From NCBI GenBank assembly GCA_964016885.1, contig CAXHJY010000198.1:1-62418 (forward strand): a DNA stretch of 62,418 nt, given 5' to 3'. This document shows, piece after piece, positions 1-62,418 of this stretch. Positions within the stretch are counted from its first letter, which is position 1; each line of letters opens with the position of its first letter. The notes beneath the pieces are model-generated. The model made no database searches and was not told the DNA's origin. It saw only the letters and a list, made by a program, of their open reading frames with translations. The stretch is from Eledone cirrhosa (Eukaryota). The position numbers were made by a program, and so were the translations under genes.

Positions 1-3000
1 ACAGGCCATGACCAGAGTAGGCCCAATCACACGGGCCATTCTCGCCACACTCACCCACTTTTCAGCAAATGTACTGGGGAGCAGCACTTCTTTCCACCCT
101 AACCTTCCTTTCCAAGTGAAACTTGAAAAAGTTGATGAGGGATTGGCCGAAGAGAAAAGTGTCTGTCTTCAGTCCTTTAAACCTCGTCCATCATACAACC
201 TCTTTCGCTACTGCCACCAGACAGAGGAACATTTCCTGCCCTTCCTGGTCAAAAGAAGGCGGCGGGTCGATCTTCACTATGGACTCGGCCGATAGCCGGA
301 TCCGTTCTACAGCAACAACAGCTGTTCGACATAAATCCACAAGTCAGTAATGCACGGACACTGGACGAGTGCGTGCAGAACAGTTTCGTCGCTCTGCGCG
401 CATCTCGAGCGCATCTGATAGCACTTCCGTGCCTGTAGAGTTTATCTCGAACCGGTAGCACTGCCAAGCGAGGGATTTTTGGAAATTATCCATTGTCCCT
501 GGCTCGAAAGTCCTCCGGAACAGACTGGTTAGTTCGACTTCGTCGACTCCCAGAGCCCTCTCCGAGTGGCTCGTCGCACTGACCACATTGACCGCCTGGT
601 AGAGAACAGTGAGTGCCTGCAACATTCCAGATGCTAGTCACCCAGTGTCGGTCTCTTCTTGACCCAGGACTGCAGCTCAGTCAAAGAAAGGATCTGCGGA
701 AAGCCCGTCTGACAAACGGCGACTACACCTGTTCACCGTTTTAGGCAGAATATCTGGAGATCCTGCAGCCTCAGCGCGTGTCTGCGCATCATTAGCCACG
801 GGATGCCCAGCCAAGATGGCGAGGCGCAAACGGGGGCATGGGACGACGGTGAGACGGTAGTAGATGACGGACGCGATGTACGCGTTCGCCACCTCCGCCC
901 GGCCTTTCAGTGATAGCTTTCTCGCAGCATATTTCTGGGTGAGACTGGCTACTCTGCCCGTCACCTCGCCCCAATTCTTATCCACCTGGAGGTCTAGCCC
1001 GATCCAAACCCGGGCAACTTTACCGGTCCGTCCGTCCAGCGCCTAACGACGCTGTGGGACAGCATGGACTTGCCTCTCCAGGTGCCGAGTTGCAAGCCCA
1101 CCGACTTTTCCGGGTAAATTTTGCTCCCGTCAACCTTTCATATTCCTCCAATAAGTTAGCCGACCACCTCGATTTCTGAGGTGTCCAACACCCGACAGCC
1201 TTTCCGCGTCCCGGTTCGAGCGGGATGCCCTGCAACAGCTCCAGCTTCCGCAGTAAAGGCTCGAGAGTCAATACGTACAGAAAAGAGGAAAGAGGGCACC
1301 CTTGACGGACCGATCGGGAGACCTGAAACGGTTCCGAGAGGTGGCCATTAATTTTGGCCACCGAGCGAGTGCCGATGTGCATTCACCGATCCAGCTTCTG
1401 AAGACGGGACCGAAGCCAGCCGCCTTGAGGACAGCCTCCAGGTACCGATGGTCGACCCAATTGAATACTTTCGATTGATCTAAATTGATCAGAACCACAC
1501 CGACGCCAGGTTTACACCATACCCTCTCTATCATGTGTCGCATCAGGTGGAGGTTGTCGTGTATGGACCTGGTTGGGATTGCGCAAGTTTGCGCCTCCCC
1601 AACCAAATTCCCGACGACAAGCGCCAACCTCTTCGCTAACACCCTGGCCAAAATCTTAAACTCTGTGTTGAGCAGAGTTATGGGCCTGAATTTGTCTAAT
1701 GTGTCCCTCTTGTTCTCGTCTATCATTATCAGCGTTACTACTGGGAATTCCCCCGTTCTGCTGCCAGTTGCAATAGAGCGCTTGGAGGAGATTGGCGAAC
1801 AAGTCTGGCATATTTACGTAAAGCTCGTAGGGTTGACCATCCAAACCGGGTGACTTGCGCCTCATGCAGCTGACAAGGGCATCCTGAATCTCGGCTGAAG
1901 TAATCGGCCTTTCGCAGAGCCCAGCATCGGCCGTCGAGAGATGCGGCAAGCCATCGAGGTAGGGAGTGAAGTCCGCCACCGCCTCTGACCCGCCACTTCC
2001 CCCGAACAACCTAGCAAAATGTTGGCGAAAGGCCTCGCACATCTGCTTGGAATCGCTAAGCTCGTGTTCATCTAGGTCCGTCAAAAATCGAATCGTGGTT
2101 TTATTACCACGCTGCGCCTCTGCCACGCGGGCCCATCGAACAGCTTTGGTTCCTTCGTTTCTCAGAGCGCGCGCCTTTGCTCTGACAATGCAGCCTTCGT
2201 GTTTCGCATTGAAGAAATGGTCTAATGCCATTCTCGCCGCTAGTACCTTAATTGCAATGCCACTACAAATAGCCTCGTCTAACTTATCTACCAACTCCCC
2301 CTCCTTTCTATTTTTCTCTAACGTTACTTCTTTGCTAAACTCTATCGACATTATTCTAATCTCTCTTTTGAGAGCCCTCCACCATCTATTGTTGACGACT
2401 CCCCCTGTCAACTTTTTCTTAACTAAATGTTGACCTGGTCCCCGTAAGCCTTACGTGCCGGAATTGACAGGTTTAGCTTCCAGTAACCAGGTCCTACACT
2501 ACGCGTCTGATCTAGGTCGACCATACAGATCACAAACTTGTGATCTGAATAGGCGACCGTTTTAAAACGTGGACAGCTTACACTATTTCTGTCTATTTTG
2601 CTAATGAATATTCTGTCTATATACGATCTAGATAACCCTATGCGGTTAGTCCATATCCACACTGGCGCATTAGGGAAATCTAGTCGGTACCTGTCAGAGA
2701 GTTGGAACTGGCTGATCAGGTTCTTGAGACGTTTGCATGCCTCTATCGTTACTCCCACACAGTCCCAACCTGCGTCTAAGATGCCGTTCCGTTCCCCCGC
2801 TAACAGTAAAGGGCGAGACGTAACCAGAAAGGCATCCGGGCGTCTAAAGAAGTCCGGCCGCCCTGCCCCAGTAGGGGCGTAGACGGCCACCAGTCTAAAG
2901 GTACCACCTTCGTTATTGTTCACGTGGAGGAGCACCAACTTCCCGTCCGCGTCCCGGAAGATCGACCTTACCTCGAGATTCAGACCTTTCTTAAACAATA

Positions 3001-3214
3001 CTACCACCCCACCTCCCATTCCCGGCCGATTAACAGATGCAAAGATCTGATAGTCGTCGAAAATGGGGGCTAGTGCGCGCGTGTCGAAAATCCTGGTCTC
3101 GCTGACGGCAATTACATCCATTTCTAGAGACCTGAGGTCGTTGAGCAGGTGACCCTGCTTCCAGGACGATCCCAGGTCTCGAACATTTAAACTTCCTACT
3201 CGTAATACGGCCAT
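1..3214 (-). pseudogene. Frameshifted ORF2 (APE endonuclease + reverse transcriptase)
   Basis: ORF pieces 2423-3214, 1656-2411, 1268-1726, 1020-1382, 677-985 and 344-625 align in order with the 1144-aa ORF2. ATG start at 3214. Confidence 0.93.
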
Positions 3215-5167
3215 TTTGGCAGGTTAAAAGAGAGAGAGGAAAGGTTTCCTTACCTTCCGGGCTCTTGTGAAGGTCGGGTGGTTCGACCTCCATAGTTGGT
3301 GGGGTTTCTTTTGGGAACCCCTTTAAAAGTCTTGTAGTGGGTTTTACGTCCGGGGTTCCCACGTCCCGTATGTCTCGTATCTCTTTGTATAAATCGAGCG
3401 ACATTCGCACCAGAAACAAATCTTCTAGCACGCGAAATGTGCTCGATTTAAAAATGTCCCCCTCTTTTTGTATATTTTCACTTCGTGCTACGAGGGCCAT
3501 CAGTTCCTTGTTGGCCCTCCTGACGAGTGCGAAGTTTTGTATGTTTTGTTGGTGTGATTTTATTTGTTTGCATGGCTGCGGTGGTGATGTCTTTGGTGGT
3601 GTTGTTTCGGTTGTCTGTGTTTGTTGTGAGTGCGGTGTCTGTGGTTTCGGATGTTTGTGTGTGTATTTGTTCTTGCGTCTGTTTAGGTTGTTTGCGTTTG
3701 GGGGGATTCTGGTGATGGTGATGGTGGTGTTGATGTTGGTGTTATTGGGGAGATGTTTGCGTGGGTGGTGTCTACATTTTTTATTGTGAGTGATTTTGTG
3801 CTTTGTTGAGTTTTTTTTTCTTTTTGTGTTTCCTTTTTTGTATTTTGGGGGATTTTGGTTTTCCCTCATCTTCACTGGTGGTAGATGAGGGGTCTGTGTC
3901 TGTAAGTGTGTCTGTGTGAGTGTTTATGTTTTTATTGATGTGTGTATTTTGGGTGGGAGGGGGAATTTGACAACTTTCCTCGTTTCCTCCCTGGGTGGTT
4001 GGTGTTGGTCTTTCTATTGGTGTTGATGTTGGTGGTTTTGCTGGTGCTGGTGTTGGTTGTGGTCCTCGCCCCGGCGTCGGCAGCAGTGGAGCCCTTCGAC
4101 CCATTGCATCATTCAGCAGTTGAGGGCAGAAGGCGCGCAAATGGGTTTTTTCCCACAAACAAAACAATGCGGCCTTTTGAAGGCGGATGTGGTCCGGAAT
4201 TGTCTTCACATTCTCCGGCCTCACCTGGAGAAGTATATCCATGTCAACCCCGGACCAGTCCTCTCTGGCCGTTCTTGTCACTTATATCGGGATGGTATCC
4301 GTCCCCTCCACAATCACACGTCTTAGAAGCCACCTCATGTCAAGTCCTGGTGGGATTCTGGGAATGCAGAGACGAGCCATTCTTTTTCCCATGTGGGAGG
4401 GGTGCATTATGACCTTGCTGGTTTTGCAAGGCATCATAGCGAGGGCTTCTGACTTGAACAGCACCGAAATGGTGCCGTACTGTCTGCCCCTCGCTATGTA
4501 CTTGGTGTCATCACTGATGCACCTCAGCGCGACTTCGACATCTTCGTGTGGAATTAAAGCTGCCCTTTTGGTTTGTGCTGAGATGCATCTATAATGCACC
4601 GTTCTGCGCTCCACTGCCTCAATAGCTTCTACCGGGACAGTTAAGTTGGCCCAGGTTTGCTCTTGCTTGATGAGCTTCCATGCCTGGGCCAACTTTTCAT
4701 CTTTGTTTGAGAGGTCCATGTTGAAGCATGGCCTCTTTTTGGCTGCTGCCACAGCGAAAGTGCTCTTCTTGTTGTCGTTGGGGGTGTTATAGTCTTCATT
4801 GTTCTTGTTGGTGTTGTTGTTATCACTGTCGCTGTTATCATTGTTGTCTTTGGTGCCGCCATTGTTCTCGGTGCAGTTGGTATTGTTGCTGTTGGTGTTG
4901 TCGCTATTTGCTTTCATGTTAGTGGTGTTGATATTGTTGTTGCATTTGTCCTTTTTTTCTGTTATCTATATTTTGGTTGTCGCTGTTACTGTCATTTATT
5001 TCAAAATTAGAGTTCTCAGTGTTGCTATCATTGCTGTCTTTGTTCACGTTGTTTGTGGTGGTGTTTGTTGTATCAATTTCTGTTAATTTCGCCGTAGCGT
5101 TCCTCTCAACTTTTACGTCGTTGTCGCACGCCAACAGACATATCCGTGGAGGGCGTGACTCAGCCAT
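3215..5167 (-). pseudogene. Frameshifted ORF1 (Asn-rich N-terminus, zinc-knuckle remnant, Pro/Thr-rich region)
   Basis: Pieces 4919-5167, 4282-4917, 3781-4281 and 3030-3875 share motifs with the 619-aa ORF1 (YGTISVL, PSHMGKR, DILLQVRPE, HLRAFCP, MSLDLY). Confidence 0.85.
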
Positions 5168-5446
5168 GCATTTTTTTTTTTTTTCGATAATTTTTTTTTA
5201 AATGTAAAAGAGTTCAAATATTTGGGCCTAAAGGCCCAAATATTATTCTTTCTCCTTCTCAGGGAAAAGTCCAAGGGCTTGTATACCTTACACAACAACA
5301 ATAAATTAAATAAATAAGTTTTGACAGGTAAATAAAGAAACTTACGAGAGCGAGAAAAAAGACGTCCGTTCAGACTCAATAATAATAATAATAATAATAA
5401 TAATTAAGGAACAAAGAATCAGTGTTGCATCATATACACATTTAAT

Positions 5447-5539
5447 CATATATTACATATGTTTCACTGCAGATCAGCTCGAGGAACGATCGTTTATGTT
5501 CGTTCCTGACTCTGGAATCGAAAGCTCCTCAGATATGTG
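5447..5539 (-). ncRNA. Type I hammerhead ribozyme with long helix II (PLE pLTR remnant)
   Basis: Minus strand reads CACATAT-CTGAGGA-[helix II including AGGAACGA/TCGTTCCT]-GAAA-CATATG-TA-ATATATG. Core boxes intact, helix III palindromic, helix I 6/7 paired. Confidence 0.75.
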
Positions 5540-5972
5540 TTCTCACATATAGACTCATGTCCAAATGTTGCTGAATTTATAGTTATTGATACTCTGTTCC
5601 CCAATACCATCGAGTGCTTATTTTGGTATACCGCCTGTGAATGCAATCCATTTGCGCCTTTACTACCACATATAGAGTGAAAGGCCCCCAGTTGTTGTCA
5701 CTTCCCCTTTCTAGAAACAGAAACTCTGAAAAAAACCTGCCGATTTGGAAGAATCCGATCGTGTTGACCAGATTTCCTTTTCGGGTAGTGATTTCGATGC
5801 TCAGAGAGTGGCATTGGTCGAGTGCAAGGCCTTTCCCCACTTAAAAAATCCTTCAAAGCACGGGCATTGCTTGTTCAGGATCTGTTACAGGCTCGTGTGG
5901 CCGTAGCCTAAAGGTGCACCGAACTCCATAATCTGACAAGGGATTGCAATATTCTTAGCAGAGTTTGCAGCG

Positions 5973-6016
<44 letters not shown>

Positions 6017-6019
<3 letters not shown>

Positions 6020-6640
6020 AAATGTGTGTAATCCTTGGTACAGTTAGGTATATTAAGACAGGGGGGAAGAAAAAATGGCTTCACTTGTGCTTTCAACAAA
6101 TTTATTTTCTTCACAAAATCCAAAAAGAATTTTTTTCCGGATTAGAAAAAAAGTTTTTTCCTTAAAAAAAATTATTTTATAAATTAAGTTGTTGGTTGTT
6201 GGTTAGGTCTTAGGAGTTCTTGGTTAACGTAGGAGGTATTGTTTCGTTTTTAGAACGACCTTTCACGCTGAAGTGCGCTTGTCAAACTGATGTGTATGTG
6301 GTGTGTTGTTCTATATATAGGGATTTAACATGTCTGTGGTGTGGTGGGGGTTTCTTTTCTCCCCCTTTAATAAGTGTATGGGTGTAGGTGTGTTGAAAAA
6401 GTGTTAATAGCAGTAATGAGTTGAGACGGTGAGTAGGGTTGGGTGGGGAGAAATGTAGCAAGTGCAGCCTGCCCGGTCATTCTCGAAAAATTCCTTTATT
6501 CAGGGGAAAAAGCTTTTAGTATTCCTTTTGTGTTGAGAATGGTCACAGGCAAATCGCACCTGCTAAGTTTGTAAATAATTATTTTTTCTATTTTTCTGAA
6601 GAATTTTTCTACGTCCATCCCAAAATTAGTCCTTTGTTCA
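6017..6640 (-). mobile_element. Possible PLE 3' end (endonuclease tail + pLTR)
   Basis: RKIEKIII...ILN resembles a GIY-YIG C-terminal tail. Decayed hammerhead-like TTGACAA-GCGC..GCGT-GAAA near 6255-6300. Ends in (TA)n. Confidence 0.35.
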
Positions 6641-6659
6641 ACACACACATATGTGCGTA

Positions 6660-8270
<1,611 letters not shown>

Positions 8271-8289
8271 ATACAAATATACAGACACA

Positions 8290-9169
8290 CACAGATAGTG
8301 TCATGATGTCGTAATGCAGACAGCAGACATACAGACAGAGATTATAAGGGCGCAACATTATAGCTATCTAATGCGGTCCCTAGTGCATTGAAAATTTGAA
8401 ATATTCTTTGCCCAAAACACTCACACGACCATAAGTATTACATGTGTACAGTTTGCAAAAAATCGGTTTGGTGCTTCTCGAGTCTTAGGGAGTCAGACAG
8501 TCAGACAGACAGACATTCTCTGTTTTAGATATATACTAGCAGAATGGCCCGGCGTTGCTCGGGATTTGCTCTAGAGTTCTTATATATTTGATATATATTT
8601 ATACTTATCGAGCCTCGTGAAATAAATACGTTTGTTTATATTTTGTTATTGTGTATGCAAAAATATCTGTACAAGAATATATAATTGGACACATTCGATG
8701 GACACGAATATATAATATATTAAAATAAGAGATTAAAGTTTAAGCAAAGAATCGCTGCTTTCACCCTTAACGGTATCTTCTGAAACTAAACAAATCAATT
8801 TGTGACGCAGAAGTAAATATTACGAAAAACGTTACACACTATATATATATATAGAGACACATACATTATATATACATATATATACACACACATAGAGCGT
8901 CATAATGTCGTAATGCAGACAGTCAGACATACAGACAGACATTATAAGGACGGAACGTTATATCTATGTATCTATCCAAAAAGAAAGATTAAGAATTATA
9001 GAGATAGATCGCTAAATCGCTTAATGCGGTCTCTATGGCATTAAAAATTTGGAATATCTTTTTCTCAAAACAGTCACAGGACCATAAGTATTACATGTGT
9101 AAGTTTGAAAACAATCGGTTGGGTGGTTCTCGAGTCTTAGGGAGCTGACAGACATACATACATTCTCTG

Positions 9170-9175
<6 letters not shown>
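8290..9175 (+). mobile_element. Non-autonomous Helitron/Helentron-like (DINE-1/HINE-like) element, about 1.4 units head-to-tail
   Basis: Unit start TACTAGC..CCCGGCGTTGCTCGGG hairpin at ~8535. Duplicated 3' module with (CAGA)n and an ATTCTCTGTT..TATATA end at 8296-8535 and 8896-9175. Confidence 0.6.
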
Positions 9176-9226
<51 letters not shown>

Positions 9227-9436
9227 ATCTGAGTTTTTCGAATATTAACAATAATATTCGATTCATTTGCAATTATGTAAAGAAGCCTCTTTTTTGTTCT
9301 TTTTAAGCGATGTCAATAGTATTATTTATATTGGAAAAGGTCAGATTACATTGATTGTATTCAGCCATGTAGAGCGATAACTTTATATATGTATATATAT
9401 ATATATATATAAAGTTATATATATATATATATATAT

Positions 9437-9597
9437 AACGAAGGAGTTGTGGTAAGGAACCAGATGGACCATAACGCACCGGAGTACTCAATACTTACGG
9501 TAGTAGAGTGGGTAATAGGAGAAAGTATGATCCCCGACGGCTATTTCTGGACGTCGAAACGGCTTGTGCTCTGCCGTCGGGGTCATACTTTCTCCTA
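9437..9597. mobile_element. PLE pLTR remnant (family B) with inverted segment, in (TA)n
   Basis: Same sequence (GGTAAGGAACCAGATGGACCATAACGCACC...GTCGAAACGGCTTG..CTCTGCCGTCGGGGTC) recurs at 29178, 30892, 31114 and 47164. Confidence 0.7.
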
Positions 9598-10626
9598 TAT
9601 ATATATATATTAGGTGAGGATATATATTGGTAAAATCAGACAGTGGTATTTTGTGAAGAAGTTAAATTCATACTTTGCTTTCAGTATCAATCTCACTGCA
9701 TGGAACTTCGAGAATATACCTTCTCCTTTAACCCCAGATCAAACAAAATCTTTTGAGCTCAAGTTGATAGACTTAAAGTATTTGAAATGTAATCAGATAG
9801 ATGGATCGTTTCTGTTCTTAAGCGGTAGCCTTTGTCCATCACACCGTATAATACAAACTCCGAATTTGCCTTTGGAGACATCCACACCGTTGCAAGCATC
9901 TCGGTCAGGTTTCTAGCTTGGAAATACTTTCCTGCACTCCATCCTACCAGTCAAAGAATCATGTAGTATCTGTTCTAACGCTTATGAGATAAACACCAGA
10001 GACACGAACTTATAGGAAACAAATTAACCCTAAGCATGTGTGAACCTTAATATACAATAAGTGTGTGAATATTAGTGATTTTTTTAATTTAAAAATGGAA
10101 GGTGAAGTTCATCTTCGAGGGATTAGGAATTTAAACGTAAAGGGCATGAACAAATACCGTCAGGCATTTTCTCCGACGGGCTTACGATTTTGTCAATCCA
10201 GGAGCTTTTGTAAAGAGAAATAATAATATGATAATAAAATGAAAATTGCGCAATGTAGAAATGAACGTTCACTGCACCTAGATTGAAACCACTCTCAGCA
10301 ATAAATGAATTATGCCATTTGATATGATGTGAAGATACGATAAGCAAACTTGAGATAACATAGAAATGAATATAAGGGAAAAAAGTATAGAGGGAGATAT
10401 GTGCTCAAAGTAAAACGTTAATAGGGAAGAACAGTCACGCCATCTAGTGAGTATTTATCGCAATTACATGCCCAGCTGTCATAAATGATGATGGGATTTA
10501 TTGATCTCACGGTATGTTACACTGGCTAGATTTGGTGGATGTGTTGATTAGCTGAAGGGATAGGTTTCGATAGGTGGTATGGGGTGTAGGTACCATTGGA
10601 GAAGATTTGGATTCGGTAATCAAGAT

Positions 10627-10677
10627 TATATGTATATATATATGTGTGTGTATGTGTGTGTGTCTTTGTGTGTGTAT

Positions 10678-10717
<40 letters not shown>

Positions 10718-10722
10718 GTGTG

Positions 10723-10805
<83 letters not shown>

Positions 10806-10837
10806 GTACGTATATATATGTACGTATATATATGTAC

Positions 10838-10880
<43 letters not shown>

Positions 10881-10980
10881 CATACACATACACACACACA
10901 TATATATATATACATATACACACATACACACACACACATATATGTGTGTATGTATATATATGTACGTATATATATGTACG

Positions 10981-11029
<49 letters not shown>

Positions 11030-11043
11030 AGAGAGAGAGAGAG
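10627..11043. repeat. Compound (TA)/(TG)/(GA) microsatellite
   Basis: Direct inspection. Confidence 0.95.
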
Positions 11044-12631
11044 ATGGAGGAAGGGATGAGGGATGAATGAAGGAATGGGGGGGGGGAGTGATGAACAGAT
11101 AGCTGAAAAAATGGGTGGGTTGGGTAGATAGAGATAGAGATAGCGAAATGATATAGAGAGAAATATAAAAACATGTAACGAAGGAGAGGAAAGAGAAAAG
11201 GGAACGGAGAAAGATAGCTGAAGGAAACAAGTGAAAATGAGGCGGAGGTGATGAGGAAATGGAGAAGAGCGTTGATATTGAGTTGATTAGGGATTAATTG
11301 AGGAGAATGCATAAAAAATAAAAATGTAAAGAGGTGTGGTATGAAAGAAAGAAACAGGAATGTTAGCAGTGTGTTAGTGGTGGTTTTATTGGCCATAGTG
11401 ATATAGCTAGATGTAGTTATGGTGGTGTGTGTTGAAGATGAGAGAGACAGAGATATGACTATATATATATACAAGAAATTATATGTGGAGAATCAAGTAA
11501 ATGTCAATGTTATTAGATTCCACCGTGAATATATAGAGGCTTATAGATATCAAATGAGAACATGGAAGATATGGTAAACACAAATAAAAAGAGGAAAGTT
11601 GTGAAACTGAATGTAGATGATACCCACAATACGTTGGTCGGTCGTTGCTCTGTTGATGTTTAACCTATAGTTCGACAATGATAATTTCTTAACGAAGTCT
11701 AACATGCCATGTCTGTATATTATTTTCCTTCATCACACACATAGCAGACGAAAACATATTGAACTTTATATGAAGATAATTATGCTGACTTTTCTTCGAG
11801 TTACACAATGTAATGCTTTATTATACTTATTACACATCACTAGTTCATACTATTTCATCAACACACGTTGAACTGTACTACAGTATCTGGACCGACATTC
11901 CATTCAATTTTGCTCAAACATCTGCTCAATAGTCTCAAACCCAACAACGAGAGACCACATACTAGACCAAATTGTTCACCAAGAGCCAACAATAATATAC
12001 AAAAGGCAAGGCAAATTCATAACCTGGAGAAACAAACAAACAAAAAAGTGTTATATCTTATATTTTGACAGTCAACTCAACGAACGCCGAAATCCAATTA
12101 ATATTGTTTCTACTTTTGGCACAAGGCCAGCAATCACCCAGTCGTAGTTTTAATGTCCGTTAATTCAGGCCATTATATACTTCATCAAATTAATGGAGAA
12201 TTTTAGTATTAAACACCATTAAATATCACATAAATAATATCAACTGCCACATCGTACTGTAAAGGTAAGATTTGTCTCAAAATATGCTTTTGATGTTGAA
12301 TCATCTGTAATCCCTTTTTTTTCTAATGAATGACACTACCGATTATTTTAAGTAATTTCAAATGAATAAAAAATTTGGAAAGTTTTAGTAAAGCAACTAA
12401 CCTCCCCATAATTAAGATATTGTTTGGAAAATAATCTATTAAAGATTCTTTCATAAATTTATAGTGGTCGTTTTTTTGTTGTTTTTTTTTTGTATTGCAG
12501 AAACAGCGCGATTTCAGATAGTTTTTTTTTTTGTCAAAAGAGTTAAATTATAAATTTAATAAGATAGTGTTTAAATTTAATCAGATAGTGTTAAAAATTG
12601 ATATAGTTAATTATGACTATATTATTTATCA

Positions 12632-12802
<171 letters not shown>

Positions 12803-12849
12803 TAAAAAGATCGGAAGCCATATTTAGTTGGCAAAAGCCGATACAGATT

Positions 12850-13007
12850 GGACCATGTAACGTCACTACTCATTAGTAGAGCTGAGTGAACTGGAGCAAC
12901 GTGAAATAAAGTGTCTCGCTCAAGGATAATATGCTTCACCCTGTACAGGAATCGAATTCACAACCTCTCCATTATGGATCAAACACTTTAGCAACTAAGT
13001 CACGCAC
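12850..13007 (-). mobile_element. tRNA-derived SINE, family 2 (CORE-like body)
   Basis: Minus strand has an A-box-like TGACTTAGTTG and B-box-like GAATTCGATTCC, then CCTTGAGCGAGACACTTTATTTCACGTTGCTCCAG. Related pieces at 13022-13060 (inverted), 24140-24246 and 32250-32390. Confidence 0.65.
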
Positions 13008-13222
13008 CATCCTTTAGCAAGACGTTTTATTTCACGTTGCTCCAGTTCATTCAACCGTAGAAATAAGAAGCAACCTCACTAGTGCCAGACTGTAATCGTC
13101 TTTGCCTTGACACCTTGTAAAACATCTGAATCCTGGAGAGAGGAGTCAGGTATGCATGTGCGGCTGCTGGCCTTAACAAAACATCTTGCTCGAGGACACG
13201 AACTAAAATCTCTCTCTCTCAC

Positions 13223-13287
<65 letters not shown>

Positions 13288-13872
13288 AATTAGTATATCT
13301 ACTAACATATATATACAGATGCATACCTATGCCAGCAAATATATAGGTTTTGTCTTAGTAACTTTGTGGTTCAATGCATGGGGATGCAGAACAATAATAT
13401 GAAAGACGTAAAATAAGAAAATTATAAAAATTAACTTACTTACTAAAATTTCACTCCAACTAATTACTTTCTGAAAGGGAATAAACATAGTTTCCGAAGA
13501 AACGTACGGAGAAGCCTTTCGTCACCAGGGAAGCTATTCTCAGCTAAGTTTCCAGGCAATGCGTGGACACAGGTAACTTATTGAAAAATAATTCAGTGGA
13601 TGGAAAAAAGCAAAGCGTGGACTAAGTTCCAAGCCATTGAAAAAAATCACTGCCTACTGCGTCGGTGGCATATTCAAAAGAATCAATCACGTGACATCGC
13701 GGTTAATCAGTGAGGAGTGTTTTGTTAAGAAGACAGCAGCCAAGCCGTTACTATGAACTATAGTAGCAGTTTTGGCCAATTTTGGCTCGACAAAATAATT
13801 TGGAGATAATTATAAAGAATTAGTATATCTACTAATATTAATAATATTCGATTCGAGTAGCAGAGCGGTATA

Positions 13873-13913
13873 CAGTTCTGATGAAGGGAAATGACCAAGA
13901 AACATGTTGATTG
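13873..13913 (+). ncRNA. Degenerate minimal hammerhead motif
   Basis: CAGTT-CTGATGA-AGGGAAATGACCAA-GAAA-CATG-TT-GATTG. Core intact, helix II poorly paired. Confidence 0.4.
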
Positions 13914-14009
13914 TTCCTCGATGCTACTGTCGCACAAACAGATGACGACTGTCATCAGAACACAGCATAACATAGTAAGGTCGTTTGTTTGCAAATATTA
14001 GTATCATTG

Positions 14010-14104
14010 AGGTTGACTTTGCCTTTCATCCTTACGGGGTCGATAAAATAAAGTACCAGTAATGCACTGGGTAATTGCTGGCCTTGTGCCTAAAGTAGAG
14101 GCAA
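14010..14104 (+). mobile_element. SINE family 1, headless body
   Basis: TTGACTTTGCCTTTCATCCTTACGGGGTCGATAAAATAAAGTACCAGT matches full copies such as 54467-54652. Confidence 0.85.
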
Positions 14105-14324
14105 TTATTATCATTATTATTCGATATAACCTATACTTATATATATATATATAGAGAGAGAGAGAGACAGAGAGCGAATGTAACGTCTAGTTACTGTAGG
14201 TTCAACAGAGTGAGCACTCGATGCGTAGTTTCCAGTAAGTATAGAAGTATAGCACTAAGCAGTGTGTAATAATACTACTACTAATAAAAAGGACGATTTG
14301 TTATGTCTTCATTACGTTTATTGA

Positions 14325-14358
14325 ATAGTGACGCGCGTTTCGCTATTCATCAGCTCAA
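14325..14358 (-). ncRNA. Ultra-minimal hammerhead-like motif followed by AATAAA
   Basis: CTGATGA-ATAGC-GAAA-CGCGCG-TC then AATAAA. Helix II almost absent and helix I unpaired. Confidence 0.4.
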
Positions 14359-14418
14359 GGTTTGATCTGTATCGATCTAACCCGTCGGAGCTCTGCTGTG
14401 GAAAGGATATAGCTTTTG

Positions 14419-14653
14419 GAGAAAACTCATCGCTAGAACAGTCGTTAAAACAGCTAAATGCTGTCAAAGACAGTGATGGGCAAAAATGTCTTAGAGGACG
14501 GAGACCAACGACCAGTGGTCAACAGAGAGACAATTCACAAGGTGGATGACACGCAGACTGGCCGCTGGTCTCTGACCTCTGAGGCAGTTTTGCCCAACGC
14601 TGTCTTTATCAGCATTTAGCTGTTTTCACGACTCTTCTAGTGTTGTGTTTTCT
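14419..14653. repeat. Diverged inverted repeat (~80-bp arms)
   Basis: 14419-14497 (CTAGAACAGTCGTTAAAACAGCTAAATGCTG..) is reverse-complementary to 14576-14653. Confidence 0.8.
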
Positions 14654-14671
14654 AATTTTTATATGTTATGA

Positions 14672-16106
14672 CGTATTTTATTTACAATAGTTTATAACTT
14701 TGCCTATTAATCCGTATGGTGAGCAAATGGGGTCCCACGTGCTGGACTCCCCACAGCCTCGGTGGACAGGATGGAGAAGCGTTTCCACGGAGGATGGTAA
14801 GGGAGATGCGCTAGAAGAGTCATTTAACCTCGCGAGGCTCATACCTGCGGCTGGCAAGCACAGTGCCTATGGTGGTGAATAGGGAGGTAGCCCTAGAGCC
14901 AAGGACACCAGAAATCTCCACTGCCAAAATCACGACCTGTGGGAGAGCGACCGGGACTTGGGGAGTTGGTCCTCCTCAGCCCGATGAGCAACAGCACCTG
15001 GGTTAGTCACAGACTGCACCAGGTTGCGGCTGGAGAAAGTGTCGCTGCAAGTGGCATCCCAGACGAGGGGTTTGCCACCGCGGAGCGAGAAGATGGACAT
15101 ACTGTCTGGCCTTTTGATATCCCTTCGGTTCAGCCACACCGTCTCGAGCTGGGAGGGGAAGCCTGCAGCGTCCAAGCCATGCTTAATGACCTCGTTGAGA
15201 GCAGCATGGCGTGGAAGGCGGCCGGCACTGTGGCGACAGGAAAGCGGGTGGAGGCCAAAAGGGTTCACGGTGGATCCACAGCGACATTGATGTGGCTCGC
15301 AGATCCGGAGTCCAAACCTCAAGGAAACGCCGATGCGCAGGCTATAGTTATGCAGCTGCGTGCCTGTGGAGAAGTAGGGTAAGGCATGAGCCAGGCATCA
15401 CTGTGGGGTTTGGAGACCACGCGAAAACTGGCAAGGCGGTGCTGATCGAGCTGGCGTGTGAGGCTGTCTGAGGCCAGGCTCATACGCTTTTTGGGGACTT
15501 GACGTAAGCAAGGGGAGAAGGAGGACGGACGTCTACTTGGCTAGTCCCAACCTGTCCCACGTCTCACAGGCGACGTCACGTTCCCTGAACACAGAGGATT
15601 CTATTGTGTTTTGGAGCACACTGCTGACGAGGACGCGGCATGAGGTTACTGATGAAAGACACGCCTGGAAAGTCAGCGAGATCGGGGGCCGGAGGCCAAG
15701 GCCGCCATATCTGACAGGTAAAGTGGCCTGTTGCCATCCAATGTCGTCAAACCTAATGTTGCATACCTCCTCAGCTGCCGCTCGGATACAAGTATCGAGG
15801 TCAGCGAGGAGACATGCGTGGCTGTAGCACGGAGCTCTGCGAAGGGTGTAGAGAAGCTTCGGCATGGCAAAGCAGTTCCTCGGCAGGAAGAGAGATGGGT
15901 GGCCGTCGATTAAGCCCAGTCGGCTCGTGAGAGTCTGGAGTTGTTGAAGCCTAGACCTGATGCTGGAGTGGATGGCCGGCGGGTGGATCGCTGACCCGAG
16001 GATGAGGACATCCTCTTTGGGGGTCACCTGTACCTGGTGCAGAATGGACTGCACGTCCGAGACGGAGGCTGCAAAGCTCTCAGCATCATGGCTGACATTC
16101 ACCACC
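14672..16106 (-). mobile_element. 5'-truncated CRE-like non-LTR retrotransposon (RT C-terminal region + CCHC + restriction-like endonuclease), degraded
   Basis: QATLPVRYGGLGL, CRCG..FGLHPLSC..RH, KRPD, LVWDAT, then after frameshifts AVE.SG..G and RGNAFSIL. AATAAA at the 3' end near 14680. Confidence 0.85.
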
Positions 16107-16225
16107 TCTCTACCGATACTGCCAATCCACCGCCCTGCTACTATCAATAATATTAATAATAATACATATGTCAATGATTTCTAACAGAGGTACGAGGGCA
16201 CTTGAGTGGATGGAGAGACCGATGG

Positions 16226-16262
16226 AAGATAGATAGATTGATTGATAGGTAGATAGATACAG

Positions 16263-16297
<35 letters not shown>

Positions 16298-16332
16298 TAG
16301 ATAGATAGATAGACAGATAGGGAGATAGATAA

Positions 16333-16369
<37 letters not shown>

Positions 16370-17546
16370 GAGATCACAAAAGAAGGGGACAAATACAAAT
16401 GAGGAGTTTACATACAGGTATATGAAAATAAAACTATTAATAAAATAACAAATAACAATTGAAATCCCCAATAGGGGGGAGGCGTTACACAGGGGTTATA
16501 CACATCCCGAAAAAATGTACAACCCTCCTCACCAGGAGCACCAAGAGTGAGTACTCCCTTCCTCTCTTCCTCTTTTTCCTCAACCTATAGGCTTATATAG
16601 AGACAAGGCCCAACCACTCGGGCCATCTTTGCCACATTCACCCACCTTTTATAAACTTTGTTGGGGTACAGCACCTCTATCTCCATCCTGATTCTTCTTC
16701 CAAAATGATATTTGAAAAAACGAATTAGTTGTTCGCCGGAGAGAAAGGTGTCTGACCTCAGCCCTTTTAACCTCGTCCACAATATAATCTCTTTCACCAT
16801 AGCCATAACACATAGGAAAACCGCCTCTCCTTCGTTTTTGAAGGAGGGTGGCGGTTTGATCATGACAATTGACTCGGTGGTCAACTGGATTGGTCTCACC
16901 CACGACAAAAGTCGTTCTACATAGCCCCACAGGTCGGTAATGCCCGGGCAGTGTACAAATGCGTGCGCAACGGTTTCCTCGTCGCGCACGCATCTCGCAC
17001 AGATCTCTTTCGAAGGGTCCCTGCCCGGGCGCCAGTGTCTGTAGAGATTGTCTCGAATTGGTAGAACTCCTCTGTAGCACTGCCAGGCCAAGGACTTTTG
17101 GAAGTTGTCCATCGGTCCCGGGCGGAAGGTCCTACCGAACAGACTGGCCAGTTCGTCCTCCTCTACGCCTAGAGTTTCTCCGAGCGCGTTGTCGCACTTG
17201 CTGCGGACCAACCCTCTATAGAATGACGAAGTGGAGTCTCCACTGATCGCCGGGTCCGTTTGCCAGAGGGCTGTGAGCGCCTGAGCACATTTTCCTCGGT
17301 CTTTGCTTGACCCAGGACTGCAGCTCGGTCAGCGAGACGAATCGTGGGAAGGCTCGCCTCACGAACGGGGCCAACACCGGTTGTTCGGTGAAGAATACGT
17401 GGAGGCGCATCGTCAGCCACGACAACCCCAGCCCTCCGTTTGAAGGGTGTTGGCAGCAGATGGATCTTCTCACCAAAGGAGCCCGTTTCTTCCAAAGGAA
17501 TTGGAAATAGATAGATAGATAGGCAGAGACAGACAGATATATAGAC

Positions 17547-17587
<41 letters not shown>

Positions 17588-17678
17588 TATTTCTTTATTA
17601 GCCACAGGGGCACAAAAGAAGGGGACAAATACAAAGGGGGAAGTTTACATACAATAAAAACGTGTAAAATGTTATCAC

Positions 17679-17714
<36 letters not shown>

Positions 17715-17940
17715 TTCTTTATTTGCCACAAGGGCGCACAAGAAAAGGGGAAAATACAAAGACACATGCCGGGGATTTTACATACAATCGTGTAAAAATA
17801 TTATTAAAACAAACAAATTTAACAATCGAAATCCCCAATAGGGGATTTTACGAATGGGTTGTTTAATACCCCGTCGATAGAATAACCCTAAACTACAGGA
17901 GCGTGTTGTGCAAGTACTCCTTAGTTAGATAGATAGATAG
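16226..17940 (-). mobile_element. Stack of three 5'-truncated Tx1 3' ends separated by (GATA)n
   Basis: GATA 16226-16373; ORF2 C-terminus + 3'UTR 16374-17507 (CARC..ETVAHAFVHC); GATA; stub 17589-17678; GATA; stub 17714-17925; GATA. Confidence 0.9.
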
Positions 17941-17982
17941 GTTTGGGTCAGTATTATCCCACGTCATGTCTCATTTAATAAC

Positions 17983-18165
17983 TGTTTCTACTTTAGGCAC
18001 AAGGTCAGAAATACCCTGTGCATTACTGGTACTTTATTATATCGACCCCGTAAGGATGAAAGGCAAAGTCAACCTCGGCGGGATTTGAACTCAGATCGTA
18101 AAGGGACATAACTATGCTGGAAAGCATGGCGTCCGAACCTCTACCGATACTGCCAATCCAACACG
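17983..18165 (-). mobile_element. tRNA-derived SINE family 1
   Basis: A box TGGCAGTATCGG, B box GAGTTCAAATCCC, conserved body. More than ten copies in the window. Confidence 0.9.
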
Positions 18166-18866
18166 ACTTAATATATTCATTTAAATCATGTGTCACACTT
18201 CAATCGTGTTTTGGACTCCATGACCCACACAAGTAAAGAGTTGTTTTTGACATATCCAGGTGTAGGTGAAATATTTGGAATTGTTTAGAGATATCTATTG
18301 AAGAAAGATTTGAATGATATGGGATCTTAAAAAGAGCTTGAAGTGAATAATTGTGTCGTGTTGTGTGTGATGCAGTCTCAATTTTTGTAGAGATTGGATA
18401 ACACGTGGACGAAGCCTTGCATGAATTCTAAAGTTGTTATCAGCATAATTTTGGCAATAAAATATTTCTTTGTCATACATATGATTTAGCTTTCATGGTG
18501 GTGTTGGGGAGGAGAATAGATTTTGAACATTTCGAGATGATCCTCGTAATCAAAACCTGAGAGAGTCATTTATTCAAGAGATAAGAAATAAACTTCGACA
18601 CATACATACACAATAGATAGATTTACATTCGATCGTATCATACACGAATGCTCAAATAGTTGCGGATATACGTGATTGGGTTGTGATTTGATAACCTATA
18701 TCTCATGATATCATGTAATCGAAGAATATAATTATATCGATGATACAACACTGTTTAATACAGATATTATTACTATTATGATAGTTGTAGCAAACAAATA
18801 CAATTAATAAAAAATTAGATAATATTATTTAATTGTTCGACTAATTATTACTAGTCTGTTTATCAG

Positions 18867-19080
18867 GGCGGTCGATTGACAATATCGGGAGAGGGTCGGA
18901 CGCCATGCTTTGCAACATAGAATTACTGCATTTTGTGATCTGAGTTCAAATCCCGCCAAGATTAACTTTGCCTTTCGTCCTTGTGGGATCGATAAAATAA
19001 AGTACCAGTCACGCACTGGGTCGATTTAATCGACTTTCCCCTCCCCTAAAATTGCTGGCCTTGTGCTTATAAAAGAAACC
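18867..19080 (+). mobile_element. tRNA-derived SINE family 1
   Basis: GGCGGTCGATTGACAATATCGG...GAGTTCAAATCCC...GCCTTTCGTCC..GTACCAG. Confidence 0.9.
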
Positions 19081-20214
19081 GTTATTAGCCTGTTTGTCAC
19101 GTTCGCCTATTAGAAATACCAATTGAAGCATAATTTCATTGGTTCAGTTTAGATAATTGGCTTGTTTCCGTTCGTTATTATCGAGTTCAATTTCCGTCAA
19201 ATCCACCTCCGTCATTTATTCTTTCAAATTTTCTGGCTATACGCCTATTCTGTTTCTTGCTTTTACTTGTTTCGGTTATTGAACTTCAGCCAGACTGAGA
19301 AGAACCAAGCCTCACGCGTTTTAGCTGATTACAATTCCCCCAATACATATTTTGACATGGTACTTATTGTTACAGCTGAAAGCTATAAAATGAACAGCGG
19401 TCTTGAAATAAGTAAAAAAAAACTGTTTTCAATTTTTGTGCGGCCTTCAAGCATCATAAAAAAAAATTGGTTAATAAGCTAATGAAGTAACCGATGTAGT
19501 GTCAATCGTCCTACTAAAAACAGCATCACCTTCATGATAACAAGGGCAGTAATAGATAATTCGTTCCTTTTCCACTAAGCAATAGTTTAATTGAAATAAT
19601 TTGGAGTTTATACTTTTCCTAACGTCATTGGTAAATAACTAAACTGATCTGCATCATCCATCCAATCAAAAGCAAGCTTCGTAAGGAAAAGGAAGGGTAT
19701 ATTTCTAAGTGGTCACTTGGCTTGCAAGAATTAGTATTGAAATATATTTTAATTTTCAAACGGAAGATATTGGATACTGCAATTTTAGTTTCATTGTCTT
19801 GAAATAGATGGAATGACTGTGATCACATGACTACTCAATCTGGACTGACTTACCGTTAAGCAAAAGTAAAGGCACTTTCACAAAAATAACAAACAGTATT
19901 CTTATGTCGACACTCAATCGATAGAAACAACAACCAGGCCAGGATCTTAGATAACTCTTGCATCACTGAAGTCAGCTTGAACATAGTTAACATACAAAAA
20001 AAAAATGATAAAATTGATACCTGGTGGGATTTGATTCAAGAATGTAAGCGGACTGAAATAATATATAGGATGCAAAACAATTATATGAAAGACGTAAAAT
20101 ATTCTCGATGGTTACATTGCGTAACTATCTTTATCCCATTACAGAAACTAATTAGTTGGAGTGAAACTTTTAGTTAGTTAATTTTTAATTTTTAAAATTG
20201 TCTTATTTTACGTC

Positions 20215-20218
<4 letters not shown>

Positions 20219-20303
<85 letters not shown>

Positions 20304-20304
20304 A

Positions 20305-20367
<63 letters not shown>

Positions 20368-20412
20368 TATGGATAGATAGATAGATAGATATATGGTTAG
20401 ATAAATAAATAT
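20219..20412. repeat. (TA)n(GA)n(GATA)n compound microsatellite
   Basis: Direct inspection. Confidence 0.95.
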
Positions 20413-21139
20413 ATATATATGTATTTATTTATAAGAGAGACAATGTGATGTTGGGATGTCCATGCCGTTGTTTCTCGTTTTTACTTTGCCTTTACTTAAC
20501 ATTGAATGCTGGATTTATAGTTTTACCTGGTTTATATATAATTATTTGATTTTTATGAGACTTTAGTCGGGCCAAATCTGTTGCAAGCATTTGGACAAAT
20601 TATCTGATCAGAGGATACATTCCCTGACCCCACCAGTCTCATGATCACCGTCCTTTTCTCCTGACAAAAACCGCTTTAAAATATCTGCTTTAAAACGGTG
20701 TAATTAGGTTTCAAAGTTGTTTGTTATTCGTATTACCCCAATTAGTCTTACTCAAGCGATTTAAAGAACTTAAAAGTTTGATCTGCTAGAATCTACGTCT
20801 AAGTCTCACTTAAATCGCACCAACGGTCAATGAAGGAATTTTTACACCAATGAAATAGTGACTCTCTTTACTAAAGATTGATATGCTAAAAAGAGAAGCC
20901 TATTATCACTTGAATGAGACATTGCCGTCACAAAACATGAAAGGAGAGAGTGGATAATCCAGTTCTATATATCATTGATCCTGGGTCTGCTTGCCCTGCT
21001 GCGTTAAAACTATCAATGGTGTTGAGGAAGGGGCTTCTTAAAGTGGCTCGGACTTTGTGCTTTACTGTTTAGTTAAGGGAGAAAGAACAGAGTCCATGAC
21101 ACTCTTCATGTAATATATGTATGCATATGTATATATGTC

Positions 21140-21225
<86 letters not shown>

Positions 21226-21302
21226 GTAAACAAAAATAACAAAAGTAACAAAACAAACGGCACAGTACATGGAAGAAATATATTACTTTAACGCAGGAGA
21301 GA

Positions 21303-21338
21303 GTCTTAACGTTTAGGACACTAGTCCTTCATTAGAAA
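21303..21338 (-). ncRNA. Decayed minimal hammerhead motif
   Basis: CTAATGA-A-GGAC-TAGT-GTCC-TAAA-CGTT. Helix II intact, both core boxes mutated. Confidence 0.35.
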
Positions 21339-22329
21339 ATAGAATTAGAAATAGAAGATAAATAGAAAGTGAAGAGTGATGAGAAAAAAATTCGAGTGGG
21401 GAAAAAACACATGCGTATTCAGCTTTTCATATATATATATATATATGTGGGTGTGTGTGTGGGGCGGGGGGTATGCTTGTTTGTATGCTTGTGTGTATCT
21501 GTGTGTATCTGTGTGCGTGCGTGTGTGTTCGTATGTGTAACTATGCACGTATGCAGGTGAGAGGGAAGAGGCTTCCTCAAATCGAAGACCTGGTCCGAAT
21601 GTTTTTGCATATGATGAATTCCACAAAAGTAACCCAAGGGCCAGGTGGAGATTTAGGTCTAAAAGCAGGAGCTAACTTACTCGCAATTCGTATTCTATCG
21701 TTTTAATACAGGATGGACATAGCCAATTAGGAAATTCTAAATACAATATGGCTGACAAAATATTTTTAAATAGTTCGGATGTTATAGATAAAATTATTTT
21801 GATCAAAGGTCTTGCTCGACGCTCAATACATACTTGTGGCATAAATACCAACGATAACAACAACAGCAGCATTAAATACATCATAGACAACAACAACAAC
21901 AAAAACATAAATAAAAACAACAACAATAACAGCAACAATGTAAACAAGTCAATCGCTCGCAATACTATATGTCCATAACAGAGTAACATTATACTTTCTC
22001 TTTTCATGACCGAATACATTACACAATCCGAGAGTTATCATTAAACCTCTAATAATTTTTAAACACGAGAATATACAGGATATTCGATATGTCATGCTGA
22101 TATCAAATTGTATAAAACATTATGCACCATCCAACATCAGCAGCAACAACAAGAACATTAACAGCAGCGATATTATCAAAGAAATGGCTATAACGCAGTC
22201 TCAGCAGGTTTGATTTTATTTAGTAATATATTTTCATGTTTTTTCGTTGTCTTTTTACTTCTAAATTTTTTATTTAAGCATCTATATTATGATCATCATA
22301 GAAAATGAGCATTTTTGAATGTTATATCA

Positions 22330-24045
<1,716 letters not shown>

Positions 24046-24246
24046 TATTGGTAGTATGGTCCTACTAAAATATAACAATATATATATATATTATAAAAGT
24101 TCTGAAGTATGTCTCAAGCCAAAATACTCGTTAGGCTTATCCCGATTTCGTGGCGTGAAGTGACTGTGAGTACAAGACCTCTTTACCCTAGATAAACCTC
24201 CATTTATTCCTTGTTCTCATTTCAGCTGAGTATACTAGAGTAACGT

Positions 24247-24999
24247 GTCAGCCTTCCGAGTGATATCGTCTAGCGAAAGAGATGGAAATTAATTTTTCCG
24301 AGTACTCCAAGAGTGTAACTGTCTTAGGCCTCGTGTGTGTTAGCGGGAAGTCTGCCATTGCCGTCAGGCCATCACTATACCAAACGAATACTATTAATTC
24401 ACACAGGAGGGGGATTTATTTACGTGCCAGTAGAGGGAGGCATGATAGAGCTAATAGTTATGATAAGGCCTAGAATTTAAAGGTACTATATGGTGGTCAA
24501 AACCGGCAGCGCGGCGGGCCCCGGGGCGAAGCAACCCGCTCCGAGTAATTTCATTTACCGAAAGAAGGGGAAATTTATTTTTCCAAGCACTCAAGGAAGG
24601 CTTATCCACCAGAGCGCCAGGCGCGCAGCCGGGAAAGCCACCACATCAGTCGGAGTGCTCGGAAAAATAAATTTCCCCTTCTTTCGGTAAATGAAATTAC
24701 TCGGAGCGGGTTGCTTCGCCCCAGGGCCCACCGCGCCGCCGGTTTTGACCACCATATAGTACCTTTAAATTCTAGGCCTTATCATAACTATTAGCTGTAT
24801 CATGCCTCCCTCTACTGGCACGTAAATAAATCCCCCTCCTGTGTGAATTAATAGTATTCGTTTGGTATAGTGATGGCCTGAAGGCAATGGCAGACTTCCC
24901 GCTAACACACACGACGCCTAAGACAGTTACATTCCTGGAGTACTCGGAAAAATTAATTTCCATATCTTTCGCTAGACGATGTCACTCGGAACGGCTGAC
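24247..24999. mobile_element. Fold-back / MITE-like element with ~345-bp inverted arms and ~60-bp spacer
   Basis: 24247-24592 is reverse-complementary to 24653-24999 with about a dozen mismatches. Flanked on both sides by ACGT. Confidence 0.85.
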
Positions 25000-25589
25000 A
25001 CGTGGTTAGGAAGGGCTGGCCGGGATCTGCAGTCGTCACGTGTTATTGACTGCTAAACAAGGGCTTAATCTTTACTCTATACCCCACCCTGAAAACTTAG
25101 CGAGAATCTCTATAATACACTTAAACTTTTTCATAAAAGACTCTCTCTGTAAATTCTTTAACTAAATCTCGCAACCCAAACCCTAAACGTTCTTTAATTT
25201 TTTTAATTCATCCTATAACTCTAAATATAAGTTTAACGTTCCAAATTTCTGTTCACACATTATACCATACAGGCGCCCACTATATGTGCCTCTGTTAAGA
25301 TATAGGTTCTTAGGAAAAACATTTTTCGCGGCAATTTCTAGCCTGATTGTAGCATGACCTTAACGGTGTCTTTTCTTTTTTCTTTCCTTCTTTCTTCTTT
25401 CTCTTTGACGGAGAGGTAGTAGCACATTATAAGCTTTCGCCCCCTCACCAGATGGTCATAAATAGACCGAATAGCCAACACTTGAGGGCGACCGACTGAG
25501 GTAGAAGATGCTAGATGATCGGTCGTCCTCTTGTCTATGATTTTCAGCTCCATGGATTTTATCTGTTATATTCTTTTGTTATATTTCGA

Positions 25590-25647
25590 ATACCTGATGA
25601 TATCACCGGATTCATACGGAACCCGGTCATTGAAATGATCATAGTAT
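25590..25647 (+). ncRNA. Type I hammerhead ribozyme candidate
   Basis: ATAC-CTGATGA-[ACCGG/CCGGT helix II]-GAAA-TGATCA-TA-GTAT, followed by AATAAA and then (TA)n. Confidence 0.65.
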
Positions 25648-25692
25648 AATAAACGTTTCAAGGGTTTACACCAGTCCAGCCTCCTGTTATTT

Positions 25693-25776
<84 letters not shown>

Positions 25777-26121
25777 CATTCAAAGTTATAGATATCATGT
25801 TTCAGATAATCTCAAACATGCGCCTTATCTCCAATAATAAGCTCTAAGGAGAATTCAAAGAATAAATCCGAGCATATAATCATTATAAAATAATGAATGA
25901 TATATACACATATATATTAAATAATATAAATGTACAATAGAATATATGACACTTTAACAGGAGACAATCTGTATAGCATGTAAGAACACATAGTTCATTA
26001 CAGTATCATATTAAAATTTAACAAAAATTTAAAATACCCGATAAAAACTATAGATATTTCTCCCATATCTATCCTCCACAAATCATGACTACATTTCGCT
26101 AAATTCGGTGCAGTTCGGTGA

Positions 26122-26152
<31 letters not shown>

Positions 26153-26424
26153 ATATATATATATATACGGGGTAACAAATAATAGTTAAATGCAGTCCAC
26201 TTAGGTAAAGTCCAGTTATGGTATTCCAGTTATGGTATTCGCATGCTCCGAAGATCTGACTGGTTATAATTTTGTATTGGCGATCGAGTAACGCGAAAAT
26301 AAGCGAATAGCGATCTCTAGACCTACCAGTTCGGAGAAACAAATGTAAGCTAAGAGATTAAAAACCTTTTTTGTATAGCAAACCATGTTAACCTTCTTTC
26401 CTGATTTATATATATATATATATA

Positions 26425-28425
26425 TCGTTTCTGAATTTGTTTAGCAAGATTCTTTATCTGAAATCGTGTGTTGAAACCGATATTGTTATACTTTCGAAGG
26501 GTCATGTTGCCAATAAGAAACACACGCACCAGTTGCTTTCACTTCAATTTATTATAATAAATTTATAAGAAATTTATAAATTTATTAATTTCTGGTTGGT
26601 TGGTTGGTTCCACAACCAGATAGTTGTTTATATATAGTCATAGTTCTTTCGTCACACACTCTGTGACCTCTTCAGTGACTGGGGATTCCTTTCTTCGTTT
26701 CTGTGTCTCTCCTTTGTTCTGTCCTACGCCATTTTGTTTCTGCGTGTGTGTTGTGTGCTCAGTCTGCGCATGCGCCACATCCGGGTGTCTGTGTGTGTTT
26801 ATGTTCATTTATTTATTTGTTTATTTACATGTTACTGGTTGGTTGTTTGTTCTATGTGTGTGTGTATTTTCATTTTGTCCTTAATTGTAAGTTGTGATGT
26901 TGCTGTTCCACTCATATTTTCTATTTAATTTTGGTTGTAATTCTTTTATGTTTATTGCCTCTGTAATTTGTCTAAACATTGCGTCTTTTCTGTGTGTAGA
27001 TTCTATTTTTATTTCTATGTTCTCTAATTTACCCTTGTGTTCTATTTTAGCATGTTGGTAGAGTACAGATGATTCTTTATTATCTTGAAGGTCTCGCCAG
27101 TGTTCATTTATCCGTTCCCCTACACTACGAGCTGTCTCACCTATGTACACTATATTTTTGTCTCTACAGTACATCTTATGCTATACACTACATTTCTAGT
27201 TTTACAGTTAATATTGGGGCTTATTTTACAGGTTATACATTTCTTATCTATACATGAGGGTCTTTGAAAAGGGTATGTCTTGCTAATAAGTGTTTTTACG
27301 GACTTACCTGGTCTTTCTACTATCTTAATATTGAGTTTATGTTTATTTAGGGCCCTTCTAAATTTGTAAGCTAATTCACCTCTAGGGGTTGTATCGATGA
27401 ACATTACACTCTGGTATTTATTGCTATCATACCATGAGTGTATTCTATTAGCCTTGTTCCTAGTTCTTTCTATTCTATTCCAAAATTTGCTCCTATACAA
27501 GGAGCAGGTCCCATTTATGTCATTATTTACCATTTTTTCCCATTTGGTTCTGGCTCCTCTATACACTCTGATTTTATCTCTCTGATTGTAGCCAGAGAAC
27601 TGCATACGGTGGATGAAGTGTTGTATGTGTCTCTCTAGTTCTTCGGGGTTGCACATGCGGGACATATTTCTCATCACCCGTACCAAATCCGCAATCAGTA
27701 TGTTGATTTTGGTATGGTCCGAGACGGCCGAGTTTCGCTGGATCAGATGTTTGGAAGTCATGGGTTTGGCATAATGAGAATGGAGGATTTGTTTTTTTGT
27801 TGTTAATGGTATCTAACTAGAGCTCTGTGACTAGTACAGGTAATCGATGGTTGGGGTGTTTACTTGGGTAGTCTATAGTAAGTCTAATGCTCTGGTGGAT
27901 GGAGTTTGCTATTTGCTGGATGCTTTCCATTGTGTTTTTCTCTAGTTCCTGACTGTTCTCTAATGGGGGTGTCTTGACTACGATCATCAACGTATCGGGA
28001 GTACATTATCAGGGTTAAGGGGTCTTCTAATTGTTCTTTAAGTTTAAGTCTATTGTCCCACCATACCATGAATAAGTTAGCTATGTCGCCTGCAATGCTA
28101 ACACCAATGGCTGCTCCTTCCTCTTGGGCATATGTTTTTCCATTAAATTTGAACATATGTTCCTTAAGGGTTAGTTTTATGCTGGCTCCTACCGCATGTG
28201 CAATCATTTTCTTCAGTTCATCGTGGTTTTCGGGTGTCCGTATGGCTCTGGTCCACCCGTTCCATCTATCTGTGTGGGTTTTCTTGGCCATTGAGGTAAT
28301 GGTAGGTGGTCTGCCTCTTGCTGGTCTTGTAGGGCACAGGTTGCTAAGGTCATATGTGTCTAGGTAATTATTACTATAGGTAAGCTTAAGTAGGAGTCCC
28401 AGCTCACTGGTATCAATCCTTAAAA
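26425..28425 (-). mobile_element. 5'-truncated Penelope-like retroelement (family A): RT + Cys linker + GIY-YIG + pLTR, frameshifted
   Basis: GAAIGVSIAGDIANLFM, YSRYVDD, linker CIDKKCITC..C, VVYSIRC..YIGETARSVGERINEH, EAINI..PKLN. The Cys-rich linker resembles the Neptune-type organisation. Confidence 0.92.
26636..26680 (-). ncRNA. Minimal type I hammerhead in family A pLTR
   Basis: AGTCA-CTGAAGA-G-GTCACA/TGTGAC-GAAA-GAAC-TA-TGACT. Five-bp helix I, six-bp helix II. Confidence 0.8.
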
Positions 28426-28989
28426 AACACTTGTGAATAGTGAAGTTTTAAATCAACATTTTTAAGCTTCATATCATGTATCCCTATTTTATCTGATGAA
28501 AACGCAGATATCATCCCATGATGATAGTTGTTTTTGAAATGCGCATAATAAAATACTTGGAACTCTTTTAACCATCTTTTGATCTTATATTATTTATACT
28601 CCAGTCCTACAAACCTGGCAGATGTCATATAGAAGGTAAGAGCGGGAAAGACACACTACCTCACCCATATGCACATATTCACGCTAGAAAGACACAAAGT
28701 GGGTAGAAAATAATCATTTTCCTTCACATCACCATCATCTGCCGCAACATCGACATCATCACCATAATTATCAAGACCACAATCATCATCATTAACATCA
28801 ACAGCATAACATAGTTTCGCCAATATACTCTCGCAACGATTCTCTCGTCGGAGTGAGATATAAATGGAGAGAGTGGTGGGAGTAGAATAGGAGACAAAGA
28901 GAAAGAGAAAAAATGTATTAAAAAGGAATGTATAGGAAAAAAATTGTCGAAATCTGATAGATATATAGATAGATGCACACATAACCAAC

Positions 28990-31465
<2,476 letters not shown>

Positions 31466-31634
31466 AGTCACGTACAATATACATACATAAATACTTATAT
31501 AATTTACAGAACAAAACAGTCATATATAATAATATGTAAACATTAATATAACCGATCTATTTTTTATGTGAAATAAATATTATTATATGATCTACAAGAA
31601 GCCCAAAATAAACGTAAATATTATGGATAATAAT

Positions 31635-32130
31635 TGTTTCTACTATTGGCACAAGACCAGCAATTAACCAGTACATTACTGGTACTTTATTTTATCGACC
31701 CCGTAAGGATGAAAGGCAAAGTTAATAATGATTTCTCATATAAACACAAAGTCAGTAATTTGTGGAATGAGAAAAGCTAATTATGTTCACACAGTACAAG
31801 GATCAAATGCAATGTCGACCTCAGCGGGATTTGAACTCGGAACATAAATAGTCGGAAGAAACATTGCTAAGCATTTTTAACGCTCTACTGAGTCTATTAA
31901 CCCACTGCTCTAATAATTGTCTTTAATTTTGGCTCAAGGCCTTCTATTTAAAGAGAAGGGGAATGTGATTAGATCGGCCCAAGTATGTTACTGCTTCTTT
32001 ATTTTATCAACGCCGTAATGATGAAAGGCAAAGCTAAACTCGCTGGGATTTGTACTCGTAACGTAAATGGCCGTAACTATATGATAAAATGCTTTCGTAC
32101 GATGCTCTATCGATTCTGTCAATCCCCCGC
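31635..32130 (-). mobile_element. Cluster of SINE family 1 fragments and variants
   Basis: Conserved body at 31635-31724; heads with B box at ~31815-31910 and ~31920-32130. Confidence 0.75.
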
Positions 32131-32493
32131 CCTCACCCGCACTAATAATTTTTTTCTGCATTTAACACAAGGAGAGCAATTTGAAAGGAAGTGGAAAGTC
32201 GATTAAATTGAGCCCAATGCGTTACTGGTACATGTAGTTATAAAGTTGTTCTCGTGGGATTCAGCGTGACACTAAGTGTGACAAAGCAGCGTGACAGAGA
32301 GTGAGTCTTGTTCAAGGACAGAACGCAGTGCTGGGAATTGAACCCTCATCCTTCTAATCATGAACTGTAAACTCTAACCAGTAGGTCACGATAGCTGAAG
32401 CAATAATAGTTAGGAATTGTAAAAAGCACAGTTGTAGATTAAGGGAAGGATGAATATGCCAATAACTTACTGCGGTAATGGATACTAACTCTC

Positions 32494-32589
<96 letters not shown>

Positions 32590-32613
32590 GTAGATAGGTA
32601 GATAGATAAATAA

Positions 32614-32644
<31 letters not shown>

Positions 32645-32687
32645 TATATACATATATATATGTGTATATAACTACATATATATAACT

Positions 32688-32757
<70 letters not shown>

Positions 32758-32884
32758 GTATAGTGGTAGCTATGGTGCTTCCGTAGGCGGTATGCCAAAA
32801 TTAGCACGCGATATTCATCAGAGTAGAGTGTAGATATTATAAAGAAAACGAAAAATCAGTGATGCATCTGGACTTAGTTTATTT

Positions 32885-32975
32885 CGTGTTACAAATGTTT
32901 CGCCGGCATGTAGCTCGAGTCATGGTCCTTGTATGGATCTGGCTGATTCTACTTCTGCGGGTTCTTTCAGACACG
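32885..32975 (-). ncRNA. Type I hammerhead candidate with long helix II
   Basis: CGTGT-CTGAAAGA-[long helix II]-GAAA-CATTTG-TA-ACACG. Perfect helix I, slightly aberrant core. The flank AATCAGTG.TGCATC is shared with the 5447 motif. Confidence 0.6.
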
Positions 32976-33030
32976 GGTGTTATGTCCGGAGGAAATTTTA
33001 TCACAGTGATAAATAGATAGATAGATAGAT

Positions 33031-33105
33031 TTCTTTATTTGCCACAAGAGCGCACAAGAAAAGGAGTCAATACAAGGACATATGCCGGGGATTTTACGTA
33101 CAATC
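33031..33105 (-). mobile_element. 75-bp Tx1 3'-terminal stub between GATA tracts
   Basis: Closely matches stub 17714-17790 (TTTCTTTATTTGCCACAAG.GCGCACAAGAAAAGG...). Confidence 0.85.
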
Positions 33106-33174
<69 letters not shown>

Positions 33175-33405
33175 ATTTCTATTTATTTGCCACGAGGGCA
33201 CAAAAGAAGGGGACATTTACACAGTGGGGGAGTTTACATAAATCGAGTAAAGAAAAAAGGAATAACAATAATAATATAACAATAAAAAGTCCTCAAAAGG
33301 GAGGGGGCGTGTTGGGGATTGCACATATCCCCAAAAAGTGTGCAACTCTTTTCGCGGGGGAAGCCCAGAGAGGAGGCGCTCCCCCTTTCCTCTTCACTTC
33401 TTCAC

Positions 33406-36400
33406 CTACAGAACAATGTAGAGAGAAGGCCCATTTACACGGGCCATTCTCGCTTCTTTCACCCACCTTTCATAAAACTGTCTGGGACCAAGCACTTCTC
33501 TCTCCATCCTGATTCTTCTTCCGAAGTGGTATCGGAAGAAGTAAACCAGGTGATGGCCGGAGAGAAAGTCACCCGACCTCAGACCTTTCAGGCGCGTCCA
33601 CCACACAACCTCTTTCATCATGGCTATTACGCACAGAAAGACCGCCTCTGCTTCATTTCTGAAGGGAGGAGGTGGCTTGATGTTCACCACAGACTCGGCG
33701 GTTAATCGAATCGGCGCCACACGCGACAGCAGTCGTTCGACGTAGCCCCACAGATCGGCAACGCCCGGGCAGTGTACCAGTGCATGCGCAACGGTTTTCT
33801 CGTGGCGCACGCATCTGGGACAGATCTTTTTCGCGGGATCCCTGCCCGGGCGCCCGTGTCTGTAGAGCTTTTCTCGAACGGGCAGAGCCCCCCGGTAACA
33901 CTGCCAGGCTAGGGACCTCTGGAAGTTGTCCATGGGTCCCGGGCCGAAAGTTCTACCGAATAGGCTGGCCAGTTCGTCCTCCTCCATGCCTAGCGACTCT
34001 CCAAGGGTGTCGTCGCCCCTGCTAGCCACCAACCCTCTATAGAATGTCGAGGTGGATTCTCCACTGACAGTCGGGTCCGCTTGCCAGATAGCCGTGAGCG
34101 CCTGGGCACACTCGGTGTGCCAGTTGCCCAGTTTTCTCGGTATTTGCTTCACCCAGGATTGCAGTTCGGTGAGCGAGACGAGCTGTGGGAAGGCTCGCCT
34201 CACAAACGGGGCCCACACCGGCTGACCGTTGAGGAATACCTGTAGATGCCGTAGCCTCAATGCGTGCCTACACATCAACAGCCACGGCATACCCAGCCCT
34301 CCTTTCGAAGGGTGCTGGCAGCAGATGGATCTCCTCACCATGGGAGGCCGCTTCTTCCAGAGGAACTGGAAGAGCATGCGTTCCATGATGGTGAGCTTTT
34401 CCTTGGGGCAAGGCACGACGGTCAGGCGGTAGTAGATGACGGACGCTATGTAAGCGTTCGTCACCTCCGCCCGACCTTTCAGTGATAGTTTGCACTTGGC
34501 CCACTTCTGGGTCAGCGCAAACACCCTGCTCGTCACCTCGCCCCAATTCTTCTCCACCTGGAGGTCCGGTCCGAACCAGACCCCGAGCAGCTTCACCGGG
34601 CCCTCCGTCCACCGCCCGACGACACCGTCTAACGGCATCGGTTTGCCCCTCCACGTTCCGAGTTGCAAACCGACTGACTTGTCCTGGTTCAGCTTAGCCC
34701 CCGTCAGCCTTTCGTATTCCTCCAGTAGGGTGGCGATCGCCCCGATTTCCGAGGCGTCCGCCACCATTACTGTTACGTCGTCGGCATAGGCCGAGACCGC
34801 TTTGTGCAATCCCGGTTCCAGGGGTATGCCCCGCAGCAACTCCAACTTCCGCAGCAGTGGCTCGAGAGTCAATACGTACAGAAGGGAGGAGAGGGGGCAC
34901 CCCTGTCTGATGGATCGGGTGATTTGAAACGGCTCCGAGAGGTAGCCGTTTACTTTAATCCTAGAGTAGATGTTGCCACTGTGCATGGCAGAAATCCAGC
35001 CCCTGAAAACGGGTCCGAAGCCCGCCGCCGCTAGCACCGCATCCAGGTAACCATGGTCGACCCTATCGAACGCCTTAGATTGATCCAAGTTGATCAGGGC
35101 CCCACCAAAGCCGGGTTCGTAGCCAACCCTCTCTATGATGTATCGCATGAGGTGGAGGTTGTCGTGAATGGACCTGGACGGGATAGCGCATGTCTGCGCG
35201 TCTCCCACCAAACCACCCACCACAAGCGCCAACCTCTTCGCCAACACCTTGGCCAAAATCTGTAACTCTGCATTCAGCAGAGTTATGGGCCTAAAGTTAC
35301 TTAAGTCGTCCCCCTTGCTCTCGTCCTTCCTCACTAGCGTGACCACGCCCTTGGTCACAGAACAGGGAATTTTTCCGTTCTGTTGCCAGTTGCAATAGAC
35401 AGCCTCGAGGAGTTCGGAGAACAAGACCGGCATAGCTAAATAAAGTTCGTATGGTAGACCATCGAGACCCGGGGATTTGCGTCTGCTGCATTGGCTGAGC
35501 GCTTCCCCGATTTCAGTGACTGTGATTGGCCTTTCGCAGCACTCCGCTTCGCCGCTCGAAAGACGCGGTAGACCGTCGAGGTATGGACCGAAGTCCACAT
35601 CCCCGTCCGGCCCCCCGCCACCTCCGAACAGTCGAGCAAAGTGCCTTTGAAAGGTCTCGCACATTCGCTCAGGTTCAAGGATCACCCGTCCATCCTGGTC
35701 TCGCAAAGACCGAATGGTGGATTTAATCCCACTCTTGGCTTCTGTCACGCGGGCCCAGCTAACAGCTTTGGTCCCCTCGTTTCCTAAAGCACGTATTTTA
35801 CTTCGGACAACGCAGCCTTCGTGCTTCGCGTCAAAGAACTGGCTCAATGCCGTTCTCGTCGCTAACACTCTGGCTACGTCTCCGCTCCTAATCGCCTCTT
35901 CTAGTTTATCTGTTAACTCCCTTTCCCTCCTATTTCTATTCGCCGCTAGTTCCTTACTGTAACCTATCGAACTTACTCTAATCTCTCTCTTTAGAGATAT
36001 CCACCACCTACTGTTGACGATCGCTCCCGTCAACCGCATCTTAACTAAGCTACTAATCCGGTTTCTGTAATCTTTCTTTGTCGGTAAGGACAAGTTCATC
36101 TTCCAGTAACCGGGACCCTGTCTATGCGTTCTATCAAGGTTGACCACGCAGGTCACTAATTTGTGATCTGAATAGCCAACCATGATCAGTTCTGGACAAC
36201 TAAATACGTCCCTATCCTTACTCCTAACCAAAAACCTATCTAGGTACGATCTAGATTGTCCACTGCGGTTTGCCCAGGTCCAGGTTTGCGCAGTTGGACA
36301 ATCTAGTCGAAATCTATCGACCAGGTCGAATCGATCGAGTAACCCCTTGAGGCTGCTACACCCCCCTCTATCGGGACATGCCCCTGCATAGTCCCAACGC

Positions 36401-36840
36401 GCATCTAGGATTCCATTCCAGTCCCCCACTAAAAGCAGGGAACGCGACGTTCCTAGAAAAGTCTCCAGACGCTGGAAGAAGTCGGCTCTTTCCGCCCCGA
36501 AGGGAGCATAAAGACCGACCAGTCTGAAAGCCCCGCCTTCACCGCCTCCGACGTCCAGCACCAGTAATCGACCCCCCGGGTCCGAGTGAACAATCTGTAC
36601 GTCGAGAGTCAGACGTTTATCCAGCAGTACGGCAACTCCCCCCCCCCCCCCGCCTCCGGGTTGACAGAGAGATGCGTGCATCTCAAAGTCATCGAAGGCG
36701 GGCGCCAGCTGTCTCACGCTGCTGATCCGACTCTCGCAAACAACCATCACATCTATACTTTGTGACCTGAGGTCACTTAGAAGCTTTGCTTGCTTCCAAG
36801 CTGAGCCCAGGCCACGCGCGTTCAAACAGCCAACTCTCAA
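33406..36840 (-). CDS. ORF2: APE endonuclease, reverse transcriptase, C-terminal CCHC (open, non-ATG start)
   Basis: 1144 aa; NARGL, GDWN, SYLDR, SDH, QGCPLS, YADD, CPRC..HALVHC. Confidence 0.95.
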   Translation of the reverse strand: MRVGCLNARGLGSAWKQAKLLSDLRSQSIDVMVVCESRISSVRQLAPAFDDFEMHASLCQPGGGGGGGVAVLLDKRLTLDVQIVHSDPGGRLLVLDVGGGEGGAFRLVGLYAPFGAERADFFQRLETFLGTSRSLLLVGDWNGILDARWDYAGACPDRGGCSSLKGLLDRFDLVDRFRLDCPTAQTWTWANRSGQSRSYLDRFLVRSKDRDVFSCPELIMVGYSDHKLVTCVVNLDRTHRQGPGYWKMNLSLPTKKDYRNRISSLVKMRLTGAIVNSRWWISLKREIRVSSIGYSKELAANRNRRERELTDKLEEAIRSGDVARVLATRTALSQFFDAKHEGCVVRSKIRALGNEGTKAVSWARVTEAKSGIKSTIRSLRDQDGRVILEPERMCETFQRHFARLFGGGGGPDGDVDFGPYLDGLPRLSSGEAECCERPITVTEIGEALSQCSRRKSPGLDGLPYELYLAMPVLFSELLEAVYCNWQQNGKIPCSVTKGVVTLVRKDESKGDDLSNFRPITLLNAELQILAKVLAKRLALVVGGLVGDAQTCAIPSRSIHDNLHLMRYIIERVGYEPGFGGALINLDQSKAFDRVDHGYLDAVLAAAGFGPVFRGWISAMHSGNIYSRIKVNGYLSEPFQITRSIRQGCPLSSLLYVLTLEPLLRKLELLRGIPLEPGLHKAVSAYADDVTVMVADASEIGAIATLLEEYERLTGAKLNQDKSVGLQLGTWRGKPMPLDGVVGRWTEGPVKLLGVWFGPDLQVEKNWGEVTSRVFALTQKWAKCKLSLKGRAEVTNAYIASVIYYRLTVVPCPKEKLTIMERMLFQFLWKKRPPMVRRSICCQHPSKGGLGMPWLLMCRHALRLRHLQVFLNGQPVWAPFVRRAFPQLVSLTELQSWVKQIPRKLGNWHTECAQALTAIWQADPTVSGESTSTFYRGLVASRGDDTLGESLGMEEDELASLFGRTFGPGPMDNFQRSLAWQCYRGALPVREKLYRHGRPGRDPAKKICPRCVRHEKTVAHALVHCPGVADLWGYVERLLSRVAPIRLTAESVVNIKPPPPFRNEAEAVFLCVIAMMKEVVWWTRLKGLRSGDFLSGHHLVYFFRYHFGRRIRMEREVLGPRQFYERWVKEARMARVNGPSLYIVL

Positions 36841-36845
36841 TTGAT

Positions 36846-38683
36846 CTATTTTGGTGTTGAAAGTGAAGAAAGAAAAGCACTTACCTCTCCGGGTTGCGTA
36901 ATTTCCATGGCATCAGGTGTGTTGGGTGGAGGGATGTTTTGTGGTGGTGTGGGGGTACACGTGTGTGGTGGGGTTGGGGTATTTGGAGTTGTGTCAGGGA
37001 GAGGGGCGGTTATGGGGAAATCTTTCAAGAGGACGCGATTCAACGGTTTTAAACAGGGGGGGGGGGGCTCACGTCCCGTCTAAATTGTTCTTTTAAGGAA
37101 CGATAAAGGTCCATAGGGACCTTTATCATTTTTAAATGGGTGAAGTTCTCTGTTGAGATAAAGTTTGGCCCTTCGGTCTGCACCATAGGGTTATTGTTTA
37201 TTAATTTAACCAGTTTTTTGTTTTCTTTATTTATATATGTGTATTGCAACGTCTTTTTTTGTGATGCTGTCAATGTTTCGGAGAGGGGAGGCGCAGATTT
37301 ATTTTTGTTTGTTGAGGGTGGGGTGTTTTTGATTGGAGTTAGTGTTTGTGTGTGGGTTATTTGTGGTGTGCTGGGTGTGTGTTTTCTTTTTTTTCTTTTA
37401 ACTTGTCTGAAGGCTTCTCCTCCTTCTTCTTCAGAAGTTGGGGGAAACTCTTCAGCGCTAGGTGGGAGGGACGTGTTGTGTGATTGTTTTTTTTTTGCGG
37501 GAGGGGTAGATTTGTTACTGTTTTTTTAATTATTTGTTTGGAATGGGTTTTGTGGTGGTGGTGGTAATGTTTGTGTCGTGCTTGTGGTTGGTGATGGTGG
37601 TGGTGATGTTTGTGTTGTGGTTGGTGGTGGTGATTTTTGTGTCGTGCTTGTGTTTGGTGCTGGTGGTGGTGATGTTTGTGTTGTGTTTGTGGTTGGTGGT
37701 GTCTGTATTTTGTTTGCTGTGTGTGGTATTAGTGTATTTTTGGAGGTGGGTGGTGTTGGTGTACTGTTTGTGGTGGGTGTGGGCAATAGTCCTTTTTGGG
37801 GGATACGTTTCGGGCAGTTAGCCTTAACGTGTCCCCTTTCCATGCATAAATAGCATGCTGGTCTTCTCCCCTCTACAATTATGTCTATTGGGGTAAGGTC
37901 ATCTAGCCAGATGCGATCCTGGATTTGTGCTATTCTTTCGGGCCTCATTTGGACTAGTATGTCGAGGCCCATTCCCAGGAACGCATCTCTAGTTGCCTTC
38001 CCCATTGACAGCATTGTGTCTTCGCCCATATCAATGAAGCCAGCAATAGCCCACCAGAAGTCCATTGTGGGCAGCATTGTTTTTACTTTTACTCTCTGTG
38101 TTCTTCTACCCATGTAGGAGGGATAGAAGCTATATGTTGTCGACGAGAGTGGGCTTAGGGAAAGCTTCTCCGCCGTTTCTTTGTCTCTTGTTAGGACCGA
38201 AATGCTGCCATAGAGTCGGTCCTTTCGTATGAAGAGAATATTCTTCATATAGTCTTTTAGGACTAACTCTATTTCCATTTGGCTGGGCTGTGCTGGCTTT
38301 CTTGTCTGGTTCAGTATAGTTCTGTAGAGAACTGTGTTTTCTGCTCTGGCTTTCTTGAATTCTGGGGGGGAGTTAATGGAAAACATTCCGTTCTCCCCCA
38401 AAACAATGTGTTTCTTTGCTTCGGCCAGTTTTTCTCTGGCGGCAGTTAGGTCAATTGGTGTGTATGTAATGGATTGTTTTGTTTTCTGGGCGAAAGTTGC
38501 CCTGTCGTTATTTGTATTATTTTCTGTTTGTTTGTTTTCTGTTTGCTCATTTTCCTTAACATTTGTTTTTTCATTTTGTTTGTTTGTTTCAATGTCTAAT
38601 TTTGTTGTAATTATTTTTTGTTCTTCAGACTTGGGGGGCGTGGCAGAGCTAATGGCAGACATGTCTGCCATCTTTTCCGCCAT
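36846..38683 (-). pseudogene. ORF1 of copy A, disrupted
   Basis: Nonsense change at 37528 (AAA>TAA) and a G12 versus G7 run at 37056-37067 relative to copy B. Confidence 0.9.
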
Positions 38684-38884
38684 GCTGTCAAGAAAGAAAT
38701 TTTTCGGCAAAAATAGATATTTATTTTACCCCCTAAAAAGGGGGTAAATGCAAAAATGTTTCCCTAAATAACAGGGGTTAGTGTTCCAAATGTGTTGCAC
38801 TAAAAAATTTATCCGGTACTTACAATAGTAAGGGTAAATCCCGATGGAATAGCGGAGCCGATGCGAAGCGTGTCTTACTCTATC

Positions 38885-38917
<33 letters not shown>

Positions 38918-38918
38918 G

Positions 38919-38961
<43 letters not shown>

Positions 38962-39209
38962 GGATAGATAGATAGATAAATTTCTATTTATTTGCCACGA
39001 GGGCACAAAAGAAGGGGACATTTACACAGTGGGGGAGTTTACATAAATCGAGTAAAGAAAAAGGAATAACAATAATAATATAACAATAAAAAGTCCTCAA
39101 AAGGGAGGGGGCGTGTTGGGGATTGCACATACCCCCGAAAAGTGTGCAACTCTTTTCGCGGGGGAAGCCCAGAGAGGAGGCGCTCCCCCTTTCCTCTTCA
39201 CTTCTTCAC

Positions 39210-42200
39210 CTACAGAACAATGTAGAGAGAAGGCCCATTTACACGGGCCATTCTCGCTTCTTTCACCCACCTTTCATAAAACTGTCTGGGACCAAGCACT
39301 TCTCTCTCCATCCTGATTCTTCTTCCGAAGTGGTATCGGAAGAAGTAAACCAGGTGATGGCCGGAGAGAAAGTCACCCGACCTCAGACCTTTCAGGCGCG
39401 TCCACCACACAACCTCTTTCATCATGGCTATTACGCACAGAAAGACCGCCTCTGCTTCATTTCTGAAGGGAGGAGGCGGCTTGATGTTCACCACAGACTC
39501 GGCGGTTATTCGAATCGGCGCCACACGCGACAGCAGTCGTTCGACGTAGCCCCACAGATCGGCAACGCCCGGGCAGTGTACCAGTGCATGCGCAACGGTT
39601 TCCTCGTCGAGCACGCATCTGGGACAGATCTTTTTCGCGGGATCCCTGCCCGGGCGCCCGTGTCTGTAGAGCTTTTCTCGAACGGGCAGAGCCCCCCGGT
39701 AACACTGCCAGGCTAGGGACCTCTGGAAGTTGTCCATGGGTCCCGGGCCGAAAGTTCTACCGAACAGGCTGGCCAGTTCGTCCTCCTCCATGCCTAGCGA
39801 CTCTCCAAGGGTGTCGTCGCCCCTGCTAGCCACCAACCCTCTATAGAATGTCGAGGTGGATTCTCCACTGACAGTCGGGTCCGCTTGCCAGATAGCCGTG
39901 AGCGCCTGGGCACACTCGGTGTGCCAGTTGCCCAGTTTTCTCGGTATTTGCTTCACCCAGGATTGCAGTTCGGTGAGCGAGACGAGCTGTGGGAAGGCTC
40001 GCCTCACAAACGGGGCCCACACCGGCTGACCGTTGAGGAATACCTGTAGATGCCGTAGCCTCAATGCGTGCCTACGCATCAACAGCCACGGCATACCCAG
40101 CCCTCCTTTCGAAGGGTGCTGGCAGCAGATGGATCTCCTCACCATGGGAGGCCGCTTCTTCCAGAGGAACTGGAAGAGCATGCGTTCCATGATGGTGAGC
40201 TTTTCCTTGGGGCAAGGCACGACGGTCAGGCGGTAGTAGATGACGGACGCTATGTAAGCGTTCGTCACCTCCGCCCGACCTTTCAGTGATAGTTTGCACT
40301 TGGCCCACTTCTGGGTCAGCGCAAACACCCTGCTCGTCACCTCGCCCCAATTCTTCTCCACCTGGAGGTCCGGTCCGAACCAGACCCCGAGCAGCTTCAC
40401 CGGGCCCTCCGTCCACCGCCCGACGACACCGTCTAACGGCATCGGTTTGCCCCTCCACGTTCCGAGTTGCAAACCGACTGACTTGTCCTGGTTCAGCTTA
40501 GCCCCCGTCAGCCTTTCGTATTCCTCCAGTAGGGTGGCGATCGCCCCGATTTCCGAGGCGTCCGCCACCATTACTGTTACGTCGTCGGCATAGGCCGAGA
40601 CCGCTTTGTGCAATCCCGGTTCCAGGGGTATGCCCCGCAGCAACTCCAACTTCCGCAGCAGTGGCTCGAGAGTCAATACGTACAGAAGGGAGGAGAGGGG
40701 GCACCCCTGTCTGATGGATCGGGTGATTTGAAACGGCTCCGAGAGGTAGCCGTTTACTTTAATCCTAGAGTAGATGTTGCCACTGTGCATGGCAGAAATC
40801 CAGCCCCTGAAAACGGGTCCGAAACCCGCCGCCGCTAGCACCGCATCCAGGTAACCATGGTCGACCCTATCGAACGCCTTAGATTGATCCAAGTTGATCA
40901 GGGCCCCACCAAAGCCGGGTTCGTAGCCAACCCTCTCTATGATGTATCGCATGAGGTGGAGGTTGTCGTGAATGGACCTGGACGGGATAGCGCATGTCTG
41001 CGCGTCTCCCACCAAACCACCCACCACAAGCGCCAACCTCTTCGCCAACACCTTGGCCAAAATCTGTAACTCTGCATTCAGCAGAGTTATGGGCCTAAAG
41101 TTACTTAAGTCGTCCCCCTTGCTCTCGTCCTTCCTCACTAGCGTGACCACGCCCTTGGTCACAGAACAGGGAATTCTCCCGTTCTGTTGCCAGTTGCAAT
41201 AGACAGCCTCGAGGAGTTCGGAGAACAAGACCGGCATAGCTAAATAAAGTTCGTATGGTAGACCATCGAGACCCGGGGATTTGCGTCTGCTGCATTGGCT
41301 GAGCGCTTCCCCGATTTCAGTGACTGTGATTGGCCTTTCGCAGCACTCCGCTTCGCCGCTCGAAAGACGCGGTAGACCGTCGAGGTATGGACCGAAGTCC
41401 ACATCCCCGTCCGGCCCCCCGCCACCTCCGAACAGTCGAGCAAAGTGCCTTTGAAAGGTCTCGCACATTCGCTCAGGTTCAAGGATCACCCGTCCATCCT
41501 GGTCTCGCAAAGACCGAATGGTGGATTTAATCCCACTCTTGGCTTCTGTCACGCGGGCCCAGCTAACAGCTTTGGTCCCCTCGTTTCCTAAAGCACGTAT
41601 TTTACTTCGGACAACGCAGCCTTCGTGCTTCGCGTCAAAGAACTGGCTCAATGCCGTTCTCGTCGCTAACACTCTGGCTACGTCTCCGCTCCTAATCGCC
41701 TCTTCTAGTTTATCTGTTAACTCCCTTTCCCTCCTATTTCTATTCGCCGCTAGTTCCTTACTGTAACCTATCGAACTTACTCTAATCTCTCTCTTTAGAG
41801 ATATCCACCACCTACTGTTGACGATCGCTCCCGTCAACCGCATCTTAACTAAGCTACTAATCCGGTTTCTGTAATCTTTCTTTGTCGGTAAGGACAAGTT
41901 CATCTTCCAGTAACCGGGACCCTGTCTATGCGTTCTATCAAGGTTGACCACGCAGGTCACTAATTTGTGATCTGAATAGCCAACCATGATCAGTTCTGGA
42001 CAACTAAATACGTCCCTATCCTTACTCCTAACCAAAAACCTATCTAGGTACGATCTAGATTGTCCACTGCGGTTTGCCCAGGTCCAGGTTGGCGCAGTTG
42101 GACAATCTAGTCGAAATCTATCGACCAGGTCGAATCGATCGAGTAACCCCTTGAGGCTGCTACACCCCCCTCTATCGGGACATGCCCCTGCATAGTCCCA

Positions 42201-42639
42201 ACGCGCATCTAGGATTCCATTCCAGTCCCCCACTAAAAGCAGGGAACGCGACATTCCTAGAAAAGTCTCCAGACGTTGGAAGAAGTCGGCTCTCTCCGCC
42301 CCGAAGGGAGCATAAAGACCGACCAGTCTGAAAGCCCCGCCTTCACCACCTCCGACGTCCAGCACCAGTAATCGACCCCCCGGGTCCGAGTGAACAATCT
42401 GTACGTCGAGAGTCAGACGTTTATCCAGCAGTACGGCAACTCCCCCCCCCGCCTCCGGGTTGACAGAGAGATGCGTGCATCTCAAAGTCAACGAAGGCGG
42501 GCGCCAGCTGTCTCACGCTGCTGATCCGACTCTCGCAAACAACCATCACATCTATACTTTGTGACCTGAGGTCACTTAGAAGCTTTGCTTGCTTCCAAGC
42601 TGAGCTCAGGCCACGCGCGTTCAAACAGCCAACTCTCAA
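39210..42639 (-). pseudogene. ORF2 of copy B, single frameshift in the APE domain
   Basis: C9 run at 42442-42450 versus C14 in copy A splits the ORF into 42421-42639 and 39210-42491. Confidence 0.9.
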
Positions 42640-42644
42640 TTGAT

Positions 42645-44477
42645 CTATTTTGGTGTTGAAAGTGAAGAAAGAAAAGCACTTACCTCTCCGGGTTGCGTAA
42701 TTTCCATGGCATCAGGTGTGTTGGGTGGAGGGATGTTTTGTGGTGGTGTGGGGGTACACGTGTGTGGTGGGGTTGGGGTATTTGGAGTTGTGTCAGGGAG
42801 AGGGGCGGTTATGGGGAAATCTTTCAAGAGGACGCGATTCAACGGTTTTAAACAGGGGGGGCTCACGTCCCGTCTAAATTGTTCTTTTAAGGAACGATAA
42901 AGGTCCATAGGGACCTTTATCATTTTTAAATGGGTGAAGTTCTCTGTTGAGATAAAGTTTGGCCCTTCGGTCTGCACCATAGGGTTATTGTTTATTAATT
43001 TAACCAGTTTTTTGTTTTCTTTATTTATATATGTGTATTGCAACGTCTTTTTTTGTGATGCTGTCAATGTTTCGGAGAGGGGAGGCGCAGATTTATTTTT
43101 GTTTGTTGAGGGTGGGGTGCTTTTGATTGGAGTTAGTGTTTGTGTGTGGGTTATTTGTGGTGTGCTGGGTGTGTGTTTTCTTTTTTTTCTTTTAACTTGT
43201 CTGAAGGCTTCTCCTCCTTCTTCTTCAGAAGTTGGGGGAAACTCTTCAGCGCTAGGTGGGAGGGACGTGTTGTGTGATTGTTTTTTTTTTGCGGGAGGGG
43301 TAGATTTGTTACTGTTTTTTTTATTATTTGTTTGGAATGGGTTTTGTGGTGGTGGTGATAATGTTTGTGTCGTGCTTGTGGTTGGTGATGGTGGTGGTGA
43401 TGTTTGTGTTGTGGTTGGTGGTGGTGATTTTTGTGTCGTGCTTGTGTTTGGTGCTGGTGGTGGTGATGTTTGTGTTGTGTTTGTGGTTGGTGGTGTCTGT
43501 ATTTTGTTTGCTGTGTGTGGTATTAGTGTATTTTTGGAGGTGGGTGGTGTTGGTGTACTGTTTGTGATGGGTGTGGGCAATAGTCCTTTTTGGGGGATAC
43601 GTTTCGGGCAGTTAGCCTTAACGTGTCCCCTTTCCATGCATAAATAGCATGCTGGTCTTCTCCCCTCTACAATTATGTCTATTGGGGTAAGGTCATCTAG
43701 CCAGATGCGATCCGGGATTTGTGCTATTCTTTCGGGCCTCATTTGGACTAGTATGTCGAGGCCCATTCCCAGGAACGCATCTCCAGTTGCCTTCCCCATT
43801 GACAGCATTGTGTCTTCGCCCATATCAATGAAGCCAGCAATAGCCCACCAGAAGTCCATTGTGGGCAGCATTGTTTTTACTTTTACTCTCTGTGTTCTTC
43901 TACCCATGTAGGAGGGATAGAAGCTATATGTTGTCGACGAGAGTGGGCTTAGGGAAAGCTTCTCCGCCGTTTCTTTGTCTCTTGTTAGGACCGAAATGCT
44001 GCCATAGAGTCGGTCCTTTCGTATGAAGAGAATATTCTTCATATAGTCTTTTAGGACTAACTCTATTTCCATTTGGCTGGGCTGTGCTGGCTTTCTTGTC
44101 TGGTTCAGTATAGTTCTGTAGAGAACTGTGTTTTCTGCTCTGGCTTTCTTAAATTCTGGGGGGGAGTTAATGGAAAACATTCCGTTCTCCCCCAAAACAA
44201 TGTGTTTCTTTGCTTCGGCCAGTTTTTCTCTGGCGGCAGTTAGGTCAATTGGTGTGTATGTAATGGATTGTTTTGTTTTCTGGGCGAAAGTTGCCCTGTC
44301 GTTATTTGTATTATTTTCTGTTTGTTTGTTTTCTGTTTGCTCATTTTCCTTAACATTTGTTTTTTCATTTTGTTTGTTTGTTTCAATGTCTAATTTTGTT
44401 GTAATTATTTTTTGTTCTTCAGACTTGGGGGGCGTGGCAGAGCTAATGGCAGACATGTCTGCCATCTTTTCCGCCAT
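42645..44477 (-). CDS. ORF1: nucleic-acid-binding protein with CX2CX4HX4C zinc knuckle and Pro/Thr-rich repeats
   Basis: Open frame of 619 codons, first ATG at 44477; CYLCMERGHVKANC. Confidence 0.92.
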   Translation of the reverse strand: MAEKMADMSAISSATPPKSEEQKIITTKLDIETNKQNEKTNVKENEQTENKQTENNTNNDRATFAQKTKQSITYTPIDLTAAREKLAEAKKHIVLGENGMFSINSPPEFKKARAENTVLYRTILNQTRKPAQPSQMEIELVLKDYMKNILFIRKDRLYGSISVLTRDKETAEKLSLSPLSSTTYSFYPSYMGRRTQRVKVKTMLPTMDFWWAIAGFIDMGEDTMLSMGKATGDAFLGMGLDILVQMRPERIAQIPDRIWLDDLTPIDIIVEGRRPACYLCMERGHVKANCPKRIPQKGLLPTPITNSTPTPPTSKNTLIPHTANKIQTPPTTNTTQTSPPPAPNTSTTQKSPPPTTTQTSPPPSPTTSTTQTLSPPPQNPFQTNNKKNSNKSTPPAKKKQSHNTSLPPSAEEFPPTSEEEGGEAFRQVKRKKRKHTPSTPQITHTQTLTPIKSTPPSTNKNKSAPPLSETLTASQKKTLQYTYINKENKKLVKLINNNPMVQTEGPNFISTENFTHLKMIKVPMDLYRSLKEQFRRDVSPPCLKPLNRVLLKDFPITAPLPDTTPNTPTPPHTCTPTPPQNIPPPNTPDAMEITQPGEVSAFLSSLSTPK

Positions 44478-44708
44478 GCTGTCAAGAAAGAAATTTTTCG
44501 GCAAAAATAGATATTTATTTTACCCCCTAAAAAGAGGGTAAATGCAAAAATGTTTCCCTAAATAACAGGGGTTAGTGTTCCAAATGTGTTGCACTAAAAA
44601 ATTTATCCGGTACTTACAATAGTAAGGGTAAATCCCGATGGAATAGCGGAGCCGATGCGAAGCGTGTCTTACTCTATCAAGATAGATAGATAGATAGATA
44701 GATAGATG

Positions 44709-44747
<39 letters not shown>

Positions 44748-44748
44748 G

Positions 44749-44784
<36 letters not shown>

Positions 44785-44941
44785 TATAGATAGATAGATA
44801 GATAGATATCAATATCTATACAGGGCAATAAATGATTACAATTTCTGTTTATGTATTATTTATACAAACACACCCATTTTCTCTATCTCAATCTCCCCTT
44901 CCACATACGTGGGCAGAAACACACACATACGAAATATTAAT

Positions 44942-47045
<2,104 letters not shown>

Positions 47046-47163
47046 TAAATTTAGCGAGAATCGCATTTCGGCGGGTAGAAATTAGCGAAACGCAACTTCC
47101 GTATTGTGCAGACAAGCGCTCCATGGATATATATATATATATAAAAAGAAAAAAATATATATA

Positions 47164-47455
47164 TAACAAAGGAAATGTGGTAATGAACCAGATGGACCAT
47201 AACGCACCAAAGTACTCAATACTTAGGGTAGTAGAGTGGGAATAGGAACAAGTAGGACACCGACGGCAGAGCTCAAGCCGTTTCGACGGCTAATTCTGGA
47301 CAAAATGAACCTTTTTATCCTGGTAAATGAATAACCGAACTTCTCAGGGGGTAATTCCATACATGGTAACAGTGATTGTCACAAGGATTGGTCAAAAGTC
47401 CAGAATTAGCCGTCGAAACGGCTTGAGCTCAGCCGTCGGGGTCCTACTTGTTCCT
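47164..47455. mobile_element. PLE family B inverted pLTR remnant, the longest copy, with a hammerhead at 47257-47352 (-)
   Basis: Minus strand reads ACCCC-CTGAGAA-[long helix II]-GAAA-CGGC..GCCG-TC-GGTGT. Inverted arm at 47398-47455. Confidence 0.75.
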
Positions 47456-47483
47456 ATATATATATATATAAATATTTATACAG

Positions 47484-47515
<32 letters not shown>

Positions 47516-47629
47516 AATATATATACAGTATATATATAAATATATATACATATATAAATACACTATATATATATATAAATATATATAAATATATATAAAT
47601 ATTCCACAACAGGAGGAAAAAATATAACA

Positions 47630-47669
47630 CCACTGACGATGTTGCAGATGTGCAACGAAAGATTTATGT
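47630..47669 (+). ncRNA. Minimal hammerhead in a family-A-related pLTR (47600-47882)
   Basis: CA-CTGACGA-T-GTTGCA/TGCAAC-GAAA-GATT-TA-TG. The pLTR end ATGACCCTCCC.AAGTATAACAATA is shared with family A. Confidence 0.7.
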
Positions 47670-47878
47670 AAATTATGTAAACTATATATATGTGTTTGTG
47701 TCTATATTGTATCTGTATTATTTTTGACCGTCGGTCAGTCAATGGCAACATTGAGGACCGAGTAAGTTAGATCGCAGATATAAAAGACAGCGAGAAGCGA
47801 AAACCAACCAAACAGTGAGTGTGTTCTGTTATTAATTCTGGCAATATTACGCAAATATGACCCTCCCCAAGTATAACA

Positions 47879-47973
<95 letters not shown>

Positions 47974-48007
47974 TATATATATATATATAAATATATATAT
48001 AATATAA

Positions 48008-48194
48008 TTGTTTCTACGTTTGGCACAAGGCCAGCAATTAACCAGTGCATTACTGGTACTTTATTTTATCGACCCCGTAAGGATGAATGGCAAAGTTAAC
48101 CTCGGCGGGATTTGAACTCAGATTGGAAAGGGCCGTAACTCTATGCGTCAATGCATGGCGTCCGAGTCTCTACCGATACTGCCAATCTACCGCC
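48008..48194 (-). mobile_element. tRNA-derived SINE family 1, full length
   Basis: A and B boxes plus conserved body. Confidence 0.9.
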
Positions 48195-48240
48195 TTTAAA
48201 TAATACTAGCAGAGGCACCCGGCGTTGCTCGGGTATTAAA

Positions 48241-48660
48241 TTTCACTTCAATTTATTATAAATTTATAAATTTAGGAATTTATAAATTTCCGGTTGGTTG
48301 GTTGGTTCCACAACCAGATGGTTGTTTATATATTGCCAAAGTTCTTTCGTCACACATTATGTGACCTCTTCAGTGACTGGGGTTCTTTTCTTTGTTTTTT
48401 GTGCCTCTCTTTGTTCTGTCCTACGCCATCTTGTTTTGTGTTGCAACAAAGGAGAGGCACAAAAAACAAAGAAAAGAACCCCCAGTCACTGAAGATGTCA
48501 CAGAATGTGTGACGAAAGAACTTTGACAATATATAAACAACCATCTGGTTGTGGAACCAACCAACCGGCAATTTATAAATTTACTATAATAAATTGAAGT
48601 GAAAGCAACTGGTGCGTGTGATTCTTATTGGCAACATGACCCTCCCAAAGTATAACAATA
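48241..48660. mobile_element. Family A inverted pLTR pair with two hammerheads (48335-48378 minus, 48484-48528 plus)
   Basis: Palindrome centred near 48440; both arms match 26480-26760. Confidence 0.88.
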
Positions 48661-48661
48661 T

Positions 48662-48953
48662 ATATATATTGGTTAACGTAATAGAAAATGCTGACAAATT
48701 GTTCACAGTTGAAAAATGGTTTAATTAGGAATAAAAGAGTATTAGCTCTGATCAGAGCAAACAGCACGGACACTCTATCTCAAAATTATTTTTGAAAAGC
48801 ATTTAGAAATGCGCAACCGGTAAAAACTTAAAAACTTAAAACCACAACTGAATACTAACCCATACAATCACTAATACTCTTTTATTCCTAATTAAACCAT
48901 TTTTCAACTGTGAACAATTTGTCAGCATTTTCTATTCCGTTTACCAATATATA
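48662..48953. repeat. Inverted repeat with ~83-bp arms in TA context
   Basis: 48662-48744 is reverse-complementary to 48871-48953. Confidence 0.85.
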
Positions 48954-49042
48954 ATAACTTGTGTGTTACACCTCTATTCTTTTAACTATATATATAATAA
49001 ATTCCTTTTTTAACAAAAGCACTTTCATTTTATATTCATCCT

Positions 49043-49090
<48 letters not shown>

Positions 49091-49371
49091 AGAGAGAGAG
49101 TGATGCTTTGTACCGCTTCTGGTGGAAGGAGTGACCAGCAGTACGTTGTTCGGTATTATTACGAAAAGGTGTAGCAGAGAATACCGCGTGAACTAACAGC
49201 TCGGGAGGAAACTGCTTACCTCGAAGATTCATTTGCCATCGTTCTTATCAAAGATCCGTTTACATGGTGTTTGTTGGTCTACAGTTAGATGAATGGCGCA
49301 CGAAGAGTTAATGTTTATTGGCAAGAAGTTTTTTGAATAATAAAAGACGGTTTAAAGCGACCTACACTGTA

Positions 49372-49436
<65 letters not shown>

Positions 49437-49456
49437 TATATATATGTGTGTGTGTG

Positions 49457-50748
49457 AGGACAAACTTTTTCATATGTACCCATTTGCAGCGCCGCAGCTC
49501 CATTATTATCATATTTACACATATCTTTTCCTCCGCTGCCACCAGTCTGTTTCGTTCTTTGTGTCTTTACCCTTTCTAACAGTCTCTCTCTCTGTTAGCC
49601 TCTTCCTCACCTTTCACTCACTCACTCTCTGTCACTACCTCTCCTCCTCCCCTTTCTTCCCGTTTGACCTGTCCGTAATCCTTTTCTCGCGGGCACCTGA
49701 CCAAGCCGGTATGATTTTTTTTTTCTCTCTCTCTCGTCTGCGACTTCACAGAACTTATGTTTACCGAATTCGCAGACCAAACCCCTTCTTCCTCCCGTTA
49801 GACCTGTGCGAAATTCCTTCCTTGCTCACATTTCAACCAGGTTTGATGGTTTTTATTCTCTCGTTCACGATTCCACCGAATTTATATTCATAGAAATCTG
49901 GGACTTGTTTCCTTCTTCGTCACTTTCTGCTGCTTAAACCATTTTGTTTGTTTACCCTAGCGTCCCATTTTATTTACGTGTCGCAACGACTTTTTTTTAG
50001 CCGTTGCTCGCACCAACCTGAGGTATATGGCCTGTAATGCGACGAAATGCCTACGACGGTTGGATGGCCACTGATGAGGACAAACTTTTTCATATATAAC
50101 CCATTTGCAGCGCCGCAGCTCCATTATTATCATATTTACACATATTTTTTCCTCCGCTGCCACCAGTCTGTTTCGTTCTTTGTGTCTTTACCCTTTCTAG
50201 CAGTCTCTCTCTCTGTTAGCCTCTTCCTCACCTTTCACTCACTCACTCTCTGTCACTACCTCTCCTCCTCCCCTTTCTTCCCGTTTGACCTGTCCGTAAT
50301 CCTTTTCTCGCGGGCACTTGACCAAGCCGGTATGAATTGTTTTTCTCTCTCTCTCGTCTGCGACTTCACAGAACTTATGTTTACCGAATTTGCAGACCAG
50401 ACCCCTTCTTCCTCCCGTTAGACCTGTGCGAAATTCCTTCCTTGCTCACATTTCAATCAGGTTTGATGGTCTTTATTCTCTCGTTCACGATTCCACCGAA
50501 TTTATATTCATAGAAATCTGGGACTTGTTTCCTTCTTCATCACTTTCTGCTGTTTAAACCATTTTGTTTGTTTACCCTAGCGTCCCCTTTATTTAGGTGT
50601 CCCAACGACTTTTTTTTAGCCGTTGCTCGCACCAACCTGAGGTATTTGGCCTTTAATGCGACGAAATGCCTACGACGGTTGGATGGCCACTGATGAGGAC
50701 AAGCTTTTTCATATGCAGCGCCGCAGCTCCATCATTATCATATTTACA
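49457..50748 (+). repeat. ~620-bp tandem repeat, about 2.1 units
   Basis: GAGGACAA.CTTTTTCATAT recurs at 49457, 50076 and 50695. A related family member is inverted at 60951-62418. Confidence 0.9.
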
Positions 50749-50879
50749 TATATATATATGTATATATATATATAAATATATATATGTGTGTGTGTATATA
50801 TACATATATTTTTATGTGAATATTTATATATGTGTATATGTGTATATCTATATATGTGTATAATATGTATATATATATA

Positions 50880-52485
50880 TTTCCTTTCTGAATTTGTTTA
50901 GTAAGATTCTTTATCTGAAAACGTGTGTTGAAACCGATATTGTTATACTTTGGGAGGGTCATGTTGCCAATAAGAAACACACGCACAAGCTTTCACTTCA
51001 ATTTATTATAAATTAAATTCATAAATTTAGGAATTTATAAATTTCCGGTTGGTTGGTTGGTTCCACAATCAGATGATTGTTCATATCTTGTCAAAGTTCT
51101 TTCGTCACACATTCTGTGACCTCTTCAGTGACTGGGGATTCTTTTCTTTGTTTTTGTGCCCCTCCTTTGTTCTGTCCTACGCCAGCTTGTTTTTGTGTGT
51201 GTTGTGTGCTTTGTTTGCGCATGTGTTACATCCGGGTGTCTGTGTGTGTTTATATTTGTTTAGTTATTTGTTTATTTACATGTTACTGGTTGGTTGTTTG
51301 TTCCATGTGTGTGTTTTTTTCATTTTATCCTTAATTGTAAGTTGTGATGTTGCTGTTCCATTCATGTTTTCTATTTAATTTTGGTCGGAGTTCATTTATG
51401 TTTATTGCCTCTGTGATTTGTCTAAACATTGCGTCTTTTCTGTGTGTAGATTCTATTTTTATTTCTGTTCTCTAATTTACCCTTATGTTCTATTTTATCA
51501 TGTTGGTGGAGGACAGATGATTCTTTACTATCTTGAAGCTCTCGCCAGTGTTCATTTATCCGTTCCCCTATACTACGAGCTGTCTCACCTATGTACACTA
51601 TATTCTTATCTCTACATTGTCCTTCAGTACATCTTATGCTATATACTACATTTCTAGTTTTATAATTAATATGGGGGCTTAATTTACAGATTATACATTT
51701 CTTATCTGTACAGGGAGGTCTTTGAAAAGGGTATGTATTGCTAATAAGTCTTTTTATGGAGGTACCTGGTCTTTCTACTATCTTAATATTGAGTTTATAT
51801 TTGTCTAGGGCCCTTCTAAATGTGTAAGCTAATTAATCTCTAGGGGTTGTATCGATGAACATTACACTCTGGTATTTATTGCTATAATACCATGAGTTTA
51901 TTCTATTAGCCTTATTCCTAGTTCTTTCTATTCTATTCCAAAATTTGCTCCTATACAAGGGGCAGGTCCCATTTGTGTCATTATTTCCCATTTTTTCCCA
52001 TTTGGTTCTGGCTCCTCTATATACTCTGATTTTATCTCTCTGATTGTAACCAGAGAACTGCATACGGTGGATGAAGTGTTGTATGTGTCTCTCTAGTTCT
52101 TTTGGGTTGCACATGCAACCAACTAGTAACATGTAAATAAACAAATAAATAAACAAATATAAACTCACACAGACACCCGGATGTAACACATGCGCAAACT
52201 AAGCAAACTAAGCACACAACACACACAAAAACAAGATGGCGTAGGACAGAACAATGGAGAGGCACAACAACAAAGAAAATAATCCTCAGTCACTGAAGAG
52301 GTCACAGAAAGTGTGACGAAAGAACTTTGACAAGATATGAACAATCATCTGATTGTGGAACCAACCAACCAACCGGAAATTTATGAATTCCTAAATTTAT
52401 AAATTTAATTTATAATAAATTGAAGTGAAAGCACCTGGTGCGTGTGTTTCTTATTGGCACCATGACCCTCCCAAAGTATAACAAT
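50880..52485 (-). mobile_element. Family A PLE: pLTR + degraded GIY-YIG/RT end (minus) with an inverted pLTR at its 5' side (52115-52485); hammerheads at 51090-51133 (-) and 52288-52331 (+)
   Basis: Collinear with 26425-27657; inversion junction at ~52115. Confidence 0.9.
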
Positions 52486-52649
52486 ATATATATATATATA
52501 TATATATGTATATGTGTATATATGTGTGTGTATATGTATATATGTGTATATATATATGTGTATGTATATATAAGTATATATGTATATATATATGTGCGTG
52601 TGCGTGTGCGTGTGCGCGTGCATATCTCTCTGTGAATATAGCGAAGATA

Positions 52650-52901
52650 ATATATCAGCAATGACGTTTTGCAGACACCAGGCATACAGACAGATATTAT
52701 AAGAGCGCGACGGAGATAGATAAACGGCGCCTAACACCCTTTAACAACAGAACATTGAAAAAAAAAAGCGGCAGTTAATATCTTTAGACCGCTAGGAATA
52801 TATAAATGCAAGTTTGAAATCAATCGGAGTAGAAATGTGGATTTGTATAGACTTTGCAAAAATGAGGACACACAGACAACATCAGTTTTATATATATAGA
52901 T
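52650..52901 (+). mobile_element. Helitron-like element 3' portion (probable partner of the 5' start at 48204-48240)
   Basis: CATACAGACAGATATTATAAG module as at 8327/8927; ends CAGTTTTATATATATAGAT. Confidence 0.5.
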
Positions 52902-52915
52902 ATATATAATATAAT

Positions 52916-53190
52916 TGTTTCTACTATTGGCACAAGGCCAGTAATTATTCCAGTGCATTACTGGTACTTTATTTTATCGACCCCGTAAGGATGAAAGGCA
53001 AAGTTAACCTCGGCGGGATTTGCACTCAGACCATATATAGTATAATATAACATAATATAATTGTTTCTACTTTAGGCATAAGGCCAGCAATTACTCAGTA
53101 CATTACTGGTACTGTATTTTATCGACCCCGTAAGGATGAAAGTCAAAGTTAACCTCGGCGGGATTTGAACTCAGACTGTAAAGGGATGTA
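52916..53190 (-). mobile_element. Two tandem partial SINE family 1 copies
   Basis: Conserved body at 52916-53030 and 53061-53190. Confidence 0.88.
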
Positions 53191-53339
53191 AATAATATAA
53201 CATAGTATAATATTATATATATATATATATATTGAGTATATATATATTGAGTATATGTTGGTTGTTTATCGACACCTCAGTATGCAGATTGGTGCACTCG
53301 ACGAAGTACGCAAGTTAGTTTGGTTTTTCCGGAGTAATG

Positions 53340-53712
53340 TAAAATAAAAAAATTAAGTCAAATATTTAAAATTTGGCTTCGTTTATTAAAGGTGTACTTC
53401 TATATATATTTCGGTGACAGCCATCCTTGGCTGTGACCTCTTCAGGCAGTCCGAATTGGTGTGGTAGAGACAGGTTCACATGCTGTTGAAGTGTTTAACT
53501 CCGTCAATTCTCCGATATGCCCAGTTCCTGGTTGGGTTGTTATTTCTCTGAGGAACTAACATGTGTACCTGTCTCTACCACACCAATTCGGACTGCCTGA
53601 AGAGGTCACAGCCAAGGATGGCTGTCACCGAAATATATATAGCAATACACGAAATATATATAGCAATAAACGAAGCCAAATTTTAAATATTTGACTTAAT
53701 TATTTTATTTTA
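53340..53712. mobile_element. Inverted pLTR pair (family C) with hammerheads at 53396-53450 (-) and 53592-53646 (+)
   Basis: ACTGC-CTGAAGA-GGTCACAGCC/GGCTGTCACC-GAAA-TATATA-TA-GCAAT. Arms ~150 bp. Confidence 0.85.
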
Positions 53713-54253
53713 TATATATATGTGTATATATATATATATAGTTAGGTAAATGTGTGTTATTGTGTTTGTGTGAGTGTGTGTAGTGGTTACGTCTGTATCG
53801 TAGTTGGTTGTATATATGTATTTTTTCATATATTCACAATCTTGTCTTGTTGACAAACAACATTTTTAAAGCCAGACAAACAAGGAAAGTTAGCAAATCA
53901 TAGCGGAATAAAAATGTGATATCTAACATGATTTTTAACGAGATACATTCTAATTAGGGACTAGAATTCCCCGAAAACCCCATGTATACATGCACGTAAA
54001 GTGAACCCATGGATGAGATTCCACTAGAAATAACACCTAAATTTCTTTAAGCTTCGCAAACTACTGTCTTGAAAGAGAAGTCATTAGATAAGGTTGTCCT
54101 AGTTACACAGTAGAAAGATGGATTAGTCTTGGCTTGGCATTTCGTGTGTCTTTTTTTTTATTAAGAAGGATATAAATATGAAATTAAAGAAACAGAAAAA
54201 ATATGAATATTTTAAGCATTGTCATTATGGTGCCTAGAAAATAACGTTAATAA

Positions 54254-54652
54254 TGTTTCTACTTTTGGCACAAGGCCAGCAATTACCCCCAATGCTTTAT
54301 TTTATCGACCCCGTAAGGATAAATTCCAAGGTTAACCTCGGTGGATTTGAACTCAGAGCGTAACGGGCCATAACTCTACGCTGCAAAGCATAGTGTATGA
54401 CGCACTAACGATACTGCCATACCACTACAACGTATATTTAAAATCATAACTATGACATTATTAAACGCGGTGGATTGGCAGTATCGGTAATAGGGTCGGA
54501 CGCAATGCTTTGATGCATAGAGTTACGACCCTTGCCAGTCTGAGTTCAAATCCCGCCGAGGTTAACTTTGCCTTTCATCCTTACGGCGTCGATAAAATAA
54601 AGTACCAGTAATGCACTGGTTAATTGCTGGCCTTGTGCCAAAAGTAGAAACA
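54254..54652. mobile_element. Head-to-head inverted pair of SINE family 1 copies
   Basis: 54254-54428 (-) and 54467-54652 (+). Confidence 0.88.
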
Positions 54653-54859
54653 ATTATTAAACCCACAAAATCAAAAGACATAATAACAATGATATTGGAA
54701 ATAACAGTACTACACAACCTACCCGAATCTCTTCAAGAATGTTCGATCGTATTAACGTGAGAGGAGCGGTGTAATGTCAATGATGTTGCTACGTGCATAC
54801 ATTTACTCTACACAAAACATAATTGATAGAGATATATAAATAGACATGGAGACAGATAT

Positions 54860-55440
54860 GCTAGACAGGAGCGGCGTCTCAACACCTTCCATCTGAGGAG
54901 CCTGCAACGTATTCTGGGTATATCCTGGAAGGACAGTGCCCAACGCCGAGGTCCTTCCCAGCATGTTTACTTTCCTCCGGTAACGCAGACTACGCTGGCT
55001 AGGACACGCCCACCGCATGAATGATGGCCGCATCCCAAAATACATCTTATATGGGGAGCTGGCCTCTGGAAAGAGAGCCACCGGTCGACCTCGGCTGTGA
55101 TACAAGGATATTGTGAAGTGAGATATGAGGGCTATTGAGATCAACACAGAGTCCTGGGAGGGCCTTGCAGCTGACCGGCATAAATGGAGAAAGACCCTGA
55201 ATCAACACCTCAAATCAGCGGAGGAAAATTTGATGACTGCAGCAGCGGACGGGAGAGCCCGGCGAAAGGAGCGCAATAAATCAAACAGACCAGAGACCAT
55301 TATACAGATGTGTTCTATGTGACAGAGTCTGTTACTGAAGTATAAGTCTGTTTAGCCACCGGAGACGCTGCTCCAGCTGAGCTGATAACAGAATACTACC
55401 CATGGTCAGCCTTGACTGAACAAGGCCTTAAAAAAGAAAA
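54860..55440 (+). mobile_element. RTE-clade LINE 3' fragment, degraded
   Basis: LRWLGHAHRMNDGRIPKYILYGELASGKRATGRP, WEGLAADRHKWR, terminal C2H2-like remnant, A-rich end. Confidence 0.88.
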
Positions 55441-56040
55441 ATAGCAGATATATCCATCTCCAGATGATTTTCTGTTAGTGCAAATATGTGTATGCGAGTG
55501 TTTTATAATTTATAATGTATCTCTCAGCGTGTATGAAAAGAGAAAATGATATTTTTTATATGCAAATGATACAAACTCGTACCGACATATTTCATCGTAC
55601 AATTTATTTAATTTAATACAATAAAGTTTATTCTCTATAAAATTATGATTCCAACGAATTATAATTAAGAGGTAAAATATATTTCGTGGTGGAACTTGCA
55701 ACGCGATAGTTGATTTTGCGGTTTATTTACTTAAATATTTATATTTGAATAATTATATATTCCGAAGTCAGAAACGCATGCGTACACATGCAGTGAATTT
55801 CGCATTTATTATTATAGATTCTTCTTTGTATCGCTTATTCAAAGAGGAACTAAAGACTTCCGAGACTTCGTTGGGAATGAAGTTATACTCAAATCGGAGC
55901 CTTGTCCAGTATGTTTGCAACATTGACTAAAGTCACCCAAGTGTAAACAGGATGACGGTTGAGGTGTAGTACCTAAAAACTCATATATATATTATATACA
56001 TATTTAATATATGTATTATATATAGATATGTGTATATGTA

Positions 56041-56071
<31 letters not shown>

Positions 56072-56274
56072 TTAATTTATGTATTATTATATATAGGTAT
56101 TTATGATGTATATATATATGTGTGTGTGTGTGTATGAGTGTTTATCCCGGGTTCAATCGGGGGGGGGGGGTAACTACAGTAAGTGAGGTACTCAATACAA
56201 AGCAGAGTATACATATTTAATATAGAAAAGCTTCTACAGGACTATATATTATATATTAAAAAAATATATAAATA

Positions 56275-56349
<75 letters not shown>

Positions 56350-56354
56350 CACAT

Positions 56355-57510
56355 GGGGGTGTCCAGCAACGGCATCTTTGGATGGACGGGTATATTGGTT
56401 CTCACCTGACTCTCACTATTGACTCTGAAAACTTTTTCAACCACACCCCGGAAACAGCTCCTGCTGGCAGGCTAAACGTAGTGAGAGACTTGATTCTTGC
56501 AAAGGAGATGGGCACCGCCAAGCATTCTAAGGCCCTCCGAAATGCCATGATGAACAACAGTCAAATAACATGCCAGGCCGGTCGAAGCCCGGAAACCACC
56601 GACCGCGCTCTCCACTACTATTTCCCAGGGGGAGGTGATCAATGTGTAACTGGGACGACGACAACAACAACAATGACATCAAACGAGACCCATCAAACAT
56701 TCTCGAGAAAATACTGTCTTTGGGATATGGAACATCTGTACTCTATTTGCTTGTGGAGGGACGAAATAACTTACACATGAACTTGCCAAATACACATGGG
56801 ATATCTTAGCGATGGTTGAAGTTAGATGGGCTAGGTTTGGTGAGGCAACTACAGATAAAGGCCACAAATGTTGGTACAACGGTGATAACTCCAAGCATGA
56901 ATAAAGAATGGGTTTGATCTTTAACACAATTAGAATGATCTTAGTCATGAGCTGTCTAACAGTATCCAGCATACTCACCAAGATACGTGTGACTGAAGAA
57001 CCACAGACCGTTGCCAACACTTAATTACGACTACAATGCTGTTGAAAACTTGTACTAGGACCGGGAGAAAATGATCAGGACGGCTCCTGAAAATAGGCTT
57101 CCTTATCGTATAAGGAGGTAAGAATGCTAAAGTAGGCCCAGGTACGTATGACCAATGGGCTGAAACAGTGGGAACGATTTAGAATTGCAGAAATAAATGA
57201 TCGTGGACTCTGACTCCTATTTTTTGCTAACACCCTCAAGCTGACCCTAAATAACACACTGTTTCCAAACAAGACCTCAAGGAGAATAACATGGCATGCA
57301 GCCAATAGCGGGGCTCACAACCAAATTAACTTCATCCTCGAACCTCAAAGGTTCAAGTCCATTATCAATAATGTCAGGACTAGAACCTTCTCTGGTGCAG
57401 ATGTGGAAAGTGATCACGATTTGAAAAAGATCCATGAAAAGGAAGTCATACGTATCAGGTTTGATGTAGACAAAGTAAGAGATCCTAGATTTGCAGTAAT
57501 ATTTAAGGCG
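56355..57510 (+). mobile_element. RTE-clade LINE 5' fragment (5'UTR + APE), degraded
   Basis: WNICTL..LTHELAKYTWDILAMVEVRW, HNQINFIL, RTFSGADVESDHDL. Confidence 0.8.
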
Positions 57511-57822
57511 AACGTTTTATTCGGCCGGTGATTTTAAAAATTGAGCTTGCTAAATGCTTCAGCACGATTGAACTCCAATGACTAAAATCACCGAGAGAAT
57601 AATTAATCTTCGAGGTAAATTATAGGACAACTACTGTACTTATGAATAAATTAATTAATTTCTCTAAAACTAATTTATGCATACCTCATAAACCAATGGT
57701 GGCATGAGACACCTAATTACTGATCCTCAAATTGATGTGTAATGTGATTAGACAAACTGTCATGTATCTACATCGCCAAATAAAGTAAGCTTTATCACTC
57801 TAGTTCTGTTTCCCCTTCTGTG

Positions 57823-57904
<82 letters not shown>

Positions 57905-57905
57905 C

Positions 57906-57966
<61 letters not shown>

Positions 57967-59199
57967 AGAAAGTGAGGTTTTTTACAAAGTGAAAAATAAC
58001 CGAGGTGTACTACACGAGTGAAAGTATAAAGAAAAAAAGATGAAATCGAAAATGCAACTGGAGTCTTATTTTAAAAAAAATATTTATATTTATTTGGTTC
58101 CTTTACCGGTTTCGCAGTTCTTCTGCTTTTCAAAAGTAGAGTTGAGATGGAGGGTCTGTGGTTTTTTTCACATCTGGTTGGTCTTTGAATGTTACTTGTT
58201 TTATATGGAAAAAAGTGGCTCGAAACGCCAGGTTTTTAGAGAAGTAATTTGATTGGTTGGTCAATAAGCATAATAAATTTCGCGCCAGTTCGCGTTACAA
58301 AGTTCTTCAAACAAGGGGGGGGGGGACTCAGGTTGTTTTTTCATATATGAGTGTTTGGATTTCTTTTTACTTAAAAAAGGGGCTCACGAAGGCTTTTTTA
58401 AAAATGTAATTTGATTGGTTATAAATGAAATTATGGTTGTCACATGAGCAAGTTCATTAAATTTCGCGCCCGTATTTGGGAATTTATTTTGTAGCCTTTT
58501 AGATAATGATCAAGAGAAATGGGATGGGAGAATTGTTTTGGTTCAGTGAATATAGCAGGTTCTTTTGTCATATATGAGCGAAGCTGATATACTTATTCAC
58601 GTGACTACATCAACCAACCAAACTTGTATATGAAAAAAACTCATATATGAAAAACTCATATATGAAAAAACAACCTGCTATATTTACTGAACCATGTATG
58701 TATATATGAGTGTGTGTGTGTGTGGCGATTGTCAAACTGAGGTATCAGCTTGACAATCGCCACCGACGAATGCGAGAAAGTTTTCCAGGAAAGTTAACCA
58801 GGAATCTTTAAAACTCTTTCCACCGAAATTAACAAAGAACTTACTAGATCTACCAACACATAATATTATATAAAATTAAATAAAATTGTTTAGAACTACA
58901 AGTGAAGTAATTCTTTTCCTTTTTTTAAATATACCTAACAAGGATTTCACATATTTTCCTATATATATTTTTCTTCCTAATAATCGTCTCTTTCTCCCTG
59001 TTTTCATATATATATATATATATATGTGAATTTATCCAATATCTCTGAAGAAGTGACAACTGATTATACATTTGCTATCGAATACTTGCTAACATTATAT
59101 GATTACGCAAGCAGTGATACATAGGTATTCCGTCTGTTACAGAAACATATGTCAAAACCTAATAAATTTATGAAAGCACTTTCATTTTATATTCATCTT

Positions 59200-59270
<71 letters not shown>

Positions 59271-59434
59271 TGTATGTATACATATATGTATGTATTTATG
59301 TATGCATACAAATTTGGAAGTAGAAATTGAAAACCCTCCCTCGAAACACAATTTATTTTACTACTAGCAATCTTGAAGTTTAAAGCAGTCTATTAGTTTA
59401 TTATTCATAGGTAAGCGCAAAAGCTTTTAAATAA

Positions 59435-59622
59435 TATATTTCCCATACATCAATGACTTACTTGTCACCGCGACGACTCCCATTTCCTATTCCTAAATAG
59501 AGGATATTATACCTACTTATCCTTCTGGTATATTTCCCATACATCAATGACTTACTTGTCACCGCGACGACTCCCATTTCCTATTCCTAAATAGAGGATA
59601 TTATACCTACTTATCCTTCTGG
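59435..59622 (+). repeat. Perfect 94-bp tandem duplication of a probable CR1/L2-like RT relic
   Basis: Two identical units; the translation contains YINDLL followed by a decayed YADD-like position. Confidence 0.75.
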
Positions 59623-59696
59623 ATAAAATCTATACTGGCTCCATAAATAGGGACATTAGAAAATTAGGCCAACTGTGCATGCCGATCTAGTCTTCA

Positions 59697-59975
59697 TTTG
59701 GATTGGCAGTATCGGTAGAGAGTCGGACGCCATGCTTTGCAGCACAGAATTACGGCCCTTTACATTCCCGCCGAAGATAACTTTGCCTTTCATCCTTACG
59801 GGGTCGATAAAATAAAGTACCAGTAATGCGCTGGGATAATTGCTGGCCATGTACCAAAAATAGAAACAATTATTAACACAGACATAATCACTACTACCCC
59901 TTACGGGGTTGATAAAATAAAGTACCAGTAACACACTGATATAATTGCTGCCCTTGTGCCAAAAGTAGAAACAAT
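59697..59975 (+). mobile_element. SINE family 1 copy plus duplicated 3' body
   Basis: 59697-59870 (B box deleted) and 59896-59975. Confidence 0.85.
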
Positions 59976-60715
59976 TATTGTCTCAGACATGAAAAGCATG
60001 TACCTCAAAATGTCAAGTTCAACACCTTCAGCACAGTCTTTGCCAACGAACGCGCATAGACTATATTTAAGATTGCATCCCAAATAGTCGCCTGCCTCTT
60101 CGGAATCATACGATATTTCAGCTTCCATTAACGTCTCGTTGATTACAGAATCACAATGAATATTGTTTCCACATCTAGGATGCTGCTGCTTCCTATATAG
60201 ACGGTACAGAAAGGCCATCTGATTAATTTGCATGAAACCCTTCACAAACACTCTGTAAACTCTTATTTAATGACATGCCTCCTCACTCTTTCTTCACTAC
60301 TGGTACTACCGGGGCATCTGCTCCAGGGATCTAGCTGGTCTTGACTCACTTACACCCCCATAACATTCGTCTCTCCTTCTTTCACCATCCATTTAATGTC
60401 AATTATTACAGGCTCACTACGACGAAACATCTCTACTGCTCAAAACGTCGGTCATCCAGAATTCCCTTCCGGTGCATGTTTACTGTGCAACAATCGACAT
60501 GCAAGTGCTCAAGTGGAAACATTAACTCCAATTAGATTGTCGGTCTCAGAGGTCAAAGTGCAGCTTTTTACTCAAACTAGTTTATGTGTGTGTGTATATA
60601 TATATACATTTTATTTTCCTCTTCATGTTCCATTTTCAATTTATTTTTATTTCTATTTTTCTCGCTAGCTCCCCTCTGACTCTTTCTCGGAGCCCCCCCC
60701 CCCACACACACTCTC

Positions 60716-60747
60716 TCCTGATGAAGGGCTGATGCCCAAAACGTCGA
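60716..60747 (+). ncRNA. Decayed minimal hammerhead (PLE type)
   Basis: TC-CTGATGA-A-GGGC-TGAT-GCCC-AAAA-CG-TC-GA; G12 is mutated. Confidence 0.5.
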
Positions 60748-60858
60748 TAACACACTACCCACTCTCACCAAGCGTGAAGCTAATAATGTTTGTAACATTT
60801 ACTCCTTGTCTGTTTTTGTTTTCTGTTATTCCAAACTATATATACACACACACACACA

Positions 60859-60950
<92 letters not shown>

Positions 60951-60954
<4 letters not shown>

Positions 60955-61515
60955 TAAAGTGAGTCTTTCATCAGTGATCTTCCAACCATCATTGGTATTT
61001 CATCGCTTTAAAGACCATATACCTCCGGTTGGTGCGAGCAACGGCTAAAAAAATTCTTTGGGACACGTAAATAAAGGGGACACGAGAGTGTAAACAAACA
61101 AAGATGGTGAAGCAACGAAAAGTGAGGAAGAAAGAGTAAAATCCCGAATTTCTATGAATATAAGTTCGGTGAAATCGTGAACGAGAGAGAATAAAGACCA
61201 TCAAGTCTGTGAATTCGGTGAACATAAGTTCTGTGAAATCGTAGACGAGAGAGAGAAAAAAGCGAACCAGCCTGACCAAGAGTGCGAAAGAAAAGAATTA
61301 CGCACAGGTCAAACGGGAAGGAGGAGGAGGAGAGGTAGTAACAGAGAGTGAGTGAGTGAAGGGTGAGGAAGAGGCTAACAGAGAGAGTGACTGTTAGAGA
61401 GGGTAAAGATACAGAGAAAGAGAAAGCAGTAAGAACGAAATAGACGGGTCATAGCGGGAGAAAAAATATGTGTAAATATGAGAATAAACGTGCTGCGTGG
61501 TTGCTAACGGGTTAC

Positions 61516-61584
<69 letters not shown>

Positions 61585-61590
61585 ATATAT

Positions 61591-61639
<49 letters not shown>

Positions 61640-61647
61640 ATATATAT

Positions 61648-61719
<72 letters not shown>

Positions 61720-62418
61720 GATTCGAATGTGAGCAAGGAAGGAATTCCGTACAGGTCTAACGGGAGGGAAGGAATTCCGTACAGGTCTAACGGGAGGAAG
61801 AAGGAATCTAGTCTGTTAATTCGGTGAACATAAGTTCTGTGAAATCGTAGACGAGAGAGAGAAAAAAAGCGAACCAGCCTGACCAAGAGTGCGAAAGAAA
61901 AGAATTACGCACAGGTCATACGGGAAGAAGAAGGAGGAGAGGTAGTAGCAGAGAGTAAGTGAGTGAAGGGTGAGGAAGAGGCTAACAGAGAGAGTGACTG
62001 TTAGAGAGGGTAAAGATACAGAGAAAGAGGAAGCAGTAAGAACGAAATAGACGGGTAACAGCGGTGGGAAAAAATATGTGTAAATATGAGAATAAATGTG
62101 CTGCGTGGTTGCTAATGGGTTACATATGAATAAAGTTAGTCCTTCATCAGTGATCTTCCAACCATCATTGGTATTTCATCGCTTTAAAGACCATATACCC
62201 CCGGTTGGTGCGAGCAATGGCTAAAAAAGTCGTTGGGACACGTAAATAAAGGGGACACGAGAGTGTAAACAAACAACGATGGTGAAGCAACGAAAAGTGA
62301 GCAGGAAAAAGTCAAGTCCCAAATTTCTATGAATATAAGTTCGGTAAAATCGTGAACGAGAGAGAATAAAGACCATCAAACCTGGTTCGAATGTGAGCAA
62401 GGAAGGAATTCCGTACCA
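60951..62418 (-). repeat. Inverted relative of the ~620-bp tandem repeat, interrupted by (TA)n at 61517-61717
   Basis: Reverse complement matches the 49457-50748 unit motifs (CTCGCACCAACC, CACTGATGA, CGACTTCACAGAACTTATG). Confidence 0.88.

Follow-up and report, generated by a model that had tools for sequence, protein, structure and literature searches.

A Tx1-like LINE of Eledone cirrhosa with GATA repeats as its likely landing site

We analyzed a 62,418-nucleotide stretch of Eledone cirrhosa DNA (the window) and identified a LINE family whose landing site is likely GATA repeats. GATA tracts flank and separate two full-length copies, A and B, and a short stub, which are arranged head to tail. 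We consider it probable that a two-ORF Tx1-like LINE would insert into (GATA)n by target-primed reverse transcription, and that the A-B pair would have formed later by unequal exchange. The array contains the following features.

33008..33030, no strand: T0, outer GATA tract on the 3' side of the array in element sense (GATA, AATA, three GATA units)
33031..33105, minus strand: s0, 75-bp 5'-truncated 3'-end stub of an older subfamily, with hairpin and AATAAA
33106..33173, no strand: T1, pure (GATA)17
33174..38886, minus strand: copy A, full length, 5,713 bp
33182..33200, minus strand: 3' hairpin (TGCC-CTCGT-GGCA) and AATAAA of A
33406..36849, minus strand: ORF2 of A, an open frame for APE endonuclease, RT and C-terminal zinc knuckle, with ATA at its start
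36846..38683, minus strand: ORF1 of A, interrupted by a stop codon (37526-37528) and frameshifted in a homopolymer near 37060
36879..36887, minus strand: splice-donor consensus at the ORF1/ORF2 boundary of A
38887..38978, no strand: T2, between A and B (seven GATA, GATG, ten GATA, GATG, four GATA)
38979..44680, minus strand: copy B, full length, 5,702 bp
38987..39005, minus strand: 3' hairpin and AATAAA of B
39210..42648, minus strand: ORF2 of B, with a homopolymer frameshift near 42441; its TAG stop codon is also a candidate splice acceptor
42645..44477, minus strand: ORF1 of B, open, 610 aa, with predicted tandem RRMs, a CCHC knuckle and a Pro/Thr-rich tail
42678..42686, minus strand: splice-donor consensus (GAG GTAAGT, cut GAG/GTAAGT) at the ORF1/ORF2 boundary of B
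44681..44808, no strand: T3, outer 5'-side tract of 32 units (six GATA, GATG, nine GATA, GATG, nine GATA, TATA, five GATA)

An end-to-end alignment of copies A and B shows 27 substitutions and three homopolymer indels (1, 5 and 5 nt), and no element lies beyond T3. Poly(A) is absent; in element sense, the full-length 3' ends read hairpin-AATAAA-8 nt-(TATC)n. The alignment and the tracts bear out the original prediction of a GATA-delimited array of two ~5.7-kb copies and a stub without poly(A). The window also contains other tandem duplications.

A second GATA cluster (16227-17939), 15 kb from the array, holds three older 5'-truncated pieces of the family that the original prediction did not include, and a decayed sister family, R3, lies at the start of the window.

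1..5377 (about 1-5400), minus strand: R3, 71% identical in DNA over ORF2; its 3' end is outside the window
16227..16371, no strand: GATA tract of the second cluster, old and much interrupted
16375..17506, minus strand: O1, 1.1-kb 5'-truncated older copy, 74% identical to B; its 5' break abuts a GATA tract
17589..17679, minus strand: s1, ~90-bp 3'-end stub with a GATA tract on either side
17715..17927, minus strand: s2, ~210-bp 3'-end stub with a GATA tract on either side (outer tract 17928-17939)

Stubs s0 and s2 are identical at 68 of 75 bases. O1 is without its last ~25 nt (hairpin and AATAAA), though it too sits in a GATA tract.

All 12 ends of the six pieces fall within 8 nt of a (GATA)3+ tract, and such tracts plus 10 nt make up 1.1% of the window. 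AT tracts (3,416 bp in total; AC, 890 bp; AGAT, 492 bp) are seven times more plentiful than GATA tracts, and the family uses none of them. Every 5' junction abuts a tract (6/6), including four from truncated copies, in subfamilies up to 26% apart, and five of the six share the same register. The 3'-end motif occurs five times in the window (mean of 1.04 in shuffles, with 0/100 reaching 5), each time adjoining a GATA tract. The evidence base is two loci in one window with at most five independent insertions, and on that base the predicted preference of a Tx1-like LINE for GATA tracts holds, with the second cluster and the four 5'-truncated junctions strengthening the case. Six of six window copies lie at GATA; the threshold for target preference in the accessible text of PMC4494074, >20% of copies, applies genome-wide.

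Each of the six 3' ends continues into the repeat, and an element adjoins eight of the nine GATA tracts in the window, so some tracts may also be created or extended by the element. These counts would suit a (TCTA)n that is a self-made microsatellite tail, as in CR1/L2/RTE elements, with no targeted insertion at all. We regard that reading as very improbable, since a tract stands at all four truncated 5' ends, where a tail is impossible, and no element lies beyond the outermost 5' tracts. The element cannot itself supply a tract at a truncated 5' end, so GATA is likely a target as well as a tail. To judge by their length or their many interruptions, the outer tracts T3 and 16227-16371 predate the insertions.

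The reading frames of both copies confirmed the predicted open ORF1 in B and open ORF2 frame in A. The further claim, that these two ORFs together give a functional element, fared less well: such a chimera cannot be counted on to work, since ORF2 begins with ATA in both copies, where R3 and 10 of 13 aligned homologs have ATG. ORF2 of A is also the more decayed, with R to C at residue 881 and E to K in the E-T motif of the zinc knuckle, and it has two more Gly than R3. With one broken ORF per copy and ATA at both ORF2 starts, neither copy is an intact autonomous element. ORF2 matched RVT_1 and Exo_endo_phos, with zf-RVT below its cut-off. The endonuclease, aligned to human L1 ORF2p, has the residues matching L1 N14, E43, Y115, D145, N147, T192, S202, D205 and H230, and the catalytic motifs of both endonuclease and RT are present. 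The numbering of T192 and S202 is also given in the accessible text of PMC1950540. The model of the ORF1 core (pLDDT 79) found RRM proteins as its best structural matches (VIA Z of 9.6, rmsd of 2.4, 81 aligned; Foldseek tandem-RRM matches to E 1e-4), and the ORF1 knuckle in the alignment is CX2CX4HX4C (CCHC).

In the Tx1 clade, ORF1 characteristically carries RRM domains together with a CCHC knuckle. ORF1 of the window family has both, the RRM domains being predicted, and ORF2 has the N-terminal APE endonuclease, RT and C-terminal zinc knuckle of Tx1. By phmmer, ORF2 scored 323-324 bits to two YTX2-named fish proteins, 319-385 to four clade-mates, 173 to human L1 and 90 to one partial TX1-named protein, the YTX2 and TX1 names being automatic annotation. 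In the RT tree, whose rows exclude Xenopus Tx1L and any named L1, the lineage groups with Tx1-named fish proteins with support of only 93/89 (16-row branch, unstarred) and falls outside a 100/99 clade that includes YTX2-named fish proteins and a (TC)n-flanked element. The domains and protein scores are Tx1-like, as predicted; placement in the Tx1 clade by phylogeny has only moderate support. Mammalian-type L1 elements have a poly(A) tail and a TTTT/AA target, and the family has neither. The predicted lack of poly(A) stands for the array, but not as an effect of GATA, since it is a trait of the whole lineage (0/67 3' ends of relatives carry one).

Comparison of the two full-length copies bears on how the pair arose. 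From its left edge past its two GATG interruptions, T3 is repeated in T2, whereas T1 is pure. A and B have identical 5' junctions and share the ATA. Their divergence (0.47%) is evenly spread and neutral, with 16 of 24 coding differences non-synonymous (0.69 expected, p=0.83). Because the tract interruptions are shared and the differences are neutral, the pair probably arose by unequal exchange between flanking tracts, or by a haplotype mis-join. Drosophila R1 arrays expand by unequal exchange, according to the accessible text of 10.1101/158386, and resemble this array as those of a site-specific LINE with target sequence between units; R1 differs in belonging to the R1 clade and in its 28S rDNA target.

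On another reading, in line with the original prediction of a young element forming an array, A and B inserted separately and recently into one tract, both derived from an active master. Elements do insert repeatedly into these tracts, as the stubs show, and full-length copies of one master would have the same 5' end. However, copying both GATG interruptions would need an ~80-bp target duplication, compared with 12-20 nt in relatives, and the A-B differences are without purifying selection, which makes two fresh insertions unlikely. We think it a shade less likely again that A and B represent the two alleles of a single insertion, which assembly joined in tandem at the GATA tract. The neutral, evenly spread divergence could be heterozygosity, all three indels lie in homopolymers, as is typical of long-read error, and the hybrid T2 would also be expected from a false join; against this, real arrays of the lineage occur in another animal, and the window has tandem duplications elsewhere.

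That other animal is represented by 40%-identical relatives, which are animal DNA mis-binned in GTDB record CAXXMW01 (G001, loci L085-L125). They form a sister lineage (100/100) with a homologous ORF1, the boundary donor and head-to-tail arrays, and like the window family they end at AATAAA without poly(A) and have a 3' hairpin with a C-Y-N-G-U loop. They differ in that their arrays stand on non-repeat 12-20-nt target duplications, and in having a second hairpin before AATAAA, a 0.7-kb 3' UTR and ORF2 starting with ATG. The arrays include two successive copies truncated at the same residue, which speaks for unequal exchange as the source of such stacking. A telomeric role for these arrays was rejected, as several have unique DNA on both sides and there is no common polarity.

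Kibi (TC)n and Koshi (TTC)n are microsatellite-specific teleost Tx1 LINEs (Kojima and Fujiwara 2004, as described in the accessible text of PMC4494074 and PMC3812793), and crocodilian Tx1 families on (TTCC)n/(TTTC)n cluster with them (PMC4494074). The window family resembles Kibi and Koshi in its APE-type ORF2, its CCHC-bearing ORF1 and a simple-repeat target that is pyrimidine-rich on the element sense strand; with the crocodilian families it shares a tetranucleotide target of another motif. Unlike that group, it has (TCTA)n as its target, not (TC)n, (TTC)n, (TTCC)n or (TTTC)n, and its RT is not nested in the fish microsatellite-flanked clade, as judged with L007 and L008, stand-ins for Kibi and Koshi in the RT tree that were picked for their (TC)n 5' flank. 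Because the 40%-identical relatives use non-repeat sites and the lineage lies outside the fish clade, GATA targeting probably arose independently. The family may be among the L1-Tx1 consensus sequences of Octopus vulgaris (80 families, 13 recently active, 421 insertions; PMC13282606). The accessible text of that paper has no target analysis, and "GATA" and "target" have no occurrences in its supplement.

A metagenome scan returned 80 loci, mostly at 22-35% identity and with no close relative among them; there were (TC)n flanks at L001, L007, L008 and L060, and none of 88 loci screened had a GATA tract of at least 16 nt. Scanning for the junction pattern gave 16 genome-contig and four viral-contig matches, about the chance level for the collection size; a single-protein search of genome contigs gave 41 candidates, none confirmed, and the ESM Atlas gave only generic RT clusters without taxa. 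Ten proteins that were looked up carried no names, and searching for named L1 references yielded none. At gathering score, Rfam had no match in window positions 1-38400 or in 10 relative loci, and the same part of the window had no tRNA. Word matching to B found part of it in 13 of 17 listed sequencing runs and at least half in five (two studies, two organism labels), and no RNA run with B was among those listed; we do not count these matches as evidence. The literature searched, with most subscription papers and Repbase Reports outside its scope, contained neither a (GATA)n/(TCTA)n-specific LINE nor a LINE with ORF2 as an intron.

We propose that the endonuclease would nick the GATA strand, and that transcription would continue a short way beyond AAUAAA into the flanking tract, giving the transcript a few terminal UCUA units. 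By pairing with the nicked strand, these units could prime cDNA synthesis without any poly(A) being copied. The 5' end, full or truncated, would join within the same tract, and because target would remain on both sides of each insertion, new copies would stack head to tail.

A compatible reading, which we hold as tentative and somewhat unlikely, is that RNA mainly sets the target: a loose nick would be productive where DNA pairs with the 12-20 nt past AAUAAA from the source locus, and one landing in a GATA tract would make the preference heritable. Each 40%-identical subfamily has its own 12-20-nt sequence after AATAAA, and one 12-mer recurs directly after AATAAA at two distinct outer flanks (C9 and C19), whereas the outer 5' flanks of that subfamily match it only in part. 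The R3 endonuclease loop (NRIGLSR) is close to that of A and B (NRSGQSR), yet the 5' flank of R3 is (TTA)n, which fits poorly with specificity read by the loop; R3 also has the boundary donor and an ORF2 ATG. RNA-DNA pairing is reported to help priming in the I factor, R1Bm and R2Ol in the accessible text of PMC6007223, a precedent for such guidance. However, the Tx1L endonuclease is itself sequence-specific in vitro (PMC1950540, accessible text), and the sequences shared by the relatives could be dispersed-repeat sites. In 195 kb of flank, the relatives' post-AATAAA sequences had only six scattered two-mismatch matches.

The 3' hairpin is paired in 92% of cells of the alignment, with two of four pairs changed on both sides; 0/500 shuffles paired as highly, and slid controls reached 25-60%. 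This covariation rests on a single split between two lineages. The 3' ends folded no better than shuffles (z of -0.57, 0.13 and -0.47). The donor consensus at the ORF1/ORF2 boundary is the best-scoring of 268 GT sites in B and is kept at 64 of 64 ORF1 ends of the 40%-identical relatives. Splicing from this donor, joining 42683 to 39210 or to a candidate acceptor at 39463, could treat ORF2 as an intron and turn some transcripts into an ORF1-only mRNA, a weaker part of the proposed scheme. Against it, those 64 ends include no spliced, ORF2-less copy, and no spliced retrocopy was found in 645 kb. We rejected an in-frame ORF1-ORF2 fusion by splicing, for which nearby AG sites are out of frame (checked by hand), and a 5'-UTR intron, for which the acceptor before the ORF1 ATG is outside the top 10 of 375.

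The mis-binned arrays are contamination to flag in the GTDB genome. Few LINEs are specific for microsatellites, and the way such elements locate their targets is poorly understood, according to the accessible text of PMC3812793. The 71%-identical R3 beside (TTA)n and the relatives on non-repeat sites supply close pairs for asking whether endonuclease or RNA tail sets the site. That question bears on the design of retrotransposon insertion tools, with GATA tracts themselves too many to serve as a single safe site. The conserved boundary donor suggests a means of setting the ORF1:ORF2 ratio, for which we found no description for LINEs in the literature searched. Taken to its furthest, and as a long shot, an undescribed invertebrate branch of Tx1-like LINEs might pick its site with its own RNA tail: 12-20 nt past AAUAAA, copied from the previous target, would pair with new DNA, and the branch would switch heritably among (TTA)n, (TCTA)n and unique sites with little change in its endonuclease. 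It would also carry the whole of ORF2 as an intron, spliced out to give ORF1-only mRNA. If true, microsatellite targeting would have originated independently here, and changing a short RNA tail could be enough to redirect such a LINE.

We compared the window with itself and found a direct repeat of 5.9 kb at 99.2% identity, which corresponds to two near-identical full-length LINE copies, A and B. Read in the element sense, the array runs T3, B, T2, A, T1, a 75-bp stub (s0, 33031 to 33105), and T0, where T0 to T3 are the bordering GATA tracts and the repeat reads (TCTA)n. Global alignment of A and B gave 27 substitutions and three homopolymer indels. The self-comparison and the alignment bear out the original prediction of ~5.7-kb copies with about two dozen differences, a stub, and GATA borders. 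The pieces of this family are as follows.

33174 to 38886, minus strand: copy A (global alignment to B)
38979 to 44680, minus strand: copy B (global alignment to A)
16227 to 17939: second cluster of the family, three pieces (two stubs plus a 1.1-kb copy that is 74% identical)

ORF2 carries Exo_endo_phos and RVT_1 domains and a subthreshold zf-RVT match, and it aligns with human L1 ORF2p over residues 26 to 878 (173 bits). ORF1 had no Pfam match; its predicted core (231 aa modeled from a 13-row alignment, pLDDT 79) resembles RRM proteins and is followed by a CCHC knuckle. B has an open ORF1 of 610 aa and a frameshift within the endonuclease region; in A, the ORF2 frame is open but ORF1 is broken. 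The proposal that a functional element can be rebuilt from ORF1 of B and ORF2 of A fits these frames but is not assured, the ORF2 start being ATA in both copies. ATG occupies this position in 10 of 13 aligned homologs, the remaining three having no N terminus there, and in R3, a decayed sister family (1 to 5377, minus strand). The earliest in-frame ORF2 ATG of A and B falls beyond the first endonuclease motif. Human L1 ORF2 tolerates a non-AUG start. The ATA may be a lesion common to both copies or a non-AUG start.

The A/B differences are spread evenly (P = 0.46), and 16 of the 24 coding differences are nonsynonymous, against a proportion of 0.69 expected under neutral change (P = 0.83). Older copies cover 16 differences, with the derived state in A at ~10 and in B at 6. 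The window resembles octopus DNA; assuming such a host and the rate that PMC13282606 implies (JC 0.09 for 25 My), the 0.47% divergence would represent about 0.7 My.

All 12 ends of the six family pieces in the window lie at most 8 nt from (GATA)3+, and none lies at the AT or AC tracts, which total 3416 bp and 890 bp (AGAT tracts, 492 bp). The four truncated copies have 5′ breaks at differing element positions with GATA repeats immediately beyond each; a tail cannot supply repeats there, which makes these copies the central evidence for targeting. This targeting evidence comes from two loci in one window, in which A and B probably count as one insertion event and stubs s2 (17715 to 17927) and s1 (17589 to 17679) could be a single read-through event. 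The outer GATA tracts are long or heavily interrupted. Because eight of the nine GATA tracts in the window contact an element, the element may also extend them. The 1.1-kb copy (16375 to 17506) lacks its last ~25 nt, including a hairpin and AATAAA, and is joined straight to the tract (16369 to 16375). One 13-mer (one mismatch) occurs beyond the tract behind s0 and s2, stubs of one subfamily (32995 to 33011 and 17666 to 17679), possibly by 3′ transduction of a downstream stub.

Tract T1 is pure GATA, T2 reads GATAx7-GATG-GATAx10-GATG-GATAx4, and T3 reads GATAx6-GATG-GATAx9-GATG-GATAx9-TATA-GATAx5. As the origin of the A-B pair we lean toward a single insertion whose flanking tracts, T3 and T1, underwent unequal exchange, an event that predicts a hybrid tract such as T2. 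A second, separate insertion would require an ~80-bp target duplication, and we consider it doubtful. False joining of two haplotypes in the assembly predicts the same hybrid T2 as unequal exchange and seems to us less likely still.

Elements of the LINE class use an APE endonuclease nick followed by target-primed reverse transcription. Here, the GATA strand would be nicked, UCUA units at the RNA end would prime cDNA, and the 5′ end would join within the same GATA tract, so that the target would be renewed on both sides of the insertion. The Tx1L endonuclease is sequence specific, and its beta-hairpin loop influences selectivity (PMC1950540). Either the enzyme or the RNA tail may select the site. 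R3 (71% identity) has a similar endonuclease loop, and at its one junction the 5′ end lies next to (TTA)n, which may reflect a switch of target inside the lineage. The R3 5′ region also holds a perfect palindrome with 12-bp arms and A-runs (near 5176 to 5250).

Other features were seen in the window. Immediately left of the array, 32755 to 33011 (minus strand) has AATAAA, a hammerhead-like motif, and what we take to be a resemblance to a Penelope-like terminus; it had no Rfam match and no second copy in the window. There are also a palindromic MITE-like element of 761 bp (24243 to 25003), a dispersed 1.25-kb repeat at 91% (26407 to 27658 and 50864 to 52116), and two local tandem duplications (49455 to 50753 and 60945 to 62410).

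Bit scores were 323 to 324 to Tx1-named proteins versus 173 to human L1. An RT tree of 29 rows placed the window element together with a group of relatives at 40% identity in a long-stemmed clade (100/100) outside the 100/99 clade of fish proteins automatically named YTX2 and a (TC)n-flanked element. The family is Tx1-like, in that the bit scores favor the originally proposed Tx1 assignment, but membership by tree is unproven, the two clades joining at 93/89 in this tree and remaining unjoined in a 70-row quick RT tree. Previously described Tx1 families with microsatellite specificity target (TC)n, (TTC)n, (TTCC)n, or (TTTC)n (PMC4494074, PMC3812793). Unlike the teleost elements Kibi and Koshi, specific for (TC)n and (TTC)n, the window family is on a separate branch and has a different repeat motif. 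Four distant Tx1-like loci (L001, L007, L008, and L060) are Kibi-like, being flanked on the 5′ side by (TC)n. We found no GATA-specific LINE in the literature searched, and Repbase, Dfam, or PMC4494074 (Fig. 3 or supplements) may list one; PMC13282606 reports 80 octopus L1-Tx1 families, with no targets given in the portion consulted.

The closest proteins found, all unnamed, were one fragment at 68% identity and a group at 38 to 45%, after which identity fell to about 30%. The 40% group was found in GTDB record CAXXMW01, titled uncultured Arenicella, of which we analyzed 18 small contigs (C2 to C19; 644,730 bp; loci L085 to L125 and L129 to L171). These contigs bear animal-type microsatellites, and the 645 kb is animal DNA contaminating this GTDB genome. 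Head-to-tail arrays of mostly intact elements occur on 16 of the 18. None of the 67 3′ ends found had poly(A) or a microsatellite; AATAAA is followed by a 12- to 20-nt sequence characteristic of the array or subfamily. On C17, both outer flanks show the sequence that follows AATAAA, as a target duplication of 18 bp that has two mismatches, and truncated copies on these contigs follow the same spacer as the others. ORF1 is far more variable (38 to 100% identity) than ORF2 (91 to 100%, outside C13) in these arrays. A further hairpin, with strong covariation, separates the conserved hairpin from AATAAA in their 3′ UTRs; they also show a donor-like GGTRAGT at the ORF2 stop or just beyond.

The conserved hairpin, directly ahead of AATAAA, reads GCC-CYYGT-GGC in the window and GGC-CTNGT-GCC in relatives. 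Across 13 sequences, 92% of cells are paired and two of four pairs show both-side changes, a covariation that represents a single split between two lineages; 3′-end folding energy did not improve on shuffles. Stem-loops of this kind characterize "stringent" LINEs (PMC3747384). The splice-donor match that scores highest across the whole element, ranking first among the 268 GT sites of B, is located 35 nt ahead of the ORF2 start. R3 has its highest-scoring donor at the same ORF1/ORF2 boundary, and six of seven relative loci checked have a boundary donor (L116 lacks it). Among 10 distant loci, none had a boundary donor scoring at least 7, and two had a 6.6 site just inside ORF2. ORF1 protein sequence is unconserved across the donor. 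A fair acceptor is the ORF2 stop codon itself, which on a crude score shares third place among 375 AG sites; the predicted splice would remove 3474 nt and end ORF1 in GEVKK, three codons beyond the joint. We hypothesize from these sequence matches that splicing at the boundary donor may remove ORF2. In the relatives, no spliced retrocopy was found and the donor is retained at 64 of 64 ORF1 ends. Alternatively, U1 might bind without splicing. The hairpin and the donor are testable candidates for RNA-level features.

Arrays and the lack of poly(A) are common to the window family and these relatives and are thus lineage traits, whereas GATA targeting is particular to the window's branch. The LINE family is real and probably target specific, with a new repeat motif and a branch apart from Kibi and Koshi.
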